Shown: one piece after another, positions 1-64,000 of the stretch
Position numbering within the stretch: position 1 is the first letter of the stretch
Layout of the letters: the number at the start of each line of letters is the position of its first letter
IMG/VR virus record: IMGVR_UViG_3300017963_000192
Location: 1-64,000 of that record
Strand: one strand, 5' to 3'
Length of the DNA stretch: 64,000 bases
Made by a program: the position numbers and the translations under genes
The notes under the pieces: model-generated
Told to the model about the DNA's origin: nothing
Database searches by the model: none
Seen by the model: only the letters and a program-made list of their open reading frames with translations

Positions 1-141
1 GACTTGATCTGAAAATCGAAACAGCGGACAACAGCACCTTTCCAAAACAGGTCTTAATATAAAAATCATACTTGACATTTAAAGATACTTACAGTAAAAT
101 TTATCCACAGCAGTAGTCCTGCTTCGGAAAGCTGCGGGACG
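1..141 (+). mobile_element. 3' part of an attC-like integron recombination site (start lies outside the window)
   Basis: Ends in hairpin GTCCTGC..GCGGGAC followed by core site G|TTGTGC at 141. Resembles long spirochaete-type attC ends (recalled, not searched). Confidence 0.55.
72..100 (+). promoter_or_regulatory. sigma70-type promoter pointing into the cassette
   Basis: TTGACA (72-77), 17-bp spacer, TAAAAT (95-100). Confidence 0.65.
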
Positions 142-170
142 TTGTGCGCAATTTCGAGCAAAAACTTAAA

Positions 171-193
171 AAGCCGCACGTCCTGTGCGGCTT
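171..193 (-). terminator. intrinsic terminator after vsr
   Basis: Perfect 9-bp stem AAGCCGCAC/GTGCGGCTT, followed by a T-rich run on the minus strand. Confidence 0.7.
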
Positions 194-572
194 ATTGATC
201 AAATATATTATCTAAAACCATTTTCTTCAATTTTTTTAATTTATTTTCATTTATTTCACATTCCCAAATAATTAAAACATTCCAACCAAGTTTTTTTAAT
301 TCTTTTTTATTTCTTTTATCTCTTTCAATATTTTTTTGAAATTTATCTTCCCAATATTTACTATTAGTGGCTGGCATTGATGCTCTTTTACAATTTTTAT
401 GCCTATGCCAAAAACAACCATGAACAAATATAATAGTATTATATTTTTTTAATACAATATCAGGTTTTCCTGGTAAATTTTCTACATTTATTCTAAACCT
501 AAAACCTTCGCCATGTAACCATTTCCTAACAAGTTTTTCCGGTGTTGTGTTTGAAGAAGGTACTTTTGACAT
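192..572 (-). CDS. vsr: very-short-patch repair endonuclease; natural start probably 607, out of frame at an A10 tract
   Basis: TTPEKLVRKWL, LPGKPDIV, IFVHGCFWHRH, GWNVLIIWEC motifs. Confidence 0.95.
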   Translation of the reverse strand: MSKVPSSNTTPEKLVRKWLHGEGFRFRINVENLPGKPDIVLKKYNTIIFVHGCFWHRHKNCKRASMPATNSKYWEDKFQKNIERDKRNKKELKKLGWNVLIIWECEINENKLKKLKKMVLDNIFDQ

Positions 573-609
573 AATTTCCCTTCTTTTTTTTTTGAAAATT
601 TATCCATTA

Positions 610-858
610 TTACTTAGTAAATTCTTTGTAAAGTAATACTGACCGTTTTAACTGTGATTTAACTGAAGGTGAAAGCTCTTTAAATTTGTCATTACTTGAG
701 ACATCAAATATTATTTTATCAATAGATTTATTAAAGTTTACATTAAATAAACTTGAAACACGTTTTAATCTTGATAAAACATCTCTTGCGGATTTAATTT
801 CAAACCCTTTTTCATCGATTAACCATTCTTGAAAATTTGATTTGTCTTTCTCATCCAT
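610..858 (-). CDS. small helical protein of the C5-MTase operon
   Basis: 82 aa, abuts both the MTase stop and the vsr start. Confidence 0.7.
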   Translation of the reverse strand: MDEKDKSNFQEWLIDEKGFEIKSARDVLSRLKRVSSLFNVNFNKSIDKIIFDVSSNDKFKELSPSVKSQLKRSVLLYKEFTK

Positions 859-1779
859 TTATTTTGCCTTTTTAAAAATTATTGTATTTTGCATATCTAT
901 ATATTCATTTATACACTTTGCAATAAATTCAGCCATTTTGACAGGTACTGCATTCCCTATCATTTGCTCTAATTCCGTTTTGCTACCTTCCCAATAAAAA
1001 TCTTTTGGAAATGTCTGAATTCTTGCTCTTTCAATAGTTGTTAAAGGCCTTAATTTGCTTGATTTTTTTATTGGGTCACCGGGATGTCCAGGATAACCTT
1101 TAGGGACAGGCCTATTTACACCTCGTATTGTTGGCGAAGGCTCATCAATTGAAAATATTCCCCTCCTATTGTAGTTCCTAGGATGACGATAAAAATATTC
1201 AATATCAAGTTCTTCTCCAAAATAATCTCTTACAGTCATAGGTTTTGTTGAGAGGTTGTTTTGTATTATTTCATCTAAAAATCCATCTTCTGCATTTTTA
1301 ACACCCACGCAGAAAAATCTTTTTCTTTTTTGTGGAACACCACAATAACTTGAATCAATAACCTTTTCTGTCAGCCCATAATACGATTCTTTAAATATTT
1401 TTCTAGCCTTTATATAACTATTACTCTTAACAATTCTATCCACATTTTCCATTACAAACCACTCTGGCTTGACCTCTTGAATTATCTTTGCAAAAGATAT
1501 AGTTAAATCAGCTCTATCGCCCTCTTTTCTCTTCCCGGCATGTGAAAAATCTTGACATGGAGGTCCACCAATGATTATAAAAGGTTTATGTTTTGAAATA
1601 ATTTTCGCAGAATTTTCATGATTCGATAAATCAATATCTGAAATATCATGTTTAAAGTTAGTTTTATATATATTTATTGCTTTTTCCCAGTTATCAAATG
1701 CATGAGCAACATTAAAACCTTCATTCATAAATCCCAAGGACATTCCACCACAGCCAGCAAAGATATCTATTGTTTTCAT
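859..1779 (-). CDS. C5-cytosine DNA methyltransferase, M.HgiDI-like (predicted GRCGYC)
   Basis: Motifs FAGCGG, GGPPCQDFS, ENV, QxRxR, GNAV. TRD YRHPRNYNRRGIFSIDEPSPTIRGVNRP resembles M.HgiDI from memory. Start set at MKTID. Confidence 0.92.
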   Translation of the reverse strand: MKTIDIFAGCGGMSLGFMNEGFNVAHAFDNWEKAINIYKTNFKHDISDIDLSNHENSAKIISKHKPFIIIGGPPCQDFSHAGKRKEGDRADLTISFAKIIQEVKPEWFVMENVDRIVKSNSYIKARKIFKESYYGLTEKVIDSSYCGVPQKRKRFFCVGVKNAEDGFLDEIIQNNLSTKPMTVRDYFGEELDIEYFYRHPRNYNRRGIFSIDEPSPTIRGVNRPVPKGYPGHPGDPIKKSSKLRPLTTIERARIQTFPKDFYWEGSKTELEQMIGNAVPVKMAEFIAKCINEYIDMQNTIIFKKAK

Positions 1780-1807
1780 ATATTTCTTCCGATATTTAAT
1801 ATATGAC

Positions 1808-1857
1808 ATAATAATCATATTACAACAATGACGTCAAGTATTTGACGCCTTTATTAT
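1808..1857. promoter_or_regulatory. divergent M/R promoter region containing two GRCGYC sites
   Basis: Minus-strand TTGACG(1837-1832)-18-TATTAT(1813-1808); GACGTC at 1830-1835; GACGCC at 1844-1849. Confidence 0.6.
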
Positions 1858-1878
1858 AAAATTTTGAGGTGTTTTTTT

Positions 1879-2928
1879 ATGCCAGAAGAACCTAGCCTTT
1901 ACGGAATAATTAATTCAAATCGAACAGGGGATGATCTTTGGGGAAAAAATCAATTTAATAGTTCATTCCCTGTTTCTTTGGCATGCTACATGAGAGACAA
2001 TGACATTAATGCTATATATTTATCTTTGAATGAAAATCTTGAAGTTGTTGCAAATGAACTACATTTTAATGAAGTTTTTAATACATCTTTAGACTCAAAT
2101 GATATATATTTTTCTTTTGAATCAAAATTTGATCCGTATCAAGTTTATTCGTACGATGATATTTCAGGAATTGATCTTGTTGTTAAAGATACTTCAGGCA
2201 ACTTTTTACAACCACTGGAAATTAAATTAACCGTAATACCTGATAATAGTACATATCAAAACAATGAAAGTGAATGGGGTTCAGAAATTGTAATTAGACC
2301 TCCTACTACAAAATATTGTGGCTTAGGCATGGTACATTCCTGTATAAATCAATTAGAGGAAATAAGAAATATATTTGAACCTGTTTGCCATGATGTAAGA
2401 CACTGGGACAGTATTCCCGAAATAAATTCAAAGATGGATGATTTTATTGATGCATTAAATATTTTTGAAAGTCAGTATATTCAATTTCAAAAACCATTAT
2501 TATTACAGCCAATATGGAAAACGCAAGGTAAAAGCCCTTTATTAGCAGAGAATGCATTTGATATTTTTGTATGGAGTGATTTTGCTTTAAGCAGACTTTT
2601 TATTGATGCTTCAAACAATAGAAATGATAATGTAACTCGCTTGATGAGAAGTACTGCTCGTTTAACAAGATTTCTTTATGAAATAAGTACACGTAGAATT
2701 ACTCATTTGAATCATATTTACACAGAAATGACATTCGGTCATCAAACTGATAAAGAATTTTCAGTGAATGGTTCAAAAACTGTTCCATATATGAATCATG
2801 TTAGACGTTTCAATCCCATATTACCCCAAAGTGTTCTTTCTAATATTATTCTTGGTGGTGGTGAAGAAAAATTAAGTCCTGAAAGAAGATTTGACCAAAC
2901 GATATACTATACAATTGCAAATAGATAG
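1879..2928 (+). CDS. type II restriction endonuclease, HindVP/HgiDI-like
   Basis: SNR..LWGKNQFNSSFP, EIKLTVIPD, QPIWKT and LSPERRFD motifs; SD GAGGTG at 1866; divergent from the C5 MTase. Confidence 0.8.
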   Translation: MPEEPSLYGIINSNRTGDDLWGKNQFNSSFPVSLACYMRDNDINAIYLSLNENLEVVANELHFNEVFNTSLDSNDIYFSFESKFDPYQVYSYDDISGIDLVVKDTSGNFLQPLEIKLTVIPDNSTYQNNESEWGSEIVIRPPTTKYCGLGMVHSCINQLEEIRNIFEPVCHDVRHWDSIPEINSKMDDFIDALNIFESQYIQFQKPLLLQPIWKTQGKSPLLAENAFDIFVWSDFALSRLFIDASNNRNDNVTRLMRSTARLTRFLYEISTRRITHLNHIYTEMTFGHQTDKEFSVNGSKTVPYMNHVRRFNPILPQSVLSNIILGGGEEKLSPERRFDQTIYYTIANR

Positions 2929-2991
2929 TTTTTCAATCAGCCTCCGCCCTCCTTGGCTCCGGCTGACTAAATGTAAGAAGCTCGAAACTGC

Positions 2992-3070
2992 GCACAACAC
3001 GGCGTAATGCGTTGCGCTCCCTGCGGTCGCTTGGGCTTCACCACATTTTCACCTCCGCTATCGCTACGGT
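2992..3070 (+). mobile_element. 5' part of an attC-like site, truncated
   Basis: Starts GCACAAC (R''), then GC-rich CGCTCCCTGCGGTCGCTTGGGCTTCACCACATTT. No matching R' found downstream. Confidence 0.55.
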
Positions 3071-3916
3071 ATAATTTGTTATAATTAATTCATTGCCAAT
3101 TTTTCTGGTACCATTTTTACAATTTGAAGTATTATATAACCATGAACGCTCATATATCTGTGCCCAGTTGTATAGATCTCTAATTTCAGGACAGTCATCA
3201 TATGATAAGCAGAAATAAAAACTTGTTTTTTTTAAAATATTTGCTAAGCGATGGTGATCATTTTCCACGAAAGATTTTTGATATGCTCGTTTTTGGTCTG
3301 CATGATAGTACGGTGGGTCTAAATATATCAATACACTTTTACCTTTTTGAGGAGTGTTTATAACATACTCAAAATCTAAACTAGTAAGCTCAACATTATG
3401 AAGTTTGTTGCCAGCATTTTCAATAAATTTACCCCAATTTTGAGGCGGAGAGCTTTTACCTTCTTTATAACCCCAAGCCGGCTTATGTATAATGCCTGAG
3501 TATGAGGTACGATTTAAATAATAAATTTTAAATGCGTTTTCAAGTAATGATTCCGGTGAAAAATTTTTTATTTCGGCATGCCTTTCTTTTGTAGCAATTT
3601 CTTTTGAAATTAACTTCTGAAGTTTATGACGATTATCATTGCAAGCAATAATATTATAAACATCTATTATATCTTTATCAATATCATTGAGCCAATTATA
3701 TTGTGATTTATTTTTCCCAAAAAAAATATTTCCACCACCTACAAACGGTTCTCTAAATTCGTCATGTGGGACACAATTAATGAAAGGTAGAATATATTTA
3801 AGAGCATAAAATTTACCCCCTGGATATCTAAAAGGTGATGCAACAAAATCGCTTGACTTAATGTAACTACCATCAGAATCAAATTCGATTATATTATTGT
3901 GAAATATTTTATTCAT
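3038..3916 (-). CDS. D12-class (Dam family) N6-adenine DNA methyltransferase
   Basis: RYPGGK, EPFVGGG, NDID, LNRTSYSG, YLDPPY, ELIITNY. Confidence 0.92.
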   Translation of the reverse strand: MNKIFHNNIIEFDSDGSYIKSSDFVASPFRYPGGKFYALKYILPFINCVPHDEFREPFVGGGNIFFGKNKSQYNWLNDIDKDIIDVYNIIACNDNRHKLQKLISKEIATKERHAEIKNFSPESLLENAFKIYYLNRTSYSGIIHKPAWGYKEGKSSPPQNWGKFIENAGNKLHNVELTSLDFEYVINTPQKGKSVLIYLDPPYYHADQKRAYQKSFVENDHHRLANILKKTSFYFCLSYDDCPEIRDLYNWAQIYERSWLYNTSNCKNGTRKIGNELIITNYTVAIAEVKMW

Positions 3917-3936
3917 GAAAAAGCCTGTTATCGTTA

Positions 3937-4740
3937 TTATATTTCATAATTGGTGATAATTAATTCAAAGCCTAATCTTCTTTTTCCCTTTTGAATATGT
4001 GAATTGTCAACTCTATAGAAAAAATTAGCCTCATGTATATTTGCCCATTTGTACATATCTCTTACTTCAGGAACATCATCATATGTTAAGAAAAAACTAT
4101 ATTTTGTTTCTTTTAATAGGGATAATAGTCTGTAGTGATCGTCAATGCTAAAACCATTCCTATAATGTTTGTTTTTTGGTGGAGAAAAATATGGAGGATC
4201 AACATATAATAAAACTTTTGAAGTATTAGTTTGCTTTTTAATTACTTTTTCAAAATCATAGTTTGTCAATTTAATATTTTCAAGTTTTTCACCACAAGGT
4301 ATGATTCTTTCATGCCATCTTTCAGGTGGTAAACTTCTTTTAGGTCTATAACCCCAAGCAGCTGAGGCAAGTTTGCCGCTAAATGATGTCCTATTTAAAT
4401 AATAATATTTGAATGCAATTTCCATTTCATTATTTGGGTTGAAATCATATATTTCTTTCCATCTTTCTTTTGATGCAATTTCTTGAGATAATTGATTGAT
4501 TAATTTTGTTCTTTTATTTGGATCGCTCATTATTTTAAAAGTAGTGATTAATTCATTATCAATATCATTGAGCCAATTTTGATTAGATTTAGGTTTATTG
4601 AAAAAAACAGAACCTCCACCTACAAACGGTTCTCTGTATTCTTCGTGTAAAATATTGCTCCAAAAAGGTCTTAAAATATTCAATGCATAATATTTTCCAC
4701 CAGGATATCTTAATGGTATTGGATGTCTTTTAAGTGTCAT
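3937..4740 (-). CDS. second D12-class N6-adenine DNA methyltransferase
   Basis: Same motifs with YVDPPY. Start set at MTLKRHP after SD AAAGGA; upstream TTGACA-16-TACATT. Confidence 0.92.
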   Translation of the reverse strand: MTLKRHPIPLRYPGGKYYALNILRPFWSNILHEEYREPFVGGGSVFFNKPKSNQNWLNDIDNELITTFKIMSDPNKRTKLINQLSQEIASKERWKEIYDFNPNNEMEIAFKYYYLNRTSFSGKLASAAWGYRPKRSLPPERWHERIIPCGEKLENIKLTNYDFEKVIKKQTNTSKVLLYVDPPYFSPPKNKHYRNGFSIDDHYRLLSLLKETKYSFFLTYDDVPEVRDMYKWANIHEANFFYRVDNSHIQKGKRRLGFELIITNYEI

Positions 4741-4811
4741 AATCTTATCCTTTTCAATACGTAACAAATGTATAGCTGTATGAAAAATTGTCAAGTAAAA
4801 AATTCCATTTA

Positions 4812-4988
4812 TTATAACATAACTACTTCTGAATACATACAGTTTTCTTTGCAAAACTTTGTTTGTTTTATTGTTTCATTGTTTTGTAAAGCTAACTCCT
4901 TTTTTGATATAGAACAATTAATAAAAATACATAATGATAAAATAATAATTTTTTTCCTTTTATTTTCCTTTACGATTTGTGTCTTCAT
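4812..4988 (-). CDS. 58-aa putative lipoprotein (not in the ORF track)
   Basis: Hand translation MKTQIVKENKRKKIIILSLCIFINCSISKK...: basic N-region, hydrophobic core, lipobox-like IFINC. Confidence 0.4.
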   Translation of the reverse strand: MKTQIVKENKRKKIIILSLCIFINCSISKKELALQNNETIKQTKFCKENCMYSEVVML

Positions 4989-4993
4989 TTTAT

Positions 4994-5263
4994 TTAATGT
5001 TTAAAGTCTTTTGTTTCATTTTTATTTAAAAGTTCACTAGATACTGCTATATAATTGAGAATAATATTAGCCATTGCTCCTCTATTGCTTTCACAAATTT
5101 TCATTAATTCTCCCATTAGTGAAAATACATCGTTTTTTATCATAGCTTCTTTTATTAAAGCCTCACCTTTTTCTATCTCTTCACCAGTAACATTTAAAGA
5201 TTCCAAAATTCTAAAATAGTTTTCCTCTTTTTTTGTTTTTATCCTATTGTTTTTATTCCCCAA
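4994..5263 (-). CDS. hypothetical phage protein
   Basis: Tightly packed minus-strand ORF. Confidence 0.55.
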   Translation of the reverse strand: MGNKNNRIKTKKEENYFRILESLNVTGEEIEKGEALIKEAMIKNDVFSLMGELMKICESNRGAMANIILNYIAVSSELLNKNETKDFKH

Positions 5264-5658
5264 GAAGTGCTTTCTTCATTTTCGTGGCGACATTTATCTG
5301 TATTCATATATTTACAATCAATAGGACGAGGCTCATTATCAATTGGTTTAAGGGGTTTCTTTTCATAGTCTTTAAATACAGATTCTAAAATATTGGTTAC
5401 TTTGTTGTAAATATAATGGCTACCTTCTCCGCATTTGAAATAATCCTCTATACATCTTTTTATTTTATCGTCTATTTCTCTTCTTACTATCATTTCTATT
5501 GTGCCATCTAGTCCACTAAGATTTTTAGCAAGTTCCTCCTTAACTCTTTGCTCTATGACTTCCCCTAATTCTGAACCATTTATTCCGAGATGATGTTTTA
5601 TTTCGTGAACCATATAGTCAAGTGTTAATGTTACAGTAGGTACTGCTCTAGCATCCAT
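5239..5658 (-). CDS. hypothetical phage protein
   Basis: Tightly packed minus-strand ORF. Confidence 0.6.
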   Translation of the reverse strand: MDARAVPTVTLTLDYMVHEIKHHLGINGSELGEVIEQRVKEELAKNLSGLDGTIEMIVRREIDDKIKRCIEDYFKCGEGSHYIYNKVTNILESVFKDYEKKPLKPIDNEPRPIDCKYMNTDKCRHENEESTSWGIKTIG

Positions 5659-5659
5659 A

Positions 5660-5935
5660 TTAAACCTCCTCTTTATATTTTTCTAATAGTTCTTTTTTTA
5701 TTCTTAATCCTTCTGTTCCAAAAGTGTGCTTTATGTTTTCATCTTTAGCACGTTCCAATAAAGCCATTAAAATATTTATATTTTCATCAAAAACTTTAGT
5801 GTGACGTTTGTATCTTTTAAAAGCCTCTTCACCCGCATCGGTAAGTATTCTTAAACAAGTATCACAAATATCGAGTCCATCATCTATTTCTTTTTCACAG
5901 TATTCACATACATTGAGTTCAATTATCTTTTTCAT
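5660..5935 (-). CDS. Zn-finger hypothetical protein
   Basis: CEYC..CDTC. Confidence 0.6.
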   Translation of the reverse strand: MKKIIELNVCEYCEKEIDDGLDICDTCLRILTDAGEEAFKRYKRHTKVFDENINILMALLERAKDENIKHTFGTEGLRIKKELLEKYKEEV

Positions 5936-6063
5936 TATCTTCCTCCATTTCTCTTTTTTGATTTAAAACACACTCAAAACAAAGATTAATTTTGTCTTTT
6001 CCGTAGGATCTTACTTTTTCTACACTTCCGCAACAATCACAAGTTTCTTTTTCTTTTTTCATA

Positions 6064-6645
6064 TCAACACCATACCCTACTTATCGGACTTTTCTCATAT
6101 GTAATCATAATTCTTGAATCTTTAGGTGGTTTTTTTGTTAAATGTAAAACATCTCCATTAGTAGTGCGAATCCCACCAAAACTAGAATCAATTATTTTAA
6201 ATTCATTTTCAGTTATAATACATCCATTAATATATACTGCTCTAACATTTTTAACAACGTATTCTAAATAATAATTACTACTTCTAAAAAATCCTGATCC
6301 AGTAGTGAATGTTTCGGTTCTTATTTCTTTTTTATTACCATCCTTATAACTATCCTTTTCAACACCATCACTAATTAATACACACCTTTCATTAGAAGTC
6401 CAAGATTTCTTTTTCTTCTTCTTTATATATTTGGGGCGACCACAATATTCACAAACATCGGAATTCAAACTATAAGGTGCTCCACAACTCTTGCATTCAG
6501 TAAGGTCATATTTCTCTTTAGATTCTTTATGTTGTACTTGGGCATCAACATAAGCCTTGTTTACTGCGGGGTATAATTCTGGAGGACTTAATTCAACAAA
6601 TCCCGTAGATGTTGAAAGAATTTTTAAAAGATCTGCTTGAGTCAT
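6064..6645 (-). CDS. Zn-ribbon hypothetical protein
   Basis: CKSCGA..CEYCG. Confidence 0.65.
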   Translation of the reverse strand: MTQADLLKILSTSTGFVELSPPELYPAVNKAYVDAQVQHKESKEKYDLTECKSCGAPYSLNSDVCEYCGRPKYIKKKKKKSWTSNERCVLISDGVEKDSYKDGNKKEIRTETFTTGSGFFRSSNYYLEYVVKNVRAVYINGCIITENEFKIIDSSFGGIRTTNGDVLHLTKKPPKDSRIMITYEKSPISRVWC

Positions 6646-6655
6646 TTTGTTCTCC

Positions 6656-7953
6656 TTAAATATCCGTAATTTTTCTATGATGTCTGTATTCTAGTTCTCT
6701 TTTTTTTATTTCGTCCTCATCTAAAATAATTCCTTGAAAAACTTTTTTAACTCGCCACCCATTTTCCCATTTACCATAATCATCTTTTATTTTTAACAAT
6801 TTATCTTGTTTAGCAAATTTTTCTGGTATCCAGGAAATTACATTTATTATTCCGTATTTACTCGTTTTTATTAATTTACATTGTTTATACTTCATCTTCT
6901 TCCTCATCATAAAATTCTAAAGCTTCTTTATAGCAATTGGGACAAAGACTATAACAATCACCGTGATAATCTTCGTAAGGAAAGAGGTGTTCTCCACAAA
7001 AATACCCCTCACAATGAAATTCTCCACTACCATGCATAGGCCCACATTTATACGCTAAACCTCTGTCAATCTTGTTATTGCATCCCTCATAGTCACATAC
7101 AGCTTCTATACCATATCCTATATCTCTTCCTTTAGAATCTTTTCCACAATAAGCCCAACCCATTATTTTATTCTCCAATTTAGAAATCTCGTATCCGAGA
7201 CGGTTATTAATCATCATCAAAGATAATTGTTTCTATTGGTTTTAATCTTAAACCATAATATGTTTTACATTTATTACATGTAACTTCTATTACAAGACTA
7301 TCGTTATCAATATACATAGATTCACCATCTAAAAACAAGTCAGTTGATCCACACCCACATTTGAATCCATTCTTCATATATGGCTCTAACCATTCATTAC
7401 TAGGCATTATGTATCTTTATCTCCTATTAATCTAAAAACATAATCTTTCTTTTGCACTTCTTTTTCAAGTGATTTTTCTAAATCAATTATTTCTTCTTCA
7501 AGACCATTAACATAAGAATCCTTTCTATGTATAATTTTAATTATCTCTTTTCTTGTATATCCTAATGATAGCAACAGTCTAAAAAAATCGTCCATTATTC
7601 GGGATAATGGTACTTTTTTATTTCTTTTTATACATATAGTTTTATTTTCATCTTCTATGATTATTTTCATATTATTCATCACTGTTTATAAATTTGTCTT
7701 TGTTCCATCTATCTCGATAGGATCCTATTTCGAATTTTTTAATAAAACCTTTAGGATCAAGATGTAATAGCATAGAATCAGCGTGTGTAACTTTAACGAC
7801 TTGTTCTAATTGATCTATTCTATTAAGAATATCTTCTTGTTTTTCCATTATTTGAATATTTTCAAAATGGATTTGAAGATGCTTTAAAATCAAGAGAGAC
7901 ACCATTATTGTTATTCCTAACATTAAAAAGAAGTAGCTTTTTACAGATGTCAT
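6656..7953 (-). CDS. five small overlapping phage ORFs (6656-6910, 6885-7220, 7207-7407, 7407-7682, 7672-7953)
   Basis: Overlapping stop/start codons; two are Cys-rich and one has a TM helix. Confidence 0.6.
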
Positions 7954-7954
7954 A

Positions 7955-8962
7955 TTAATTCTCCTCGTAGTATTTTATCCATTTTTTTATAGTTGCGTCT
8001 GAAACATTATACATCTTTGAAATAGCTTTTATACTATATCCAAAATTGATAAGTTCTTTAAGTTCGTTTCTGGATGCTGGTGGTATATTAAACATTTTTA
8101 GTTTGTTTTTGTATTTGATGTAATCTTTTATGGGTTCTATTTTTTCGTGATAATTGTCTGGTTTTTTTGTTATTTGATACTCATATTTTAATGCGTGATT
8201 TCCTGTTTTTGGAGGTGTTACATAATATGCACAAATCTCATTATGATTAATCATTTTCATAAAATCATTTTGTATTTTCATTATAATTTCATAAACTGCA
8301 TAATAACTGACATCAACTTCATCAGCAATTTCTTGACATGTTTTTGCACCAAACATGTATTCATCACAAACCTTTTTAGTTGTTTCTGTTTTGGCTCTTT
8401 TTTTATAATAATTTAGAATTCTCATCATATGTTTCATAATTTCTTTTGTTATGAAATACTCATGTACTGAATTCTTTCCACCATATTTCCTATCCCTTGC
8501 TTGAGAATTAGCTACCATACTAATAGGAGTTTTTTTTAAGTGAATAATTTCTGTCTTTATTTGAGAATATAAATTTTTCTTTACTTTTATATTGATAAAA
8601 TAAGGAAATGATGCCATTTTTGAGTCATATTCTATTAAACCTTTTTCAAATAAAATGTATGATTGTTGAAATAAATCTTTAATATCTATTCTATTAGAAT
8701 AGCGTCTACAATATTTTTCATATGTAATAGATGTTGCTCTTTTTAATAAGGGAAGAAATATTACTAATAGAATATTTTTGACATCACTATTTCCTTTTTT
8801 AACAAGCTCTACTAAATAATTAATGTTTTTACAAAGTACTACCATTTCTTTATCAGATTTATTCCTCTTTCTTGCTAAAGATAATGTTTCTATTACTAAT
8901 CTGTTATACTTCGTTAATTTATATATAGTTCTTTCTATTTCTTTTTTGCTATATTTTATCAT
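7955..8962 (-). CDS. sigma70-family RNA polymerase sigma factor with an extra C-terminal HTH
   Basis: Region 2-like DLFQQSYILFEKGLIEYD..SFPYFI; region 4-like KTCQEIADEVDVSYYAV; second HTH GYSIKAISKMYNVSDATIKKWI. Confidence 0.7.
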   Translation of the reverse strand: MIKYSKKEIERTIYKLTKYNRLVIETLSLARKRNKSDKEMVVLCKNINYLVELVKKGNSDVKNILLVIFLPLLKRATSITYEKYCRRYSNRIDIKDLFQQSYILFEKGLIEYDSKMASFPYFINIKVKKNLYSQIKTEIIHLKKTPISMVANSQARDRKYGGKNSVHEYFITKEIMKHMMRILNYYKKRAKTETTKKVCDEYMFGAKTCQEIADEVDVSYYAVYEIIMKIQNDFMKMINHNEICAYYVTPPKTGNHALKYEYQITKKPDNYHEKIEPIKDYIKYKNKLKMFNIPPASRNELKELINFGYSIKAISKMYNVSDATIKKWIKYYEEN

Positions 8963-9623
8963 TTATATCTTAATAAATTTTATTCTAATCAGTTTCATTT
9001 TCTTCAAAATTTCTACTACACATTACTGAATATGAATCTAAAGATAAAGATCTTAAAATCTCTTTTATCCTCTCATCCATAGCCTCAAGAGCACCATTAT
9101 CTAATTCTTCACTAGTTTTAATAGTAAATGTAAGTGTAACCATTTAATTCTCCTTTTTACAAGTACAGACATTTATAGACAAAGAATGATCTGACTCGCC
9201 TAAAACTATTTTATTATGTATGACACACATATGCCATTCGTGACCATTTTCACAAATTCTATCTGATCTAGGACACCTACAAGATATTTGATAAGGTGCG
9301 TTACAGATTGGACAATAATCAAAATTTTTCATGTCGTATCATTTTCTTCCTTTTCTTTTTGTTTAATAATTTCTTCAACAGCTTTTGTATAACCACATCC
9401 TTTATCTATAAATGATAAATAATGTTTCCATAATTTTTTAACCGACATTCTTTTTAATTGTTTTTCAGTATAAAATTTCACTTATTCTTTTTTCTTTTAT
9501 ATTTATAGCATACATCATCTTCTAATATTAATATTCCTTGACCATCTCCTTCCCGTTTAAAACAAATATTCTCTGGTGTTGCATATTTACAATTTTTACA
9601 GCAAGGTTTTTCTTTTTTGTCCA

Positions 9624-10073
9624 CTATTTTCTCCAATAAGCATAATGTTTCCTAATACAAAGATAGTCCATATTTTCTTCATTTTGTTTAGCTTCAACTT
9701 CGAAAATTATTTCTCTATAAGAAATCCAGAAAATATCTTTGAAAAATTGTAGCCAAGTTTTTTCTTTAGATTTACTTGGTATCATTTTAAATAAATTTAT
9801 AACATATCTTATTAAAAAATGACCTACATAAAGAATGTACCATAAAATAATGCCCCATTCTCGTGCTTGTGCAAAATGAATACATTCGTGATTTTCTATA
9901 ATGTTTCCATAATCAGTATTTAAATATTCTTGTTTTATTAGAAACAAGAATCCTAAATGAGATTGAGCACTTACACCACAGGCAGTTAAATACTTATCAG
10001 TTATGTCTCCAGATATTGTAATAAATTTCATCACAGCACCTCCTTGCTTAAAATTTCTACTGCTATTTGACAT
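9624..10073 (-). CDS. hypothetical protein with metallopeptidase-like HExxH
   Basis: IENHECIHFAQARE; hydrophobic segment. Confidence 0.55.
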   Translation of the reverse strand: MSNSSRNFKQGGAVMKFITISGDITDKYLTACGVSAQSHLGFLFLIKQEYLNTDYGNIIENHECIHFAQAREWGIILWYILYVGHFLIRYVINLFKMIPSKSKEKTWLQFFKDIFWISYREIIFEVEAKQNEENMDYLCIRKHYAYWRK

Positions 10074-10147
10074 ACTAATAGAAAAGTTAGTACATCAAAA
10101 AGATTTGCATTGTGTTCTGCAAATCATAACTAAATTTAAAACATGTT

Positions 10148-10342
10148 TTATCTTTGTTTTTCTTCGTATTCTCTTTGTTGTTCTTCTTCCATTCTTTCTC
10201 TTTCTTGTCGTTCATACTCTTGTTCCATCCATCTTCTATAATATCCATCTTTTCCGTGATCGATATCTCCATAACACATAGAACAAGTAGTAGAACCCTG
10301 ATCATCTGGTATCCAGGAACCACACATTACACAAGTAGCCAT
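10148..10342 (-). CDS. small Cys-rich hypothetical protein
   Basis: CVMCG..CSMC, SD GGGG upstream. Confidence 0.55.
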   Translation of the reverse strand: MATCVMCGSWIPDDQGSTTCSMCYGDIDHGKDGYYRRWMEQEYERQERERMEEEQQREYEEKQR

Positions 10343-10359
10343 TATTAAACCCCCTTAAA

Positions 10360-10884
10360 TTAAAAATAATCATCCTGTTTAAAATACCCATCAGGAAGAG
10401 CTTCTCTAAAATCATCTTTCCAAACTAAATTAAATTCTTTATTATACTTATCATAAAAATCGTGAGCTGACTTTGATCTACCTTTTCTATATAATGTTTT
10501 CCAATTGTTTGGTTCGCAAACATTAACGAGATAATGCATATTTGGTAAAGCTGGTAATTGTTCAGAATGATAAATCTTGAAAATATTAGCCAATGCATCT
10601 ATGTCAAAAGATGATTTAAATTCTATATCTATCCATAAATGTACATCTGGGTATTGCATACATTCTTCATAAATTGGTTGAAGATAAAGTTCTTGAAAGT
10701 CTCCACATTTTTTCTGCCATATTGAATGAGCAAGATAAAATTTATCGCAAGTATATATTAAATCAGCTTCAAAACAATTACAATCATGTTGAGTATAAGC
10801 ATCTACAAATGGTCTTAAACACCAATAATCATTATGTGAATTTTTAATAGGTATATCCAAAGGCATATTCTTTGTTAAAGACAT
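10360..10884 (-). CDS. PLC-like phosphodiesterase (AIM6-like), short
   Basis: SHNDY..RP, EADL, LAH, LYLQP motifs. Confidence 0.6.
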   Translation of the reverse strand: MSLTKNMPLDIPIKNSHNDYWCLRPFVDAYTQHDCNCFEADLIYTCDKFYLAHSIWQKKCGDFQELYLQPIYEECMQYPDVHLWIDIEFKSSFDIDALANIFKIYHSEQLPALPNMHYLVNVCEPNNWKTLYRKGRSKSAHDFYDKYNKEFNLVWKDDFREALPDGYFKQDDYF

Positions 10885-10899
10885 ATTTTATAACCCCCT

Positions 10900-11223
10900 T
10901 TATATTATGTCGTCTTCAGTCTCATAGATTTTAAAGTATCTATCCAATGTAGCAAGTTTTAAAATATTTAAAACATCATTTTGAATATTTACTAATGCGA
11001 ATTCCCCACCATGAGCTTTCATTTTTTTATTACCAGCAACTAACGCTCCTATTCCAGAAGAATCCATATAAGTTACTTTGCTTAAATCAACAAGCACATA
11101 TTTATGAGTTCCATCAGTAACAGTAAACATACTTTTCTTCAACTCACTTACATTGTATAAGTCAACTTCTCCTATAGGCTCTATGACTTTCCAGTCCATA
11201 TAATCCCTAAATGTTATTCTCAT
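10900..11223 (-). CDS. anti-sigma factor antagonist (STAS, RsbV/SpoIIAA-like)
   Basis: GEVDLYN, VDLSKVTYMDSSGIGALV with the phospho-acceptor Ser. Confidence 0.92.
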   Translation of the reverse strand: MRITFRDYMDWKVIEPIGEVDLYNVSELKKSMFTVTDGTHKYVLVDLSKVTYMDSSGIGALVAGNKKMKAHGGEFALVNIQNDVLNILKLATLDRYFKIYETEDDII

Positions 11224-11557
11224 AACATCCCCCTAATATATTTAACGCTTTCATATCATATTATTTAGCCAACTCTTTTTTTCTCCATTAATTCAACATC
11301 CCAAGCATTATTAGATATTGATTTTTCATCAACAATACAATCATGGTAAGTACAATTAAAACAATCCTCACAACAAACTTTTAAGTGTTGCCAAAGACAA
11401 TGTTTATCGTTACATACTAGGGTAGAATAACTATTTTTTTTAGTGAGCTTTCTACCACAAAATTTACAATTCATTTTTCCTTCTTCGAGACATTTTCTAA
11501 ACGTTTAACTCTCTTGTTTTAATTGTTCAAAGAGTCTTTTATCGCAGTTAATATCAT

Positions 11558-11965
11558 TTAGCACTCCTTTTTACCGTAATTAACCTTATAAAATAATGCC
11601 ATTTTTATAGCAGTATTTAAGGATTCTACAGAAAAAGGTTTAGATAAAAATCCACAAGGTTTTAGATTTTTAAATCTATCTACGGTTAATTTTTCTGGGA
11701 ATGCTGTTACAAAAATTATTGAAGTATCAATAATTTTTTGTATTTCTATTGCTGTTTCTACACCATCACGATTTCCTATAATTGAAATGTCCATAAGAAC
11801 AATGTTTGGTTCGTGTTTGATTGCTAAATCAATTGCATCTTCACAATTACTAGCAATTCCCACAACATTATAATTAAAACTGTCTAAAATAGCTTGTATA
11901 TTTAAAGCTATAATATTTTCATCTTCTACTACTAATATTTTTTTATGATTGTTTTCTCCATCCAT
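11558..11965 (-). CDS. stand-alone response-regulator receiver (CheY-like)
   Basis: ILVVEDE, LMDI (phospho-Asp), FVTA, SKPF. Confidence 0.92.
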   Translation of the reverse strand: MDGENNHKKILVVEDENIIALNIQAILDSFNYNVVGIASNCEDAIDLAIKHEPNIVLMDISIIGNRDGVETAIEIQKIIDTSIIFVTAFPEKLTVDRFKNLKPCGFLSKPFSVESLNTAIKMALFYKVNYGKKEC

Positions 11966-12309
11966 CTTGGTACCTCCTGTGTTTTATTTCACTCTCACTA
12001 TACCCTATTTGATATATATTGGTTAGAAAATGTCGAATATATTTAACTTGTTCAATTTCATTTTCTGAATTTTTTATCTTGTTTAATAATTCTTCAGATT
12101 TTTTATCAAAATTAATTGCCATATGACGGTTTTATCTCCTATTAACTATATACTTCCTATGAATTTGGAGAATCTTGTTCTTTTGATTCTCCGTAAGTTC
12201 ATAGTCTTGAGTATACACACTATTCATAAAATCAGATTCCCATTCATTAAGTTCGTCCGACTTCAAATTTATAATCCTTTCTATTATCGCATCAAAATCA
12301 TATCTCATA

Positions 12310-12534
12310 TTAACCTTTTTTACATTTATATCTTTCTACAGGACTAATAACAGCTTCTGCCCATTCTACTGTTTCTAAAAGAAAAAACCTCTCACCTGGT
12401 TTTTTCTTCGCAAGCTCCAACATGTCAGTAATAGCTTCATTCCTATCAGCATAAACTTTAGATGGGTTGTGGTCGCTACTGGTATTTCCTTTTTTTATCA
12501 TCCAAAATTTCATCTCAATAACCCTATCAAGCAT
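12310..12534 (-). CDS. hypothetical phage protein
   Basis: 74-aa minus-strand ORF. Confidence 0.5.
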   Translation of the reverse strand: MLDRVIEMKFWMIKKGNTSSDHNPSKVYADRNEAITDMLELAKKKPGERFFLLETVEWAEAVISPVERYKCKKG

Positions 12535-12651
12535 CTAATAAATATTACTATGCCATAGACTATTCCTACTGAACCAATAAGAACCAGTAGGAAAAATCCA
12601 GCAGATTCTACCCATTCAAAATTAAGTAGAGATTTTTTTCTATAAGCCATT

Positions 12652-13758
12652 CTATGATAGTTTATCCTTTATCTTTTTTGTCAAATCATTCATTCTTTTT
12701 TTAACTGTTTCTTGAGTTTTCTTTGCTTTTGGATATAAACCATCAACATAATCCTTTGCCAATTTCTTAACTTTTTTACTACCCTCTAATACTTTTGGTA
12801 ATTTAGGAAGATAAGATTTGTCCTCTTCTTTCATTAAATCTTTATAATTATTTACATTAGTTTTTTTCAAACGAGTATGCCTTCCTCTAACTTCTGAAAC
12901 TAATTTCTGAAGAAGTTCTTCATCCATCTCTTCAAGAGTATCCAATTCATACTCCGCATCGTCTTTTTTAATAGTATCAACAAACTTATCTAAAGTTAAG
13001 TCACAATACTCATCTATCCAATCAACTATAAAATAAAGTTTGTCTGGCATATATTCTTGAACACCAAAACAAATAGGATCTTTTTCTTTAATCTTTTCCT
13101 TATTTGTTTTTAGTTTCTTCTCTTTTTTCTTTGTGCCGTCAACATCTGTCTTTTCTTTATAGTTGAGATACAATACCCAGATTTCATCAAAAAGTTTAAG
13201 CTTTTTAAATCTATCTATTCTTTTTTTGACGTTTGTAGGTATAGGTCTATCATAATGCTCAATCTTACTAAAGCCTATTTCAACATCTTTAACCTTATCT
13301 CTATACTTGTTAACAACAGATTTATCAACGAAATATTCAACACCACAAACCCCAAGTTCTTGCTCTCTTACAATTATAGCAATCTTTCTAGACAATTCCT
13401 CGTACAATGCTGTTTGACCTAAATCTTTGGCTTGTACAACTAACTTTTGAAGTTTAAGCAGTCTTTCATTAAGAAGTCTCTGCTCTAATTTTGAGAGTTT
13501 AGATTTTACGAATTTAAAGTAAAGTCTTGGGTGTATGACTTTCTTATTGTTCACCTTTTCTTCTGCCATATCGAAATGAATCTGTGTTCCGACATCCGTT
13601 ATATAATTACTATATGTTGAAGATGTCCAGGCAATGATTGCAGCAGAAGAATTCTGAATATAAAAAGTATCTCCTGTACCAGCAGAAAGACCAGTAATAC
13701 TAGAAGTCCCAGTATCATAATAAGTACCTTGAGTACTATCAGTTGTTGCCCAAGCCAT
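12652..13758 (-). CDS. conserved large-phage hypothetical protein
   Basis: KDPICFG..LYFIVDWIDEYCDLTLD motif; S/T/G-rich N-terminus. Confidence 0.7.
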   Translation of the reverse strand: MAWATTDSTQGTYYDTGTSSITGLSAGTGDTFYIQNSSAAIIAWTSSTYSNYITDVGTQIHFDMAEEKVNNKKVIHPRLYFKFVKSKLSKLEQRLLNERLLKLQKLVVQAKDLGQTALYEELSRKIAIIVREQELGVCGVEYFVDKSVVNKYRDKVKDVEIGFSKIEHYDRPIPTNVKKRIDRFKKLKLFDEIWVLYLNYKEKTDVDGTKKKEKKLKTNKEKIKEKDPICFGVQEYMPDKLYFIVDWIDEYCDLTLDKFVDTIKKDDAEYELDTLEEMDEELLQKLVSEVRGRHTRLKKTNVNNYKDLMKEEDKSYLPKLPKVLEGSKKVKKLAKDYVDGLYPKAKKTQETVKKRMNDLTKKIKDKLS

Positions 13759-14360
13759 TATTTACCTCCTGGATTCAGATTAGCCAAGAAAAATCCAGAC
13801 ATAAGAAGTCCGAAATCATCTATTTCAATAAGAGATTTAAGAAGTTCTTCAATTTCTATTTTATTGGCAATTCTTATAGAAGTAATATGGGTATTAGAGA
13901 AGTAATTACTTGATTGTTCACCCTTCATAGAAACAGTTCGACCTTTCTCATCCTTAACCAATCTAGGTTTACCTAATTCAAACTCATTACCAACAGGATC
14001 AGATAAAGGTACTAAAACTATTCCGTGTTTGTAGGTAATATTATTTATTTTGCTTTTGCTCTCTGGAAGTTTCTCGTTAATTACTTCACTAATTATTTTC
14101 CTTACGTGTGGTTCTCTACAATCAAAACCAGCATTAGCAATTAATTTATCTAATTTTATTGCTTTATCGGAATATTTACTTTTCTTTTTTATCTTTTTTA
14201 TTTTTTCTCCTTTAGGATATAATTCATATTCCGCTCCCCATTCAACGGTTCTTTTATACAAAAGCTCTGCCATGTTCTTTATTTGAGTATTTTTAGATTT
14301 CTCCTTTTTAGGAGCAGTATTTTTTTTAGACTTTACAGTCTTTTTATCTTTGGTTGCCAT
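13758..14360 (-). CDS. Lys-rich hypothetical protein
   Basis: 200 aa, overlaps the next start codon. Confidence 0.65.
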   Translation of the reverse strand: MATKDKKTVKSKKNTAPKKEKSKNTQIKNMAELLYKRTVEWGAEYELYPKGEKIKKIKKKSKYSDKAIKLDKLIANAGFDCREPHVRKIISEVINEKLPESKSKINNITYKHGIVLVPLSDPVGNEFELGKPRLVKDEKGRTVSMKGEQSSNYFSNTHITSIRIANKIEIEELLKSLIEIDDFGLLMSGFFLANLNPGGK

Positions 14361-14379
14361 TGTAATGGTCCTCCCTTTT

Positions 14380-14589
14380 TTAATCTTTGTTTTTATCTAC
14401 ATAATATTGTATAGCCTTTTGTAAAAAATCGAAAGTTGTTGTGTCATACTTTCCAGTTAATTCCTTTAAAGTTTTTCTTAAAGTTTCCTTATCTTCATTT
14501 GAAGGGCAATTAATTGATAGAATCGACCTATTTTCTTTTGTATCCATATTTTCTCCATTTAAAAGGTAAGCATCATATATGTATGACAT
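14380..14589 (-). CDS. small putative ribbon-helix-helix regulator
   Basis: SILSINCP..TLRKTLKEL..TTFDFLQKAIQYYV pattern. Confidence 0.5.
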   Translation of the reverse strand: MSYIYDAYLLNGENMDTKENRSILSINCPSNEDKETLRKTLKELTGKYDTTTFDFLQKAIQYYVDKNKD

Positions 14590-14596
14590 ATATTAC

Positions 14597-14625
14597 AATA
14601 TAATAATGCCACATAATAAAATCAA
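14597..14625 (-). promoter_or_regulatory. sigma70-type promoter directly upstream of the 14589 ATG
   Basis: TTGATT-17-TATATT, then 7 nt to ATG. Confidence 0.5.
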
Positions 14626-14659
14626 TAACTTTTTTTATTAATAATAAAAAACTCTCTTT

Positions 14660-15253
14660 TTAAGAGAGTTTTTTTATGTTATACTTATTTGTTATGATAT
14701 AGTCTGATTTTGTTTTGCTTTCTATGAAGTCACTTATAACACCTGTAGCAAATCCTGTTACAAATGTTATAAATGGTACAGCCTCACGCATTTCACATAT
14801 ATCATCTTGTTCCTCTGGTATATCGTTAGGAACAGAATAATTTTCGTGCCAAATTATTTCTGCTGTATATTGAGGAGAAAATCCTATATGAAGAATATCA
14901 GGATTCCACCCATTTGCAGATTCAAAAAGTTTTCTTGATTCACTATTATCAAAACAATCAATCATAAGATGTTCTTCTTTAATATTTTTAAGATTTGCTA
15001 CGTGCTTTTTATGGGTCATTTTCATATCTAATGGAGAATATTTAAATTTCCTAAGATTAAGACCTAGTACACCTTGCATAGCAAGAACTTTTTTAATTCC
15101 AATATGAGGAATTAGGTATGCTTGTGTCATGATATTTCTTTCTTCAACTACATCATAATCTATACCCATAAATTCAATATTTGGGTATTTCTTTGCTAAT
15201 TGAAGTAATAGATTTGATCCTATAGCACCTAATCCAAATATATCTATCTTCAT
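14660..15253 (-). CDS. ThiF/MoeB/E1-like adenylyltransferase
   Basis: GLGAIGS, IDYDVVEERN..Q, IDCFDN..SR; single Cys in DDICE. Confidence 0.85.
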   Translation of the reverse strand: MKIDIFGLGAIGSNLLLQLAKKYPNIEFMGIDYDVVEERNIMTQAYLIPHIGIKKVLAMQGVLGLNLRKFKYSPLDMKMTHKKHVANLKNIKEEHLMIDCFDNSESRKLFESANGWNPDILHIGFSPQYTAEIIWHENYSVPNDIPEEQDDICEMREAVPFITFVTGFATGVISDFIESKTKSDYIITNKYNIKKLS

Positions 15254-15660
15254 TTCATCTCTCCATATGATAAATATTTTAAAAATAAGAGTTCGTTATG
15301 TAATAAACGTCTTTTAGCATCTTCCTCAATTTCAACATAGCCTTCTTTTTGTTGTGTAAACCATATCATTTTATAATATGTATTAAACATATCAATCTCA
15401 CTTGCTAAAAATGTTATCACATAAAAATTAATATCCATACCAAAAGCTAATCTTAAACCTTTCATACAGTTCTTGTCTGTTTCACTTAAAAATAATGAAT
15501 CAGTTGGATGTACATGATAAAAATGATACAAATCAGAGCAAAGAGAAGTGTTTTTACTGTATTTCCAAATACGCTCAAAATTAAATTCTACAGATGTAGG
15601 AGTTCCTCTACTGAAATCTATTATCTTGTCATTAAATATTGTTATAGATGATTCTATCAT
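15250..15660 (-). CDS. JAB/MPN metallo-isopeptidase-like protein
   Basis: FYHVHP-x5-LSETD (HxH..S..D). Confidence 0.7.
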   Translation of the reverse strand: MIESSITIFNDKIIDFSRGTPTSVEFNFERIWKYSKNTSLCSDLYHFYHVHPTDSLFLSETDKNCMKGLRLAFGMDINFYVITFLASEIDMFNTYYKMIWFTQQKEGYVEIEEDAKRRLLHNELLFLKYLSYGEMK

Positions 15661-15663
15661 TTT

Positions 15664-16257
15664 TTACCTCGATACTTTATGAATCCTTTTCGGTATATCA
15701 TATAAAGCATCTATTAATTCCTCGTTTGCTATTCTTACTTCATCGGTAAGATTTTCAGCAACTTTGTTATAGTAGTCACTATTTATCCAAGTAATATAAT
15801 CATCATTCCCTCTTTTCTTGTTGCACTTTTTACAAGCAGCAACAAGATTTTCTTCTATTGATAGTCCACCCTCTTCCCATAATATTAAGTGGTCAACAGT
15901 TAAAGGAACATCATCATTTCCACAATATCTACATCTATACCTATCCCTTTTAAAAACTTTCCAGGAGACTCCTTGGTCTATTTGACGAGCGGATTTTCTT
16001 ACAATAATCTTTTTTAGCCCGTTTTCATCTTCTGCTAATACTTCAGTCTCCATAATATCGGTTTGACGTATGAATTTTTTCCATTCCTCTAAATTCATAT
16101 TAAGAATCTTAAATTCATTTCCAGAAGTTTTTTCAAATTCACTTGGGAAGAAACAAAAATAATCACATCCATTTCCTGACCATATTGCCCCAGAAATTTG
16201 AATAGTATTACCTACATCTAAAATATTGATATCATCTAATGTAATTGCTTCATTCAT
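15664..16257 (-). CDS. HNH nuclease with N-terminal extension
   Basis: VFKRDRYRCRYCG..LTVDHL..GG..ENLVAACKKCN. Confidence 0.9.
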   Translation of the reverse strand: MNEAITLDDINILDVGNTIQISGAIWSGNGCDYFCFFPSEFEKTSGNEFKILNMNLEEWKKFIRQTDIMETEVLAEDENGLKKIIVRKSARQIDQGVSWKVFKRDRYRCRYCGNDDVPLTVDHLILWEEGGLSIEENLVAACKKCNKKRGNDDYITWINSDYYNKVAENLTDEVRIANEELIDALYDIPKRIHKVSR

Positions 16258-16533
16258 GTTTATTAATCTCCTTTAATATATGCATTAATTGTCCTCCGTC
16301 TTTTTCTATAAGAAGTTCATCTGAAGCGAGCAACATAACTCCTTGAGTCATATCTATATTTCCATTACATCAATCTATAACTCTTTCACGCATTATTCTA
16401 ATTTTTTCAAGATGTGTATACATATCAGAACTACATTTTTCTTCAACCATTTTAAAAAAGGTTTTTTTGATAGAATCTTTATTAGTCATATTGGTTGCAG
16501 GAATAAATCCACTGTTAAGAACAAGTACGTCAG

Positions 16534-16761
16534 TCATTTCTTTTTCCTCCTGTTTAATATTTTTTTAACCAATTCCCACACATCTTTGTCTCTATCGTGG
16601 TTCTTGATTATAACTTCCTCTTTACCATCTATGATTGCTCTGTAGTTACCAAAGTCTGGACGATGTTTACAATCTTTCGTATTGATTATTTCAATCGCTG
16701 CTATTTGTTCTTTTCTATACTCACTTCCGTGAGGATGGAATTCTACTATTATTTTTAACAT
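16534..16761 (-). CDS. hypothetical phage protein
   Basis: 75 aa, SD GGGG. Confidence 0.55.
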   Translation of the reverse strand: MLKIIVEFHPHGSEYRKEQIAAIEIINTKDCKHRPDFGNYRAIIDGKEEVIIKNHDRDKDVWELVKKILNRRKKK

Positions 16762-16844
16762 AATAACCCCCTTATGTTAAAAATTAACAATATTCTTAAC
16801 ATATTTAAGTTTGTGTCTCCGACATTGATGTCGGTCAGTTAATG

Positions 16845-17515
16845 CCTGCCCGAAGGGATTCGAACCTACATCTACCAACTTAGCATCCAGCATTATGTTT
16901 CCATAACCACCTTAAAGGCTTGCTGGCTGGACCATATCTTCATCATCACAGATGGAGGGCGTATGGCCTCTACGCATCCCAATTATCGATGGTTTGCTCG
17001 GAATTGTCGTGAAATCTTTTAAAGATTCTTACGATGTTCTCCGAGACAGCCCTCTCCAGTTCTATGGTTCTTTCATTCCTTAATGCATAGCTAAAAGATG
17101 TTCCGCACGATTTAGAACAAGCCCTAAATTTTTTACCAAATCTTGTAGAAAGTTTATTAAAGGGTAATTCAAATAACTTTTTACAATTAGGACATTTTAG
17201 TAATACCATCTTTTTACCTTGTTCTTTACTGCGGAGTTTGTTATGTTCTTTACTATTCATAACTTCAAGATTTTCTATTCTATTATCAAACCTATCTCCA
17301 TTTTTGTGATGCACTATTTCATTAGAATTGAGAAGTCTTTTTAAATGATTTTCAATTATTATTCTATGTAACAAAACATATCCATACTTGCTTGCATATG
17401 GATGATTCTTTACAACAGCATAAAGATAATCACCTTTATTGATAATCTTCTCAATTTTCCACATAGAACGCTCCTTATTTGAAGGATGGTGCTCATCCAC
17501 TTGAGCTACTAGGAC
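16845..17515 (-). tRNA. trnR: tRNA-Arg(UCU) split by a group I intron (exon 1 17515-17482, exon 2 16883-16845); 3' end does not match the 5' end
   Basis: Exon 1 GTCCTAG TA GCTC AAGTGGAT GAGC A CCATC CTT; exon 2 CTAA GTTGG TAGAT GTAGG TTCGAAT CCCTT CGGGCAG G; joined loop CT-TCT-AA; A20. Confidence 0.8.
16884..17481 (-). ncRNA. group I self-splicing intron (598 nt) with HNH ORF in L2
   Basis: P1 CUU/GAG; P2 GTTCTATG/CATAGAAC; P3 GAGGGC/GCCCTC; P4 CTCGGA/TCCGAG; P7 GGCCATA/TATGGTC with J8/7 AAGA; terminal G at 16884. Confidence 0.9.
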
Positions 17516-17776
17516 ATTATTTTCTTCAAATCTTTTTAATTGCTCTAATTTGTTTGCTAAATCTCTTTCCTCCTTAATTTTACGTAATCTATCTATTTTC
17601 GATTTTTTTATTTTATTTAAATAATCTGATTTTAATTTATGATGTTCTGGTAATTTTTGTAACCACAAACTAACAGAACTTTTAGATACATTTAACTCTT
17701 TTGCTATTTTATTAATAGTAAATCCTTGTTTTCTTAAATTAATAGCTTTATTTTTTTCTATTATCTTCTTTTTCAT
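16970..17776 (-). CDS. HTH + HNH homing endonuclease fusion; intron-internal HNH start at 17464 (MWKIEK, 164 aa)
   Basis: N-terminal HTH GFTINKIAKELNVSKSSVSLW; LLHR..VHHKNGDRFDNRIENL; C-terminal CPNC..CSKSC. Confidence 0.85.
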   Translation of the reverse strand: MKKKIIEKNKAINLRKQGFTINKIAKELNVSKSSVSLWLQKLPEHHKLKSDYLNKIKKSKIDRLRKIKEERDLANKLEQLKRFEENNVLVAQVDEHHPSNKERSMWKIEKIINKGDYLYAVVKNHPYASKYGYVLLHRIIIENHLKRLLNSNEIVHHKNGDRFDNRIENLEVMNSKEHNKLRSKEQGKKMVLLKCPNCKKLFELPFNKLSTRFGKKFRACSKSCGTSFSYALRNERTIELERAVSENIVRIFKRFHDNSEQTIDNWDA

Positions 17777-17794
17777 TTATTCCTCCAATAAATG

Positions 17795-17868
17795 TGACTC
17801 CACTGAGAATCGAACTCAGTACCTCGACCTTAAAAGGGTCTTGCTGCTACCAATTGAGCTATGGAGTC
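17795..17868 (-). tRNA. trnK: tRNA-Lys(UUU) copy 1
   Basis: Acceptor GACTCCA/TGGAGTC, loop CTTTTAA, T-arm CTGAG TTCGATT CTCAG. Confidence 0.85.
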
Positions 17869-17874
17869 ATTATG

Positions 17875-17949
17875 TGCCAAGGGGCAGAATCGAACTGCCG
17901 ACACACGGATTTTCAGTCCGCTGCTCTACCGAAATTGAGCTACCTTGAC
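17875..17949 (-). tRNA. trnF: tRNA-Phe(GAA)
   Basis: GCGGA CTGAAAA TCCGT; full cloverleaf. Confidence 0.92.
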
Positions 17950-17955
17950 ATAATG

Positions 17956-18453
17956 TTATCTTTCAAATTCTCCTATTATTTCATATTTATCCTTATCTAT
18001 TTTTATATTTTTCCTATAAAAGCGATAAAACATTCCATGTAGAAAATAAGGTCTAAGTTTGTGTTCTGTTATATGCCTGTCTATGGGACGCTTATTATTT
18101 TCATCATAATCTGTATGCGTTCCTACGTACTTTCTAAAGTATTCGTGTTGTCTATCAAGTTGTTTTAAAAGTTTTTCTGGTATTCTATACACTTTATAAA
18201 ACCACTGGTATTCGTAATCAAAGAGTTCACCCTCTTCAAACTCCCATCCTTCTCTTTCGCAAACTTGTCTCCACTCTTCTTTCTCTTCCTTATTAAACGG
18301 TATTTCATGTACAATTTCTTTATCAAATGCAAAATAAACTCTCTCTCCTTCCCACAACATAATTCCTGTTAATGGACCATCCCAGTAAGCTAGATGGTAC
18401 AGAAATCTCGTTTGTCCATTAGTTTCTTTTGTTAGTTCATCAAGAGTTTTCAT
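17956..18453 (-). CDS. hypothetical phage protein
   Basis: 165 aa; YWDGPLTG motif. Confidence 0.65.
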   Translation of the reverse strand: MKTLDELTKETNGQTRFLYHLAYWDGPLTGIMLWEGERVYFAFDKEIVHEIPFNKEEKEEWRQVCEREGWEFEEGELFDYEYQWFYKVYRIPEKLLKQLDRQHEYFRKYVGTHTDYDENNKRPIDRHITEHKLRPYFLHGMFYRFYRKNIKIDKDKYEIIGEFER

Positions 18454-18456
18454 TTT

Positions 18457-18756
18457 TTATCCTGCATATTTCATTTTATCTCTGTATTCCTCTAAAATAG
18501 AAATTAACTTTTCTACCCCTTTTTTCTTTAGTACAAAAGCATCCGAATACGGGGAACCATAGGTCAGTATTCTCCATATTTGCCTTAACCTATTTCTTAA
18601 ACTTGGTTTACCAGTTATATTCCCATATTGATAAACTGAAAAATACAATAGAGATGGTTTCCCTTCTATTTCGAAATCCTCATCAAGAACTATTTGAATA
18701 AGTTCTGTATGACAATCACATTCAATATATTTTGGTTCAAACATTTGACAACTCAT
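18457..18756 (-). CDS. hypothetical phage protein
   Basis: 99 aa; SD AAGGAGG. Confidence 0.65.
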   Translation of the reverse strand: MSCQMFEPKYIECDCHTELIQIVLDEDFEIEGKPSLLYFSVYQYGNITGKPSLRNRLRQIWRILTYGSPYSDAFVLKKKGVEKLISILEEYRDKMKYAG

Positions 18757-18774
18757 ATCTATAACCTCCTTATG

Positions 18775-18848
18775 TGCGTCCTCTGAGAATCGAACTCAGT
18801 ACCTCGACCTTAAAAGGGTCTTGCTGCTACCAATTGAGCTATGGACGC
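18775..18848 (-). tRNA. trnK: tRNA-Lys(UUU) copy 2 (different acceptor stem)
   Basis: Body identical to copy 1; acceptor GCGTCCA/AGGACGC. Confidence 0.8.
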
Positions 18849-19083
18849 TTTAATAATCTAATAGAAAAACTTAATTCAAACTTGATAAGTTTTAATTTCA
18901 AGACCCATCCTAAAGTTTTAGATTCTATCCAAGTTTCAATACCGATATTAAATATAAAATCTTTATAGATTCCAGCAAATAATAAAATGTGTTCTCCATC
19001 AATTAAAGGATTTCTTGTTTTGTATGTAAAGAATCTCTTACTTTTACATTTGTACCATATGTCATTCATATTAATCTCCTATT

Positions 19084-19156
19084 TCCGCTCGACCGGAATC
19101 GAACCGATTGCCTCTCAGTTATCAGCCGAGTGCTCTACCTATTGAGCTACGAGCGG
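19084..19156 (-). tRNA. trnI: tRNA-Ile(GAU)
   Basis: CTCGG CTGATAA CTGAG. Confidence 0.9.
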
Positions 19157-19335
19157 TTAAGCAACATATTTTATATTTTTTCTCAAATCATAAAATATTG
19201 CAAACTGTAACCATCTAAAACAACCTATTTTCCACCCGTATGTTTTGAGTTTAGGAATTACTTCAAATCTGTATAACAGTATCCCTGGTACAGTATTCTT
19301 TGCTAATCCAATATTAATTATCATAGTTCCTCCTT

Positions 19336-19411
19336 TGGCGAGAGTGGGAGTCGAACCCACAGATTACAGAGTTTTTGGGACTCCAGCCTTTTCCAATTTA
19401 GCCATCTCGCC
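19336..19411 (-). tRNA. trnL: atypical tRNA-Leu(CAA): C33, 7-nt variable region
   Basis: GGAGT CCCAAAA ACTCT; Leu-type D-arm; A73. Confidence 0.6.
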
Positions 19412-19769
19412 TTAATTTGTTTCTTTTTGCTTGGTATGATCTATGACCTTCTCTACAAAGATCACATCTACATCCATGAGCATATTTGCTATGTGTTCCA
19501 TGATTTTCTTTTTTAAGTAAATTATGATGATAGTCACTATGACATTTTCTACACCATACAACACATTTTTTTAATTCTTTTTCTCTTCTCTCTTCAGACC
19601 AAGACCATATTTTATGATCTTCCTTTTCCTTTGGATTTTTATGATGTAATTCCAACTTTTCTATCGAACCACATTTTTCACATACTTTGTCTTTAAAAAA
19701 TTCTAATCTTCTTTTCCTTACCCATAATTTAGCATATTCTCTTTGTTTGTTAACATCCTTATAAGACAT
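19398..19769 (-). CDS. free-standing HNH endonuclease
   Basis: CEKCGS..LELHHK..CVVWCRKCH; C-terminal HGT..Y..GCRCDLC. Confidence 0.85.
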   Translation of the reverse strand: MSYKDVNKQREYAKLWVRKRRLEFFKDKVCEKCGSIEKLELHHKNPKEKEDHKIWSWSEERREKELKKCVVWCRKCHSDYHHNLLKKENHGTHSKYAHGCRCDLCREGHRSYQAKRNKLRRDG

Positions 19770-19790
19770 ACTAATACTCCTTCAATTAAT

Positions 19791-19872
19791 TAGGAGCGAA
19801 GGGAGTTGAACCCTTACACCTTTCGGCATTGGAGCTTAAATCCAATGTGTCTACCAGTTCCACCACGCTCCC
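19791..19872 (-). tRNA. trnL: tRNA-Leu(UAA)
   Basis: TTGGA TTTAAGC TCCAA, long variable arm. Confidence 0.92.
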
Positions 19873-19877
19873 ATATG

Positions 19878-19956
19878 TGCCCCACCTCCGATTCGAACGG
19901 AGACGCTTACGCACAGGGCCTAAACCTGTTGACTAGACCAATTCGTCTAATGGGGC
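19878..19956 (-). tRNA. trnL: tRNA-Leu(UAG)
   Basis: ACAGG TTTAGGC CCTGT, variable arm GCGTAAGCGT. Confidence 0.88.
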
Positions 19957-20063
19957 TTACTTAATTTTAAAAGACCTCTACATTCAGGACATTGCCAAGA
20001 ATGTACAATATCAGTCATTATTTCAAAGACCTTTAAACATTTAAAACATACAAATCTTTTCAT
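19947..20063 (-). CDS. 38-aa Zn-ribbon peptide (not in the ORF track)
   Basis: MKRFVCFKC..WQCPECRG, SD GGAGAGG. Confidence 0.5.
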   Translation of the reverse strand: MKRFVCFKCLKVFEIMTDIVHSWQCPECRGLLKLSKPH

Positions 20064-20078
20064 ATACCTCTCCTTATT

Positions 20079-20154
20079 TCCCCATGACAGGATTCGAACC
20101 TGTAAAGATTTAGTCCCTCAAACTAACGCCTCTACCAGATCGGGCTACATGGGG
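20079..20154 (-). tRNA. trnL: tRNA-Leu(GAG) with 6-nt variable region
   Basis: TTAGT TTGAGGG ACTAA; acceptor CCCCATG/CATGGGG. Confidence 0.75.
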
Positions 20155-20160
20155 TTTTAT

Positions 20161-20553
20161 TTAATTTCTTATAACAACTTGCCTGCCAAACCATGTTTTA
20201 AGAGGGTCAAATCCTCCTTTTATTAAAGTTTCTACATAACCCTGACTTCTTCGTACTTCATCATATTCTTTTCTTTCTTGTTCTTCTCTGTCATTTAATT
20301 CTTGTTGTTCATCTTCCAATTCAACTTCTTTATATATCATATCGAGGTCCATTTCAACAATTTCATTTATTTCATAAAGTTCGGCGTGTTCAAGCTGATT
20401 ATCTCCAGTATAATATTCTTTAATAACTTTGATAAGTTCTACTTTAGCAGATTCTAGTGTTTTTGAATCCAAGTCAATAACATTAAGTCCACATCCTATT
20501 GTGTAATCACATCCTTCCGCTTCTTGAACTATGTGTGCCTTATAAACTTTCAT
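20161..20553 (-). CDS. hypothetical phage protein
   Basis: 130 aa, acidic. Confidence 0.6.
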   Translation of the reverse strand: MKVYKAHIVQEAEGCDYTIGCGLNVIDLDSKTLESAKVELIKVIKEYYTGDNQLEHAELYEINEIVEMDLDMIYKEVELEDEQQELNDREEQERKEYDEVRRSQGYVETLIKGGFDPLKTWFGRQVVIRN

Positions 20554-21251
20554 TTTATTTATCCCCCTTTCTATTCTCTCTTAACTCTATGCAAATAGAG
20601 CTATTACACTCTTCTCCAAAATTAACTTTGCAATCGCATACGCTACATCTCCAACCCTTAATATATTCATTTATTTCGAAAAATTCTAAATCTACACCTG
20701 TAGCTTTCATCTCTTACTTCCTTCAAATATATTTAATGACCTTCTAATGCCAATCTAATTAAATCCCCTTTAACTGTTTTCATTATACCTTCCTTATGGT
20801 TGAATCACTTCATCTTCTTTCAACTCTTTAATATCTTTATCGAATTCTCCATTAGCAAACTTTTGAAGCACTTCAAGATTATCAAGAACCGCTTTAACTT
20901 TATTCTTGCTGAGATTAAATCCACCTCTATAGAAATTCCCTTTAATCTTTACCATTGGAACTCCAGAGCCAAGTTTAGGAAGACCTTCCTTATCTTTTGG
21001 GACAAATTTGTAGAAGTGTTCGATGGTACTTGGTATTACTTCTTCGCCAGTTTCATCTTTTTCTAATTTAACTTTCTTCATTTCAATCTCCTTTTTTAAT
21101 TTTTTCTTTAAATTTTTCCAGTCTTTCTTTACTCTTTTTTTTAGCTTCTTCGCTTCTTTCTTTAAGAAGACCTTTCTTTGTAACATTAGATAGTATATAA
21201 TCTTGGATATCTATTTTATCTTTCTTCATCTTAATCTCCTTAATTTTAATG

Positions 21252-21324
21252 CGGGGCTGACGAGTTTTGATCTCGCTACCTCTTGCGTGACAGGCAAGCA
21301 CTCTCCCAATTGAGCTACAGCCAC
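21252..21324 (-). tRNA. trnD: tRNA-Asp(GUC), degenerate T-loop
   Basis: CTTGC CTGTCAC GCAAG; G73; T-loop ATCAAAA; 2:71 mismatch. Confidence 0.75.
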
Positions 21325-21360
21325 CATAAAAGTTATACCACAGCCCCATTATAAATTAGA

Positions 21361-21717
21361 TTATCTTTCATCTTTTTCCAAACCCAAGCATTGCTTTAAG
21401 TAAGCTGCTAAATCTGCATCTTCTTCATTAGCCTCTTCTTTGTATTCTTCTAGTAGTTCTATAATTCTTTCTTTTAATGATTGGAATTTGAATTCTTTCT
21501 TTTTGCCTGGTTCTAAATGAACATTATACCAGTTATCCCTCATTTTTGTAGCTTGGTCAAACGCATCTAAAGCATTTAATAGATACTCTGCTAAAATGTG
21601 GTCTGGTGTGTTACTGCCATTCTCTGCACTTGAAATATTAATTGCTTCCTTAATTTTCTCTCTTAAATCCATACATACCTCCCTTACTCCTTGTTCTTTT
21701 TTATAAATTTTATACAT
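21361..21717 (-). CDS. hypothetical phage protein
   Basis: NGSNTPDHILAEYL..RDNWY motif. Confidence 0.6.
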   Translation of the reverse strand: MYKIYKKEQGVREVCMDLREKIKEAINISSAENGSNTPDHILAEYLLNALDAFDQATKMRDNWYNVHLEPGKKKEFKFQSLKERIIELLEEYKEEANEEDADLAAYLKQCLGLEKDER

Positions 21718-22203
21718 TCTTGAAAACCTGCAACAAAGTATGATTGTTCAGTTGCAGTCATATTTAATTTATCACTTATCTTTATTGCAATGATTCCAGC
21801 TTCTTCTATATTTGGTAATAAATTATCTAACGTATCCATTTATCTTTACTCCTTTTGTGTATTGATATCCTTCATTTCATTTCTCTTTATAAGTTATTTT
21901 ATTTAAATATATCTTTTAATATTTAAATTTATACCTCTCATATTTATTAAAATCACAATAATATGCATCACCATCTTCCCATACCCACGTTTTTAGATGA
22001 TTACATTGCCCTTCCCCTTTTCTTACGATGCAACTCGTAGGACCAAGTATATTTAAGCAGAAATCTACTCCCATTATCACATCATATAAAGGGCAATAGG
22101 TAGGATGGGCTGATTTAGCATTTTCACTTGTTATCATAACAATTCTATTTATTTTACCAGTACCTTTACAATTAAGCATCTCCCTTACTCCTTGTTCTTT
22201 TTT
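21679..22203. repeat. 24-bp direct repeat containing two SD motifs (21679-21702, 22180-22203)
   Basis: Minus strand AAAAAAGAACAAGGAGTAAGGGAG, followed closely by ATG in both copies. Confidence 0.75.
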
Positions 22204-22476
22204 TATCTGGTCTTGTAACCAAAAATAGAGCTTATCTATGGTGAACTTTTCATTATAGAACGGAAGTGTTACTTCCCAATCAATCTTCTTTTCTGAAAGA
22301 TATTCAATCATATATCCAACAAGCATCCTTTCATCCAGTTCAATCTCCCCATAACTCCCCATTCCAGCTACAATAGATATCCCTTCTTCTGACAGTTCTA
22401 TTTGTTTGTATCCTTTAGTTTCTTCTCCATATATGGTGTTGTTGTTTTCTCTCATCCAATTCCAAAATTCTTTCAT
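21916..22476 (-). CDS. hypothetical protein, probably a fusion of two small genes
   Basis: Internal SD repeat and ATG at 22179 (MLNCKG..). Confidence 0.55.
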   Translation of the reverse strand: MKEFWNWMRENNNTIYGEETKGYKQIELSEEGISIVAGMGSYGEIELDERMLVGYMIEYLSEKKIDWEVTLPFYNEKFTIDKLYFWLQDQIKKEQGVREMLNCKGTGKINRIVMITSENAKSAHPTYCPLYDVIMGVDFCLNILGPTSCIVRKGEGQCNHLKTWVWEDGDAYYCDFNKYERYKFKY

Positions 22477-22505
22477 ACTCCCCCTCTACCGACAAACATA
22501 ATTAT

Positions 22506-22595
22506 TTGAACTAACATAGCCTAAAGGCTATGGATTCCTGATCTGAGCTTATTACATCTACACTCATATCTCTCAAACTGTTTCACAGTTTCGCT
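22506..22595 (-). mobile_element. orphan IS200/IS605 (tnpB)-type right end / omegaRNA-like remnant
   Basis: GGAATC CATAGCC TTTA GGCTATG T TAGTTCAA; upstream hairpin AAACTG TGAAA CAGTTT; no transposase or tnpB nearby. Confidence 0.6.
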
Positions 22596-22618
22596 TATTC
22601 TCCATAAGTTAAGTGAAA

Positions 22619-23293
22619 TTACTCGCTTAATTCTTCTATGCTATAAATTTCCATATCTTCATATTTATCAGGCTTCAACCCAGAAGATGTTAAAGCGTTC
22701 CATAAAGCTTCTGCTTCAATTTCTAATTCTTTTCTTGATGTACTTTCACTCTCAAAAATAAATCTGTATTCTTCTTGAGGTTCATCAACACGCATCAGTT
22801 CTTCAACTTCATCGTCTATTTTATAGCCCTTTCTCTCCAGCATTTCTGCTAAATCAGAAAGTTTACTAAAAAATTGTTTCATCGTTCCCGCAGTTTTCGT
22901 TACTTGTTCAGAGGTTAGCCCTAGTTCTTTTGCAATTTCTATTATTCTATTTCTATAAGGCTTGTATATTTCGTAGGCTTTTTTATATCTCTTTATCTTA
23001 TCTCTTAATTCTGTGTTTTCTTTAGAGAAATTGTCTATTATCTCGTTCTTTTCTTTTAATAACTCTTTGTATTTCTCTAATCTTTTCTTGCTTTTTAATT
23101 TACTCTCTTTATAACTTTCTTCTTTTATTTCTTCTATTTGTTTATAATGATTATCACAAATCTCTTTTATTTTATTTTCATAATATTCTCTTAACTCATC
23201 TTCTTTTTCTTTATAAATCTTCTCAACTTTTGTTTTTTGAGCACTTAAAATCTTATCAAGTTTTTCTTTAGTCATCCGATAAGTTTTCGACAT
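22619..23293 (-). CDS. coiled-coil hypothetical protein
   Basis: 224 aa, K/E-rich heptads; SD AAGGAG. Confidence 0.7.
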   Translation of the reverse strand: MSKTYRMTKEKLDKILSAQKTKVEKIYKEKEDELREYYENKIKEICDNHYKQIEEIKEESYKESKLKSKKRLEKYKELLKEKNEIIDNFSKENTELRDKIKRYKKAYEIYKPYRNRIIEIAKELGLTSEQVTKTAGTMKQFFSKLSDLAEMLERKGYKIDDEVEELMRVDEPQEEYRFIFESESTSRKELEIEAEALWNALTSSGLKPDKYEDMEIYSIEELSE

Positions 23294-23368
23294 ATTCTTA
23301 TCTCCTTAATATAACATTAATAATTATATAAAAATATGTCTCATTTAAAGTCAATAAAAAAATACAAT

Positions 23369-23439
23369 TTGCGGGTGACAGAATTGAACTGTCCTGGGCG
23401 GCTTATGAGACCGTTGAGTAACCACTACTCTAACCCGCA
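23369..23439 (-). tRNA. trnM: tRNA-Met(CAU), initiator-like
   Basis: ACGGT CTCATAA GCCGC; fMet-like GCGGG acceptor, A11:U24, TTCAA T-loop; lacks the 3 G-C anticodon pairs. Confidence 0.75.
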
Positions 23440-23442
23440 ATG

Positions 23443-23716
23443 TGTCAGTTTCTAATAGTGAGGATTCATCGGGTAGCTAATCCCTCCACCACACGTTCGG
23501 CTTCACTGACAAGCTCGGTTGCACAGAGGAGTCCTGTTTAGGACACTGGTGTCCGTCCTCTCTTTACCTATAAAGGGTTAATTTAAAAGTTTTTGATATC
23601 GCTGTGCCAACGATAAAAGAGTTATATAGTACCCTATTTCTCTTGAATATTCAATGACTCTAGTTGTCTCAGTTCCTTTCGGTCACTGTTTAGAATATTC
23701 TGCTATATAACCCAAG
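23443..23716 (-). ncRNA. unidentified multi-domain structured RNA
   Basis: Several long stems, a kink-turn motif and no ORF; see findings. Confidence 0.6.
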
Positions 23717-23719
23717 ATG

Positions 23720-23771
23720 AAGAGGCGGAAAGGATCGAAAACCCATTGTACTGCCATTGTACTACGCCTCT
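23720..23771 (-). pseudogene. internally deleted tRNA (Gln-like)
   Basis: Acceptor AGAGGCG/CGCCTCT and D-arm GTAC AATGGCA GTAC intact; anticodon-to-T-arm segment reduced to 19 nt. Confidence 0.65.
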
Positions 23772-23953
23772 ATATTATTTAATTTCTCAATAATTTCCTT
23801 TTTGTTTTCTACAATTACTTGTGATAATTTTAATATCCCATAAAAACCTAATCTGTCTAAATCATTATGGTAATTTCTATAAAGCTTGTCAAGAAATTTA
23901 GCGAATTCTTTGTCTTTATCGCTAAAGAAATACTCCCAATTTTGTTTACTCAT
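23762..23953 (-). CDS. hypothetical phage protein
   Basis: 63 aa, SD GGGGG. Confidence 0.55.
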   Translation of the reverse strand: MSKQNWEYFFSDKDKEFAKFLDKLYRNYHNDLDRLGFYGILKLSQVIVENKKEIIEKLNNIEA

Positions 23954-23967
23954 AAAAACCCCCTATT

Positions 23968-24040
23968 TGACGCTAGGGGGAGTTGAACCCGCCATTACAG
24001 AGTTGAAAGCCCTGTGGCCTAACCATTAGCCGATAGCGCC
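23968..24040 (-). tRNA. trnE: tRNA-Glu(UUC)
   Basis: CAGGG CTTTCAA CTCTG. Confidence 0.88.
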
Positions 24041-24045
24041 TTATG

Positions 24046-24117
24046 TGGAGCCGAGGGGAATCGAACCCTCGTCTTTTTGCTTGCAAAGCAAACGCCTTCC
24101 CAGTTGGCTACGACCCC
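24046..24117 (-). tRNA. trnA: tRNA-Ala(UGC)
   Basis: TTTGC TTTGCAA GCAAA; G3:U70. Confidence 0.92.
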
Positions 24118-24178
24118 ATAAATAATGTTATTGTTGAATTTAAGTCAATGAATTTTTTATAATTATTAATAAAAAATG

Positions 24179-24263
24179 TAGGTCAGGAGGGATTCGAACC
24201 CCCATCGGTTTTACCCTACACTTCATTAGCAGTGAAGCCTCTTACCAGTTAGAGTACCTTTCC
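24179..24263 (-). tRNA. trnS: tRNA-Ser(GCU) with non-matching 3' acceptor strand (chimera)
   Basis: CTTCA CTGCTAA TGAAG, long variable arm; 5' GGAAAGG vs 3' CTGACCT. Confidence 0.65.
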
Positions 24264-24267
24264 AAAA

Positions 24268-24368
24268 AGTTAACCCACAAAACAGCAATTGTCCACCATT
24301 TGTGGGTTAACTGTGATTTACATTTAACCTGTTCAAGAAATCCCCTGCCTTTAGGCGGGGGTAGTTCA
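24268..24368 (+). mobile_element. second orphan IS200/IS605-type right end (MITE-like)
   Basis: 14-bp hairpin 24268-24312, then GAAATC CCCTGCC TTTA GGCGGGG G TAGTTCA. Confidence 0.6.
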
Positions 24369-24766
24369 CTTATTATTAATTTTATTTCTTTTTTCTAAAG
24401 AGTATCTCAATCATCTTTGCAAATGCTTTTATTGTCGTTGTCCAAAGTTTCCAAATCATTTGGAATCCTTCTTTGTTTGCCATAATCGACCTCCAATTCA
24501 ATAGATGGTAATGAAGTAATTGCACTTTCTACATACATTTTTCCGTCCATTTTTTTGTACCAAATAGTTGTATTTAATCCTTTCCAATGTGTAGTAGTAA
24601 CTTTTGATTTTTTGAATTTTAGTCTTATTCTTTTTTTTAATGGTTGATTCTCTATCCATAATTTTGGATTCTTCCACCATTCATTAGGAACTACAAGTGC
24701 AATCATATATTTCCCCCATATAAGTAATTTATATGGGGGAGCAATATATGTAAAGTAAAATTTAAA

Positions 24767-25060
24767 TTACTTATTCTTTTTTAACATTACAAGAATAAGG
24801 GCGATAATTATAAGTTGCCATCCACCAGCTTTTAATACATTTGCAATAGCAGTTAGTATTATTTTAGCTTGATCGACAGTAAATCCTATAACTCCTACAG
24901 AACCTTTCAAAAGGATATCTGCAACTACTACGATAATTATTAGTAAAGTTACAGCACCTTTTGAAGTGCTTACTTGATTTGCAATCCCATCAATAAACTT
25001 TGTTAAAATATCAAGCAGTTTAGATGGAAGAGCTTTAAGTTTTACAAGAACCTCATTCAT
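24767..25060 (-). CDS. small membrane protein (holin-like)
   Basis: 2-3 hydrophobic helices, basic C-terminus. Confidence 0.55.
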   Translation of the reverse strand: MNEVLVKLKALPSKLLDILTKFIDGIANQVSTSKGAVTLLIIIVVVADILLKGSVGVIGFTVDQAKIILTAIANVLKAGGWQLIIIALILVMLKKNK

Positions 25061-25347
25061 TTTAAGACCTCCATTAAAATTTATATTCTTAAAAGAATCC
25101 TTATAATTAATCTAAAAGGTATAAAGATATCTAATAGAATCTCTTTTTTTTCTGAATACATTCCAGAAGAATATTCCAAATAAACTAATATTAAATAAAC
25201 GATGTACGCTATTAATATGGTCATTATTATATGTTTTGTGTTGAGTTTTGAAATCTGATTTTAGATTTCGAATTTTCATCTGTAGATAAATCTTTAGATG
25301 GTTTCATTTTGGATGTAAGTTAAATAATAACGAATATTCAACTTATT

Positions 25348-25878
25348 TTAAGGATATTCTGATAGTATTTCTTTTAATTCTTTAATAGTTTGATCAGCAG
25401 ATTTATGTAAAATTCCAGTCCCGCCAGACTCTTTCCAGGCATTGATGTTTTTATCTCTATCATCTATTAGGATGGTATTTTTATTTTTTATAAAATCTTC
25501 TTTTTTATTAGAGAAATTTACTTTAATATCTCCTATTTCTCTTCTTGCCCACGCTTTTTTATCTTCTTTACAATTCTTAACAGAATTTGCGGGTGTTGTT
25601 AATAATTCTACATCATAATCTTTTAAAAAATTCCATAATTTTTTACCATCTGGCATCCAATCCATGTTCAACCAATAATGGTCAGTTTCTTTATTTATGG
25701 TTTTCCATAGTGCTGGTTCGCCTTTCTTTTTAGAGTATTCTCTTGGATTTTCATAGCCTAAATCCATAAAAGCTTTTTCGAAATCGGTAAGCACTCCGTC
25801 CATATCCACGTAAATTTTTCGTCTCGTATCCGAGACTTTGATTAAATCATTAATAGTTTTCATATTTCTAAAGTTCAT
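25348..25878 (-). CDS. 5'(3')-deoxyribonucleotidase (HAD) with MNF tag
   Basis: IYVDMDGVLTDF, ILIDDR..N. Confidence 0.88.
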   Translation of the reverse strand: MNFRNMKTINDLIKVSDTRRKIYVDMDGVLTDFEKAFMDLGYENPREYSKKKGEPALWKTINKETDHYWLNMDWMPDGKKLWNFLKDYDVELLTTPANSVKNCKEDKKAWARREIGDIKVNFSNKKEDFIKNKNTILIDDRDKNINAWKESGGTGILHKSADQTIKELKEILSEYP

Positions 25879-25886
25879 ATTGCATC

Positions 25887-26198
25887 CTAATGAGCAGTCT
25901 CTGTTTTAATAATATAATTTCTTGTATCATACATATCTTCATCATCATTATACAAAGGATGAATTATATCATTATATTTAAGTTCTTCTTCAATAACATC
26001 GGACGGTTTTATAAATGATTGAAGTTCTGATCCGTATGACCTATCCTCATTTCTTAATTCGTGATGTAAAGATTTCCATGTGTATTCAAGAGAACCGCCT
26101 TCATCTATAAGCTCATTTTTATTATATAATCTATATATGTTATCGCTATAAGCTTTTTTAATTAATTTATCAATATTATTTATTGATATAAAATTCAT
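25887..26198 (-). CDS. hypothetical protein with MNF tag
   Basis: MNFISINNIDKLIKKA. Confidence 0.7.
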   Translation of the reverse strand: MNFISINNIDKLIKKAYSDNIYRLYNKNELIDEGGSLEYTWKSLHHELRNEDRSYGSELQSFIKPSDVIEEELKYNDIIHPLYNDDEDMYDTRNYIIKTETAH

Positions 26199-26199
26199 A

Positions 26200-26901
26200 T
26201 TAATCCTCTTCTATATAATACTCTGGATTTTCAACATCCCTTTTTTCTAATTTATGATCAAAAGTAGTATAGTATGGTTTAACTTCTTTTTCAAAAGGTA
26301 ATTCAATTTCACCGATTAAGTTCAAATATTTATCTAAAACTTTATTTTTAATTTCTCTTATCTCATTAGGAGTCATATCGTAAGTTCTAATAAAGGGTTC
26401 TCCGTATTCTTGTTCATAAGCCCATTCAAAGAGTTTATCTATATCTTGATATTTGAAATATATATCCATCCAACCTTTAGGATATTCTTCAACTTTACTA
26501 TTGTTAACAACACCCCCGAAGTATTCAATTAGGTAAATATAAAAAAATCTATTGGGGTCAAGTGAATCTGATTCTCTGCTTATAATATAATGAATAATTT
26601 CTTCTTCGTTTTCTCCCGCTTCTGATTTAAAAGCTTCAATTTCACTCTTAAATGCTTTAACAACTTCTGCATTTATCATAGATTCTGTAATATCGTCTTC
26701 TTTTGTTAAGCCGTACTGCGTTTTTAACATAAGAGGTGTCATACCCTTAGTATAGTAATCTTTCCAGGCATTTTTGAAATCGTTTTTGAATTTTTCATTA
26801 TTTAGTAACGATTCTATAGCGTTATTGAAATTAGAGATAGTTATTTTTTTATTACTCTTTTTTAATAATTCATTTATATTAATTATTTTTCTAAAATTCA
26901 T
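26200..26901 (-). CDS. hypothetical protein with MNF tag
   Basis: Start set at MNFRK (TAATG overlap with the upstream stop). Confidence 0.7.
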   Translation of the reverse strand: MNFRKIININELLKKSNKKITISNFNNAIESLLNNEKFKNDFKNAWKDYYTKGMTPLMLKTQYGLTKEDDITESMINAEVVKAFKSEIEAFKSEAGENEEEIIHYIISRESDSLDPNRFFYIYLIEYFGGVVNNSKVEEYPKGWMDIYFKYQDIDKLFEWAYEQEYGEPFIRTYDMTPNEIREIKNKVLDKYLNLIGEIELPFEKEVKPYYTTFDHKLEKRDVENPEYYIEED

Positions 26902-28613
26902 TATTCTCCCCAAATCTCATTAAGGATTTCATATATTAAATAAATTTGATCATCGTTAAATTTCCATCTTACATTTACGTTTTTATCTGCCCATTCCATT
27001 GGAGTATTTGTACCTTTTTCTTCACTCATAGCACACCAATCGGTACAATTATGTAAAAAAATTCCTGATGTGATTGCAAAGTTATGATGAACGTCAACTG
27101 TCATATCAAAAACATCTTTTTTTATGTCTTGTTTTTTTATGCTTATTATTTTATGGTTAACTGTATTATTTTTATGGGTTTTCATATGATTTCCTAAACC
27201 ACCAGAGTTTCCGCAAATTTTACCACAAACAGAACATTCTATTGGCGTAGTGGCGTTTTTAATAGATGTTTTTCTCATTTTTTCTTTGTATTTAGGGTTT
27301 TTCCAAATTTCTGAATTTCGGTTGGATTGTTTTTGTCTCCAATCAGGTATTACTTCGTGAAAACTTTTTATATGATTGGACAATGCTCCAACATTTCCAA
27401 AAATTTTACCACAATAATTACATTTTTTACTTTTTTTATTTAATTCAATCATATTTTTAGACGCTGTTTTTTTGTGTTTTTTTGATTTGTTGTAATTAGT
27501 TAAATTTTTTGGTCCAGTTGTTTTACCTATAATTCCAACTCTTGTTTTTTGTTTTTTTCTAAATGCAGGATTTTCCCATAATTTTTTAAGAACAGTACTT
27601 CCTACTTTTTTTTGTTTTTCAGAATGAATTTTGTAGTGGTTTTCTTTAGTCATTATTTCTAAATTAGAGGGGTCATTGTTTTTTTTATTATTTTCATCCA
27701 TAAAATTTTTATGGTGACAAACTAATTGGTTTGTTCCAAATTTTTTTGTATAATATTGATAACCACCAAAATACTCATCTACCATCATTCTATGTGTTAA
27801 CTTCCATTTATTGACATTTAAGTTGTATATTTGTTCATAACCATCTTTATCTTTCCTATATAGAGGCATAAGACTGTCTCCAACAACTAAATCTTTAACT
27901 TCTTTATAAGTACCATCTCTCATCATAAATTTGTGATTATCAGTACAATCTACATATAAATCGTTATCTAGCGTGATTCTATATACCGTTGCATTTTTTT
28001 TAGTTTTTCTTACACTATGCCCTTTTCCAGGTACTATTTTACCTTCTGTTGTACAAGAATATACCCAAAATTCTTTTTCATTTACTAAATCTTTTATTTG
28101 TGTCTCTTTTCCATTTAATAAGGAAATTTTAGTATCTCCTGTTAAACACATTTCAGCTATATCTAAATCTTCCATAGCAGTAGCATCTATAATCTCATCT
28201 GGTATTTCATCTCTGTTTTCTCTATTAATTTTACCTTTATTCTTACAATGAAATTCAGGGTGATGTCTATTATTATTAACGTGATGTTCTGTAGCATTGT
28301 TCATTAATTCTCTAACATCATCTGAAATATCAAAAGTGACGCCATCGTCTTTACACTTATAATCCCATGTTACTAAAATATAAGGTTCAAGTTCTGGATC
28401 TTTATATTTGCTTTGGTCGTGATCTTCCCCTCTTTCGATTATACCCTCAAATCTATTACCAAATCTATTGTGAATTCTTTTACAGTATTTCTTTGTTAAG
28501 TCAATATGGTTTTTAGTTCTTTTATCAAAGAAATCTTTCATACCTTGAGTAATATTAAGTCCCATTGCTTGTCTAATCAATTCGTTTATGCTATCTGCTA
28601 ATTTAAAATTCAT
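26901..28613 (-). CDS. DUF5662/HD-like protein with MNF tag, interrupted by an intein
   Basis: HDQSK, HH..NRHHPE, DIAEM|CTDW. Confidence 0.75.
   Translation of the reverse strand: MNFKLADSINELIRQAMGLNITQGMKDFFDKRTKNHIDLTKKYCKRIHNRFGNRFEGIIERGEDHDQSKYKDPELEPYILVTWDYKCKDDGVTFDISDDVRELMNNATEHHVNNNRHHPEFHCKNKGKINRENRDEIPDEIIDATAMEDLDIAEMCLTGDTKISLLNGKETQIKDLVNEKEFWVYSCTTEGKIVPGKGHSVRKTKKNATVYRITLDNDLYVDCTDNHKFMMRDGTYKEVKDLVVGDSLMPLYRKDKDGYEQIYNLNVNKWKLTHRMMVDEYFGGYQYYTKKFGTNQLVCHHKNFMDENNKKNNDPSNLEIMTKENHYKIHSEKQKKVGSTVLKKLWENPAFRKKQKTRVGIIGKTTGPKNLTNYNKSKKHKKTASKNMIELNKKSKKCNYCGKIFGNVGALSNHIKSFHEVIPDWRQKQSNRNSEIWKNPKYKEKMRKTSIKNATTPIECSVCGKICGNSGGLGNHMKTHKNNTVNHKIISIKKQDIKKDVFDMTVDVHHNFAITSGIFLHNCTDWCAMSEEKGTNTPMEWADKNVNVRWKFNDDQIYLIYEILNEIWGE
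27048..28148 (-). mobile_element. 367-aa intein with HNH domain and two C2H2 zinc fingers
   Basis: CLTGDT start; DMTVDVHHNF..LHN|C end; THR..VCHHKN..NN..NL. Confidence 0.92.
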
Positions 28614-28623
28614 CTAAAAATTC

Positions 28624-29136
28624 CTATATTTTATTAAATTTATCAAATAATCTTTTACCTTCTTCAGTTTGTGGTCCTATAATATGTATACTCGTTTTAT
28701 TTGTAATATCCATAGCAAATTGTATCATAGCTTCTCCTATACCCATATTTTGATATTCAGGATTAACCTCAATTGCATTAATACTCTCTCCCCATATTAT
28801 TAAAACGTTATGTTTTGTATATTTTGCTGTATTATAATCATCCCAAACAAACCAACCGATTATTTTATTTTCATTTAAATGTATTGTTTGTATTTTAGGT
28901 TTATTGACAAGTCTTTGCAAATAACATAATTCTCCATTAGGTAGTGTTAGTGGTCTAATATAATTATTTATTTCTTCATCTGATAATCCCCATTGCCTTT
29001 TTAATCTATTAACACTGTATTGATAATTGGGACTATCTTCGTATGTTTTTTGATTTTCTAAATATTCTTCTTCATCAAATTCTTCGGAAATTTTTCTAAA
29101 AAAACCATCTATGTTATTTACCTTTCTAAAGTTCAT
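28624..29136 (-). CDS. GNAT-fold acetyltransferase-like protein with MNF tag
   Basis: IEVNPEYQNMGIGEAM..QTEEG. Confidence 0.65.
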   Translation of the reverse strand: MNFRKVNNIDGFFRKISEEFDEEEYLENQKTYEDSPNYQYSVNRLKRQWGLSDEEINNYIRPLTLPNGELCYLQRLVNKPKIQTIHLNENKIIGWFVWDDYNTAKYTKHNVLIIWGESINAIEVNPEYQNMGIGEAMIQFAMDITNKTSIHIIGPQTEEGKRLFDKFNKI

Positions 29137-30132
29137 TTAAAAAACTCCCATCTTTGCTAAATCTTCATCCCATTCAGTAGTGTCTTTATTAGACAATTCG
29201 TCTAAAAGAAACTTATCAACATTATAATGTTCTTCTTCAATATAGTCAAGCATACTTCCTGTTTGATGTGACGTATTTAATGCTATATTAATAGTTACAA
29301 TTTTATCTTTAAGTGATTTATTTTTTAAGTTTTTAAGTTCGTAATCTATTTCTTCTATTGTTTCTCTTGTTTCTACAATTCCTTGCTGTTCCCAATAATC
29401 AAACCACAGAGGAAAAACTCTTTTCTCATAAAAATTTTTAATCATTTCTTGTATGTCGGGGTGTTCTTTTATTATTGGATCAAGATTTTCAGAATCAAAA
29501 TACCAATATGTGTCAATATATTCTTCTAATTCTTGAGGATTATCTAGATTTAAATTTTCAAGATATTCAATATTTTCTTTTGTGTTTTTATAAGATTCTT
29601 CGTCTTCTGTTTCTTTAAAATAATCCAACTCTTCATTTAGACTTTGAATAGTATATTCTATTTCTTCTTCAAAAATATTTTTGAAATATTTTAGATTGTC
29701 TAAAAAAAATTCTTTTTTAAAATCGTGCTGATCTTTTTCTCCTATTTCATCTAAATATCTGTAGTATTCGTCTTCAACCATATTTAAAGAAAATTCTTCA
29801 TCATGTGAATCTATTAATCTACTTCTAGCCCAAGTTTCGGCAGAGAGAAGAGCGTGTGTTTCTAACCACTTATCAAAGACTTTTAATAAATCTTCTCCAA
29901 CTTTATTCAATACTTTATTAAGATTGACTTCTATTATGGAGAGTATGTTATCTTTTCTTTTTGGGTTTATACCTAAAGATTGTTCGATTTTGTATTTCTT
30001 ATATTCCCATTCATATATAGTTTCTAGATTTTCTGCCATATCTTCAGATACATCTATACCTAAATTTGATGTTTCTATAAATTTAGATAATTTAATTAAA
30101 TCAAATATGTTTTTAATACTTTTAAAATTCAT
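29137..30132 (-). CDS. acidic hypothetical protein with MNF tag
   Basis: MNFKSIKNIFDLIKLS. Confidence 0.7.
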   Translation of the reverse strand: MNFKSIKNIFDLIKLSKFIETSNLGIDVSEDMAENLETIYEWEYKKYKIEQSLGINPKRKDNILSIIEVNLNKVLNKVGEDLLKVFDKWLETHALLSAETWARSRLIDSHDEEFSLNMVEDEYYRYLDEIGEKDQHDFKKEFFLDNLKYFKNIFEEEIEYTIQSLNEELDYFKETEDEESYKNTKENIEYLENLNLDNPQELEEYIDTYWYFDSENLDPIIKEHPDIQEMIKNFYEKRVFPLWFDYWEQQGIVETRETIEEIDYELKNLKNKSLKDKIVTINIALNTSHQTGSMLDYIEEEHYNVDKFLLDELSNKDTTEWDEDLAKMGVF

Positions 30133-30133
30133 A

Positions 30134-30574
30134 TTAAAACTTTTTTGTAAATCCTATTTTAGTTTCAAAGCTGTCATCAGAATGTAATCCATCTCTACAT
30201 ATTTTATAAGGTTTTCCTTTAATAGAAACATAAAAATCAACATCTTCAATTTTACCTTCATATTTTAGTTCGACTTTTGTTTCACCCATAATATCGTGGT
30301 CATCACCTTTAATTGCTTTTCCTATTTCGCCAAATTTTGGTTTTATTTTATAACTTAATTTTCCACCCTCTTCAAAGTCAAATGTTTGTTTATCTGGTCT
30401 ATATTTTTTACCATATCTTAAAACACGCCTACCAGTTTTTTTCAACCAGTTATATTTTTTATCTTCTTCCCATAATTCTCTATCAGATTTTTTAAATTCA
30501 TCCACCCTAAAATTAGGATCATATTTGCTTTCTTCTTCAAGATATTTTAGATTATCTTTTTTATTCTTACTCAT
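30134..30574 (-). CDS. hypothetical protein
   Basis: 146 aa, coupled to neighbours. Confidence 0.6.
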   Translation of the reverse strand: MSKNKKDNLKYLEEESKYDPNFRVDEFKKSDRELWEEDKKYNWLKKTGRRVLRYGKKYRPDKQTFDFEEGGKLSYKIKPKFGEIGKAIKGDDHDIMGETKVELKYEGKIEDVDFYVSIKGKPYKICRDGLHSDDSFETKIGFTKKF

Positions 30575-30588
30575 AGATTATTTTCCTA

Positions 30589-31377
30589 TTATAAAAATAG
30601 TCTTAAACTCACATCTACTATTGAGTCTGTAGAATTAACATTTACTGGTGGATTTGATGTATATTCTCTTCTAAATCCAATCTTAAATCCTATTCCGCTT
30701 TTCTTTGTCCATTTTAAATCAAGAAAATCAAAACTCAAAGATGTTTCAAGTATAAATCTATATTCAGAAAAATCGTACAAAGGAATGTAATAACAAAAGA
30801 ATTGATATTTGATTACTTTAAAAAAGAATATGTCTATTCTATATCTAAAAGAATGGACAAAAGTATTAACAACATTTCTTGTTTTATAATCTTCATATTG
30901 ATATGTTGGAGCATAACTAATATCCATTAATAAATAGGGGTTATTAAATATAATTAATTTAGGACCTATTCCAGTATTATTTCTGTATACGAGCTGTTCC
31001 ATTTCGCTGTATTTGTTAAATGAAAAGAAAAACAATTCAAATCTTTTATGTAGTAAATAGTCTAAGTTAACTTTTCCAAAACCTTCATTAGAATGTATTT
31101 CAGATCCATCTGATTTTTCTTTGCTATATGAAAAATTAAAAGATGTTTTGTACGTGAAAATACCATTAAAATACATTATGCTGGTACTACCACTTATCCC
31201 TATTGCGTCTATATTTCCAGTTTGGTTTTTAAAAGAAAAGTCAAGAGTGTAGAACCACTTTTTGTCATCTTTCTCTTTCTTTTTTAAAGGTTGGGTTGTC
31301 CATAGTATATTACCAATATTAGCAAATACAGGTAATGTGAATAACATTATTATTGTTAATAATATTAGTTTCTTCAT
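30589..31377 (-). CDS. outer-membrane beta-barrel (DUF481-like)
   Basis: Signal peptide MKKLILL..VFA; QTGN motif; alternating beta pattern; terminal SLRLFL. Confidence 0.7.
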   Translation of the reverse strand: MKKLILLTIIMLFTLPVFANIGNILWTTQPLKKKEKDDKKWFYTLDFSFKNQTGNIDAIGISGSTSIMYFNGIFTYKTSFNFSYSKEKSDGSEIHSNEGFGKVNLDYLLHKRFELFFFSFNKYSEMEQLVYRNNTGIGPKLIIFNNPYLLMDISYAPTYQYEDYKTRNVVNTFVHSFRYRIDIFFFKVIKYQFFCYYIPLYDFSEYRFILETSLSFDFLDLKWTKKSGIGFKIGFRREYTSNPPVNVNSTDSIVDVSLRLFL

Positions 31378-31458
31378 AGAATAACCCACTAACTCTTAAA
31401 ATGTATTTAAAAGATAAAAATTTTTTAAGAATTTTTAAGGTTAGTGGGTTACAAAATA

Positions 31459-32127
31459 TTAATTAACAATTTCTTTAGAATCTTCTTCTAGTTCGTTTTT
31501 TATGTGAACAACTGGTTCTTTTTTTGCGTCATCTTTTCCGTTTCCGTTAGTTTTATCTTCCAAACTCTCAAATTTTGGTAGTTGTGGGGTTATTAGATGG
31601 CTGGTATCATCAGCTTCTGTTAATCTAATATCCGTTAAAGGTAGAATCTTTTTAATTAACTCATCAGCCTCAACTTTAATAGTTAATAAAATATCTTTAG
31701 ATGCTTTAACTCTTCCAGAAGATTTAATTATTGTATCATGTTCATCAACAACAAGATTTGCATGTTTATAAATCTTCATAAACACAACATTAAATTTTTG
31801 TATTAAATCTAATATTAGATTTTGATTTGTTCTTAATCTTTCTCTTTCTCTTTCCGTTACAGACATACATTCTTTGCATTGTTTTGTTCTTCTAGCCTCA
31901 AGTATGTCATTTCTTTCAGCATAAACAGATCGCAATTTCTCTTCCATTCTTAAATTTTCTTCTGTAAGTTCGCCTATCCTTTTCGTTAAGTTAGTTATTT
32001 TTTTTGACAAGCTTGCAGTCGTATCGTCAACTCCTCTTGAATAACCTTCCACTCTTGCCAAAGATGTATCTTTTTTTAACAAAAAATGTAAATGAATCTT
32101 TTCTTTGACTTTTTTAAAAATATTCAT
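31459..32127 (-). CDS. coiled-coil hypothetical protein
   Basis: 222 aa. Confidence 0.65.
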   Translation of the reverse strand: MNIFKKVKEKIHLHFLLKKDTSLARVEGYSRGVDDTTASLSKKITNLTKRIGELTEENLRMEEKLRSVYAERNDILEARRTKQCKECMSVTERERERLRTNQNLILDLIQKFNVVFMKIYKHANLVVDEHDTIIKSSGRVKASKDILLTIKVEADELIKKILPLTDIRLTEADDTSHLITPQLPKFESLEDKTNGNGKDDAKKEPVVHIKNELEEDSKEIVN

Positions 32128-32142
32128 AGCTTTTCCTCCTTG

Positions 32143-32346
32143 CTATTTTGAAGAATATCCATTACTTGCGTTTCCGCAATTGCCTACGTTAACTGAAAAA
32201 GGTAATGCGGAATATTTCCTTCTGGCCATCTCTCCACACTTTTTACATTTTATTTGTGGAGGAAATGGCTCGTTTCTTAGTTCATAAGGTTTATGATGTG
32301 TAAAAATATCACCACATTCACAAACGTAATCTGCCATCATAAACAA
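32143..32346 (-). CDS. FmdB-like Zn-ribbon protein
   Basis: YVCECG..CKKCGEMARRKYS. Confidence 0.6.
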   Translation of the reverse strand: MFMMADYVCECGDIFTHHKPYELRNEPFPPQIKCKKCGEMARRKYSALPFSVNVGNCGNASNGYSSK

Positions 32347-32700
32347 TATCCCCAGTAATTTTAAATTCGAATATTTTTTACAACTTCTTTTACCAATTCT
32401 TCAGATATTGATATCAATTTTCTTGAAATTATTAGTATTATAGATAGGGCAAGCCAACCAAAAGGTAAAAGCATACTAGGAATTACAATAATCCAATATT
32501 CTTTAGGATTGCTATAATCATATTTAGTAAACCTATTAGTTAGTAGGTGCAATGTTTCAGGGAAAACAAAGTTAAATATATTTGGTAAATACCCGAAACA
32601 GAATAAAAAACTATTTCCTAAAAATTCTATCATAATCTTAAATTGTTATGTCCCTTATTAAAAAATTAATAATTTTTATCAAGCATTTTTTTATAATAAT

Positions 32701-33297
32701 CTAAAAATTAAGTGAAATTCCTCCCCCAAAGCTTCTAGTACCTTTGTATGAAACCCCACTATAAAAATGTACTCTTGTATTTCCTAATACCTTTTTAAAA
32801 GGTCTCCATGATATAGAACCTCCAGCAGAGTATACTCCGACATATAAATGTGCTCCTAATCCTTCAATTATATTAATTTTTAGTGGTTCTAAACTAAAAA
32901 ATTGGACTCCTATTTTAGGATCAACGTAGCTATTTCCTATTCCACTCTCTACCATTGCTGCCATACTTATTGTAAAGGGAAAGTATCTTATTTTTTCTTT
33001 TTTAGTTAACACTTCAAATTTAATTTCGTATATTAAAGGTTTATCTCCTTCTATTTGAAATTCGACCTTTTGTATTACAACCTTTGTTTCATCAATAATT
33101 TTATAATGTATTTTTGGTATTGTATTTATAAGATTGTTCCATCTTTTAGCTTGCCATCTTATTATTGCTTTATCTTTTTCTAGTCTTTTATATAATTCTT
33201 CAGCCTCTTTTATTGAAAAACACACGTCACCCGTATCTCCTTTAGTAGATGTAGCAAATATAATCAAAGCTAATAAAACAAATATAATCTTTTTCAT
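32701..33297 (-). CDS. exported protein in the lysis module (spanin-like?)
   Basis: Signal peptide; 4-nt overlap with the upstream TM gene. Confidence 0.45.
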   Translation of the reverse strand: MKKIIFVLLALIIFATSTKGDTGDVCFSIKEAEELYKRLEKDKAIIRWQAKRWNNLINTIPKIHYKIIDETKVVIQKVEFQIEGDKPLIYEIKFEVLTKKEKIRYFPFTISMAAMVESGIGNSYVDPKIGVQFFSLEPLKINIIEGLGAHLYVGVYSAGGSISWRPFKKVLGNTRVHFYSGVSYKGTRSFGGGISLNF

Positions 33298-33629
33298 TTT
33301 TTTGTTCCTTTAATATGTTTTTTAATCTTATTCTTTATCATTTCTTGTTTTTTAGTTATATCTATTATATCGGATTTGTGAGACGGGGTGGACGGTTTGG
33401 AGTTATGTTTAATATCTTTTTGTTTTATTTTTATTGGACTGTTGCCGAGAGTTTTTAAATAATCTGTAACCCCTGTCCATTTCAATAAAACCAAAAACAT
33501 TATTAGAATCCCTAAAACAATTACGATTCTAATTATCAAAGCAGCAGACCACTTAACATTATTGTTAAGTACTTTTAACCAGGGTTTCATCTCTTTATTT
33601 AAATCAAATTTCATATCATATCTCCTCAA
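33294..33629 (-). CDS. single-TM protein in the lysis module (i-spanin-like?)
   Basis: One TM helix, basic tail. Confidence 0.45.
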   Translation of the reverse strand: MRRYDMKFDLNKEMKPWLKVLNNNVKWSAALIIRIVIVLGILIMFLVLLKWTGVTDYLKTLGNSPIKIKQKDIKHNSKPSTPSHKSDIIDITKKQEMIKNKIKKHIKGTKK

Positions 33630-33634
33630 GAGTG

Positions 33635-33676
33635 AACTCCAGCAGACAATTCTTATACAAACTGTCTGCTGGAGTT
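33635..33676. terminator. perfect 14-bp hairpin between holin-like and spanin-like genes
   Basis: AACTCCAGCAGACA / TGTCTGCTGGAGTT; the T-run is on the plus strand only. Confidence 0.45.
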
Positions 33677-33776
33677 TTTGGTTGTGAGTTCATAGATTTT
33701 GATTTGAGGTGAGTGTAAGTGAGTCTAAATCAAAAACTTTTCATATTATCTATATATTTATATAATATCCTCCTAT

Positions 33777-34148
33777 TTACTTTACGTTACCGTTTGACCA
33801 TTTAGTTTTAAGGGATCTGAGTGCTCCTATAACAACTGGTATAGCTCCACATATTGTTGCAACCATTGTTGCAATTGGACCGGCTGAATTTTTTACGGAT
33901 TCTATAAACACGTGTGCTTTTTTAAGCTCTAGTTCAGTATTGGCTTTCAATATCATATCAAAGCCTTTCTGAAACTCGTTTACCATTATGAATATAACTA
34001 CTACACCCACAACTTCTAGAAGATACATCCATAATCTTGTTGTCTTACTTAGTATTGTCTCATCAATCCAATCGAATATTTTTCCTATCCATCTGAATTT
34101 AAAAATGACTTTTAATATTTCTTTTAATTTATCTTTTTTTATCGTCAT
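33777..34148 (-). CDS. holin-like membrane protein
   Basis: Two TM helices, directly downstream of the endolysin. Confidence 0.55.
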   Translation of the reverse strand: MTIKKDKLKEILKVIFKFRWIGKIFDWIDETILSKTTRLWMYLLEVVGVVVIFIMVNEFQKGFDMILKANTELELKKAHVFIESVKNSAGPIATMVATICGAIPVVIGALRSLKTKWSNGNVK

Positions 34149-34182
34149 TATATTATACCTCTTTTTAATATTATTTTTTTAA

Positions 34183-34839
34183 TTAACTTAATTTTCCTGA
34201 ATTTTCTTTTTTAATCTTTTTAGCTAACCATTTAACAGGATTAACGGTTTTACCATTAATTCGAACCTCGAAGTGAAGGTGTGCTCCCATACTATATCCG
34301 TAATTTCCTATATCTGCAACCTTGTCTCCAGCATTTAGTCTTTGACCAATGGCTATTACTGTAGGATCTACATGCTTGTAATGAAATGTTACAGTACTAT
34401 CATAAATGGATTGAAGAACAACATAAGGAGTCCAAGCTCTACCACTAGGAATCCCTCTTATATAAACAAATTTCCCAATTCTGTTATCCCATTTAAATTT
34501 AACCGGATATTCTATGTCTGGTCCACGATATTTAACTACTACACTATCTGTAACTGCAAAACATTCCGTATTACGTCCTGTATAGTCTGTTCCACTGTGC
34601 CATGAACGTTTAGCTCCTTTTGCAGGTAACTTTCTCCAACCATAGGATGATGTTACACGTTGAATCTGAACTGGATGGACATGGATTGGATCTTCAAAGA
34701 CTACTTTTTCTTCTTCTATTACAGGTCCTTTATATCTAACTACATCCTTCTCTGTTTCGGTATCATTATACCAATTTTGATTTTCATCTAGTTTGTCTTG
34801 TGGTAGAAAACTTGTTATTAAATCCAGTATAGCTTTCAT
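34183..34839 (-). CDS. M23 peptidase (putative endolysin)
   Basis: HSGTDY (HxxxD), GNYGYSMGAHLHFEV (HxH). Confidence 0.88.
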   Translation of the reverse strand: MKAILDLITSFLPQDKLDENQNWYNDTETEKDVVRYKGPVIEEEKVVFEDPIHVHPVQIQRVTSSYGWRKLPAKGAKRSWHSGTDYTGRNTECFAVTDSVVVKYRGPDIEYPVKFKWDNRIGKFVYIRGIPSGRAWTPYVVLQSIYDSTVTFHYKHVDPTVIAIGQRLNAGDKVADIGNYGYSMGAHLHFEVRINGKTVNPVKWLAKKIKKENSGKLS

Positions 34840-34883
34840 ATTATACTCTACTCTCCTATTTCATATAATTCTTAATATAATTC

Positions 34884-35177
34884 TTAATTGTATCCATATT
34901 GAACATCATCGGATTTATTTAACCAAATCCAAGACTCTAACTTTGTTTTCAAATCTTTCTCAGTTTCTATTTTTTCTAAAACTTCCCAACTAAAACTCTT
35001 CCAACCAAATTTTAATAAAGCATCGTATAGTTTTAAGTACATTGGAATATTTCTTCCATTAATGGCATTATTTCTATGAGCAAGTCTTTCTCTTATAAGA
35101 CAACATTCTGCTGTTCCTATAAAACATTTGCCATTGTTGTTGTTAATAGCCTTATAGATAATCATAAAAACCTCCAA
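34884..35177 (-). CDS. minimal GIY-YIG nuclease domain, degenerate
   Basis: IIYKA..GKCFIG..R..H, LE, GYN; no DNA-binding tail. Confidence 0.7.
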   Translation of the reverse strand: MEVFMIIYKAINNNNGKCFIGTAECCLIRERLAHRNNAINGRNIPMYLKLYDALLKFGWKSFSWEVLEKIETEKDLKTKLESWIWLNKSDDVQYGYN

Positions 35178-35300
35178 AGATGTTTAATTACACACTATCT
35201 ATAAACCTTCTCCTGCTTATATATTATTCCTATCCTTCAAAACTTCGATTCTGTGTTCTAGTTCTATAATATTATTAAAGGAAGCAGTGATTGACATTAT

Positions 35301-35465
35301 TTACAATCTCCTATCTATTTGTTCTATAGCATCTTCCAGCTCTGATATTCTTTGATATAAGTCTTTTAGAGCTTCTTTAGTATTATTATTGGAGACAGAT
35401 TCTATTGAATCTTTAATTTCTTTTTTTGTTTTTTGTTTTTTAACTATCTTTTCTTTTGCCATCAT
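35301..35465 (-). CDS. 54-aa coiled-coil peptide (not in the ORF track)
   Basis: ..NNNTKEALKDLYQRISELEDAIEQIDRRL*. Confidence 0.7.
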   Translation of the reverse strand: MMAKEKIVKKQKTKKEIKDSIESVSNNNTKEALKDLYQRISELEDAIEQIDRRL

Positions 35466-35472
35466 AAACTCC

Positions 35473-38400
35473 TTATATCATCTCAACCGCATCATCGAGA
35501 AGTCTTACATTAACACCTAAATCTACATAAGATGCCCCATCGTTTGGTTGTTTCATTGTTCTCGTAACATAATATTTATCATATGTTGGTTGATATTTGA
35601 TTATTACGTTTCCAGTACCTGTTGCTGGAGGAGTATCAAAGCTTACTCCAAAGTACCCTGTTGAGGTATTAACTGTTTCGTCATCATAATCTGTAGCATT
35701 TGATCCCCAGGTTAATGTATAATCATATGGTAACAACCAATTAGTTCCACCATCTACACTAAAAGAAACTGGAGTATATGCATGGTTATTTCCAGACAGC
35801 ACAAATTCTGTTGTAGAATCATCGCCATTAAATGTTTGGGTTTCTTCTATATCTACAGTTGAGCCTGCTGTTAATGTATAATCTCTTGTAACAGATGTCC
35901 AATCTGTGTGCCACATTGTTGCAACAGTTTCAATTTCACTTTGTGCAAGTTCCTCTATTAAGAAATATTGCTGTATTCTTATATAATCGTTACTTCCACC
36001 ATTATTTTCACCAGAATGTTCTACTTTGATTTTATATTCATGTGTAGCATCTGGCAATGTTATCCAACAAACATAATCATCATCTACTGATGCCTCAGCA
36101 TGATAGATGCTTATATTTTCCTCATCCCAATCAGGGACAACGGTACTTGTAGTAACATCAGTAACAGTAACTTTAACACCACCGCTATCATCATCTTTAA
36201 TAAAATGAATTCCAGCCCCTACATAACCTGTAATATTTTCCCATTCTAGATATCCTTCTGTTGTACCATCTCTGTTTAGAGTCATTACATTGCCAGTGCT
36301 TGTCCATGTAGCTGTAGCACCATCAGTGTAGGTTATGTTAGCATCTCCAGTAGATGTTACTGTAACAACTTCCGATTCTGGCAATATAGCATTTTGTATA
36401 TAATGTGCTTGTGAAGGATTATCACAATCAAATGTTTCTGATACATGTATGCACTGATCCATATTAGGAAAGTGGAATATTTGATTAGGAACAGAAGCAG
36501 TCTTTTCTACAAATGAAAGAATTCCATGTTCTGGTGAGTATCTAACTTGATACTCACCAGGATTTATAGTGCTATATGCTATTGGCATCCTTGTAAACAT
36601 TGGTCTTGTTTTTTCAGTTATACCTGCGGGTTCAGTTGAACCATCAAATCCCCCAGAAGTTTTCATATGAGTCCATTGGTTTCGGTAGTAGGTGTCAAGC
36701 TCATCTCTAAATCTTAACTTTTTGAAAATGTCGAATCCTTGAAAAGATGATGTCAATCTTGCCCCAAATGCTAAATCTTCATAATTGTCTATTGATGTAT
36801 ACTCATATGATGTGGCGACTTCAACATTCCATATGTTTTCCAAGGTTTCATTCTCAACATCAACTATTTGAATTCCTCCTTTTGCAGAACCATCTCCGTC
36901 AGTACCAACAATTAATTGATGCCTATCATCTCCGCTTATAGTTTTCCAGTAACGAGAGTTGGGAGAAATGTCCACAACAACCCCTCCACATAGGTCAGAA
37001 TCTACTTCCGTAACATCCGCTCCTTGATCTTCATTAATTTCCCAAACAGGAATATTGTAATATTTAATAGATCCATTTACGGCATAATCACCCATAAAAA
37101 GTGTCCCGCTTGGTGCTATCCACACAGCACGTGCTCCCATAGAAACATCATTCGCAAGATTGTTCCAAATTCTAACAGGAGTTCTGTTATTATTATTTTC
37201 GTCCCAATCTATTCTTAATAATTCAGTTCCTCCATCAGTTCCCACAGCCACAAAAGTAGCCGGATTAGCTCCTTTATAATCTGACGGATCATCCTGTATA
37301 AATGTGCGGGCATGAAATTTTCTTGCAACACTTGATATATTTAACTCTGCATTATATGTTCCAGCCCATCCATTAGCATCGTTTCTTTCTGTTAGAGTTC
37401 CATCATAATACTGCCCGCTATAAACAGCAGAATGGCATACTGTTGTTTTCCCTGATTGTAAATCAATAATCGTAAGATAATAGCCATTGGAACCGACAAA
37501 AATCATATCCTTTTCAATATATATTGCATATACTACGCATGCGACAACTGCTATGAGATTATTAATAGAGCCTTCTTTATAATGCTGAACTCTTATTTTA
37601 CTCGGATCTCTTCTAGGAAGTCCACTGCTAGAAACATCAGAAAGAAATTCGTCTAAATGAAGAATAGATATTCCATTATCTCCATATCCAACAGCCATAT
37701 AGTTCATATCTGGCACATCTCTAATATCTGAAAAATCTTCAGGATCAAAATATCTTTTAACTATCGGAGTAGAACACCATACACTATTTGAAAGTAATAT
37801 GTTGTCTGTACTTAAAAACGAATGGAGTTGCATAACGTCTGGATCTTCTAGGATTTTCATTCTAGATATGATACCTGATGTTAGTCTCATAGCTAGTAGA
37901 TCATTTCCACTTACTGTTATGCAAGATTGTCCATTTGTAGCAAATACAGGACTCATATCTTGATAAATATGTTTTACATACCAGGCACTTGATGTTGATA
38001 ATGTTTTATCTAATGCATATACTTTTGAAGGACTAGTATTAGCAGTATAATCGTTTACATATAATGTTCCATTATTATATCCCATCCCCATCCAAACATT
38101 TGTAGGAGCAGGTAAATCGTATGCCGATGCATCATATGAAGTGGTTCCATCAGCACTAAACTTAACAATTTTATCTGTATATCCACAACATGCATACACT
38201 ACATCGTCATCAGCGTCGTATGCAAGACCATATTTATAATTAGTTTTATCCGCAGAATATCCAGTAGCACTAACCTCTATTCCTGACCAGCTTCCTCCTA
38301 TGGATATTAATTTATCTGCCATATCCGTTACAAAATCTGATAAGTAACCATAATATATAGATACCCCTGATCCGTTAGCGAACATCAAGTAAATAGTATC

Positions 38401-40002
38401 TGTGGATTCTTTAAATGTTATACCATATAATCCAGCATAAGATGCACCACTTACCTCTGCATATTCATAGTCACCAGTTATTGTATCATATCTAAATATT
38501 GTACCAGAACCTCCATCTCCTGTCCAATAATATCTATCTCCCTCTACTCCAATAACATATGGACTAGCAGGAAGGTTACTAGGAGCATATGATGCGGGAT
38601 TTACTACTTGAACTATCTGATTCTCAGCCCATTTTGCATTTTTGAGTGATCTCTTTGCTAAGAAACTGCCACTATCACTACCATCAGCATTACTAACAAC
38701 TTCTAAAATATCTCCTTCTTTTGAAATAGCAATACCTTCTTTTGAAACATTGTCTCCCCTTGCATCAGTATCTCTAGTAACTTCAAATCTTCCTGAAACT
38801 TTAATAGCATCTGGTGTCCCAGTTGATGTACTACCACTAAAGTCACCGCTATATGACCCGCCACTTTCTGATACATCAAACTTAAATATAAATCTTTCAT
38901 TTGCTCCTTGCTCATTAAGTTTTACCCATAAATCATTTCCGTTTTTACACATCCCAACACTACTTTGAGCACTAGAACCAATAGAAACAATATAATCTAT
39001 TCTTACAGAACTTCTTGGATTTCCTGTTTCAAATGAACCTGCACCATCATCTGCGATTTCATAAAATTCTAATTCTAATTGATAATTAGGTGTTAACCCT
39101 GTATTATATATAAGCTTTGACACAGCAACATGAGTATCATTCCACACAGTACAATCTGTATAGTAATGACCATCTGCTCTTCTGTCTAATTGTTCACATA
39201 CATGGAAGTCTCCATTAGAATCCCACACTTCTTGCCAAGTCAGTGTACCACCATTTGGAGTATCATTTTTACCAAGTGTTCCATCAGAATTAATTGATAT
39301 CTTACCTAATCCTACTGTTGAAACACCACTACTATCGTTAGTTATAGTTATAAATAAGTTTGTTCCGTCTAGAGTAACATCTATTCCTGAACAAAAAATA
39401 TTACTTCCTATAGCAGTTATATACCATCTTCCAAGAACCTCAACTCTTCCATCTTTCATAGAAGATGATAATTTAACAATTTCACCGATAGCATTCGCAC
39501 CATTATTGCTCATTAACCAATAACAATCATTTACTGAATCGTATCTACTAATACAATGTTTATATGATTGCCCAACACCTTCTAAATTAAACTCATCAAC
39601 AACCTCTAGCATATAGGATTGTTTCTGATTTCTAAGAAAAGCATTTTTAAATATGGGATCTTCCTCTCTATTTTTCCAGTTATTATTCCAATCGGTATCG
39701 TCCATAACTTCAGCAGGTTTATTTGATGAAGTTTCAAAATCTGCTGTTTGAGATTCGTCAAAGAAACATTCAATTATATGATCAGATGATTGACTTCTTC
39801 TTTGCTGTAGATAAGAAGTTTCTATAGACATTTCTATAAGTTTAAGCTCAGTCGCATCTTGCCTATCTAATAAAGGATTAACCTTACTGTCTACATTAAC
39901 AGTAATACGATTCTCAACATACTCATTGACACTATCGATGAGATTATCTTGAATATCATCCCAATCTATAACGATTTTACTGGCTTTTGTAAGTTCTGAC
40001 AT
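35473..40002 (-). CDS. large tail fibre/receptor-binding protein (beta-rich)
   Basis: 1509 aa, D/S/G/Y/W-rich with propeller-like blades, in the tail module. Confidence 0.7.
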   Translation of the reverse strand: MSELTKASKIVIDWDDIQDNLIDSVNEYVENRITVNVDSKVNPLLDRQDATELKLIEMSIETSYLQQRRSQSSDHIIECFFDESQTADFETSSNKPAEVMDDTDWNNNWKNREEDPIFKNAFLRNQKQSYMLEVVDEFNLEGVGQSYKHCISRYDSVNDCYWLMSNNGANAIGEIVKLSSSMKDGRVEVLGRWYITAIGSNIFCSGIDVTLDGTNLFITITNDSSGVSTVGLGKISINSDGTLGKNDTPNGGTLTWQEVWDSNGDFHVCEQLDRRADGHYYTDCTVWNDTHVAVSKLIYNTGLTPNYQLELEFYEIADDGAGSFETGNPRSSVRIDYIVSIGSSAQSSVGMCKNGNDLWVKLNEQGANERFIFKFDVSESGGSYSGDFSGSTSTGTPDAIKVSGRFEVTRDTDARGDNVSKEGIAISKEGDILEVVSNADGSDSGSFLAKRSLKNAKWAENQIVQVVNPASYAPSNLPASPYVIGVEGDRYYWTGDGGSGTIFRYDTITGDYEYAEVSGASYAGLYGITFKESTDTIYLMFANGSGVSIYYGYLSDFVTDMADKLISIGGSWSGIEVSATGYSADKTNYKYGLAYDADDDVVYACCGYTDKIVKFSADGTTSYDASAYDLPAPTNVWMGMGYNNGTLYVNDYTANTSPSKVYALDKTLSTSSAWYVKHIYQDMSPVFATNGQSCITVSGNDLLAMRLTSGIISRMKILEDPDVMQLHSFLSTDNILLSNSVWCSTPIVKRYFDPEDFSDIRDVPDMNYMAVGYGDNGISILHLDEFLSDVSSSGLPRRDPSKIRVQHYKEGSINNLIAVVACVVYAIYIEKDMIFVGSNGYYLTIIDLQSGKTTVCHSAVYSGQYYDGTLTERNDANGWAGTYNAELNISSVARKFHARTFIQDDPSDYKGANPATFVAVGTDGGTELLRIDWDENNNNRTPVRIWNNLANDVSMGARAVWIAPSGTLFMGDYAVNGSIKYYNIPVWEINEDQGADVTEVDSDLCGGVVVDISPNSRYWKTISGDDRHQLIVGTDGDGSAKGGIQIVDVENETLENIWNVEVATSYEYTSIDNYEDLAFGARLTSSFQGFDIFKKLRFRDELDTYYRNQWTHMKTSGGFDGSTEPAGITEKTRPMFTRMPIAYSTINPGEYQVRYSPEHGILSFVEKTASVPNQIFHFPNMDQCIHVSETFDCDNPSQAHYIQNAILPESEVVTVTSTGDANITYTDGATATWTSTGNVMTLNRDGTTEGYLEWENITGYVGAGIHFIKDDDSGGVKVTVTDVTTSTVVPDWDEENISIYHAEASVDDDYVCWITLPDATHEYKIKVEHSGENNGGSNDYIRIQQYFLIEELAQSEIETVATMWHTDWTSVTRDYTLTAGSTVDIEETQTFNGDDSTTEFVLSGNNHAYTPVSFSVDGGTNWLLPYDYTLTWGSNATDYDDETVNTSTGYFGVSFDTPPATGTGNVIIKYQPTYDKYYVTRTMKQPNDGASYVDLGVNVRLLDDAVEMI

Positions 40003-40005
40003 TAT

Positions 40006-40131
40006 TTACAATCTCCTATCTATTTTTTCAACAGCAGCCTCAAGCTCTGCGATTCTCTCGAAAAGATTTTTTAATGCATTTTTTGTATTACTGTCTAAAA
40101 CGTTACTTGTTATTTTGGTTAAATCTGCCAT
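40006..40131 (-). CDS. 41-aa coiled-coil peptide, paralog of 35301-35465
   Basis: ..DSNTKNALKNLFERIAELEAAVEKIDRRL*. Confidence 0.7.
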   Translation of the reverse strand: MADLTKITSNVLDSNTKNALKNLFERIAELEAAVEKIDRRL

Positions 40132-40146
40132 ATTCTAAAACCTCTT

Positions 40147-43100
40147 CTATGTAACATATATTTCAATAGTATTAGCATCTATAATCTGAGTAAGTACTCC
40201 AATTTTAGTAAATAATAATGGTGCAGCATATCCAGGTGTTGCTCCATTAAGTTCAGTAGGATTAAGGAGTAATCCACTTGAATAATATAAATAAAGAGCA
40301 TCACCTACTGTCCAAGTTCCGTTTCCTACTGGTGATGTGCTTACTCTTACTAGACCTTTTGCACATATATTAACTGGATTAGGTCGTCCGAGTTTATTGA
40401 CTGTTGGAATACTATGACACACTCCTATAACACTATAGTATCTTGAACTTGATGCAGTCCCATAAGGGAATGCATCTATTCTGCCAGTACCTCCAGATTC
40501 TATACATGCTATATTACCAGGTAAGACTGCACCCGTACTAGTACTTTCCATAGTAAACAAAATACTTTCGTGTTGCATCTTCCTAAATTTATCTTCAACA
40601 CTTTCATTTTCACCATGAAGTAGTATGGATTTAGCATCCATATCTGTTGTCATGTCTTTAAGATTAAATTCTATTAGATAATCATTTGCATTATATCCAC
40701 TAGGAAATTTGACTCTACCAGTTCTAACATCAACACCTATATAAGTTTCATATTCCCAAGTACTCCAAATAGAATCATTTGATAAATCAACTCCCATTAT
40801 ATCTAACACACTTTGATCATATCTTCCACCAGCAGGATCACCATTTGCTAATCTTTCACTAACTATCGAAGTTCCAGAAGTATTTGTTATGTTTACTATA
40901 TCACTACTTTTGTATTTACCAACATAAGGTTTATACATCTCAACAAAGTTAATAGCATTAGTTGTTACTTGTGCTCTTATTTCTGGAGGATCACCGCTCG
41001 TTCTATCTACAACTAAAATGTGATAATGATATGTTTCTCCTATTGTTAAATCTACGTCTATTTCAAAGTAATTCCAATCAGCATCAGTAATGTTTGCGTA
41101 TAATATAGTAGCAGTATCCCCTACTTGTTCATTAGATGAATTGTGTATGTAAACCTCTAAAGATACCCATCCAGATTTTTTATCTGATACATAAAAACCA
41201 ACTCTTTGATGTTGCTCCGATGCAAGCAACGTTGCTGTCGGAGTAAAATAAACTATCGTTGCAGTATTAGGATCTTCATTTATTACAACAGTTTTATCTG
41301 TTACAAGTCTAATAGCACCACCTATAGTTAATGAATTATCTGCTCTACTAACAGGATAAACTTGTTCAACATCCCAATAATTTAAACTATGTCCAGTAGA
41401 TGTACAAAGTTCTTTTGCATCGTCTAAATAAATCTCTGCTTGTCTATTTGCACTAGGTTGAGTATAAAATTTAAATAATGTATCTCTATAATTAGTAACT
41501 TTATAAGGTTCCGTTTCAGGTCTTCCATATAATAATTCATACGCATAATAAGTATCAAGTTTTCCTACAAGAACACTATAAAGAGTAAGATAATCTCTAA
41601 CTTCATCTACTGTTATTCTTACCGTATGGTATCCTTCAGAGAATCCCTTTGTTACAAATATTGGATAGTACTCTATTGTATCTTTACTTGACAAATCTAT
41701 AGTATGATATTCAGATAATGCAAGTTCTCCATCAACAGCAGATTCTATTGCAGTAAACCCAATTAGATGATTAAATAAGTCTGCATAATCAAAATCCAAT
41801 GCTACAGTAGATGAAGAACCAGTTGCAGTATTAGTTACTTTTATATCTTTACCTGTTTCAGGAAACGTGTTTGAAACAAGTGTAACTGTAAAACCATCAG
41901 ATACAACAGCAGCGTGCATTAAATCTTTTAAATTAGAATATGTTGGATTAGTACTTCCAGTAGTTATTGCATAACTAGTTCCATTTACTTTAAAATGATA
42001 ACTAGTATTTGTTGCTAATCCACATGGATCAGTCTCTGTTATTTCTAAATCTAATTGTTGATAACCAGAAGTTGGTGGAGAATCAGTACCATCAACAGCA
42101 GTATCAAATGCTATAAATCCTGTTATACTATTAAACAAATCTCCAACATTTGTATCACAATGGTCAATATTAATATAAGAATCTAATCCTTCATAGAGAG
42201 CATCTGTAATTCGAATATCACCACCAGTAACTTCCGCACCAAACCCGCTCGCTCTAATAGCAATTTCCATTAAAGCTGCAACATTTGAATATGTTGGATT
42301 AGCTCCAGAATTTATTTGATAAGTTGTACCGTTAACTTTAAAACTATAATTGGTATTTAATATTAATCCAGATTGATTATTTGTATTTACAACAAGTCCT
42401 AATTCTTGATAACCTGCAACAGTATTAAATTCAACCGTTACGGTATTTTCCCAAGGAGTTTTATCTACAAGCATCCAAAATTCATCATTATCCAAACAAC
42501 TTATTGTCGTTGTTATTCTAGTACCCGAAGTTGTAGTTCTTACTGCATCTCTATCATTAATAATAGATTGTGTCCATTGCTCTCCACTTACATCGATTTC
42601 TCCAGATGAAGTGTAATAAGTTAGTTTTCCTACAGTTCTTCTTTTATCACTATAATCGTCACTTTGAATTTCAAGCAAATTTCTTACATATTGAGCAAAC
42701 GTTCTATTGTCCGTAATATCTGCTGATGATATAGATGTATAAAATGGTTTAACTTGTATTTGTGCTAACGGAATATATCTTTCACTTTGGAATGGTGGAA
42801 GTTCATAAACATCTTCAGTACCAGTAATTACTCGGATATCATTTCCTTCTCCAACTTCTACTAAATCATATCTTGTATAACCCCATTCATAATAACAATG
42901 AATTTCCTCTAAAGCAATACGAGATTCTATAGTAGGTGGTATTGTAATAATACCCCTATCATAATCTACTGTATAATCAATTCCTTCTCTAAATCCGTCA
43001 GGATAAGGTTCTCCAAATTTATCTGTTATTTTTAAATTACCTATATTTTGATATGTCAAAGTTACTGTACTTGGAAGAGCTGGTACGATATGAACTTCTC

Positions 43101-44109
43101 CATTTCTTGTTTCCCAATCACCTACTTGAAAAGTTGTTTGAGGTTCTAATTGGAGTGTTAATTCTTCTCCTTGAAGAACGTGTGATATATCTCCTTGAAC
43201 AAGTGCTTTACCACTTTGAACAACGACAGCTAACCCTGTGCTCGCCGGAATAACTTCCATTTCATCCCATTCACCTTGTATAATACCGTTACCGTGAAGT
43301 TTATTAGCGGCAGAATCTGCGTCTAATAATGAAATGTTAGTAGATTCATCCCAAGTGCTTGTTCCTTTTAAATCTTTTATAACTGTTCTAATATTGTTTA
43401 GATTATCTTCTAAGTTATCAGGTGTTCCAGAATAGTCATCATTAATTGTTTGAGATTCTTGGACATTTAATTGAGGAAGGGTAAAACCTTCTGTTGCAAT
43501 CATTTCTGTTTGAATAGAACCTTCTTGAATGAATGATCTTACATATGTTCTTCCATTTTCTGTTACTGTTTCTATAGCACTTGTTCCATTTGCTATAAAA
43601 CTTCCAAGACAGACATGTTGAGAAACTTCTTCAGATGAAAGTGCAGTAACTTCAGCTTGAGTATAAACTTTAACTTCCCATTTATCAATTTCTCTATCAT
43701 AGATAGTTTGATAATCATATAAGTCTATATTTCTTTTAACACCTTCTTCTACTGTTTCAGAAGATTTATTAAAAGTTCCCTGAACTCTATATAAACGAAC
43801 ATATACAAAATTCTCAACACCACTAGTAGAATCTGATGCCGCAATAGGATCTAAAATATCTTGAGTTTCTATTATGTCAGCATTTTCAGATATTAATCCG
43901 CCCCAACCCCCTTCGTGATAAATCATAACTTTGGTTGCATCTGTAGTACTGACTGCAAGATTAAAACCTTTGATTATTGCCGCAACTCCAGGATTTTGAA
44001 TAATTTGTCGATACAATTTTTTTAATTCATCTTCTGTTGTATCTTGAAGATATTCGTAATCCGTGCTATATAGATTTTGTATTTTACCTTCGAATAGTAT
44101 CTTATTCAT
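40147..44109 (-). CDS. large tail protein with internal tandem repeat
   Basis: 1320 aa; two ~110-aa repeats (GYQ..FKVNGT.Y..NPTYSN..DLFN..GF..AVDG). Confidence 0.7.
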   Translation of the reverse strand: MNKILFEGKIQNLYSTDYEYLQDTTEDELKKLYRQIIQNPGVAAIIKGFNLAVSTTDATKVMIYHEGGWGGLISENADIIETQDILDPIAASDSTSGVENFVYVRLYRVQGTFNKSSETVEEGVKRNIDLYDYQTIYDREIDKWEVKVYTQAEVTALSSEEVSQHVCLGSFIANGTSAIETVTENGRTYVRSFIQEGSIQTEMIATEGFTLPQLNVQESQTINDDYSGTPDNLEDNLNNIRTVIKDLKGTSTWDESTNISLLDADSAANKLHGNGIIQGEWDEMEVIPASTGLAVVVQSGKALVQGDISHVLQGEELTLQLEPQTTFQVGDWETRNGEVHIVPALPSTVTLTYQNIGNLKITDKFGEPYPDGFREGIDYTVDYDRGIITIPPTIESRIALEEIHCYYEWGYTRYDLVEVGEGNDIRVITGTEDVYELPPFQSERYIPLAQIQVKPFYTSISSADITDNRTFAQYVRNLLEIQSDDYSDKRRTVGKLTYYTSSGEIDVSGEQWTQSIINDRDAVRTTTSGTRITTTISCLDNDEFWMLVDKTPWENTVTVEFNTVAGYQELGLVVNTNNQSGLILNTNYSFKVNGTTYQINSGANPTYSNVAALMEIAIRASGFGAEVTGGDIRITDALYEGLDSYINIDHCDTNVGDLFNSITGFIAFDTAVDGTDSPPTSGYQQLDLEITETDPCGLATNTSYHFKVNGTSYAITTGSTNPTYSNLKDLMHAAVVSDGFTVTLVSNTFPETGKDIKVTNTATGSSSTVALDFDYADLFNHLIGFTAIESAVDGELALSEYHTIDLSSKDTIEYYPIFVTKGFSEGYHTVRITVDEVRDYLTLYSVLVGKLDTYYAYELLYGRPETEPYKVTNYRDTLFKFYTQPSANRQAEIYLDDAKELCTSTGHSLNYWDVEQVYPVSRADNSLTIGGAIRLVTDKTVVINEDPNTATIVYFTPTATLLASEQHQRVGFYVSDKKSGWVSLEVYIHNSSNEQVGDTATILYANITDADWNYFEIDVDLTIGETYHYHILVVDRTSGDPPEIRAQVTTNAINFVEMYKPYVGKYKSSDIVNITNTSGTSIVSERLANGDPAGGRYDQSVLDIMGVDLSNDSIWSTWEYETYIGVDVRTGRVKFPSGYNANDYLIEFNLKDMTTDMDAKSILLHGENESVEDKFRKMQHESILFTMESTSTGAVLPGNIACIESGGTGRIDAFPYGTASSSRYYSVIGVCHSIPTVNKLGRPNPVNICAKGLVRVSTSPVGNGTWTVGDALYLYYSSGLLLNPTELNGATPGYAAPLLFTKIGVLTQIIDANTIEIYVT

Positions 44110-44112
44110 AAT

Positions 44113-46398
44113 TTAAGTTCCTTCTATGTCTGTAAATACAGGAATATAATAAACACTTGTTCCTATATATATTTTTAACCATCCAGCACTGTCCGATGTT
44201 GTCCCTGCTTGAGTAAGACGTATTGTTCCTATACCTGTGTTTATAGATGTGTTTGTAGTATTTGTTAAAGTTATACCTCCCACTTCTCCAAAACCAACAT
44301 CATCATATACTAGTAATCCAGAAACACCAGTTACTCCAGTAGATGTAACTACTTCCAACGAAACTCCAGTAGAAGTAATTACTTCTAATGCAATACCTTC
44401 GTTACTACTTATGGATAAGTTTCCATCTAAAGAAATATCTCCACCATAAATATTGTCCGTGTCTAAATGTTCTCTTCGTATACTTCCAGTAGGAGGCTCT
44501 ATCACATTTAAATTTCTAATATGTAGGACTCTCACAACATTTCCAGCAACTAAAGGTGTTGCAAATATAAGCACATCATCGACTAACGAGAATGCTGTGT
44601 TATTTTGAAGAGCACCATCAATTGAAACAATTATAAAATCTTTTGATATTGGAGAATAGCTTAATGTAAATTGAGTCTCCCCTGTAGATGTTACTGTAAA
44701 TTCATCACTATCTAAACTTGCCCCAGGATGTGCAAACATATTATGAACATACTGTAATCTTACTTCTTCTCCACCGTATAATGGAGTCACAAACGTTACT
44801 GTTGTGCCGTTCCATGTATACGCTGCTTTACTTTGAAGAACACCATCAATTGATACTATTAGATAATCTTGGTGTATTGGTGTTTCTGTTAAAGTGAATG
44901 CTGTTTGACTTACTGTTGCTGTGTACTCATCAACTTGCATTGCTGCACCAATAGCGGGACGATACGGTATAACAAAAGCCTCATTAGTAGTAATGGCATA
45001 TAGCATCGGATTTGATATTTGAGGCTCTGTTGCCGTAACTTCACCAGCAGTAGTGTCTGATAAGTAGTACCAAGAATTAGGAGTATAACCTACCGTATAA
45101 GTTAAATCCTCAAAGTATCCACCTGAACTTATTAGAAAATTGTCAGCATCAAGTACTCTTATTACAACAAATTGTCCAAGAGTATTTGGATCATCTGCTT
45201 TAGCTTTTACATATCCATCTGGATCGACTGTAGAATCCCATCTTAAAATATCGCCTGGAATGAATCCGTGTGCAGTCATGCTAACACGGTGAGTTGTTCC
45301 ACCACCACCGCCTATAGATTCCCAATTTGCTATATCATCAACAAAGTTAGCTGTTGAAGTGTGTCCGGTAATACATTTATAAATACCGTCTTCATAATAA
45401 ACAACTTCACCAACAGTATAGGCTAAACTGCTTCCCCAAGGAAACACCAGACCTTTCGCAGTTAGTTTGTTATATACTACTAAATCACCTCCACCAGATG
45501 CACTACCAATAGAGGCATCTCCCTTATTAACAGAAAAACTACCTTCTTCAACAGTTAAATCATTTGTTATTACTGAATTATCATCTACTGTTAAAGATCC
45601 CCCAACATTTAAGTCCTCAATATTCATATTAGCAGTTACTGTTAAATCTGGAATAGTTAAAGCTCCAGTCATTGTATCTCCAGTAACATTTACATATCTA
45701 ATATCATTATATCCCCTATCTCCAACTTCATTATCAGTTGTGGGATCTGCTACATCTGTTATTGAATTTCCTTGTAAACTTATATCAGAACCAAATGTTG
45801 AAGCTCCTTGTATTTCGGCAGTACCTGTAACTTGAAGATTTACTATTGCCTGACTATCAAATCTGTCTTGTCTTGATATATCTATATCACTAACTTGTAT
45901 AGAACCACTAGCATAAAGTGTAGTATCGTATAAAACGTCACATAGAAGGACAGCATTTGTTGGTATTGTTGGTCGTACAGCACTTCCTATATTTGCTATC
46001 GTACCTTGAATAGTAGAAATATTATAGCTATTTTGATAATCTTTATAATAAACAACGTCATCAATGTCAGTATCTTGTTCAGATGTTTGATAAGTATATT
46101 CAACATAAGCTGTTACATATACTTCTTTTCCAGCAGTAGGGTCAACTGATGGTTTCATAAAAATATTAGTATTGGTAGGTACGTATATTCTTTCTCCAAG
46201 ATAGCTTCTTGCAATCAAATTTTGAAGTGTAATTGTATGTTCTAATGTTAAGTGTGGTTGAAATGTTCCGCCAGATATAATACCTTTTATATTACCATCT
46301 AAAGCTATCTCTCTCAAATTATATTCAATATAATCTTGAGCGAGATTATGCTCGCTTGCTACTACTTCTCTACCTTTACCAAATTGTCTTTTTCTCAT
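44113..46398 (-). CDS. tail fibre-like protein
   Basis: N-terminus similar to that of 40147-44109; CBM5/12-like W..Y..GEVVYY..Y.C..HTS; two FTL..P..LIVSIDG.LQ modules. Confidence 0.7.
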   Translation of the reverse strand: MRKRQFGKGREVVASEHNLAQDYIEYNLREIALDGNIKGIISGGTFQPHLTLEHTITLQNLIARSYLGERIYVPTNTNIFMKPSVDPTAGKEVYVTAYVEYTYQTSEQDTDIDDVVYYKDYQNSYNISTIQGTIANIGSAVRPTIPTNAVLLCDVLYDTTLYASGSIQVSDIDISRQDRFDSQAIVNLQVTGTAEIQGASTFGSDISLQGNSITDVADPTTDNEVGDRGYNDIRYVNVTGDTMTGALTIPDLTVTANMNIEDLNVGGSLTVDDNSVITNDLTVEEGSFSVNKGDASIGSASGGGDLVVYNKLTAKGLVFPWGSSLAYTVGEVVYYEDGIYKCITGHTSTANFVDDIANWESIGGGGGTTHRVSMTAHGFIPGDILRWDSTVDPDGYVKAKADDPNTLGQFVVIRVLDADNFLISSGGYFEDLTYTVGYTPNSWYYLSDTTAGEVTATEPQISNPMLYAITTNEAFVIPYRPAIGAAMQVDEYTATVSQTAFTLTETPIHQDYLIVSIDGVLQSKAAYTWNGTTVTFVTPLYGGEEVRLQYVHNMFAHPGASLDSDEFTVTSTGETQFTLSYSPISKDFIIVSIDGALQNNTAFSLVDDVLIFATPLVAGNVVRVLHIRNLNVIEPPTGSIRREHLDTDNIYGGDISLDGNLSISSNEGIALEVITSTGVSLEVVTSTGVTGVSGLLVYDDVGFGEVGGITLTNTTNTSINTGIGTIRLTQAGTTSDSAGWLKIYIGTSVYYIPVFTDIEGT

Positions 46399-46401
46399 AT
46401 C

Positions 46402-48591
46402 TTATGAATATACCTCGTTATTATCATAGTACGATTCATCATAAATAGCATAGTTTAAAGGGGGTTCTGATAAATCTATCTCTTCTCCTTCAGGATATAG
46501 AATTACTTTATCATCGTTAGCAAATATTACTCGGTACAATATCTCTGGAGGAATAAACTTTTCAAAAAGTAATAAAAGTCTCTCAATATTGTAATCTTCT
46601 ATAGTACTTGAACTTTTACCATATAAAATAATAACTAATGATGTGGATTTTTTAAGTCTCATAAATAGATTATTTATACTGTATTTATCATATAATATTA
46701 GATTTTCAGGCTTTTCTAAACTAGTATAATTGTATAATCTTGGATATATAGAAGTGTTCGGAGAAAACCCACCAATATCTACAAAAAAGTTTGTTTCAGT
46801 AGAAGTTAAAAAATACATATTATCTAAAGATGTCCCTCTATATATCTTATAAAAATCAGTATCAAAAGCATAATCCCACATTAAAACATTTACACCAGTA
46901 TAAACATTAGGCCACCATCTTCTATCCACTCTCAATGATTGAATATCTGTTTCCGCACCATCATTTGTACACGATGAAATCCCGTAATAATAATCATTTC
47001 TAGTTAATCCGGTTGATGTTGATGCAAAGATATAGGAGGTTCTATGGGTGTTATATAAGTCGTCTCTATAGTAAATATAATAATCATCAAAAGATTCGAG
47101 ATTGTTTTTAAAAGCATCTAATAATAATTCTAAACTCCTTTCATAAGACGCATATTCAAATGCTTTAAATACTTCAGAAGCTATAGCTCTAAATATTGTT
47201 TCACTTTCATCCCCTTGTTTATATAATTCAATTAATGGTGCATACATATCAACAAAAGAAGAATATCTCGCTTCAGAAATTGATACGTCTGTTTGAATAG
47301 CTTCAGCCTCTGTTTCAACCTCATCATATTGAACACCTAAAGAATAAAACCAAGAATAAAGATTAATTGTTCTTATACTGTACGGTGCTGATTGTCTTGA
47401 AAATTTTATATTATATTTATCCCTTGCTTGAAATGATACTAACGTTTCTCCTTTATTAAAAGAGTAATTTAAATCAAATTCCCCATAATTTCCTGTTGAA
47501 GTAGTAAAAGAGTAGATATCATTTATAAAAACATCTAATTTACTATTAGATACTCCTAAATATCCTTTTAAATTGTATGGTTGATCCTTAAAATAAGGAA
47601 TTGCGTATGCTGTTTTATCATAGTAATTAGAATCAATAAGAGCTGCTTTTAAAAGTTTCCATTGAGTTTGTTGTAAAACAGCATTATCGGAATTACCTGC
47701 CGATCTTAAATAAGGGTACGCTTGTAGAAAGTCAACAGTATATAAAAAGTATTTTACTTCTTCGCTTGTTTTAGAACCAGTTCCGTTTGATACAACTGTA
47801 TAAATGTATCTCGTATCCGAAACGTAAGTAGTATCAATGTAGCTATTAACAAATGAGTTTCCAACTAAAACAGAACTTGAAGTATCTTCTATGAAATATT
47901 GTAAATTATCCTCTAATATTGAATATTCCTCTGAATTATCACTTGCTTGAGTAACCTTATTAGAATCACTCATAACAAATTCGCCTTCAGTTGTTATTTC
48001 ACCAAACCATATACATCTTTTTATCCTATCTGTAATCCAAAAAGCTTTGCCAACTTCTAGGCTAGAATGAGTTAAAGTACCATCGTCATATGTAACATCA
48101 GAAAGTTGCGTTATATTTTTTCTATAAACAGAAAAGTCAACAAGAGATGAATTTCTTCCTGTACTAGTACTTAATTCATCCCAAGATAGCATTGCATCAT
48201 ATCCATCATATCTTATCATTAAATTTGACGGTTTTGTTGGAGCAATATAAGTAGAGATTACATCAGAATAATTAGACATGTCGTTAGCTACTGAAATGCC
48301 TATCATTTTGATGTAAATCATTCTTCCGTCAGATGCACCAGATGGAATTGAATATGTAAAATAAACAGTACTTCCAGATTCTGTAGTGTAATTGCTTTGG
48401 GTATCTCCTGGCTCATAATGAACAAAGTCTATTAAAAAAGAATCCTCTTCATAAGTAATATCATCATAGCTTTTATAAAGGTAATAACCGCCTATATCTC
48501 CAGTAGGTTTATCAAAAGAAATTACGATAGTTGTAGTTCCGTTCAATAAATCTTGAGAATATAGTGCAATGTTATTAATATCACCTATCAC
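46402..48591 (-). CDS. baseplate wedge-like structural protein
   Basis: FN3-like segments; C-terminal IERLL..FIPP; position in the tail module. Confidence 0.5.
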   Translation of the reverse strand: MIGDINNIALYSQDLLNGTTTIVISFDKPTGDIGGYYLYKSYDDITYEEDSFLIDFVHYEPGDTQSNYTTESGSTVYFTYSIPSGASDGRMIYIKMIGISVANDMSNYSDVISTYIAPTKPSNLMIRYDGYDAMLSWDELSTSTGRNSSLVDFSVYRKNITQLSDVTYDDGTLTHSSLEVGKAFWITDRIKRCIWFGEITTEGEFVMSDSNKVTQASDNSEEYSILEDNLQYFIEDTSSSVLVGNSFVNSYIDTTYVSDTRYIYTVVSNGTGSKTSEEVKYFLYTVDFLQAYPYLRSAGNSDNAVLQQTQWKLLKAALIDSNYYDKTAYAIPYFKDQPYNLKGYLGVSNSKLDVFINDIYSFTTSTGNYGEFDLNYSFNKGETLVSFQARDKYNIKFSRQSAPYSIRTINLYSWFYSLGVQYDEVETEAEAIQTDVSISEARYSSFVDMYAPLIELYKQGDESETIFRAIASEVFKAFEYASYERSLELLLDAFKNNLESFDDYYIYYRDDLYNTHRTSYIFASTSTGLTRNDYYYGISSCTNDGAETDIQSLRVDRRWWPNVYTGVNVLMWDYAFDTDFYKIYRGTSLDNMYFLTSTETNFFVDIGGFSPNTSIYPRLYNYTSLEKPENLILYDKYSINNLFMRLKKSTSLVIILYGKSSSTIEDYNIERLLLLFEKFIPPEILYRVIFANDDKVILYPEGEEIDLSEPPLNYAIYDESYYDNNEVYS

Positions 48592-49589
48592 CTTTTCTTT
48601 CTCCTCTTACGTCTTTTGCTTTTTGGCATTGCAAAAACATCTATCTTATCTATTTTATCTTTACAGTAATGGTATAAGCTATCTTTTAATTTCATATTTG
48701 GCATTCCTGTTAATATACCACCTTCAGTAGAATTGACAGCATCAACTTTTAGTTTTTTTATTAAATCTAAAAAACTATTTCTATAAAAAATGAATGTTTT
48801 ACTTGTCTTTACGAGGTTTCTATTAACGTCTTTTATTTCTGAATCAGACTTGATTTCCATAGCCTTTAATTTTTCTATATGTTCTATCTGTTCAGGACTT
48901 CCAGGTTCAAGAGTATCGTCATATATTTTTCTGTCTAAGAACCCATCACAATAAGCTTTTCCATCAGTATAAGCAAAATCGTATCCCATTAATATTACTT
49001 TACTTGGATTGAAATGAGATACTACCTGTAACATTGTTGCTCCTATAAAAAATCTATTAAAAATAGTTCCAAAAGCCCCAGTAGATTTTGTAAGTTTTTT
49101 CAAAGCATTCCCTTTACTTGAATTTGGTACATCGGCTTGATTAAAGAAAAATATTTTTCCTTTCCAACAATCAAGTATGTCTGGATGGGCTGATGTAGGA
49201 CATATTAGATTTATCTCCGATGTTTCCAAATCATTCCAAAATCTAACAAACATATCTGATGGGTCGATATTTACTACAAAATCTGGTTTAATATCATATT
49301 CTAATAGTTTATATAGTGTAACATCACACGATAAAATAATAACATTTTTTTCATATTTTTTAAGGATATTCACGTTTTTATCTAGTGACGGACCACCTAC
49401 TACAAGGACAAAAGGCTTATTCCTATAAGGCATTGTTCTCTGTAAAAAAGAGAAAGGTCTTGAATTTTCTGAAACAAAAATCTTACTATTTAGATTAGCT
49501 AAATAATTTTTTGTCCACTTTTCTATTATAGGATCATTTCTCGTTACAGTATTTTCTATTCTAACTTCTTTAATATTATTTAAATTCAT
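48588..49589 (-). CDS. Maf/DUF115 (MptE-like) putative nonulosonate transferase
   Basis: VVGGPSLDKN..ILSCD..L..IKPDFVVNID, ILMGYDFAY. Confidence 0.78.
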   Translation of the reverse strand: MNLNNIKEVRIENTVTRNDPIIEKWTKNYLANLNSKIFVSENSRPFSFLQRTMPYRNKPFVLVVGGPSLDKNVNILKKYEKNVIILSCDVTLYKLLEYDIKPDFVVNIDPSDMFVRFWNDLETSEINLICPTSAHPDILDCWKGKIFFFNQADVPNSSKGNALKKLTKSTGAFGTIFNRFFIGATMLQVVSHFNPSKVILMGYDFAYTDGKAYCDGFLDRKIYDDTLEPGSPEQIEHIEKLKAMEIKSDSEIKDVNRNLVKTSKTFIFYRNSFLDLIKKLKVDAVNSTEGGILTGMPNMKLKDSLYHYCKDKIDKIDVFAMPKSKRRKRRKKR

Positions 49590-49604
49590 TTAGTTTTATC
49601 TCCT

Positions 49605-51896
49605 TTAATTGTGTATAAATAAAGTCTTTGGTACTTTTGATATTGCCCCCCTTCCATAAATTTTTAACATTTCTTTTATAAATAACCAATCAGCTTCGTG
49701 AACCCTATGTTTCCATCCTATTTTACGAGCAATCGGTGTTCTTACCATAAAACAACCACAATCAATACTACCAAAAACTAAACGAGTATTTATAAGATTC
49801 CAATCCCAATAGTTATGAAGGCAGTTGCAGTACGCCCCAAGTACTTTACTATTGGTAAAAGGTAGTACCATATATTCCAAGAACTTTGGAATGTAATAAT
49901 TATCAGCACCAGTAAATACTATTAAATCACTCTTTTCAGATACTCTAGTCAATCCATAACTTCTGGGGGTATGACCAACATCGTTATATCTTTTATCTGT
50001 TTTCATTACTTTAATTTTGTTGCTGTGCTTTCTAAAATCATCTAACATTTCTTCTGTTTTTATAGACATTGGACCATCATGAATTAGTAATATTTCATAA
50101 TTAGGATACGTTTGGGAAAGAATTGAGGCTACAGCAACAGGATAACAATCATATATTGGAATTATAAAAGATACTAAACGGGATGTGTCTACAACATCAC
50201 TTTTTTTATTAGCTGATTCAAGTAATGCATTTCTCTGTTGTATGTTAGGTCTTTCTCCTCTAATTTGATTAATATTATTGCGTGTTTCATTACTTATTGC
50301 TGATATTATTTTATTATTATCCATACTTAATGCCGGATAAGAAAAAACAGGAGAAAGATTAAAATTGATATTGTAAAAAGGATCACCCTTTTTTAATATT
50401 TCAGAATGTCTTTGTAGCATATATCTCTTATCTTGTTGTTTTATTTCATTTCTTTCTCTTACTGAAATTATAGAACCTTTATTTTTACTTTCTTTGTGAG
50501 TTCCTCGACATAAAGGAGTAAACACATTATAATATCCTTTCTCGTACAATCTTAAACAAAAATCAACATCAGCAAAATCGATTATTAACTCTTTATCATT
50601 AAATTTATCAATCTCTTCATAAACACTTTTTTTAAACATCATACAAGCATCAGAAACAGAACTTACATTTTGAATATTTATGGCTCTGTTATAATATCCT
50701 GCATAAGAAGATGATTGATTTTTGTATGGGTATATAACTATTTCTGGACCTTTTACAAAATAATTTGTGTGTTGTATGGTATTATTTGGAAATAATAGTT
50801 TACCTCCAACAGCACCTACTTCTGATCTTTGAGAATGATCTAATAAACATTCAATCCAATTTTCATTGATAGGTTCGAAATCATCATGAGTTATTATTAT
50901 GTGTTCTCCTTGAGCAACGTCAACACCAGCATTTAGAAATTTCCCGTAGTTAAAACCTTCATTAGTATAAACTATTTTAGCTTTTCCACTAATTCTATTT
51001 AGCTTATTTTGAGTATCTTCAACATTGCTAACAACAATTAATTCAACATTTCTATAAGTTGATTTTATTAATATTTCTCTAATACATTTTTCTAAATTTA
51101 TTATGTTATCTTTATAAGGAATGATTATACTAACTATAGGATTGCCAATAACATCTCTTTTTAAAGAGTAGTTCCCAAAAGATTTGCCAAAGTCTACTGA
51201 ACCTCCACCATGTCTTCTTTTTAAAGCTGTTTCTATGCAACTTTTCCCTCTCTCCCATACTGCATTTTTAGAGGAATTGTCATGTGTTATAGAAGATTGA
51301 ACGATTCTCCATAGATATAAAACTTTTGAGATATGTGCTACTTTATCAGTTTTTTCAACAACTCTTAATAAGAAATCATGATCCTGTGCTCCATCATAAC
51401 CCCCTCTTAAACCTCCAGCTTGTTCATATAATTCCCTTTTTAACATTACAAAATGGCATATATAATTTTGAGATAATAGCATATCTGGAGAGAAGTCTGG
51501 TTTATAATGCACACCAGATAATTTTCCGTCCATTGACAACAAAGCCTCATCTGAATAAACCATATCAGAATTTGTTTCTCTTAAAGTTTTAACAGATAAT
51601 TCAAGGGCATCTGCGGTGAGTTCGTCATCACTATCTATAAATGCAATATATTCCCCTTTTGAAATCTCAAAAGCTCTTTGTGTAGCCTCGCCAATTCCTA
51701 CATTGGTAGGTAAATTAATTATTTTTATTTTAGGATGGTCAATTGAATTTAAGAAGTTTATAGTAGCATTGTCTGTAGAACCGTCATTTGTAATACACCA
51801 TTCCCATTCCTCATATGTCTGATTCTTTACGGATTCAAGACACATCGCTAACAAGGCTACGTTAGTGTTGTGTATTGGTGTTAAAATAGAAACCAT
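49605..51896 (-). CDS. three-domain GT2 glycosyltransferase
   Basis: Three xSIxxP..D..DxD repeats. Confidence 0.9.
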   Translation of the reverse strand: MVSILTPIHNTNVALLAMCLESVKNQTYEEWEWCITNDGSTDNATINFLNSIDHPKIKIINLPTNVGIGEATQRAFEISKGEYIAFIDSDDELTADALELSVKTLRETNSDMVYSDEALLSMDGKLSGVHYKPDFSPDMLLSQNYICHFVMLKRELYEQAGGLRGGYDGAQDHDFLLRVVEKTDKVAHISKVLYLWRIVQSSITHDNSSKNAVWERGKSCIETALKRRHGGGSVDFGKSFGNYSLKRDVIGNPIVSIIIPYKDNIINLEKCIREILIKSTYRNVELIVVSNVEDTQNKLNRISGKAKIVYTNEGFNYGKFLNAGVDVAQGEHIIITHDDFEPINENWIECLLDHSQRSEVGAVGGKLLFPNNTIQHTNYFVKGPEIVIYPYKNQSSSYAGYYNRAINIQNVSSVSDACMMFKKSVYEEIDKFNDKELIIDFADVDFCLRLYEKGYYNVFTPLCRGTHKESKNKGSIISVRERNEIKQQDKRYMLQRHSEILKKGDPFYNINFNLSPVFSYPALSMDNNKIISAISNETRNNINQIRGERPNIQQRNALLESANKKSDVVDTSRLVSFIIPIYDCYPVAVASILSQTYPNYEILLIHDGPMSIKTEEMLDDFRKHSNKIKVMKTDKRYNDVGHTPRSYGLTRVSEKSDLIVFTGADNYYIPKFLEYMVLPFTNSKVLGAYCNCLHNYWDWNLINTRLVFGSIDCGCFMVRTPIARKIGWKHRVHEADWLFIKEMLKIYGRGAISKVPKTLFIHN

Positions 51897-51898
51897 TA

Positions 51899-52333
51899 TT
51901 ATTCCTTTTTATATAAATTAATAATATCACTACAAATACCTGAACATTTTATGGTAGGAAAAGATATTCTTGATTCTTCTGGAAGAACGCATATAGATTT
52001 TTTTGTTAGACTTTTTCCTGGGAATGTCCAAATATATCCGTTTGATGTTAAGGTAACTTCATCAGTATCGTGAAAAAAACAAATCGTGTTTAATTCAAGA
52101 AGACGGTGTAACGCAATGCTGGTTTTTGCATGACACCATATCCTAGAATCTTTAAGAAAGTCTTCATCAATATCATATTCTGGTCTATCGTGTCCAAGGT
52201 AAAATGTTTTAGTATCATACCAAACATCTACCTCAACATTATATCCAATATCCAGAGCTTCTTTTATATAATCTGGATGATTTTCTCTATCAGATTTTCC
52301 GTTTATGTTTCCTCTATGGGCGATAAGTATCAT
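51899..52333 (-). CDS. GDPD/PI-PLC-like phosphodiesterase
   Basis: IAHRGN, VEVDVW, LGHD, WCHAK. Confidence 0.8.
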   Translation of the reverse strand: MILIAHRGNINGKSDRENHPDYIKEALDIGYNVEVDVWYDTKTFYLGHDRPEYDIDEDFLKDSRIWCHAKTSIALHRLLELNTICFFHDTDEVTLTSNGYIWTFPGKSLTKKSICVLPEESRISFPTIKCSGICSDIINLYKKE

Positions 52334-52904
52334 CTTTAGGCTCCAATATTAGAAATCCCTGGTGTCGGTAATCTTTAATAAAGTTGTGTGTATCAAAATA
52401 TTTATCATAAATAAATTCGTTTGACATTCTAAATCTATCAATGAAATCTTGTTCCCATTTAAGTTCGTAATCACCATCTTCATATAATTGAAGATCATCT
52501 ATTATAAAAACATCTTTACACTTTTTTCTTGTTTCATAAATTAAGTTGATTTCCCATTCTAAAGGGAATTTTAGATTAAATTCGATATTGTCATAATAGC
52601 TCCCTAATTGGAAATCAGCACCAGGAAAATGGGCATCAAGCCAAAATAAAATAGTATCATTTTTATCTGTTTCTTTAAGTATCTTTTTGAGACCATCGAT
52701 AGAAGTTGCATTAATTAGTTTAAGTCTGTTTGATGCAAATTTGTTTTTACACTCATTATATAGTTGAGTATGTATCTCGATAGAATAAAGTTTATCGAAC
52801 CTGTATTTCAAAGCGTGTTCTATTCCAGTTCCTTTTCCTGTTCCAGTTTCTACAAAGATATTACAATTATACTTTGATAAATCATGTAGATATAATTCAC
52901 CCAT
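52314..52904 (-). CDS. SAM methyltransferase-like protein
   Basis: FVETGTGKG, SIEI, FWLDAH, IIDD. Confidence 0.75.
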   Translation of the reverse strand: MGELYLHDLSKYNCNIFVETGTGKGTGIEHALKYRFDKLYSIEIHTQLYNECKNKFASNRLKLINATSIDGLKKILKETDKNDTILFWLDAHFPGADFQLGSYYDNIEFNLKFPLEWEINLIYETRKKCKDVFIIDDLQLYEDGDYELKWEQDFIDRFRMSNEFIYDKYFDTHNFIKDYRHQGFLILEPKDDTYRP

Positions 52905-53985
52905 CTAAATACTTATCCCCTATCACAGATGGTATTTTTACTACTGTTATTATAGCATCAGTAATTGCTTTAAAATCAGTTGAATCACCTGGTTCTAGAT
53001 AAATTATATCATCTTCTTTATATCTAATACCATCCATTTCAACCTCACCAGATACTATTACACTTATTTCAACTGCTACTTTATGAATATGTCTCGCCTC
53101 AATATCTTCAGCTTTGTATCTTTGAATACCAACTTCGAATTTGTTATTTATAAACAATGATGGTAGAAATGCACCTAAAATCCATCCTCTTGTAAAATCT
53201 TTGACATTATGTATTTTTTTTGTTTTTATTTTTTCCCATTTTCGTTTAAGATGATACGTATCGGTTGATTTTAATATATTTCCAAAATATTCTGCGTTTT
53301 TACCATACAACGACCATCTGTAGATTGATTTTTGTTTGTGTATTAATCCCTTTCCTATTTTATTTGGGTTTATTTCTTTAAAGATATGTCTTATCCATTC
53401 TAGTAAATTTTTTGTACCATTAAAATCTATTGCTACTTTCCCTCTACTATTTAATTTGATAGATCCATCACCGTCACAATAACCTTTAATATACGATAAT
53501 GTGTTAATACCTTCAATATTAGGTGGTTTTAATATTAATGATTTGTTATTGACAATATTAAAATTATTTTTCAGATCATCTATTATTTTACGGCATTTAA
53601 TTAACAATCTTACTTGATCACTTCCTTTTTTAATTTTTCTTTTTTTAATAAACCCATCATATTTTATAGATTTTTTAAAAGATAACAATAAATCCGAATC
53701 TTTTTCAGATATACTTATTTCTAAAGTTTTCCCATCTTTTCTTATATAACCATCAGCAGCGATAAAACCTGCCCAATACGAATTTTCTATGTTTGGTTTC
53801 TCAAAAAAACAAGTATCTAAATTATATATTCTATAAGGTTTGTATTCTAAACCTAACTCAACTATTTTAGTTCGTATAGATCGCCAACCTCTTTCTAATT
53901 TGTTAATTAAAAACAATCTGTCTTTCATATTATTCTTTTTAAGAAAGTCTATCTCAAAATTTGACCATCTTTTATATTTCCTCAC
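52897..53985 (-). CDS. LAGLIDADG homing endonuclease fused to a cupin
   Basis: YWAGFIAADG and YIKGYCDGDG; C-terminal DFTRGW..H.HKVA.E..GD..D. Confidence 0.85.
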   Translation of the reverse strand: MRKYKRWSNFEIDFLKKNNMKDRLFLINKLERGWRSIRTKIVELGLEYKPYRIYNLDTCFFEKPNIENSYWAGFIAADGYIRKDGKTLEISISEKDSDLLLSFKKSIKYDGFIKKRKIKKGSDQVRLLIKCRKIIDDLKNNFNIVNNKSLILKPPNIEGINTLSYIKGYCDGDGSIKLNSRGKVAIDFNGTKNLLEWIRHIFKEINPNKIGKGLIHKQKSIYRWSLYGKNAEYFGNILKSTDTYHLKRKWEKIKTKKIHNVKDFTRGWILGAFLPSLFINNKFEVGIQRYKAEDIEARHIHKVAVEISVIVSGEVEMDGIRYKEDDIIYLEPGDSTDFKAITDAIITVVKIPSVIGDKYLDG

Positions 53986-53986
53986 A

Positions 53987-54754
53987 TCAAACTCCTAATT
54001 CTAGATACTCCTCTAAATCTTCTGGTGTTCCTAGTCCATGCATAGCACAAGTTGGGACTGGGAAAGCCGCAACCTTTTTATTTTTTGGTATAATCAACTC
54101 GTTATATGTTGGGCAAACATAAAATTCGTTATTTACCCTTAAATTTTTATGTATCATTTCATCTGCTGCCCATACATAATCAGAGCCTTTGGCAAACCAA
54201 TACAATCCGATAGTTGCATACGTTGATATTGGTTCTTTTTCTCTAACTCTTATAACATTACCATCTTCATCTAGTTCAGCGTAAGACCACTTAGGATGTG
54301 TTGCGTGAAATACTGGAATCGCTCCATCTGATTTAGTTATTTCTATACTCTTCATAAATAAATCAATACTCCAATCTACTAATTGATCACTGTTTGCTAT
54401 TAGTAGTTGTGTATCATTATTTATTAAATCTCTCGCTTTTAAAACAGTACAAGCAGCTCCCTCGGTAATATAATCTATTTGTATTATGTCTGAAGATATG
54501 GCTACTTTTTTGCCATACGAATTTTCTATTGCCTCTCTTATTTTTACATCAAAATTAAATTGTTCGCAATGTTTCTTTTGAACAATAAAGATAAATCTCA
54601 TACCGTATTTTGCAAAATCCAAATTTTCTATAACTCTTTGTATCATTGGTTTGCCGTTTACTGGTATAAAAGGTTTCGGAACTTCATATCCAGCGTCTTT
54701 AAATCTTTTTCCTTCCCCCGCCATAGGAATGCAAATATTAATCGTTTTATTCAT
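53987..54754 (-). CDS. sugar-phosphate nucleotidyltransferase-like protein
   Basis: IPMAGEGKRF..PKP, EK..S..ATIGLY, NNEFYVCP, GLGTPEDL. Confidence 0.85.
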   Translation of the reverse strand: MNKTINICIPMAGEGKRFKDAGYEVPKPFIPVNGKPMIQRVIENLDFAKYGMRFIFIVQKKHCEQFNFDVKIREAIENSYGKKVAISSDIIQIDYITEGAACTVLKARDLINNDTQLLIANSDQLVDWSIDLFMKSIEITKSDGAIPVFHATHPKWSYAELDEDGNVIRVREKEPISTYATIGLYWFAKGSDYVWAADEMIHKNLRVNNEFYVCPTYNELIIPKNKKVAAFPVPTCAMHGLGTPEDLEEYLELGV

Positions 54755-54758
54755 ATCA

Positions 54759-55406
54759 TTACTCCTTTCTTATTTTCTCACAAAACCATAACGCTCTTTG
54801 TCCAGATTCCCAATGACCATTATTTTTTTCTTTCCAATCATAAACGTGTGGACCAGAATTACATGAATTATCCTTTATTCTTTTAAATTTAAAATTATAT
54901 GTATTTAATATATGTTCAATCATTCCTACAGACATTCTTGCTCCTACCCCATGAAGAGATTGATCGTATTCTTTTTGATTTTCATCAATGTAAGTTATAT
55001 CCGAGATGTTCCTACTATCAACAACTTCAGTTTCAAGTATTATATAATTACATAACATACATGTTTCTATTAAAAGTTTTGATGGATTTTTTAAATGATA
55101 AAGTACTCCCATATTTATTATAATATCAACATATTCAATATCAAGAGATTCAATATCAAAATCTTTTTTAATTGTTTTTATATTTTTAAAATTATTTTTA
55201 ATGTAGGAGACATTATCTTGTCTACCCTCAATACAAACAACATTAGCTCCTATTCCATTAAAATAATTTCCTACATCACCATGCCCTGCACCAAGTTCAA
55301 CAATTGATTTATCTTTAAAGAAATCAATAGTATAATGCTTTATTATTGCATTAATTCTTTTTTCTCTCCATTCTATATAATGCCCAATAAACTTATCTTG
55401 TTCCAT
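54759..55406 (-). CDS. class I SAM methyltransferase
   Basis: VELGAGHG, GVLYHL. Confidence 0.8.
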   Translation of the reverse strand: MEQDKFIGHYIEWREKRINAIIKHYTIDFFKDKSIVELGAGHGDVGNYFNGIGANVVCIEGRQDNVSYIKNNFKNIKTIKKDFDIESLDIEYVDIIINMGVLYHLKNPSKLLIETCMLCNYIILETEVVDSRNISDITYIDENQKEYDQSLHGVGARMSVGMIEHILNTYNFKFKRIKDNSCNSGPHVYDWKEKNNGHWESGQRALWFCEKIRKE

Positions 55407-56112
55407 AAATCCAAATCCATTTTGGGTGATGGTCTTCTACTGTTTCAGAAAATTCAGTACAGATGTATTTAAACCCTATATTTGCAAAATCTTCCATCAC
55501 CTCATTTATATTATCAACACGACAGTCAGCTCTCCCATTAGTAACGTCAGCATCATAAAAATCTTCGTAATAACCATATGTTGGAGTGTTATTAATTGAC
55601 ACTCCAAAAGCTAACTGAATACAAATGCTTCCACCATCCTTTAAGCTTTCATACATATTATCTAATATTTTTCTTCTAATCGAATAAGAAGGTATGTGTT
55701 GAAGACATATTACAGAATAACAAAAATCATACTTATCATTAAGTGGCACACTCGTTCCATCATTTTCAACAAGTATTCCATTGTAGTTATAACCTATATA
55801 ATCCTTAGCATTTTCTAAATTCTTTTTTGATATATCTACACCATCTACTCTATTAAAATGTGGTAACATCCTACGTATCTGTCTACCAGGTCCACAACCA
55901 TACTCATAACAAATATGATCAGGTTTAGGTTCATAGTGTTTAAACAACCAAGATTCATATGGAAACTTTTCTTGATGAGGAAAGTTTCCTACTATTGCGT
56001 CTATTATGCATACACCGTCTCCGTATTTACTATTGTTTGCATTTCCCTCGTACCAATCTTTTTGCATACTAGTGTATTTCTTTTCTTCTTCTGTTTGACT
56101 CATTTCAAACAC
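55393..56112 (-). CDS. class I SAM methyltransferase
   Basis: EYGCGPGR, GVDIS, ICLQHI. Confidence 0.85.
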   Translation of the reverse strand: MFEMSQTEEEKKYTSMQKDWYEGNANNSKYGDGVCIIDAIVGNFPHQEKFPYESWLFKHYEPKPDHICYEYGCGPGRQIRRMLPHFNRVDGVDISKKNLENAKDYIGYNYNGILVENDGTSVPLNDKYDFCYSVICLQHIPSYSIRRKILDNMYESLKDGGSICIQLAFGVSINNTPTYGYYEDFYDADVTNGRADCRVDNINEVMEDFANIGFKYICTEFSETVEDHHPKWIWIYGTR

Positions 56113-56740
56113 TCCTTTTGTCTAACGAATCAATTTTATTAATAACATTTTCTATTGTAACTTCTGTTGGGTCAGCTACCTCTAAAACATTAGCTCCAGA
56201 CATTCTAGCAGAGATTATCCCTTTTTCAGAATCTTCTACAATTAAGGTTTCATTTTTTTCTAGGTTTAATTTATTCATTGCCAAAGTATAACAGTAAGGA
56301 TTGGGTTTTGGTTTATCTTTGAATATTTCGTTACCAAGAACTAAATCCATATATTCAAGTTGTCCTGTTACTTTCAACGCTAGGTTTATAGTTTTTATTA
56401 TTGAATTAGAAACACAAGCCAATAAGTACCCTTTCTTTTTTAGAAATTTATGCAATTCAATCTTTTGTTCATCAATACTTAAATTGGTTTCTATTCTAAT
56501 AAAAGTTTTATCTTGTTTATAAGACCAAACTTTTTCAACATCATTGGGATGTATTATACCACGATTGACTAACATTGCTAATTTTGTTCTAGTAGGTAAA
56601 CCGTTATAGTATTTCCAAAACTCGTTCCCAACAACTTTATAGTCACAAACCTCCGCTAATGCATCATTAAAAGAATCTCGATGAACTTCTACTAATTCGC
56701 AAAGAACTCCATCCATATCGAATATAACACACTTAATCAT
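56105..56740 (-). CDS. HAD-family sugar phosphatase/mutase
   Basis: IFDMDGVL, KP.P, IVEDS..G. Confidence 0.88.
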   Translation of the reverse strand: MIKCVIFDMDGVLCELVEVHRDSFNDALAEVCDYKVVGNEFWKYYNGLPTRTKLAMLVNRGIIHPNDVEKVWSYKQDKTFIRIETNLSIDEQKIELHKFLKKKGYLLACVSNSIIKTINLALKVTGQLEYMDLVLGNEIFKDKPKPNPYCYTLAMNKLNLEKNETLIVEDSEKGIISARMSGANVLEVADPTEVTIENVINKIDSLDKRSV

Positions 56741-57404
56741 TTTTATTATATTCTATTCCATCACCATAATCATATGCATTTTTTGCTAAAATAAAAACAT
56801 CTCTACTAAAAGGTTCTCCTACATATTTTGACAACTCATCTCCCAAACACTGTTCTGTACAAAAATCATTTGTTACTTCTATGTTGTAAAATACCCTATT
56901 TCTAAAAGCAAATTCCCCATCAATTATAAAGAATTGGGGCATAAAGTCGCTTATACCCTCATATTGAAGTCTCCCTTCAACAACATCTGGCGGATTGTCT
57001 ATTGTTGCATGGAATCTCTGACCAATTGCTTGTGAAACACCTGCAACTTTTTTCTCTCTTATCATCCTTGTATAAAGTCTTTCCAATCCTAGTATGTCTG
57101 AAATGTAAGTATCACCTGTTAAAGCTACGACATATTTAAACTCATTAGGCTGTTCATATAAAATAGTGAAAGCACGATTATAGTTTCTTGTAACGGAATT
57201 TGCTGCTAATTTATATGGGTTAATAGTACCGCCTAAATTAGGGAAAACTTCGAACACGTCATATCCAGTAATTGTTTGACCAGAATCTGATTGGATAACA
57301 ATAACAAAACTGTCATCTCTGTAATGATGTTTAATCATATTAATGTTATGTTGCACAACATCTTTTTCATTATACATTGTTATACAAAAAGCTACTTTTT
57401 TCAC
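56733..57404 (-). CDS. glycosyltransferase-like protein
   Basis: FCITMYN.., ALTGD; cluster context. Confidence 0.5.
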   Translation of the reverse strand: MKKVAFCITMYNEKDVVQHNINMIKHHYRDDSFVIVIQSDSGQTITGYDVFEVFPNLGGTINPYKLAANSVTRNYNRAFTILYEQPNEFKYVVALTGDTYISDILGLERLYTRMIREKKVAGVSQAIGQRFHATIDNPPDVVEGRLQYEGISDFMPQFFIIDGEFAFRNRVFYNIEVTNDFCTEQCLGDELSKYVGEPFSRDVFILAKNAYDYGDGIEYNKND

Positions 57405-57414
57405 AAACGTCCCT

Positions 57415-58491
57415 CTACAAATACAAATTTGATAATAAATCTTTATTATCTTTAATCCACGCTATTATTTTTTCATATCCTTCTTCTAAAGTAATAGAAG
57501 GTTTCCACCCTAATACATTTTGAATTTTTCTGATGTCGGATATGTAAATACATTGATCAGATTTTCTTGGTTCTTGTATTTGTTTTGTTTTTAATTTTTT
57601 ATTATACATTTTTTCCATAAGATTGGTTGCTTCAATAAGAGACATTGTACATTCGTGACCACCACCAATATTAAAAACCTCTCCAGCAATTTTATCAATA
57701 TTATTTATCTCCATTTCAATCAACTTGCAAATGTCGTCTATGAACAAAACGTCTCTGACTTGTTTTCCTTTCCATCCAATATATGTTATAGGCAAATCAA
57801 ATTCTGTAGCTATTGCCCACCAAGCTACCCATCCTTGAGCGACTTTGCCCCACTGTCTTGAACCCGCCAAGCAGGAGAACCTGTTGACAACAGTTTTTAC
57901 ACCAAAGGCATCACTGTATTCTTGGCAAGCTAAGTCTGACATGACTTTACTCATACCATAGACGGAATGTTGTCCCCCATCTATACTAAACTCTTCTGAA
58001 AAACCAAATTTTGGATTCCAACCTTTAAAATCTAATTTTTTAGCCTGATCTTCCGTCATTTCATCCGCCCACTCATAACGAGTATCTGTTTCGTTCATTG
58101 GATATGCGTTTACTTTTTCACCGCTATAGACTTTGTTTGTTGACCAGAATATAACAGTAGCATTGTTTTCTCTTGCTATTTCTAACACGTTTACTAAACC
58201 CAACGTATTATTTGAGAAATCATAATAAGGATTGTCGTAACCATCTATAGCAGATGGTTGGGCACTACATTCACATATAGCATCTATGTTTTCAATTCCT
58301 ACAAAATCCTCTTTGCATCTTATATCTCCGTGTAAGAACTTTATACCTTTCTTTTTAAAATCGTTTAAGTTGTACTCAGCACCTCTTCTTACAAGATTGT
58401 CCATTGCAATTATTTCGTGACCTTTATCACGTAGATAGAAAGCCAAATTAGCTCCAATAAAACCTGCTCCACCAGTAATTAATATTTTCAT
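57415..58491 (-). CDS. NDP-sugar epimerase (CDP-paratose 2-epimerase-like SDR)
   Basis: TGGAGFIG, STNKVY, YGMSK, QWG..QGW, QVRD. Confidence 0.88.
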   Translation of the reverse strand: MKILITGGAGFIGANLAFYLRDKGHEIIAMDNLVRRGAEYNLNDFKKKGIKFLHGDIRCKEDFVGIENIDAICECSAQPSAIDGYDNPYYDFSNNTLGLVNVLEIARENNATVIFWSTNKVYSGEKVNAYPMNETDTRYEWADEMTEDQAKKLDFKGWNPKFGFSEEFSIDGGQHSVYGMSKVMSDLACQEYSDAFGVKTVVNRFSCLAGSRQWGKVAQGWVAWWAIATEFDLPITYIGWKGKQVRDVLFIDDICKLIEMEINNIDKIAGEVFNIGGGHECTMSLIEATNLMEKMYNKKLKTKQIQEPRKSDQCIYISDIRKIQNVLGWKPSITLEEGYEKIIAWIKDNKDLLSNLYL

Positions 58492-59057
58492 TTTATAACT
58501 CCTATTAATATTTTGTTAGCACACCCAAAAGGATTATCATAATAACCAGCAATCATATCTGGATCAAAATCCTGTTCCCATACGCTGAGTGATATTCTTT
58601 TCATAAAATATTTTTCATCTATTTTAAAATTCTCATTCATCATTTGTTCATCTAATATTTTATTAAATCCTAAAGGTATTGTGAATACAAATTCACCACC
58701 TTCCTTTAAAAGGTTTTGCTTTATATGGTGTACTGTTCTTATAACTTTAGTCTCATCCTTTTCTTCTGGAGGTTCATAACCTATATGCTCTAATGTTGAT
58801 ATGCTTACTATAAAATCATATTTACTAATAGAATGATAATTTATTATATCCTCATTAATACAATATTTAGCAGTATCGTATTTATCTACAATGTCGTGAT
58901 TTGATGAACAAAAATTTACCAATACATTACCTATCTCAAGAATGTTCTTTCCTTTATATTCACGTAAATACTCTTTAATTATAGGAATTTCTACTCTCCT
59001 ATCAGGATTTGGAGTATCAGCATATTCGTATTGTTTATTGTTAAATTTAAATATCAT
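58488..59057 (-). CDS. methyltransferase-like (DUF268-like) protein
   Basis: RRVEIP, LEIG, SISTLEHIG. Confidence 0.65.
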   Translation of the reverse strand: MIFKFNNKQYEYADTPNPDRRVEIPIIKEYLREYKGKNILEIGNVLVNFCSSNHDIVDKYDTAKYCINEDIINYHSISKYDFIVSISTLEHIGYEPPEEKDETKVIRTVHHIKQNLLKEGGEFVFTIPLGFNKILDEQMMNENFKIDEKYFMKRISLSVWEQDFDPDMIAGYYDNPFGCANKILIGVIK

Positions 59058-60010
59058 AACAACTTTTCATATTCCTCAACAATTCTATTAGCTATATTTT
59101 TATAAGACCATTTATCTAATGCAAACTGTCTTACTTCTTTTGACCTTTCCTCTAAAGATTCTGGATTGTCTTTGTATTTTCCAATACATTTATCTATATC
59201 TTCTTTAGTATTAACTACTTCAAATGGAAAGATGTCTGTTTGATGAAATTCTTTAAAGACTTGTTCAAAACAACCATCAGCACTTGTCATTGTTGGTATT
59301 CCGAGTGCTATGTTCTCTACTGTAGTCATTCCATGAAAACCTCTCCATAAAGCATCGAAACCCATAGTGCATTGTTTCTTTATCTCTATGATTCTTTTAT
59401 GAGGTACATCGGTAACGATATGATATTGAATAGCCATACCGTATTTACGCAAAGCCCATTTAAGCTCTTCGGTATTTTTATTATTACCACCACCAGTTGG
59501 AAAATGCCCTATGATTATTTGTTTTCTATCTATATCTGATGGTGTATAATCTTCTGATAATTCATTTACCACATCTGGTATATACACACAATCTTTATAT
59601 ATTTCAGTCGCTTGTGGTATAGAAGAAAATATTGCATTATATCCTGTATTTTCTCTTCTATTCCAAGTATCTTTTTTTTCAGCACGTTCACTCCATCTCC
59701 CCATAAAACTATTATAATCGTGAAATATTTTAACTTTATCTTTAACTAGTTCATTCCAATCAAAACTAAAATCGTGAGTGCTTATATAGTTATGGTCAGC
59801 AGAACAAAAATGAAGTATGTCAGATTCTTCTATTATACTAATAAATTCATCTTTATTATAATTTTCTGGACCTAAATCCAAATCATCATAAAATGTTTTT
59901 ACTGCTCTGAAATGTCTTGCATCCCAATCAGTATGCATATTAATAGCCTCTGCTTGCTTATAAGAACATCCCGCAGCATCCCAAGCCATATTAATAAAAA
60001 ATGTTTTCAT
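59054..60010 (-). CDS. GT-B fold glycosyltransferase
   Basis: GHFPT..K, HG..VE..ALG.P. Confidence 0.65.
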   Translation of the reverse strand: MKTFFINMAWDAAGCSYKQAEAINMHTDWDARHFRAVKTFYDDLDLGPENYNKDEFISIIEESDILHFCSADHNYISTHDFSFDWNELVKDKVKIFHDYNSFMGRWSERAEKKDTWNRRENTGYNAIFSSIPQATEIYKDCVYIPDVVNELSEDYTPSDIDRKQIIIGHFPTGGGNNKNTEELKWALRKYGMAIQYHIVTDVPHKRIIEIKKQCTMGFDALWRGFHGMTTVENIALGIPTMTSADGCFEQVFKEFHQTDIFPFEVVNTKEDIDKCIGKYKDNPESLEERSKEVRQFALDKWSYKNIANRIVEEYEKLL

Positions 60011-60900
60011 CCTAGTAACCCCTTAAATATTTCATATAGTTTTTCATTGAAATTTTCATAAGTTAAATTTATTACCTTATTCCTTCTTTTTAAATATTGA
60101 TTTTCTATATCTTTAAAGATTGCCATTAACGATGTTAGTGTTCCTGCGGAAAACATATATTCAATATTAAACTCTGGAATAAGTCCAACATCAGATGAAA
60201 TAATAGGAATACCACAAGACATAGCTTCAAGGGGTGCGACCGGTCCACCTTCCCACAAAGATGGAACTAAAAGATAATCTATTTTCTCATACAATACACG
60301 ATGTTCTACATTATGGTATTCCTCTGGAGTGTAATTGTAAGTCTCATACCTAATATTTTTTTCTTGTAATCGACTTATAACAGATTCCCACCCTCGTCCA
60401 CAGAAGATGAACTTGAAATTTTCAAGGTTTATTCCAGAGTCTACAAAATCTTCCATAAAGTGAAGCCCTTTACCTACAACTTCACCGTTTTGGAATATAC
60501 CGATAGATATCGTAGGCTTGAATTTGTGGACTTCAACAGGTGATGTTAGGTTAAAGTTCTTATCTTTTGGATAACCCATATCTAAGAATTGTTTTAAACT
60601 TCTTTTAGATTGATGAATCCAGGCATCTAGTTGTCTGAACTTATTAAAGTCGTGACCTATATCTATACTGTGACTTTCTGGACTGTTTTCGTGTATGTGT
60701 GTGACGTACCCAACATCTAAGGCGTTTGTTTTGTTGAAAGGAAGGAACGTGTTATAACAAACATAGAAATTAACATCAACATCATTTTTAGGTTCTAAAG
60801 ATATAGTTTGTTCCATTTCTGTTTTATTATATTCCACAATTTTATCTGACCAAAATTTCTTTATCCAATTACCTTCTGTTACTATATTAACTTTCATCAC
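60007..60900 (-). CDS. GT4 glycosyltransferase
   Basis: VPSLWEGGP..LEAMSCG.PIISSDVG. Confidence 0.88.
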   Translation of the reverse strand: MMKVNIVTEGNWIKKFWSDKIVEYNKTEMEQTISLEPKNDVDVNFYVCYNTFLPFNKTNALDVGYVTHIHENSPESHSIDIGHDFNKFRQLDAWIHQSKRSLKQFLDMGYPKDKNFNLTSPVEVHKFKPTISIGIFQNGEVVGKGLHFMEDFVDSGINLENFKFIFCGRGWESVISRLQEKNIRYETYNYTPEEYHNVEHRVLYEKIDYLLVPSLWEGGPVAPLEAMSCGIPIISSDVGLIPEFNIEYMFSAGTLTSLMAIFKDIENQYLKRRNKVINLTYENFNEKLYEIFKGLLG

Positions 60901-61573
60901 AATCTCCTAATTTTTCTATTAATGGATAAATCATTTTACCGTCTGGATGACCTTCATCACAATAATTGTAATGGTCAACTTCGGCTATTTCTTTTGATTC
61001 TTCTTCTAATACAGTAGCACCTAACTCTAACATATAATAATAAGAACCAATAGCAAAAGGATGTGCTATTGAAAGATTACGATATTTTACACTCTCTTCT
61101 ATAAATGAATCAAAATCTGGCATTACATCTTTGTTTATTTTTATTATTCTTATTTCTTGACCACTACCATTTAAACAATAATCATTTTCAGCATCAATTA
61201 ATGCTTTTAAATATTTTTCAGAACATATGCAATCTCCCTGGAATAGAAGAAAAGCCCCACCTTTTACTTCATCTAAACCTAATTTAAAAGAAACAAAAGG
61301 ATCGAAATCAACAAGTTGTGCCGTATCATTGTGTACAAATTTGACTTTTAGATTTTTTTCATCTATAAAATTTATAACTTTTTCTTTTTGATATCCAACA
61401 ACAACAATAATATTATCTATTCCAAATTTATTCAAAAGTTTTATATTTCTCTCTAAAATAACTTCACCATTGATATGGTGAAGACATTTAGGTTTGCCTC
61501 CAGTAGGAAACCCTGTCCAACTAACATTGGCAGTTATTCCTGCTACAAGAATTATTGCATATTTTGGTTTCAT
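60887..61573 (-). CDS. NTP transferase (LicC-like cytidylyltransferase)
   Basis: IILVAG..KPKCL..ILER..IIVVVGY. Confidence 0.75.
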   Translation of the reverse strand: MKPKYAIILVAGITANVSWTGFPTGGKPKCLHHINGEVILERNIKLLNKFGIDNIIVVVGYQKEKVINFIDEKNLKVKFVHNDTAQLVDFDPFVSFKLGLDEVKGGAFLLFQGDCICSEKYLKALIDAENDYCLNGSGQEIRIIKINKDVMPDFDSFIEESVKYRNLSIAHPFAIGSYYYMLELGATVLEEESKEIAEVDHYNYCDEGHPDGKMIYPLIEKLGDCDES

Positions 61574-62331
61574 TTAACACCACTAACAACAACGAATTTC
61601 CATCTCATAAAAACATCACCATCTTTTTCTTGTATCTTATATACTTTTTTAAATTCATCAGAAGCTTTTGTTGTATGTAAATTATAAATTTCTTCTATAT
61701 CATCTTCATATAAATCAGAATTATTTAACCAATTAAGAAGACTTACATCTTCCATTATAAAATATTTAATATGAACATCTTTAAATCCAGCATCTATGAA
61801 ATAATTAGACAATTCTTCTGCTGACATTATGTTTCTAACTGGTTCTTTTATTTTAAATATTTCTACATATTCATCTATTATATTATGAGAAAAAGGAACA
61901 CCCTCACAAATTAGCATTATTCCAGAATCATTAAGTATTTTATAACATGTTTTGAATACGTTTTCTAAATCATCTAAATGATGAAAACACATCCTAGAAT
62001 AAATAACATCAAATTTTATATAATCAAAATAGATTAACCCTTTCCCTGAACAATCAACTTTATGTAATTCAACATCCTTTGTATTTAAAAGATATTTACA
62101 TTTATTTAGCATTTCTTCACAATTATCAACACCATAATAATTATGTCTTTTATCAGTAGATTCTATTAATTGTTTTAGAACAATTCCAGTACCACATCCT
62201 ATATCCAAAAAGTTAAGTCTACCCAATGGTTTATTATCTATAATAGAATACAAAAAGAAACTTTCAAATTCTTTGTTTTTTATCCATTCCAACTTTTCAT
62301 AATTGGTTGATCTTACTTTCCAGTTAGTCAT
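61570..62331 (-). CDS. class I SAM methyltransferase
   Basis: LDIGCGTG, GVD, CFHHL. Confidence 0.85.
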   Translation of the reverse strand: MTNWKVRSTNYEKLEWIKNKEFESFFLYSIIDNKPLGRLNFLDIGCGTGIVLKQLIESTDKRHNYYGVDNCEEMLNKCKYLLNTKDVELHKVDCSGKGLIYFDYIKFDVIYSRMCFHHLDDLENVFKTCYKILNDSGIMLICEGVPFSHNIIDEYVEIFKIKEPVRNIMSAEELSNYFIDAGFKDVHIKYFIMEDVSLLNWLNNSDLYEDDIEEIYNLHTTKASDEFKKVYKIQEKDGDVFMRWKFVVVSGVK

Positions 62332-62907
62332 TTATCCTCTTGTTTCAGTAGTTGAATTATTAAAATCGTAATAATACAAAACTTTGTCTATTCTAACCTC
62401 ATTTTTTATATCTAAACAAGCTCGTTTGACCCAATCAATATCTTCACCATAATTCTTATCTATATATGTATGTTTCTTTGCTATAGAGGATTTCCAAACC
62501 ATTGTATGAGCGGGCTTACCTCTCCACTGATTTCCTGTTTGATTATATTCATAATTTATGCTATATTTAGAATAGGTTTGATTATCTTTATCTCCATCAA
62601 TTGTAGTTATACAATCAAACACAATACAATCCGCATCTGGATTTTTATTTATACAATCAAGGATACTAATTATATAATCATCTGCTATTCTATCATCATC
62701 ATCTACAAATGTTAAAAAATCTCCTTGTGCCAACTTCAATAATTCATTTCTTTTTTCACCAACAGTTCTCTTCTTGTTGTCATAAAATCCTATAATTTCA
62801 ACATCATCTCTATCTCTTATTTGTTTATTTATAGAATCAAGCAAATCTGGATAGAAGTTTCGTATCCGAGATGGAACTGTTGCGATAAGTATAGATAATT
62901 TAATCAT
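62332..62907 (-). CDS. GT2 glycosyltransferase
   Basis: LSILIAT..R, G.KRN, FVDDDD, GED. Confidence 0.85.
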   Translation of the reverse strand: MIKLSILIATVPSRIRNFYPDLLDSINKQIRDRDDVEIIGFYDNKKRTVGEKRNELLKLAQGDFLTFVDDDDRIADDYIISILDCINKNPDADCIVFDCITTIDGDKDNQTYSKYSINYEYNQTGNQWRGKPAHTMVWKSSIAKKHTYIDKNYGEDIDWVKRACLDIKNEVRIDKVLYYYDFNNSTTETRG

Positions 62908-63626
62908 TTTTTAAACAACTTCCCTGCTAAAGCATGAGCCTTGGCATCATATTCTTTTCCCATTCTTCCCTGAAAACCATAATCGCCATTGGTGGTTTGT
63001 TCTCCGTGTATTCTGTATGATGTCAAAACTTCTGGAACTTTATAGTATAAATAATACTGTGATATTCTAACAAGCATTTCGTAATCTTCGCAAGCGACAA
63101 ATTCCTCATTAAACATGCCAACTTTGTCAAATACGCTTTTATGAACCACCATATTACTCCACATCCCAAAGTAACTTCCTATAACAAATTGTTGTTGTTC
63201 CTCTAATGTGTTAAATACTGGTTCTACATAATGTGGATCACCTATTACATCATCTTCTCCAATAGTTTGCCAATCAGCATAAATAACCATTGCTTCAGGA
63301 TGTTCTTTAGCAAAAGCAACTTGCTTTTCTAATTTGTAAGATTTCCACATATCATCAGAACTTAATCCAGCCCACCAATCTCCAGTCATATTTCTAATTC
63401 CGGTATTTAGAGCACCGCAAGTTTTCTTGTTTTCCTGATGAATGATGGTTAGTCTTTCGTTCTTTTTAAATTCTTCTAAACAATCCAATGTTTCTTTTCT
63501 TGTAGAACCATCATCAACAACTATTATTTCATACGGCTTGTAGGACTGATTCAAAATACTGTTAATACTTTTTTCCAGAAAATCTGGACGAATATTGTAT
63601 ACTGGTGAAACTACTGATATTTTCAT
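62904..63626 (-). CDS. GT2 glycosyltransferase
   Basis: SVVSPVYN, VVDDGS, LSSDD, EDY. Confidence 0.9.
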   Translation of the reverse strand: MKISVVSPVYNIRPDFLEKSINSILNQSYKPYEIIVVDDGSTRKETLDCLEEFKKNERLTIIHQENKKTCGALNTGIRNMTGDWWAGLSSDDMWKSYKLEKQVAFAKEHPEAMVIYADWQTIGEDDVIGDPHYVEPVFNTLEEQQQFVIGSYFGMWSNMVVHKSVFDKVGMFNEEFVACEDYEMLVRISQYYLYYKVPEVLTSYRIHGEQTTNGDYGFQGRMGKEYDAKAHALAGKLFKK

Positions 63627-64000
63627 TATAAAAAATCCTCGTGTTTAATTTTTAATATTAGTTTATCCAATACAAAATTGTAATCATTATAGTAACATTT
63701 CACACACTGATTTCCATTAAAATATTTTTGTTTTTGATATATCTTTTTTAAATCTTGAATAGGCCCCATAGCCATACTATCACCACAACTTAAATCTGGT
63801 TCTTTTCTAGCATATTGCACACCGCAATTATGAAGAAGTATCCCAAATGAACTATAGAACATGTTTGTATTTTCAACTTGAATATCAAATAAGTCATCTG
63901 ACATTATTTTTTCAATTTTTTTAACTGGAACAAACATTAATCCATCTTTTTTATAAAACCCCAAAGCTCGTTTAGGACTTCGCCTAGTAACATCTAAATA
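63626..64000 (-). CDS. 3' end of an intein-containing radical SAM/SPASM-like protein (partial)
   Basis: Frame open to the window edge; FDIQV..LHN|CG intein end at 63827; CVKCYY. Confidence 0.7.
   Translation of the reverse strand, partial: YLDVTRRSPKRALGFYKKDGLMFVPVKKIEKIMSDDLFDIQVENTNMFYSSFGILLHNCGVQYARKEPDLSCGDSMAMGPIQDLKKIYQKQKYFNGNQCVKCYYNDYNFVLDKLILKIKHEDFL

What the first reader, a model, noticed from the sequence alone, without database searches (positions are those of the whole stretch)
16970..17794. An HTH gene reads in frame through the tRNA exon into the intron endonuclease; the intron guide sequence doubles as a Shine-Dalgarno
Seen: tRNA exon 1 is translated as VLVAQVDEHHPS (codons 88-99) of a 268-aa HTH-HNH ORF. 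The IGS (UAAGGAG) is a good SD 6 nt before the internal ATG at 17464, which lies in the P2 stem. The upstream ATG (17776) lies in a perfect hairpin CATTTATT-GGAGG-AATAAATG with its SD in the loop. Splicing the mRNA would give a ~133-aa HTH protein with a new C-terminus (hand translation). Established: T4 homing endonuclease genes such as I-TevI use RBS-sequestering hairpins. Inference: splicing or folding could switch between HTH-HNH, HNH alone and HTH alone.
Basis: partly seen in the sequence, partly recalled or inferred. Interest (0 to 1): 0.82.

Follow-up and report, generated by a model that had tools for sequence, protein, structure and literature searches.

The report
Endonuclease gene straddling a phage tRNA exon
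A phage tRNA-Arg gene carries a self-splicing intron with a homing-endonuclease gene, and in this phage lineage the endonuclease reading frame starts upstream of the tRNA in a DNA-binding module and runs straight through the tRNA's first half, while the tRNA itself has become a mismatched hybrid of two alleles.

Summary
Every sequence-level observation is confirmed. On the minus strand a 268-aa ORF (17776..16970) joins an HTH module, a helical linker, 34 nt of tRNA 5' exon, the intron's P1/P2 and an HNH nuclease. ARAGORN and Rfam call neither tRNA nor intron here. Homologues and covariation show a group I intron (17481..16884, 598 nt) between U34 and C35 of a tRNA-Arg(UCU) gene.

This HNH family is large. 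Its usual product starts exactly at the internal ATG 17464 (164 aa). GGAG ends 5-6 nt upstream of that start and also forms the P1 guide strand; it is kept even in ORF-less relatives.

The HTH-exon-HNH fusion is not a read error. A second lineage (about 50% identical, several variants and samples) keeps the frame despite a nearly randomised linker and an in-frame indel. Contiguous HTH-linker-HNH proteins exist elsewhere. Most other loci lack the upstream ORF and have in-frame stops.

Its 3' end belongs to another tRNA-Arg(UCU) allele, with the crossover in the T-loop, so it is probably dead. The start-codon hairpin is weak and not conserved. The three-product switch remains untested: no RNA data were available.

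The parts
16970..17776 (-). 268-aa continuous ORF: HTH, helical linker, exon-coded tether, HNH nuclease with zinc ribbon
17774..17794 (-). Hairpin CATTTATT-GGAGG-AATAAATG with the SD in the loop and ATG 17776 in the 3' arm. It begins at the last base of tRNA-Lys.
   Evidence: -5.2 kcal/mol; not conserved in L120.
17516..17776 (-). HTH module (aa 1-44) plus K/E-rich linker (aa 45-87), encoded upstream of the tRNA
   Evidence: Pfam HTH_23 26.3 bits and HTH_7 26.2 bits. AF2 shows three short helices and one long helix 43-86. 0 in-frame stops against 15/15 in the other frames.
17482..17515 (-). tRNA-Arg(UCU) 5' exon (positions 1-34), translated as aa 88-99
   Evidence: 31 of 34 nt identical to the L120 exon, which belongs to an intact tRNA.
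16884..17481 (-). Group I intron, 598 nt, from C after U34 to the terminal G before CTAA
   Evidence: Homology to an ORF-less intron in L001. RNAalifold covariation on 11 cores. P7 counts.
17471..17476 (-). AAGGAG. GGAG (17474-17471) is the 3' strand of P1 (guide sequence, pairs with CUU|C) and has SD sequence and spacing for ATG 17464.
   Evidence: GGAGC is also conserved in the ORF-less L001 introns.
17462..17469 (-). P2 5' strand GTTCTATG, containing the canonical HNH start codon ATG 17464
   Evidence: P2 partners seen by hand in L121, L122, L131 with changed pairs.
17059..17066 (-). P2 3' strand CATAGAAC, closing the roughly 400-nt ORF-bearing loop
16973..17464 (-). 164-aa HNH endonuclease, the family's canonical product. 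Its last roughly 30 codons overlap P2', P3, P4-P6. The stop TAG (16972-16970) lies in the conserved GTAGAG of J6/7.
16884..17058 (-). Ribozyme core. P3 17054-17049 with 16960-16955. P4 about 17044-17039 with about 17002-16997. P6 about 16993-16975. P7 16968-16962 with 16936-16930. P8 16953-16941. P9 16927-16887. Terminal G at 16884.
16843..16883 (-). tRNA 3' exon (positions 35 to the 3' end). The anticodon loop after splicing is CUUCUAA.
16843..16855 (-). Foreign 3' end (T-stem 3' strand plus acceptor 3' strand). It does not pair with this gene's 5' half. From the T-loop onward it is identical to the intron-less tRNA-Arg(UCU) of L294. The crossover lies within the T-loop, 16866-16856.
16777..16883 (-). 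Frame continued after splicing: a 34-residue tail of the 133-aa product. Not conserved: the L120 product stops just after its tRNA, at 114 aa.

Best explanation
The locus is a mobile group I intron, similar to the bacterial tRNA introns, inserted between U34 and C35 of a phage tRNA-Arg(UCU) gene. Its P2 loop carries an HNH homing-endonuclease gene. The family's standard product is the 164-aa HNH protein, started at ATG 17464. Its SD (GGAG) is the same stretch that forms the 3' strand of P1, and its start codon lies in P2. In the splicing-competent fold both signals are therefore base-paired, and translation and ribozyme folding compete (inferred). In this lineage and in one other (L120), an HTH DNA-binding module with a long helical linker is encoded immediately upstream of the tRNA. 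It runs in frame through the 5' exon and P1/P2 into the HNH. A ribosome starting at 17776 on unspliced, uncut precursor RNA would therefore make a 268-aa HTH-linker-HNH enzyme. That domain order is the same as in contiguous free-standing relatives, and the exon-coded residues would act as a flexible tether (inferred, not shown). In this window the tRNA is a hybrid of two tRNA-Arg(UCU) alleles joined in the T-loop. Its acceptor and T stems are mismatched, so it is probably not a functional tRNA. This is best read as the footprint of recombination or co-conversion during homing between diverged alleles (inferred).
For: Intron and tRNA. A 54-nt core match leads to an ORF-less intron in a tRNA-Arg(UCU) gene of a huge phage; Rfam Intron_gpI scores 40.6 bits there. 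ARAGORN calls tRNA-Arg(UCU) after in-silico splicing of L120 and L001. 25 of 46 RNAalifold pairs show compensatory changes in P3, P4, P6, P8 and P9, and P7 covaries. Canonical product. More than 55 of about 98 close homologues begin MW at the position of ATG 17464. Most of the best 150 of 1.84 billion representatives align from query residue 105 to their residue 1. GGAG ends 5-6 nt before the start in all MW-type loci, and GGAGC is kept in ORF-less introns. Fusion. Frame 0 has no stop against 15/15 (window) and 15/12 (L120) in the other frames, P about 0.002-0.003. The linker is only 23% identical, with a 2-codon indel, yet stays open. The 282-aa fusion is kept in at least 5 variants from several samples. 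At least 10 contiguous HTH-linker-HNH proteins have no tRNA-like segment. AF2 shows an HTH, a helix at 43-86, a disordered stretch at 87-102 and a confident HNH domain. P0004 has a different N-terminal zinc-ribbon region, also reads through an exon, and has no Met before WKIE. Chimera. ARAGORN does not call the window's spliced tRNA at default settings. The acceptor forms 4 of 7 pairs and the T-stem 3 of 5; it is the only one of 11 family members with broken T-stem pairs. The 3' end from the T-loop onward is identical to that of the intact, intron-less tRNA-Arg(UCU) in L294.
Against: There is no transcript, ribosome or protein evidence: no RNA run was listed. Rfam finds no group I intron in the window even at E <= 10. 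The internal SD and ATG are retained in both fusion lineages, so the HNH does not need the upstream start. Two of the three frames would end the HTH ORF inside the exon, so an in-frame junction has a prior of about 1/3, and the two lineages share it by descent. Six of 8 other loci have an in-frame stop in the exon or the P1 loop and no upstream ORF. RNase P cleavage and splicing would sever the long mRNA wherever the tRNA is intact. The parent allele of the 3' end is inferred from one database hit.
Confidence: 0.55

Rival explanations
1. Tolerated read-through. The HTH-linker ORF is an independent small DNA-binding gene, or the remnant of a free-standing endonuclease gene, that happens to have no stop of its own. 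Only the 164-aa HNH from ATG 17464 matters. The 268-aa chain is rare or irrelevant because splicing, RNase cleavage and P1/P2 folding separate the two parts.
For: The MW start dominates the family. The internal SD/ATG is kept in the window and in L120. The prior for an in-frame junction is about 1/3. Exon plus P1/P2 is 88% identical at the nucleotide level with dN/dS about 1.5, so it is constrained as RNA, not as protein. The exon-coded residues are modelled as disordered. Stand-alone or split HTH ORFs exist (L214, L215).
Against: The frame is kept through a linker that has diverged to 23% identity with an in-frame indel, and in at least 5 variants of the second lineage. The domain order equals that of contiguous HTH-linker-HNH proteins. 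An HTH protein ending in a translated tRNA has no conserved C-terminus: 133 aa here against 114 aa in L120.
Confidence: 0.28
2. Decayed element turned free-standing gene. In this phage both RNA functions are gone: the tRNA is dead and the intron no longer splices. The stretch is simply an HTH-HNH endonuclease gene that has absorbed a tRNA fragment as linker.
For: The tRNA is chimeric and not called by ARAGORN. Rfam finds no intron. L300 shows such an end state: the intron lacks P9 and the 3' splice site, there is no internal start, and the ORF starts upstream of the tRNA. The window deviates at 6 of 51 nearly invariant core columns, including two in J3/4.
Against: All core helices P2-P9, the terminal G and the CUU/GAG pairing are intact in the window. 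Its number of deviations equals that of L131 and is below that of the ORF-less introns. L120 has the same fusion with an intact tRNA and intron.
Confidence: 0.15
3. Assembly or sequencing artefact that removes a stop or shifts the frame.
For: The genome comes from metagenome assemblies. The Logan runs X1 and X2 look like one data set filed twice.
Against: The sequence is identical in two IMG/VR contigs from different samples and in Logan contigs, with no indel listed. The same architecture appears in an independent lineage from several sources.
Confidence: 0.02

Closest known systems
Bacterial tRNA group I introns (Azoarcus tRNA-Ile, Anabaena tRNA-Leu(UAA), Agrobacterium tRNA-Arg(CCU); Synechocystis tRNA-fMet intron encoding I-Ssp6803I)
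   Same: Insertion in the anticodon loop. A very short exon-guide pairing (CUU/GAG here; 3 bp in Azoarcus, from my own knowledge). A compact core with a GUAGAGACUA-type P7 region (resemblance recalled, not aligned here). The tRNA-fMet intron shows that such introns can carry an endonuclease gene (reference list of PMC3984707).
   Different: Phage-borne. The 2014 review states that all phage introns then known lie in protein-coding genes (PMC3984707). The endonuclease is HNH, in the P2 loop, and overlaps the core as far as J6/7. An upstream ORF is fused through the 5' exon.
Phage intron-encoded HNH endonucleases of the I-HmuI type (SPO1/SP82 DNA polymerase introns)
   Same: An HNH catalytic motif combined with separate DNA-binding modules, inside a phage group I intron. 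I-HmuI (1u3e) is the best Foldseek match.
   Different: The match is weak (E 0.13, TM 0.15-0.22). No PDB sequence relative was found. The DNA-binding HTH is N-terminal here and is encoded outside the intron.
Organellar group I intron ORFs fused in frame to the upstream exon (yeast mitochondrial cob/cox1 introns; my own knowledge)
   Same: The intron ORF is continuous with upstream exon sequence, so translation can enter the intron from outside. Splicing and translation are alternatives on one RNA.
   Different: There the exon is protein-coding. Here it is a tRNA half, and the frame begins in a separate DNA-binding ORF upstream of the tRNA.
I-TevI translational control in the T4 td intron, and the c-di-GMP-dependent group I ribozyme of C. 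difficile
   Same: Start signals sequestered in RNA structure, and an interplay of splicing with RBS availability. The C. difficile case is described in PMC3984707; the I-TevI case is from my own knowledge.
   Different: Here the SD is itself the guide strand of P1 and the AUG is in P2. No ligand or late promoter is known. The hairpin at the upstream start is weak and not conserved.
Contiguous HTH-linker-HNH_3 proteins (P0104, P0132, P0167, P0186, P0188 and others)
   Same: The same order of HTH, K/R/E-rich linker, HNH_3 and zinc ribbon. 33-43% identity over most of the length.
   Different: They have no tRNA-like segment in the linker. Their HNH cores belong to a sister branch (GRW...YVYEHR) rather than the WKIEK branch.

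Membership tests
Group I intron | P1 with a U.G pair at the 5' splice site and a guide sequence just downstream | tested here: met
   CUU|C pairs with GGAG, giving U34.G. The same arrangement is seen in 9 related loci, including ORF-less ones. A competing register UCCUU/AAGGA without U.G also exists.
Group I intron | Conserved core P3-P9 including the P3/P7 pseudoknot, supported by covariation | tested here: met
   25 of 46 RNAalifold pairs have compensatory changes. P7 pairs 135/167 are UA:6 and CG:5.
Group I intron | Terminal G at the 3' splice site | tested here: met
   G 16884 precedes CTAA. The equivalent G is present in all aligned relatives.
Group I intron | Match to the Rfam Intron_gpI covariance model at its gathering score | tested here: not met
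   No hit in the window at E <= 10. The relative L001 scores 40.6 bits, below the gathering score of 50. The roughly 400-nt ORF in P2 and the divergent core probably explain this.
Group I intron | Self-splicing activity | not testable with these tools
   No RNA run was listed.
tRNA (functional gene) | Cloverleaf with paired acceptor and T stems after intron removal | tested here: not met
   ARAGORN at default settings finds nothing in the window's spliced sequence but calls tRNA-Arg(UCU) in L120 and L001. The acceptor forms 4 of 7 pairs and the T-stem 3 of 5.
HNH endonuclease (Pfam HNH_3) | Profile match above the curated cut-off and conserved His/Asn/His motif residues | tested here: met
   39.8 bits against a cut-off of 24.8. 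H156, H157, N165, N169 and H178 are invariant in the family alignment. PHROG HNH families match down to 7e-17.
Homing endonuclease (functional sense) | Cleaves intron-less alleles and promotes copying of its own gene | not testable with these tools
   Indirect support only. The same intron/HNH occurs in tRNA genes of unrelated phage contexts. The window has a chimeric exon. One variant has a frameshifted copy.
HTH DNA-binding domain (HTH_23/HTH_7) | Profile match above the cut-off and a three-helix fold | tested here: met
   HTH_23 26.3 bits against 24.6; HTH_7 26.2 against 23.8. AF2 helices at 2-16, 21-28 and 32-39, pLDDT 84-93.

The most novel reading that the evidence does not exclude
The endonuclease gene straddles its own target. 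The DNA-binding half lies outside the intron, upstream of the tRNA, and the tRNA 5' exon and the ribozyme's guide sequence are read as a peptide tether. RNA fate would then set the protein output. Translation of the unspliced precursor would give the full HTH-HNH enzyme. The nascent or excised intron would give HNH alone. The spliced RNA would give an HTH-only protein that could compete for the target site. Because part of the gene lies outside the intron, homing must co-convert the whole tRNA 5' region, and between diverged alleles this leaves hybrid, dead tRNAs like the one in this window.
Probability: 0.3. Interest if true: 0.8.

Novelty: new variant of a known kind. Interest (0 to 1): 0.62.

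Why it matters
First, it documents a sizeable family of endonuclease-bearing group I introns in phage tRNA genes. This is a niche that a 2014 review described as empty (PMC3984707). Standard tRNA and Rfam scans miss these introns, so phage tRNA sets are under-counted.

Second, one RNA stretch of about 50 nt would serve three roles: tRNA half, ribozyme guide/P1-P2, and coding sequence plus ribosome-binding site. That makes it a compact natural system for studying competition between translation, ribozyme folding and tRNA processing.

Third, the chimeric tRNA is a concrete example of the collateral cost of homing inside a structured RNA gene. A conversion tract that ends between the two strands of a helix destroys the helix.

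Fourth, a fusion whose DNA-binding module lies outside the intron bears on how free-standing endonuclease genes and introns merge.

Tried and rejected
- ARAGORN with intron search, and Rfam at both gathering and E <= 10 thresholds, found nothing at the locus.
- Megablast against 50,697 phage records gave no match. The distant mode gave only the 54-nt core hit.
- I first placed the 3' splice site after ACATAATG, by resemblance to the T4 td intron end. I rejected that because only the ...GGATG|CTAA junction gives a 7-nt anticodon loop and matches L001 and L120.
- I considered an opal-suppressor reading of the unspliced loop CUUCAAA. I rejected it because no matching 3' half follows directly.
- A word-based search with the 87-aa HTH part found nothing.
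- The contigs of P0002 and P0004 could not be read. Whether the 101-aa ORF upstream of P0002 is an unfused HTH therefore remains open.
- RNA runs: none was listed. The two DNA runs look like one data set and add little independence.
- A PDB sequence search returned only a spurious zinc-finger match. Foldseek gave only a weak I-HmuI hit.
- Looking for an empty site in relatives via the neighbouring 165-aa ORF found only the same phage.
- The cognate 5' half (CTGCCCG...) of the foreign 3' end is not present in the window.
- My impression that the commonest partner domain of this HTH (L203, L204) is LAGLIDADG-like was not confirmed by Pfam and is dropped.
- Promoter and terminator scans were at chance level.
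Full report
**What is in the sequence.** All features lie on the minus strand. A 268-aa ORF runs from ATG 17776 to TAG 16970. Pfam places HTH_23/HTH_7 at residues 3-40 and HNH_3 at 135-179. Residues 88-99 (VLVAQVDEHHPS) are encoded by 17515..17482. This stretch reads as a tRNA acceptor strand, D-arm and anticodon-stem 5' strand ending in CUU. AAGGAG (17476-17471) lies 6 nt before an internal ATG at 17464. That ATG sits in GTTCTATG (17469-17462), which is perfectly complementary to CATAGAAC (17066-17059) on the far side of the HNH coding body. G+C rises to 0.43-0.49 between 16800 and 17050, against about 0.25 in the ORF body. The hairpin at the upstream start is real but weak: -5.2 kcal/mol, z = -3.1. 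Automated tools, however, call neither a tRNA nor an intron here: ARAGORN with introns allowed, and Rfam at gathering score and at E <= 10, all find nothing.

**Is it really a tRNA with a group I intron?** A distant DNA search gave one hit: 54 nt of the G+C-rich stretch match a 484-kb uncultured phage. There the match lies in an ORF-less insertion inside a tRNA gene, and Rfam's Intron_gpI scores 40.6 bits, E = 5e-8, below the gathering score. Removing that insertion, or the equivalent one in the closer relative L120, gives a sequence that ARAGORN calls tRNA-Arg(UCU), with anticodon loop CUU|CUAA. The window has the same junctions. The 5' splice site follows U34 (17482). The intron is 17481..16884 (598 nt) and ends in G. 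The 3' exon starts with CTAA at 16883.

I aligned eleven cores: the window, L120, six HNH-bearing loci from IMG/VR and three ORF-less introns. RNAalifold predicted P3, P4, P5, P6, P8 and P9, and 25 of 46 pairs showed compensatory changes. For example, the fifth pair of P4 occurs as A-U, G-C, U-A, C-G and U.G. The P7 pseudoknot, counted by hand-defined columns, covaries as well (UA:6 and CG:5 at one pair). P2, which closes the ORF-bearing loop, is present with changed pairs in L121, L122 and L131 (hand reading). I regard the intron as established by comparison. Its catalytic activity remains untested.

**The guide sequence and the SD.** The exon-guide pairing is only three pairs (CUU with GAG, U34.G), extended by the first intron base. 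This holds in all nine related loci. GGAGC is conserved in the three ORF-less introns too, so its primary role is in the RNA. In every locus whose ORF begins MW (or TTG-W), GGAG ends 5-6 nt before the start codon, and the start codon lies in the 5' strand of P2. One correction is needed: the guide is the GAG/GGAG register. In the window the stronger local hairpin UCCUU/AAGGA is a competing register that lacks the U.G pair. In the folded ribozyme both the SD and the AUG would be paired. Ribosome loading and folding should therefore compete, all the more because the ORF runs on through P2', P3 and P4-P6 and stops at the TAG inside the conserved GTAGAG of J6/7. This is inference.

**What the family normally makes.** A word-indexed search gave about 98 close homologues. 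More than 55 begin MWKIEK, exactly at the window's residue 105. About 28 have extensions of 4-13 residues. Eight run back through a tRNA exon. An exhaustive HMMER search of 1.84 billion representatives agrees: most of the best 150 align query residue 105 to their residue 1. The 164-aa HNH protein is thus the canonical product. Its catalytic His/Asn/His residues are invariant.

**Is the fusion an accident?** Only one other lineage has the HTH ORF: L120 (a Logan contig), L222 (a JGI contig) and their cluster mates. There the protein is 282 aa and 50% identical, with the same order of parts and no stop before the exon. Across that cluster the fusion is kept in at least five variants of 96-100% identity from several sources. 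Two have a longer N-terminus. One genome has a frameshift that splits the HNH, as expected for a decaying homing gene.

In both lineages the 104-106 upstream codons have no in-frame stop, against 12-15 in each other frame. Mononucleotide shuffles give P of about 0.002-0.003 for the linker-to-ATG part. The linker is only 23% identical (42% at the nucleotide level) and carries a two-codon indel, yet stays open and K/E-rich. By contrast, exon plus P1/P2 is 88% identical in nucleotides with dN/dS of about 1.5, so it is constrained as RNA.

Many contiguous proteins of 220-260 aa have the same HTH, charged linker, HNH_3 and zinc ribbon, with no tRNA-like segment. An AlphaFold model (mean pLDDT 81.8) shows the HTH, one long helix at 43-86, a disordered stretch at 87-102 that coincides with the exon/P1-coded residues, and a confident HNH domain. 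A further homologue, P0004, has an N-terminal region with CxxC...CxxxC motifs (no Pfam hit). It reads through an exon and has no Met before WKIE, but its DNA could not be read.

Several points weigh against a selected fusion. The internal SD/ATG is kept in both lineages. Two of the three frames would simply end the HTH ORF inside the exon, so the prior for an in-frame junction is about one third, and the two lineages share it by descent. Six of eight other loci have an in-frame stop in the exon or the P1 loop and no upstream ORF. L300, which has no internal start, also has a decayed intron. My reading is that the fusion is real, inherited and probably expressed, but it is lineage-specific and its translation is unproven.

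**The tRNA in this window is a chimera.** After in-silico splicing ARAGORN does not call it at default settings. The 5' acceptor strand GTCCTAG faces CGGGCAG (4 of 7 pairs). The T-stem GTAGG faces CCCTT (3 of 5 pairs). It is the only one of eleven family members with broken T-stem pairs. Up to the T-loop the 3' exon follows the L120 type. From the T-loop to the end (TTCGAATCCCTTCGGGCAGG) it is identical to an intact, intron-less tRNA-Arg(UCU) in L294, whose own 5' half pairs with it perfectly (CTGCCCG acceptor, AGGGG T-stem). The cognate 5' half is not in the window. A crossover within the universally conserved T-loop between two diverged alleles explains this. It is what a homing conversion tract, or any homologous exchange, that ends there would leave. 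The consequence is inferred: no functional tRNA-Arg from this locus, and probably poor RNase P recognition, which would favour survival of the long mRNA.

**The upstream hairpin and the switch.** The hairpin is not conserved. In L120 the HTH start lies 4 nt after the stop of a 68-aa ORF, an arrangement that suggests coupling. The tail added by splicing is not conserved either: 133 aa in the window against 114 aa in L120, which stops right after its tRNA. The idea of three products chosen by RNA fate is mechanistically reasonable, but nothing here tests it. No RNA run was listed. The DNA runs only confirm the assembly.

**Context and literature.** The window equals IMG/VR contig 3300017963_000192 (217.7 kb); a second contig is 99.99% identical. 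No other relative of this phage was found. The flanks of the cassette differ between the window (tRNA-Phe and tRNA-Lys upstream) and L120 (tRNA-Val and a small membrane-like ORF). A 2014 review states that all phage group I introns known then lie in protein-coding genes despite the many phage tRNA genes (PMC3984707). Five full-text searches found no later description of this family, though subscription journals are not covered.

**Verdict.** This is a new variant of a known kind, a mobile group I intron with an HNH gene. It has three unusual traits: a phage tRNA host gene, an endonuclease frame that begins outside the intron and reads through the tRNA exon, and a recombinant dead tRNA.

Noticed in passing
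L001 (LR756508.1) 1975-2250, 2376-2625 and 2774-2998: The 484-kb uncultured phage has two neighbouring tRNA genes, each interrupted by an ORF-less group I intron of this family. The second is tRNA-Arg(UCU). The first looks like tRNA-Lys(UUU) by hand reading. ARAGORN misses both. A HEARO RNA (144 bits) lies just downstream.
   Followed up: partly
window 17794-17868 and 18774-18848 (-): Two copies of tRNA-Lys(UUU), 96% identical over 74 nt, bracket a roughly 0.9-kb block with two ORFs of unknown function and tRNA-Phe. This may be a duplication or an insertion boundary next to the HTH/intron cassette.
   Followed up: no
window 23720-23771 (-): A 52-nt tRNA-like element (Rfam tRNA, 30 bits) that seems to lack an anticodon arm. 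ARAGORN does not call it.
   Followed up: no
window 15664-16257 (-): A second, unrelated HNH endonuclease gene (Pfam HNH, 44 bits) about 600 nt downstream of the tRNA-Arg locus. The tRNA region is rich in nuclease genes.
   Followed up: partly
window 16970-17066 (-), and the same region of L120-L131: The conserved C-terminal protein motifs of the HNH family (AISENIVR ... DNSEQT, and in many members VETIR) are encoded by P3, both strands of P4, and J6/7-P7 of the ribozyme. Protein and RNA constraints overlap there. In many loci the stop codon is the TAG of the conserved GTAGAG.
   Followed up: partly
L300 1201-1900: A relative in which the intron has lost P9 and the 3' splice-site region. The HNH frame has no ATG/GTG/TTG between the tRNA exon and the conserved Trp, and the only start lies 18 codons upstream of the tRNA. 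Seen in two ENA assemblies.
   Followed up: partly
cluster of P0003 (P0268, P0272, P0273): One variant of the L120 lineage has a frameshift inside the HNH. It splits the fusion into a 141-aa and a 140-aa ORF on the same contig, consistent with endonuclease-gene decay.
   Followed up: no
L203, L204, L218 and about 80 other metagenome loci: The same HTH module (...VSKSSVSLW...) most often heads proteins of about 215-230 aa with a different C-terminal domain that Pfam does not assign. Only 5 of 91 loci pair it with an HNH. L215 has the HTH and an HNH-like frame split by a frameshift.
   Followed up: partly
L128 and L130, about 2430-2500: In some family members the ORF starts right after the 5' splice site, upstream of GGAGC, so that the guide sequence is translated (G-A) rather than serving as SD. 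About 28 of 98 homologues have such short extensions.
   Followed up: no

What the first reader, a model, noticed from the sequence alone, without database searches (positions are those of the whole stretch)
23443..23771. Candidate novel structured RNA embedded in the tRNA operon
Seen (minus strand), about 270 nt with no ORF: an 11-bp stem (23713-23703/23629-23619) enclosing GAATATTC/GAATATTC and a GAAA-capped hairpin; an AGAGGA/TCCTCT-closed domain; and a 68-nt module closed by GTCAGT/ACTGAC. That module has a kink-turn pattern (GUGGA-GGG..CCC-GAU-GAA, as in SAM-I P2) with a palindromic loop UAGCUA, and ends A-CAT like the neighbouring tRNAs. It follows a 52-nt tRNA remnant lacking its anticodon arm. 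Established: GOLLD and ROOL RNAs occur among phage tRNAs. Inference: an undescribed RNA processed with the tRNAs and possibly dimerising through kissing loops.
Basis: partly seen in the sequence, partly recalled or inferred. Interest (0 to 1): 0.72.

Follow-up and report, generated by a model that had tools for sequence, protein, structure and literature searches.

The report
Orphan spacer after a broken tRNA
A 279-base non-coding stretch in the tRNA cluster of an uncultured marine jumbo phage follows a broken glutamine-tRNA gene; its proposed RNA folds are mostly no better than chance and it has no relatives anywhere searched, so a new structured RNA is unproven.

Summary
The stretch has no ORF over 35 codons and no Rfam match apart from a 52-nt tRNA hit.

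That hit is a pseudogene of tRNA-Gln(UUG).

Support for a structured RNA in the remaining 279 nt is weak:
- Folding energies of the two 3' modules are ordinary (z -0.8 and -0.6). Only the 11-bp-stem module stands out (z -2.8), and that stem has pair probability below 0.1 in context.
- The kink-turn pattern is real but occurs in 6.5% of shuffles.
- The 3' 143 nt are unusually G+C-rich (50-57% against 31%).

No homologue was found in GenBank phages, IMG/VR, JGI metagenomes or GTDB genomes, nor in five relatives (capsid 68-86% identical). Both flanking ORFs are orphans. Three samples carry identical sequence and no RNA run was listed, so neither covariation nor transcription could be tested.

Most likely (0.45) it is a transcribed spacer in a decaying, endonuclease-ridden tRNA cluster. 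A lineage-specific stable RNA like T4 species I/II remains possible (about 0.28).

The parts
23968..24040 (-). tRNA-Glu(UUC), last intact tRNA upstream. Its 3' end forms a terminator-like hairpin plus T-run (23980-23959) that overlaps the ribosome-binding site of ORF63.
23762..23953 (-). ORF63, an orphan 63-codon ORF. Its TAG stop lies inside the first bases of the tRNA remnant. It contains the best sigma-70-like promoter match of the 8-kb cluster (TTGACA-17-CATAAT, 23892-23864).
   Evidence: No homologue among 5.8 billion proteins.
23720..23771 (-). Pseudogene of tRNA-Gln(UUG). Acceptor stem, D arm and anticodon arm are present, with one extra base in the anticodon loop. Variable region and T arm are deleted.
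   Evidence: RF00005 30 bits against a gathering score of 29, with 20 model positions skipped at the T arm. Significant similarity to clade tRNAs. Acceptor stem and anticodon arm match tRNA-Gln of relative G002.
23584..23719 (-). A+T-rich 5' half of the spacer (about 33% G+C). It holds the 11-bp inverted repeat 23713-23703 / 23629-23619, two palindromic GAATATTC (23700-23693, 23652-23645), a GAAA-capped hairpin (23688-23670) and an 8-bp hairpin (23615-23597).
23441..23583 (-). G+C-rich 3' half of the spacer (50-57% G+C). It holds AGAGGA/UCCUCU (23561-23556 / 23530-23525) and the hairpin GUCC-UAAACA-GGAC (23544-23531). A 16-mer at 23555-23540 is identical to part of a terminator at G000:118531-118546.
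23441..23511 (-). 71-nt module closed by UGUCAGU/ACUGACA, with an internal kink-turn-like pattern (GA 23486-23485, GGG 23484-23482, loop 23481-23474, CCC 23473-23471, bulge GAU 23470-23468, GA 23467-23466). Its closing stem ends two bases (CA) before tRNA-Met.
   Evidence: No similarity to any of 90 clade tRNAs.
23368..23440 (-). tRNA-Met(CAU), intact. RNase P cleavage at its 5' end would define the 3' end of any RNA made from the spacer (inference).
22619..23293 (-). ORF224, an orphan downstream gene with a strong Shine-Dalgarno sequence.
   Evidence: No homologue among 5.8 billion proteins.

Best explanation
The stretch is a non-coding spacer in a decaying tRNA cluster of an uncultured 218-kb marine phage. 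It is not a gene for a dedicated structured RNA.

Its first 52 nt are the wreck of the phage's tRNA-Gln(UUG) gene. An internal deletion removed the variable region and T arm, and one base was inserted in the anticodon loop.

The following 279 nt are lineage-specific filler of mixed origin. The A+T-rich half carries palindromes. The G+C-rich half includes a 16-nt piece identical to half of a terminator hairpin elsewhere in the genome.

By analogy with the T4 tRNA cluster, the whole stretch is probably transcribed together with tRNA-Met, detached when RNase P cuts the 5' end of tRNA-Met, and then degraded.

Shown: the pseudogene, the lack of homologues, the chance-level fold statistics for the 3' modules and the whole, and the composition. 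Inferred: co-transcription, RNase P release, absence of an independent function, and homing-endonuclease damage as the cause of the T-arm deletion.
For: 1. The remnant is a tRNA-Gln pseudogene. Rfam aligns acceptor stem, D arm and anticodon arm and skips the T arm. Its acceptor AGAGGCG/CGCCUCU matches AGAGGCA/UGCCUCU of relative G002's tRNA-Gln with a compensated seventh pair. Its anticodon arm GGGUUUUCGAUCC matches GGGUUUUGAUCC plus one inserted base.
2. This phage has no intact tRNA-Gln and only 14 tRNAs. Relatives have 19-28, and in the four whose tRNA clusters were read tRNA-Gln lies in the same cluster as Glu and Ser.
3. The cluster is full of homing endonuclease genes. HNH ORFs lie at 16970-17776 and 19398-19769, and the latter is the only cluster ORF shared with relatives. 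Other tRNA scraps exist: a T-loop-like GGTTCGAATCC at about 16860 and a 19-bit tRNA hit at G000:124660-124714. T4's SegB endonuclease, encoded inside the T4 tRNA cluster, recognises the T-psi-C-coding sequence (PMC2330249). That is the part missing here.
4. The 3' modules and the whole fold no better than shuffles. The kink-turn pattern is at chance level. The helices change with context.
5. Nothing similar was found in five relatives, including the complete genome G002, or in four public collections.
6. The 16-mer at 23555-23540 equals the 5' arm plus part of the loop of a bidirectional terminator at 118.5 kb, but without the 3' arm. It is therefore a fragment. About 4% of shuffles share a 16-mer with the genome.
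Against: - The 3' 143 nt hold 50-57% G+C, four standard deviations above the genome's 100-nt mean. Under A+T-biased mutation, old junk should have drifted towards 31%. So this half is either recent or maintained.
- It has no residual similarity to any of 90 tRNAs of the clade (p about 0.95), so it is not simply a point-mutated tRNA.
- The genome has only 15 non-coding gaps of 150 nt or more, so a 321-nt gap is unusual.
- The 71-nt module is tRNA-sized, closed by a 7-bp stem with pair probability 0.98 in isolation, and its stem ends two bases before tRNA-Met, much as neighbouring tRNAs abut each other.
- T4 rnaD, an accepted stable RNA, also folds no better than shuffles (z -0.83). A weak z-score is therefore not proof of absence.
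- The absence of homologues is uninformative, because every small ORF of this cluster is also unique to this phage.
Confidence: 0.45

Rival explanations
1. One or two lineage-specific small stable RNAs, most plausibly within the G+C-rich 3' 143 nt. They would be co-transcribed with tRNA-Met and released by RNase P at the tRNA's 5' end, like species I and II RNAs (rnaC, rnaD) of phage T4. The kink-turn would recruit an L7Ae-family protein, and the palindromic loop could allow dimers. This is essentially the reader's reading.
For: - tRNA-like G+C content in a 31% genome: one of nine segments at or above 52% per 100 nt, and three of the other eight hold intact tRNA genes.
- It directly abuts tRNA-Met.
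- The closing stem has probability 0.98 in isolation and 0.77 in context.
- The sequence fits the kink-turn consensus (C stem, 3-nt bulge, tandem G.A, A.G at the third position).
- T4 places 119- and 139-nt stable RNAs right after tRNA-Arg in its tRNA cluster. Neither has an Rfam family, and rnaD has z -0.83. The T4 primary transcript yields eight tRNAs plus both RNAs (PMC2330249).
Against: - No homologue anywhere, so no covariation can be shown.
- z-scores of -0.09 to -0.84 for the 3' modules.
- The kink-turn pattern occurs in 6.5% of shuffles, and its C stem has pair probability 0.15.
- There is no T arm or acceptor mimic such as rnaC has, and no similarity to rnaC or rnaD.
- Five of the nine G+C-rich segments do not overlap intact tRNA genes (this one, a restriction-modification spacer and three inside ORFs), so high G+C does not by itself mark an RNA gene.
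- No RNA data exist.
Confidence: 0.28
2. A DNA-level regulatory region. The 11-bp inverted repeat and the two palindromic GAATATTC boxes 48 bp apart would be protein-binding sites, such as operators or a homing or recombination site. They would sit next to a weak promoter that serves tRNA-Met and ORF224.
For: - The palindromes and the inverted repeat lie in the A+T-rich half. The 102-nt segment containing them is the only part with a significant fold score (z -2.76), which an inverted repeat in DNA would also produce.
- A TTGAAT-17-TACTAT motif overlaps the second GAATATTC box (read).
- The region lies between two transcription-unit candidates.
Against: - GAATATTC occurs 15 times in the genome, against about 9 expected from composition, with no clustering elsewhere.
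- Promoter-like sites in the cluster are no more frequent than in shuffles (37 against 35), and the motif here scores 8 of 12, below the scan's threshold.
- No DNA-binding protein gene is linked.
- This reading does not explain the G+C-rich half.
Confidence: 0.1
3. A scrambled descendant of the pair of long tRNA-like genes (124-143 nt) that relatives carry in or near their tRNA clusters, next to the Glu/Ser/Gln/Ala block in G002 and G005. The GAAA hairpin at 23688-23670 would be a relic of their conserved insert.
For: - Relatives G001, G002 and G005 each have two such genes. In G002 and G005 they lie next to the Glu/Ser/Gln/Ala tRNAs, where this phage has the remnant and spacer.
- There is an 11-nt identity (TGACCGAAAGG) and a 22-of-28 local alignment to the G005 copies, with p about 0.02-0.03.
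Against: - A covariance model of the insert (R3) scores the four training copies at 72-80 bits. It finds nothing in the window at E<=10, and reaches only 4.2 bits (E 1.5) when the search is limited to the 401-nt region.
- The nhmmer E-value is 22 genome-wide.
- The inner stem of the family is broken in this sequence.
- The D-arm and T-arm frames of the family are absent.
Confidence: 0.07

Closest known systems
Phage T4 species I and species II RNAs (rnaC 139 nt, rnaD 119 nt)
   Same: Both are non-tRNA RNA-sized stretches, about 260-280 nt in total, inside a phage tRNA cluster. Both directly abut a tRNA gene on the same strand, have no ORF and have no Rfam family. In T4 they come from the same primary transcript as the tRNAs (PMC2330249). 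Their function remains unknown (own knowledge).
   Different: T4's RNAs are experimentally detected and follow the last tRNA. rnaC ends in a canonical T arm and acceptor-like stem and folds very stably (z -4.6). Here there is no expression evidence, no T-arm mimic, the stretch precedes a tRNA, and there is no sequence similarity.
tRNA pseudogenes and turnover in phage tRNA clusters driven by homing endonucleases (T4 SegB)
   Same: Endonuclease genes sit among the tRNA genes. SegB recognises the T-psi-C-coding sequence, and tRNA content differs between related phages (PMC2330249). Here HNH genes sit in the cluster, the tRNA-Gln remnant lacks exactly the T arm, and tRNA content differs widely between relatives.
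   Different: The endonucleases here are HNH rather than GIY-YIG, and their targets are unknown. The link between them and the deletion is an inference.
GOLLD and ROOL RNAs
   Same: Phage or prophage RNAs of unknown function, often next to tRNA islands (PMC12286853).
   Different: They are far larger (GOLLD often over 800 nt; ROOL several hundred nt, own knowledge), widely conserved, and have Rfam models (own knowledge). No Rfam family other than tRNA matches this region at E<=10.
Kink-turn motifs (Kt-7, SAM-I riboswitch P2, box C/D RNAs)
   Same: At sequence level: a G-C closed C stem, a 3-nt bulge, tandem G.A/A.G, and A.G at the third position as in Kt-7 (read; consensus from own knowledge).
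   Different: There is no conservation, no binding protein identified and no structural data. The pattern occurs at chance frequency. As a box C/D RNA it fails: box C would be GUGAAGC (5 of 7), D' is unrecognisable, and the terminal stem has a mismatch next to the turn.

Membership tests
tRNA (RF00005), for 23771-23720 | Score at or above the Rfam gathering threshold | tested here: met
   30.0 bits against 29, only just
tRNA (RF00005), for 23771-23720 | Acceptor stem, D arm and anticodon arm | tested here: met
   7-bp acceptor stem, 4-bp D stem and 4 of 5 anticodon-stem pairs. The loop matches the tRNA-Gln type plus one inserted base.
tRNA (RF00005), for 23771-23720 | T arm with a T-psi-C loop, needed for a functional tRNA | tested here: not met
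   20 model positions are replaced by 1 nt. It is therefore a pseudogene, not a tRNA.
tRNA, for the 279-nt remainder (decayed tRNA genes) | Residual similarity to tRNAs or a cloverleaf | tested here: not met
   No RF00005 hit at E<=10. ARAGORN finds candidates only at 60% threshold, and these are unconvincing. Best local alignments to 90 clade tRNAs are at null level (p 0.63-0.97).
Any Rfam 15 family (GOLLD, ROOL, group I intron, YrlA, ribozymes, riboswitches) | Covariance-model match | tested here: not met
   Nothing at gathering score. Nothing at E<=10 within 23441-23719 on either strand with permissive filters.
Y RNA-like (YrlA) module | Linked Ro60 (TROVE) protein gene | tested here: not met
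   No TROVE (PF05731) or RtcB (PF01139) match in the 217.7-kb record
Kink-turn | C stem, 3-nt bulge, tandem sheared G.A pairs and NC stem, in sequence | tested here: met
   23486-23466 fits, but the same descriptor hits 6.5% of shuffles.
Kink-turn | Conservation of the G.A pairs, or binding by an L7Ae-family protein | not testable with these tools
   No homologues and no binding data
T4-type stable RNA of a tRNA operon (rnaC/rnaD) | Location inside a phage tRNA cluster, same strand, abutting a tRNA | tested here: met
T4-type stable RNA of a tRNA operon (rnaC/rnaD) | Detected as a discrete stable RNA processed from the tRNA precursor | not testable with these tools
   No RNA run was listed. The phage is uncultured.
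T4-type stable RNA of a tRNA operon (rnaC/rnaD) | Sequence or structural similarity to rnaC or rnaD (T-arm/acceptor mimic at the 3' end) | tested here: not met
   Local alignment at null level. No GGTTCGAATCC-type T arm in 23441-23719.
Long tRNA-like genes of related phages (model R3) | Match to the conserved insert (8-bp stem plus UUG-[3 bp + GNRA]-ACG hairpin) | tested here: not met
   Training copies score 72-80 bits. Nothing from the finding's interval at E<=10 (the window's only hit, 12.4 bits, lies at 1508-1603). 4.2 bits (E 1.5) within the 401-nt region.

The most novel reading that the evidence does not exclude
The G+C-rich 3' 143 nt (23583-23441) encode a lineage-specific stable RNA. 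It would carry a kink-turn, be cut out of a phage tRNA-Met precursor by RNase P, bind a host L7Ae-family protein and perhaps pair with itself through the UAGCUA loop. That would make it a new, unrelated counterpart of the still-unexplained T4 species I/II RNAs.
Probability: 0.2. Interest if true: 0.5.

Novelty: new member of a known kind. Interest (0 to 1): 0.25.

Why it matters
If the spacer is junk, this case mainly documents how phage tRNA clusters decay. It shows a tRNA-Gln gene caught with exactly its T arm deleted, in a cluster populated by homing endonucleases, while relatives keep 19-28 tRNAs.

If the G+C-rich half is a real RNA, it would be a second, independent example of non-tRNA stable RNAs riding in phage tRNA operons. 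The T4 examples of that class have had no known function for fifty years. With a single sequence and an uncultured phage, however, it offers no handle on that question yet.

The more promising lead for new RNA biology lies in the relatives. They carry a conserved pair of 124-143-nt tRNA-like genes with a structured insert, in four copies in place of the anticodon loop.

Tried and rejected
- **Rfam.** Gathering and E<=10 scans gave only tRNA.
- **Direct similarity.** blastn against GenBank phages, near and distant, gave nothing. An exact 29-mer and three flanking proteins in IMG/VR gave only a 99.99% identical contig.
- **Flanking ORFs.** ORF224 and ORF63 against 5.8 billion proteins matched only themselves.
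- **Public runs.** Three DNA samples hold the same phage with zero differences across 4 kb. No RNA run was listed.
- **Relatives found through the capsid protein**. blastn and single-sequence covariance models R1 (3' half) and R2 (5' half) against five relatives' records or tRNA clusters gave no match. There is no synteny to define an empty site.
- **Degenerate pattern scans.** Kink-turn hairpin and AGAGGA-module patterns over IMG/VR, JGI metagenomes and GTDB genomes, filtered with R1, returned only chance hits and the source contig.
- **Decayed-tRNA hypothesis for the 279 nt.** Loose ARAGORN settings and alignment to 90 clade tRNAs gave no support.
- **Homology to the relatives' long tRNA-like inserts.** A suggestive 11-mer was not supported by nhmmer or model R3.
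- **Other known classes.** T4 rnaC/rnaD: no similarity. Y RNA idea: no Ro60 or RtcB gene. Hammerhead and box C/D readings, checked by eye, fail on core positions.
- **Stop-codon recoding.** An amber-suppressor tRNA is present, but the standard code fits and ORF63 is not extended.
- **Gene-fragment idea for the G+C-rich half.** No open frame exceeds 35 codons.
- **Group I intron near 16.9 kb.** A 14.7-bit partial hit was not confirmed in a wider scan.

Full report
**Context.** The window is the first 64 kb of a 217.7-kb IMG/VR virus record with 31% G+C and an estimated completeness of 88%. The same phage is present in marine sediment and seawater metagenomes. Its genes include an HK97-type major head protein, a tail sheath and a baseplate wedge protein. 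It uses the standard genetic code, and ORFs of at least 100 codons cover 90% of the genome. Thirteen tRNA genes lie on the minus strand between 17.8 and 24.3 kb, interspersed with small orphan ORFs and HNH homing-endonuclease genes. The finding lies between tRNA-Glu plus ORF63 upstream and tRNA-Met downstream.

No frame has an open stretch longer than 35 codons.

Rfam gives one match, to tRNA, at 23771-23720 (30 bits against a gathering score of 29). Nothing else appears inside 23441-23719 at E<=10.

Statistically the picture is thin:
- Against dinucleotide shuffles the whole 279 nt has z = -1.06, the 71-nt module -0.84, the AGAGGA module -0.56 and the 3' 135 nt -0.09.
- Only the 102-nt segment with the 11-bp stem is unusual, at z = -2.76 with 1 of 200 shuffles as good.
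- In the partition function the 11-bp stem is a minority structure (p 0.06-0.10).
- The kink-turn C stem has p 0.15.
- AGAGGA/UCCUCU drops from 0.82 to 0.04 once the upstream remnant is attached, because the remnant's own AGAGG and CCUCU strands compete for pairing.
- GUCAGU/ACUGAC, the GAAUAUUC pair and the GAAA hairpin are robust.

A descriptor for hairpin kink-turns finds the site at 23486-23466. The same descriptor finds 0.12 such sites per 279 nt across this genome, and at least one in 6.5% of shuffles.

**The tRNA remnant.** Rfam instead aligns the acceptor stem, D arm and an anticodon-type arm, and skips 20 positions at the variable region and T arm.

Against 90 tRNAs collected from this phage and four relatives, the remnant scores significantly. 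Its best local scores are to tRNA-His, tRNA-Gln and tRNA-Glu and do not discriminate between them. The acceptor stem and anticodon arm, however, match tRNA-Gln(UUG) of relative G002. The acceptor AGAGGCG/CGCCUCU corresponds to AGAGGCA/UGCCUCU, and the anticodon arm GGGUUUUCGAUCC corresponds to GGGUUUUGAUCC.

This phage has no intact tRNA-Gln. The four relatives whose clusters were read all have one in the same cluster as Glu and Ser. The remnant is therefore a tRNA-Gln pseudogene with a T-arm deletion and a one-base insertion in the anticodon loop.

**Composition.** The spacer has two halves. The segment 23719-23584 is about 33% G+C. The segment 23583-23441 is 50-57%.

Only nine segments of the genome reach 52% G+C over 100 nt. 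Three hold intact tRNA genes and one is this segment. The others are a spacer between restriction-modification genes and three patches inside protein genes.

High G+C is therefore suggestive of an RNA gene or of recently acquired DNA, but it is not diagnostic. The genome has only 15 non-coding gaps of 150 nt or more, and this one is among the three richest in G+C.

**Search for relatives of the element.**
- Nothing was found in GenBank phages.
- IMG/VR holds one other contig, 99.99% identical.
- The Logan contigs of three samples are identical across 4 kb.
- ORF224 and ORF63 have no homologue among 5.8 billion proteins.

The major head protein does have many relatives, at 63-89% identity. That led to 27 IMG/VR loci. 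These include G001 (86%), the complete genome G002 (85%), G003 (74%), G004 (71%), G005 (68%) and G006 (68%).

None of the five searched has a blastn match to the region. Single-sequence covariance models of the 3' half (R1) and 5' half (R2) found nothing in their tRNA clusters, and R1 found nothing in four whole records. Apart from an HNH endonuclease, none of the cluster's ORFs is shared, and synteny is not preserved.

Degenerate pattern scans for the kink-turn hairpin and the AGAGGA module over IMG/VR, JGI metagenomes and 185,579 GTDB genomes gave the number of hits expected by chance. After filtering with R1, only the source phage remained.

Covariation therefore cannot be assessed. Absence from relatives says little, because the whole accessory content of this cluster has turned over.

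**Alternative identities tested.**
- Decayed tRNAs: no residual similarity for the 279 nt.
- T4 species I/II RNAs: same kind of location, but no similarity and no T-arm mimic.
- Y RNA: no Ro60 or RtcB gene.
- The relatives' long tRNA-like genes: see the section on by-products. A shared 11-mer and local alignments with p about 0.02-0.03 were not borne out by nhmmer (E = 22) or by covariance model R3. R3 scores its four training copies at 72-80 bits but only 4.2 bits in the region.
- One further clue: a 16-mer at 23555-23540 is identical to the 5' arm and part of the loop of a bidirectional terminator at 118.5 kb, without the 3' arm. About 4% of shuffles share a 16-mer with the genome. This fits a patchwork origin for the G+C-rich half.

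**Most likely mechanism.** I commit, at 0.45, to a transcribed spacer in a decaying tRNA cluster.

T4 sets the precedent. One primary transcript there carries eight tRNAs, a homing-endonuclease mRNA and two extra RNAs. The endonuclease SegB recognises the T-psi-C-coding sequence (PMC2330249).

Here the phage has 14 tRNAs where relatives have 19-28. It carries HNH genes in the cluster, a tRNA-Gln gene missing exactly its T arm, and other tRNA scraps.

The best promoter-like site of the cluster (TTGACA-17-CATAAT, 23892-23864) lies 93 nt upstream of the remnant. Promoter-like sites overall are no more frequent than in shuffles, so this is only a lead. Co-transcription, RNase P release and degradation are inferences.

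The main rival, at 0.28, is a lineage-specific stable RNA in the G+C-rich half. It is favoured by composition, by the tRNA-sized 7-bp-closed module that abuts tRNA-Met, and by the fact that T4 rnaD also has an unremarkable fold score. A DNA-level regulatory reading of the palindromes gets 0.10. Descent from the long tRNA-like pair gets 0.07.

**Comparison with known systems, and novelty.** The 52-nt element is a member of the tRNA family only as a pseudogene, because the T arm was tested and is absent. The remainder belongs to no Rfam family.

In position it resembles T4 species I/II RNAs and, more loosely, GOLLD and ROOL, which are often near tRNA islands (PMC12286853). It shares no defining structural feature with any of them. 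The kink-turn reading meets the sequence consensus but not the tests that would make it meaningful.

Under either of the two leading explanations this is a new instance of a known kind of thing. Interest is low (0.25) unless expression or homologues turn up.

**By-products.** Relatives G001, G002 and G005 each carry two 124-143-nt genes that Rfam scores as tRNA or tRNA-like (27-53 bits; the G002 copy at L056:5718-5855 scores best as tRNA-Sec). In the G001 and G005 copies a 50-70-nt insert replaces the anticodon loop. In G002 it expands the variable arm.

The G001 and G005 inserts share an 8-bp stem and a UUG-[3 bp + GNRA]-ACG hairpin whose 3-bp stem covaries: ACA/UGU, GCA/UGC, ACC/GGU, ACU/GGU. 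A strict pattern for this insert finds it only in those two IMG/VR records.

This looks like a better candidate for a new structured RNA than the finding itself.

Noticed in passing
L054:16874-16997(-) and 16658-16782(-) (G001); L058:9990-10115(-) and 9862-9985(-) (G005); L056:5718-5855(+) and 6077-6219(+) (G002): Related jumbo phages each carry a pair of 124-143-nt tRNA-like genes with acceptor stem, D arm and T arm. Five score 44-53 bits on RF00005; L056:5718-5855 scores 27 bits there and 35.6 as tRNA-Sec. In G001 and G005 a 50-70-nt structured insert replaces the anticodon loop. In G002 it sits in the variable arm. The G001/G005 inserts share an 8-bp stem and a UUG-[3 bp + GNRA]-ACG hairpin with compensatory changes. 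There is no other Rfam match. A strict pattern finds it only in these two IMG/VR records. Function is unknown.
   Followed up: partly
G000:C1:123400-123473(-), outside the window: An amber-suppressor-type tRNA (anticodon CUA, called 'Pyl' by ARAGORN) is present, although ORF statistics show standard stop-codon use. A 761-nt non-coding gap at 123944-124704 with a 19-bit tRNA scrap lies beside it.
   Followed up: partly
window 1864-3916: A convergent restriction-modification pair: a HindVP-family endonuclease (PF09519, E 1e-100) and a D12-class N6-adenine methyltransferase. They are separated by a 109-nt spacer with up to 61% G+C, the most G+C-rich spot of the genome, which has no Rfam match.
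   Followed up: partly
window 26901-28613(-): A DUF5662 protein is interrupted by an intein that carries an HNH/zinc-finger endonuclease. Homologues in G001 and G006 are intein-less, with one 188-193-residue open frame matching both exteins.
   Followed up: partly
window 16762-16969(-): A 208-nt non-coding, G+C-rich (41%, peak 50%) gap lies just downstream of the HNH gene 16970-17776, at the 3' end of the tRNA cluster. It contains a T-loop-like GGTTCGAATCC without a matching stem, which looks like another tRNA scrap. A 14.7-bit partial group I intron hit was not confirmed in a wider scan.
   Followed up: partly
window 23555-23540 and G000:C1:118531-118546: An identical 16-mer is shared between the AGAGGA module and the 5' arm plus loop of a bidirectional terminator between convergent ORFs at 118.5 kb. 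About 4% of shuffles share a 16-mer with the genome.
   Followed up: yes
window 23980-23864(-): A terminator-like hairpin plus T-run is built from the 3' end of tRNA-Glu and overlaps the ribosome-binding site and start of ORF63. The best sigma-70-like promoter match of the cluster (11 of 12) lies inside ORF63. Together these raise doubt about whether ORF63 is a real gene.
   Followed up: no
window 19398-19769(-); L056:4236-4580 and 6379-6720; L053:1214-1456; L057:9489-9755; L059:2367-2597: A 123-residue HNH endonuclease is one of only two cluster ORFs with any match in relatives (49-58% identity; the other is the HNH domain of ORF 16970-17776). It is present in several copies among their tRNA genes, consistent with endonuclease-driven turnover of these clusters.
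   Followed up: partly
proteins P0065 and P0085 (capsid homologues): Capsid homologues of this phage clade have been binned into a Methanofastidiosum (archaeal) MAG and a Clostridia MAG, so the host domain is unsettled. This matters for reading promoters and kink-turn binding proteins.
   Followed up: no
window 17794-17868(-) and 18774-18848(-): Two copies of tRNA-Lys(UUU) are 96% identical, and four tRNA-Leu isoacceptors lie within 800 nt. The phage nevertheless lacks tRNAs for Gln, His, Trp, Gly, Pro, Thr, Cys, Tyr, Val, Arg and Asn that relatives encode.
   Followed up: no

What the first reader, a model, noticed from the sequence alone, without database searches (positions are those of the whole stretch)
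25348..30132. Six consecutive unrelated genes share a 16-aa N-terminal tag (MNF-x2-hydrophobic-x2-I-x2-LI-K/R): candidate capsid-loading or export signal
Seen: MNFRNMKTINDLIKVS, MNFISINNIDKLIKKA, MNFRKIININELLKKS, MNFKLADSINELIRQA, MNFRKVNNIDGFFRKI, MNFKSIKNIFDLIKLS. M1-N2-F3, I9 and K/R14 are invariant, with hydrophobic 6/9/12/13 (amphipathic helix). Codons differ (AAC/AAT, ATT/ATA), so conservation is at the protein level. The downstream domains are unrelated (HAD nucleotidase, DUF5662/HD-like, GNAT-like, three unknowns). I saw no other ORF in the window with this start. Established: T4 internal proteins share a short N-terminal capsid-targeting sequence removed by the prohead protease. Inference: a modular effector-cargo array, packaged and injected with the DNA or otherwise co-targeted.
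Basis: partly seen in the sequence, partly recalled or inferred. Interest (0 to 1): 0.88.

Follow-up and report, generated by a model that had tools for sequence, protein, structure and literature searches.

The report
Shared N-terminal address tag, jumbo phage
Six neighbouring, otherwise unrelated genes of an uncultured giant bacteriophage all begin with the same 16-residue peptide, which looks like a detachable address label sending different proteins to one common partner, perhaps the inside of the virus head.

Summary
Six abutting minus-strand genes (25348-30132) start with M-N-F-x-x-hydrophobic-x-[N/S/T]-I-x-x-[L/F]-[I/L/F]-[K/R]-x-[A/S]; no other ORF in the window does. Conservation is at the protein level only: synonymous codons follow codon usage and the flanking DNA is not conserved.

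A seventh tagged gene lies elsewhere in the same >=217 kb phage genome, inside a tail-fibre-like operon. Related uncultured jumbo phages carry the same tag on orthologues and on other cargo. That cargo includes CCA-adding enzyme, Tpt1/KptA, a GNAT, DUF5661/DUF5662 modules, and three small low-complexity proteins in a structural operon. I found no gene-start instance in cellular genomes. Many deoxyribonucleotidase homologues lack the tag, and AlphaFold places it as a lower-confidence coil-plus-helix appendage.

Other large phages show analogous arrays with their own tag flavour. The best reading is a modular docking peptide for one phage-encoded partner. A capsid-targeting role like that of T4 internal proteins is the leading candidate (about 0.4) but is unproven. 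The tag has no Glu cleavage motif and the head is not T4-like. The main rival (about 0.3) is a cytoplasmic hub for tRNA-repair and nucleotide enzymes next to the tRNA cluster.

The parts
29137..30132 (-). Tagged gene 1, 331 aa. All-alpha protein of unknown function. Tag encoded at 30085-30132.
   Evidence: ORF and N-terminus. 22 metagenomic homologues, many with the same N-terminal motif. AlphaFold: body pLDDT about 90, residues 1-20 about 55, coil 1-8 then a helix from residue 9. No significant fold match in PDB or BFVD.
28624..29136 (-). Tagged gene 2, 170 aa. Weak GNAT acetyltransferase match at residues 84-147. Tag encoded at 29089-29136; this is the most divergent copy (F-F-R in place of L-I-K).
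   Evidence: A tagged GNAT (131 aa) sits in the syntenic array of relative L077.
26901..28613 (-). Tagged gene 3, 570 aa. DUF5662 protein interrupted by an intein. Tag encoded at 28566-28613.
   Evidence: Pfam DUF5662 (3e-19, starting at residue 26) and Intein_splicing (5e-21), with C2H2 fingers; PHROG HNH endonuclease hits. The spliced 203-aa extein aligns end to end with the intein-free DUF5662 module of L077, tag helix included.
27048..28148 (-). Intein within gene 3 (aa 156-522), carrying an HNH-type homing endonuclease and two C2H2 zinc fingers.
   Evidence: Boundaries set by the Cys at the intein start, the His-Asn-Cys junction at its end, and alignment to the intein-free relative.
26200..26901 (-). 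Tagged gene 4, 233 aa, unknown function. Tag encoded at 26854-26901. The ATG shares one base with the stop codon of gene 3.
   Evidence: No Pfam or PHROG match. In IMG/VR it is found only in the two contigs of this phage.
25887..26198 (-). Tagged gene 5, 103 aa, unknown function. Tag encoded at 26151-26198.
25348..25878 (-). Tagged gene 6, 176 aa. HAD-family 5'(3')-deoxyribonucleotidase-like enzyme. Tag encoded at 25831-25878; the catalytic DxD motif is at residues 25-27.
   Evidence: PHROG 2643 at 2e-30 and a weak Pfam NT5C match. AlphaFold pLDDT 95, tag residues about 82. Foldseek top hits are human and mouse deoxyribonucleotidases. Homologues occur with and without N-terminal extensions.
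17794..24263 (-). Context: a cluster of 13 tRNA genes starting about 1 kb downstream of the array on the same strand.
   Evidence: ARAGORN and Rfam.

Best explanation
The 16 residues are a portable docking (address) peptide. Residues 1-8 form an extended stretch with F3 and a hydrophobic residue at position 6. A short helix follows from residue 9, with I9, L12, I13 and A/S16 on one face. The peptide is attached ahead of unrelated folded domains and is not needed for their folds.

I infer that all tagged proteins of one phage bind the same phage-encoded receptor through this peptide. The most likely receptor is the interior or scaffold of the assembling prohead. On that reading the array is a variable set of cargo proteins loaded into the large capsid, and possibly delivered with the DNA. 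This is functionally like the capsid-targeting sequence of T4 internal proteins, but with a different sequence and without its Glu cleavage site.

Shown here: the tag is real, modular, selected at the protein level, seen only in phage sequence in the searches run, and conserved across a lineage. It sits on changing cargo, and AlphaFold models it as a lower-confidence N-terminal appendage in both predicted structures.

Inferred only: a single common receptor, the capsid as destination, removal of the tag, and injection.
For: Non-random and confined to gene starts:
- Six pattern hits against 0.01 expected in the window.
- In IMG/VR the exact pattern starts ORFs of 100 aa or more only in the two contigs of this phage, apart from one membrane-like 101-aa ORF. 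It gives a seventh gene there.
- A tag HMM scores every full-length match (at least 18.8 bits) at an ORF N-terminus. The next-best hits (12.6 bits or less) are degenerate internal copies in fusion proteins.

Protein-level selection.

Not part of the folds. AlphaFold gives coil 1-8 plus a helix from residue 9, with lower confidence than the body in two different proteins.

Modularity across relatives:
- L077 carries the tag on a GNAT, a DUF5662 fusion, the 346-aa orthologue and NT5C.
- L213 carries it on Tpt1/KptA and a CCA-adding enzyme.
- L214 carries it on a 113-aa protein and a CCA-adding enzyme.

Genome-specific flavours, as expected if tag and receptor co-evolve:
- The window phage uses M-N-F on 7 of 7 tags.
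- L077 has I-G at the two residues after the Phe in 3 of 4 tags.
- Unrelated large phage L082 has about five to six neighbouring genes, including NT5C and a CCA-adding enzyme, starting with a 10-residue M-[I/L]-K-L-x-x-L-[I/L]-x-E-like motif.

Link to virion modules:
- The seventh gene lies between a 552-aa and a 277-aa ORF, about 1.2 kb upstream of a 680-aa ORF with a virion-structural PHROG hit.
- In L207, three tagged proteins of 73, 118 and 96 aa abut one another in the operon that runs from the head genes to a 1757-aa fibre. Two of the three are low-complexity, Pro/Lys/Glu/Thr-rich. L207's major capsid protein is 72% identical to that of the window phage.
- A distant homologue of the 331-aa family lies 4 kb from a ClpP-like, head-maturation-protease-like gene.

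Precedent: T4 CTS (PMC3012670, PMC5694885), the P1 DarB N-terminal signal (PMC9024508), and packaged effector enzymes including GNATs and nucleotidyltransferases (PMC5512222).
Against: - There are no virion proteomics; the phage is uncultured.
- The tag has no conserved Glu, and no shared protease motif could be recognised. T4, phiKZ and SPN3US proteases all cut after Glu (PMC5694885).
- The head is not T4-like. The major capsid protein belongs to phrog_2522, and its nearest cultured relatives are phiRSL1- and Erwinia Y3-type jumbo myoviruses at about 25% identity.
- None of the head-module proteins read (capsid protein, probable portal and others) carries the tag. No scaffold or protease gene of this phage was identified.
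- The six-gene array lies outside the structural module, beside tRNA genes.
- The recurring cargo is typical cytoplasmic tRNA and nucleotide metabolism: CCA-adding enzyme, Tpt1, a HAD nucleotidase, and possibly HD-type modules (HD_4 in L082; DUF5662 as read by the first-stage reader).
- Degenerate internal tags survive in fusion proteins, so a strictly N-terminal position may not be required.
- The structural nature of the L207 and L081 neighbours rests on weak PHROG hits and gene order.
Confidence: 0.4

Rival explanations
1. Cytoplasmic hub. The tag docks tRNA-repair and nucleotide-metabolism enzymes onto one phage-encoded scaffold or enzyme (for example an RNA ligase or another hub protein). 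This would form a tRNA maintenance complex that works beside the phage's own tRNA set. Nothing is packaged.
For: - The array lies about 1 kb upstream of 13 tRNA genes.
- Recurrent tagged cargo includes CCA-adding enzyme (internal copies in L079), Tpt1/KptA RNA 2'-phosphotransferase, a HAD phosphatase-like NT5C, DUF5662, and a GNAT.
- The L082 flavour tags NT5C, a CCA-adding enzyme, a P-loop (Zeta-like) kinase and an HD_4 protein.
- Untagged RlaP nucleotidyltransferase genes adjoin the arrays in L077 and L079.
- Fusions between tagged modules fit proteins that work together.
Against: - The tag also sits on small low-complexity proteins in a structural operon (L207) and on a 154-aa protein inside a tail-fibre-like operon, which have no evident RNA role.
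- Several tagged proteins have no enzymatic signature.
- No candidate hub protein was identified.
- Known phage RNA-repair enzymes, such as T4 Pnkp and Rnl1, need no such tag (background knowledge).
Confidence: 0.3
2. Timing or processing signal. The tag is a shared recognition peptide for a phage or host protease or unfoldase, acting as a degron or an inhibitory propeptide. A set of early proteins would then be switched off or on together.
For: The peptide is N-terminal, modelled with lower confidence than the body, and dispensable for the fold. A ClpP-like protease gene lies near a homologue of the 331-aa family in a distant relative.
Against: I recognised no match to known N-terminal degron classes (from memory, not tested). 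No protease gene is linked to the arrays in the window phage. The idea does not explain the position of tagged genes in structural operons.
Confidence: 0.08
3. Membrane-targeting amphipathic helix, or an export signal.
For: The tag carries a net positive charge (often +2 to +4) and has a hydrophobic face. Neighbouring genes encode secreted or outer-membrane proteins, including DUF481.
Against: Mean hydrophobicity is near zero and there are acidic residues at positions 10-11. The hydrophobic moment is moderate and not clearly above shuffled controls. There is no hydrophobic core, twin-arginine motif or lipobox. The cargo is made of soluble nucleotide and RNA enzymes.
Confidence: 0.05
4. A nucleic-acid-level feature: a conserved 5' coding element for translation initiation, a repressor-binding site, or a recombination site for cassette exchange. 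On this reading the peptide itself has no function.
For: The genes abut and are probably translationally coupled, and the array's content varies between relatives.
Against: Synonymous codon sharing equals the codon-usage expectation (84 against 82.3). Third positions are the least conserved, and the upstream 30 nt are at background. Substitutions are conservative at the amino-acid level (I/V/L, K/R, N/D). The tag persists across orthologues that are 40-55% identical and inside fusion proteins far from any start codon.
Confidence: 0.03

Closest known systems
Capsid targeting sequence (CTS) of phage T4 internal proteins IPI, IPII, IPIII and Alt, and the hypervariable internal-protein loci of T-even phages
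   Same: A short N-terminal peptide is shared by otherwise unrelated proteins of one phage, and the genes sit in variable loci. In T4, ipI lies about 1 kb upstream of the tRNA cluster and ipII/ipIII lie a few kb downstream. The window array lies about 1 kb upstream of its own tRNA cluster. T4 CTS-bearing proteins include an enzyme (Alt) and anti-restriction proteins (PMC3012670, PMC5694885).
   Different: There is no sequence similarity to the T4 peptides read from the T4 record. The tag is 16 residues with no Glu-ended cleavage motif. The head genes are not T4-type. Packaging, processing and injection are untested here. The cargo is mostly tRNA and nucleotide enzymes.
N-terminal packaging signal of phage P1 DarB
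   Same: An N-terminal stretch of more than 9 and up to 30 residues is enough to direct a protein into a myovirus capsid (PMC9024508).
   Different: The P1 signal is described for one protein and is not a motif shared by many. No sequence relation was tested, and P1 packaging needs the other Dar proteins in order.
Propeptides of ejection and inner-body proteins of phiKZ-like jumbo phages (SPN3US gp53/gp54, phiKZ gp93)
   Same: The setting is a jumbo phage. Diverged paralogues there keep identical N-terminal residues, which the authors consider CTS-like (PMC5694885).
   Different: Those propeptides are mostly longer than 100 residues, end at A/S-x-E sites, and sit on paralogous structural proteins rather than on unrelated enzymes.
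Cargo-loading peptides of encapsulins and encapsulation peptides of bacterial microcompartments
   Same: A short terminal peptide, often helical, is fused by a flexible link to diverse enzymes and binds the inner face of a protein shell. The encapsulin shell has the HK97 fold of phage capsids (background knowledge).
   Different: No encapsulin or microcompartment shell gene was seen among the neighbours scanned. Encapsulin family 1 peptides are C-terminal. The setting here is a tailed phage.
Polyvalent proteins of phages and conjugative elements (Iyer et al. 2017, PMC5512222)
   Same: The domain repertoire overlaps: GNAT, Pol-beta-type nucleotidyltransferase, Zeta-like kinase. Relatives carry multi-module fusions of 985 and 1137 aa. 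Those proteins are predicted to be delivered with the DNA.
   Different: In the window the modules are separate genes, each with its own tag. I found no description of a shared N-terminal tag in the passages I read. MuF and portal linkage were not examined.

Membership tests
T4-type capsid targeting sequence (CTS) | A 10-20 residue N-terminal peptide shared by otherwise unrelated proteins of one phage | tested here: met
   Seven proteins of this phage share a 16-residue start and have no similarity beyond it.
T4-type capsid targeting sequence (CTS) | The peptide ends at a prohead-protease site, with cleavage C-terminal to Glu ((L/I)-x-E) | tested here: not met
   No conserved Glu at or after the end of the tag. 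Position 16 is A/S and positions 17-20 vary. The Glu rule is taken from PMC5694885.
T4-type capsid targeting sequence (CTS) | Sequence similarity to the T4 IP/Alt N-terminal peptides | tested here: not met
   The T4 ipI, ipII and ipIII N-termini read from NC_000866 do not resemble the tag consensus.
T4-type capsid targeting sequence (CTS) | A T4-type head assembly module (gp20 portal, gp21 protease, gp22 scaffold, gp23 capsid protein) | tested here: not met
   The major capsid protein is phrog_2522 type. The nearest GenBank relatives are Virus Rctr197k (37%) and phiRSL1/Y3-type jumbo phages (about 25%), not T4-like phages. Protease and scaffold were not located in the about 95 kb read.
T4-type capsid targeting sequence (CTS) | Tagged proteins are present in virions, and the tag is sufficient to load a foreign protein | not testable with these tools
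   The phage is uncultured and known only from metagenomic contigs.
Encapsulin or microcompartment cargo peptide | A shell gene (encapsulin or BMC-H/P) encoded with the cargo | tested here: not met
   Pfam and PHROG scans of the array and its neighbours found no such gene. The only HK97-type shell protein found is the phage's own major capsid protein.
Sec, Tat or lipoprotein signal peptide | A hydrophobic core of about 10 or more residues after a basic N-region; a twin-arginine motif or lipobox | tested here: not met
   Mean Eisenberg hydrophobicity is about 0, charged residues lie at positions 7, 10, 11 and 14, and there is no RR motif or lipobox Cys.
Polyvalent proteins | Two to fifteen effector domains in a single polypeptide | tested here: not met
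   Each window protein has at most one recognised effector domain after the tag, leaving aside the intein in the 570-aa protein. Multi-module versions exist only in relatives: the L077 1137-aa protein and the P0144 985-aa protein.
Polyvalent proteins | Domain repertoire of conflict effectors (GNAT, Pol-beta NTase, kinases and others) | tested here: inconclusive
   GNAT, CCA-type nucleotidyltransferase and a Zeta-like kinase occur among the tagged proteins. They may equally be housekeeping tRNA and nucleotide enzymes.
5'(3')-deoxyribonucleotidase (NT5C, HAD superfamily), for the 176-aa protein | HAD fold with a DxD nucleophile motif and similarity to solved deoxyribonucleotidases | tested here: met
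   D25 and D27 are invariant in 91 homologues. AlphaFold pLDDT is 95. Foldseek top hits are 2i7d and 1q92, probability 1.0. PHROG 2643 scores 2e-30. Substrate was not tested.

The most novel reading that the evidence does not exclude
Large uncultured phages of several lineages use genome-specific N-terminal address peptides to load a changeable kit of tRNA-repair and nucleotide enzymes, plus small low-complexity proteins, into the capsid. The kit includes CCA-adding enzyme, Tpt1, a HAD nucleotidase, DUF5662 and HD_4 proteins, a GNAT and a P-loop kinase. It would be injected with the DNA as ready-made first aid against host tRNA- and nucleotide-targeting defences. If so, the tag would let the injected proteome of uncultured phages be read directly from sequence.
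Probability: 0.2. Interest if true: 0.88.

Novelty: new variant of a known kind. Interest (0 to 1): 0.7.

Why it matters
If the tag is a loading or docking signal, it gives a sequence-only way to list which proteins an uncultured jumbo phage co-targets, and possibly which it injects. That question currently needs virion proteomics on cultured phages.

It would also point to an unexpected cargo class. tRNA-end repair and nucleotide enzymes would then act at the earliest stage of infection. The recurrence of the same logic with different tag flavours in unrelated large phages suggests a general and largely unnoticed design principle.

In practice, a 16-residue tag that loads foreign proteins into a very large capsid would be a useful tool, as the T4 CTS has been.

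Tried and rejected
- GenBank phages: no DNA or protein match to the array.
- Nucleic-acid-level explanation: rejected by the codon and flank analysis.
- Promoter and terminator scan, and a k-mer search of intergenic regions: nothing above shuffled background, so no early or late assignment was possible.
- Fold search of the 331-aa protein against PDB and BFVD: no significant match.
- IMG/VR pattern scan: apart from the two contigs of this phage, the roughly 60 other hits are short or spurious ORFs.
Only a handful were real tags.
- Exhaustive profile search of 1.84 billion representatives: lists only E <= 0.001 and so returned two proteins, not a catalogue.
- The idea that the phage is T4-like, so that T4 rules could be carried over: rejected by the capsid protein.
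- The argument that, in cultured T4-like Flavobacterium phage immuto, a small gene at the gp67 position shares that phage's own tag flavour: kept only as a weak hint. T4 gp67 and gp68 do not share the IP-type N-terminus, and PHROGs gave no identification.
- A possible hydrophobic-K-x-A protease motif near the capsid protein's N-terminus: judged too frequent by chance to count.
- Virus Rctr197k, the nearest GenBank capsid relative: too distant and poorly annotated to use.

Full report
**1. Observation**

The window is the first 64 kb of a 217,703-bp viral contig (IMG/VR UViG_3300017963_000192 = Ga0180437_10000071). A 111,658-bp IMG/VR contig, a 92,143-bp ENA contig and a 234,748-bp contig also carry genes of this phage.

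On the minus strand, six genes lie head to tail from 30132 down to 25348. Stop and start codons abut or overlap. All six begin M-N-F and share I9, K/R14 and hydrophobic residues at positions 6, 12 and 13.

- No other ORF of at least 40 aa in any frame starts with MNF.
- A degenerate DNA pattern for the tag hits 6 times against 0.01 expected.
- Beyond residue 16 the proteins are unrelated to each other.
The 176-aa protein is a HAD 5'(3')-deoxyribonucleotidase-like enzyme, the 570-aa protein is DUF5662 split by an intein, the 170-aa protein has a weak GNAT match, and three proteins have no family.

**2. Level of selection**

Where two tags have the same residue, they use the same codon 84 times against 82.3 expected from the phage's codon usage. 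Third codon positions are the least conserved (0.51 against 0.69). The 30 nt upstream and the 16 codons downstream are at background identity. The conserved object is therefore the peptide, not an RNA or DNA element. The copies are old and not recently converted.

**3. The tag is an appendage, not part of the folds**

- Among 120 listed homologues of the nucleotidase, 18 start within 11 residues of the catalytic DxD strand. About 80 carry some 12-45 residue N-terminal extension of varied sequence, and about 8 carry the window-type tag.
- The Pfam DUF5662 model begins at residue 26.
- AlphaFold gives the same layout in two unrelated tagged proteins: coil over residues 1-8 and a helix starting at residue 9. 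Confidence there is below that of the body: 82 against 98 in the nucleotidase, and 55 against about 90 in the 331-aa protein.
- Position 8 is N, S or T in all 16 aligned tags, which could be a helix N-cap.
- The hydrophobic moment is moderate, so the helix is one-sided rather than strongly amphipathic.

**4. Distribution**

A stricter DNA pattern scanned over 2.9 million IMG/VR contigs starts ORFs of 100 aa or more only in this phage, apart from one membrane-like 101-aa ORF. It reveals a seventh tagged gene of 154 aa. That gene lies directly after a 552-aa ORF, just upstream of a 277-aa ORF, and about 1.2 kb upstream of a 680-aa ORF that has a virion-structural PHROG hit.

Related uncultured phages keep the tag on orthologues and put it on other cargo:

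- L077: a GNAT (131 aa), an 1137-aa fusion ending in DUF5662, the 346-aa orthologue and the nucleotidase, all in the syntenic island.
- L213: a Tpt1/KptA RNA 2'-phosphotransferase and a 985-aa CCA-adding-enzyme fusion.
- L214: a 113-aa protein and a CCA-adding enzyme.
- L102, L111 and L129: further tagged ORFs on short contigs.
- L207: three adjacent proteins of 73, 118 and 96 aa, the first two low-complexity.

L207 is a true relative of the window phage. Its major capsid protein is 72% identical and three further head-region proteins are 39-52% identical. Its tagged genes abut one another in the operon that runs from the head genes to a 1757-aa fibre.

A tag HMM separates cleanly. Every full-length hit is at an ORF start. 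Below that come only degenerate internal copies that precede modules inside fusion proteins. One of these internal copies begins V-N-F, as expected for a former GTG start.

A strict pattern found one hit in 596 Gb of representative bacterial and archaeal genomes. That hit is internal to a longer ORF and so is chance.

**5. The same logic elsewhere**

In L082, from another large phage (contig at least 309 kb), about five to six neighbouring genes start with a 10-residue M-[I/L]-K-L-x-x-L-[I/L]-x-E-like motif. They are a nucleotidase, a CCA-adding enzyme, a P-loop Zeta-like kinase and three unknowns. An HD_4 gene about 4 kb further on starts similarly.

The cultured T4-like Flavobacterium phage immuto has recurrent N-terminal motifs of its own on many genes.

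Within the window lineage, flavours are genome-specific. The window phage uses M-N-F on 7 of 7 tags. L077 has I-G at the two residues after the Phe in 3 of 4 tags. This kind of concerted change is what co-evolution with one receptor per genome would produce.

**6. What it is**

The robust inference, at about 0.75, is a modular docking peptide that brings unrelated proteins to one phage-encoded partner. The identity of that partner is open.

*Capsid or prohead (about 0.4).*
- The form matches the T4 capsid targeting sequence and the P1 DarB signal (PMC3012670, PMC5694885, PMC9024508).
- Tagged small low-complexity proteins, and the seventh gene, sit in structural operons.
- A distant homologue of the 331-aa family lies near a ClpP-like, head-maturation-protease-like gene.
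- GNATs, nucleotidyltransferases and kinases are among the enzymes predicted to be delivered with phage DNA (PMC5512222).

Against this reading:
- There are no virion data.
- The tag has no Glu-ended protease motif.
- The head is not T4-like.
- No tag is present on the head proteins read.
- The array lies outside the structural module.

*Cytoplasmic enzyme hub (about 0.3).*
- The array lies about 1 kb upstream of 13 tRNA genes.
- The recurrent cargo (CCA-adding enzyme, Tpt1, a HAD phosphatase-like enzyme, DUF5662 and HD_4 modules, a kinase) reads like a tRNA-end repair and nucleotide kit.

Minor rivals are a degron or propeptide, membrane targeting, and a nucleic-acid element. They are weaker for the reasons given under rival explanations.

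**7. Comparison with known systems**

This is not a member of the T4 CTS family. Sequence, cleavage motif and head type all fail the membership test. It may nevertheless work like one.

It differs from phiKZ-type propeptides in length, in the Glu site, and in that those sit on paralogous structural proteins. It differs from encapsulin and microcompartment peptides in that no separate shell gene is present. It differs from polyvalent proteins in that the modules here are separate genes, each with its own tag.

I found no description of this motif in the papers searched. That is weak evidence of novelty, because the library is partial.

**8. Verdict**

Novelty is a new variant of a known kind. 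Interest is 0.70. The finding is solid and extends to a whole lineage and, in analogous form, to other large phages, and the decisive experiments are clear. The function remains inferred.

Noticed in passing
window 27048-28148 (-), inside the gene at 26901-28613: A 367-aa intein with an HNH-type homing endonuclease and two C2H2 zinc fingers interrupts a DUF5662 gene. The orthologous module in relative L077 is intein-free, and the spliced extein aligns to it end to end. DUF5662 is not a protein family I would expect to host an intein.
   Followed up: yes
window 17794-24263 (-): A cluster of 13 tRNA genes (Lys x2, Phe, Ile, Leu x4, Asp, Met, Glu, Ala, Ser) is interspersed with small ORFs, with an HNH endonuclease gene (16970-17776) directly downstream of it. 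Rfam also reports a marginal, short tRNA-like match at 23720-23771.
   Followed up: partly
L082:10001-15910 and 19783-20337 (JGI Ga0309773_1000395; the same protein is on a 309-kb contig): A different large phage has its own array. NT5C, a CCA-adding enzyme, a Zeta-like P-loop kinase and three unknowns start with a 10-residue M-[I/L]-K-L-x-x-L-[I/L]-x-E-like motif, and an HD_4 protein further on starts similarly. In most of them the motif ends L/I-x-E, which matches the T4 prohead-protease site as I recall it.
   Followed up: partly
L084 and L085 (Flavobacterium phage vB_FspM_immuto_2-6A, NC_055915, 97.9-160.4 kb): This cultured T4-like phage has two recurrent N-terminal motif classes on about ten genes: an M-K-K-S-Q-L...I-I-K-E type and an M-E-N-F-D-L-K-K-F-L-V-E-N-K-L-T type. 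They include small genes flanking the prohead protease. It could serve as an experimentally tractable proxy.
   Followed up: partly
L209:11767-13428 (-), head region of the window phage; also L207:5953-6144: Three adjacent paralogues of 234, 139 and 162 aa share a different N-terminal domain of about 45 residues and then diverge. A 63-aa version exists in relative L207. This is a second case of a shared N-terminal module in the same phage.
   Followed up: no
window 30589-31389 (-): The phage encodes a DUF481 outer-membrane beta-barrel-like protein with a signal peptide, conserved in relative L079. It is flanked by other secreted or membrane proteins (198 aa at 32701-33297 and 90 aa at 32361-32633).
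   Followed up: no
window 859-4854 and 12652-14360: Three DNA methyltransferase genes lie at 859-1818, 3038-3916 and 3937-4854. A TnpB/transposase-like ORF (368 aa, phrog_10081) lies at 12652-13758, with an adjoining 200-aa ORF.
   Followed up: no
window 44113-62331 (-): A long run of glycosyltransferase, MptE-like, nucleotide-sugar epimerase and related genes follows two very large ORFs (1509 and 1320 aa) and a tail-fibre-like 761-aa ORF with a CBM_5_12 module. It may be a sugar-modification block. A Peptidase_M23 gene lies at 34183-34839.
   Followed up: no
T4 record NC_000866, 62-76 kb (L086): In T4, ipI lies about 1 kb upstream of the tRNA cluster and ipIII/ipII lie about 4.5 kb downstream on the same strand. 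This positional parallel to the window array is probably coincidental, because the window phage is not T4-like.
   Followed up: partly
L077:6305-9718 and L102: An unannotated domain with a conserved T-N-W-C-T...K-W-Q-T-D-x-K-S-G-W-F motif, followed by ankyrin repeats, occurs twice in tandem in the L077 1137-aa tagged fusion and again in L102. Its function is unknown.
   Followed up: no
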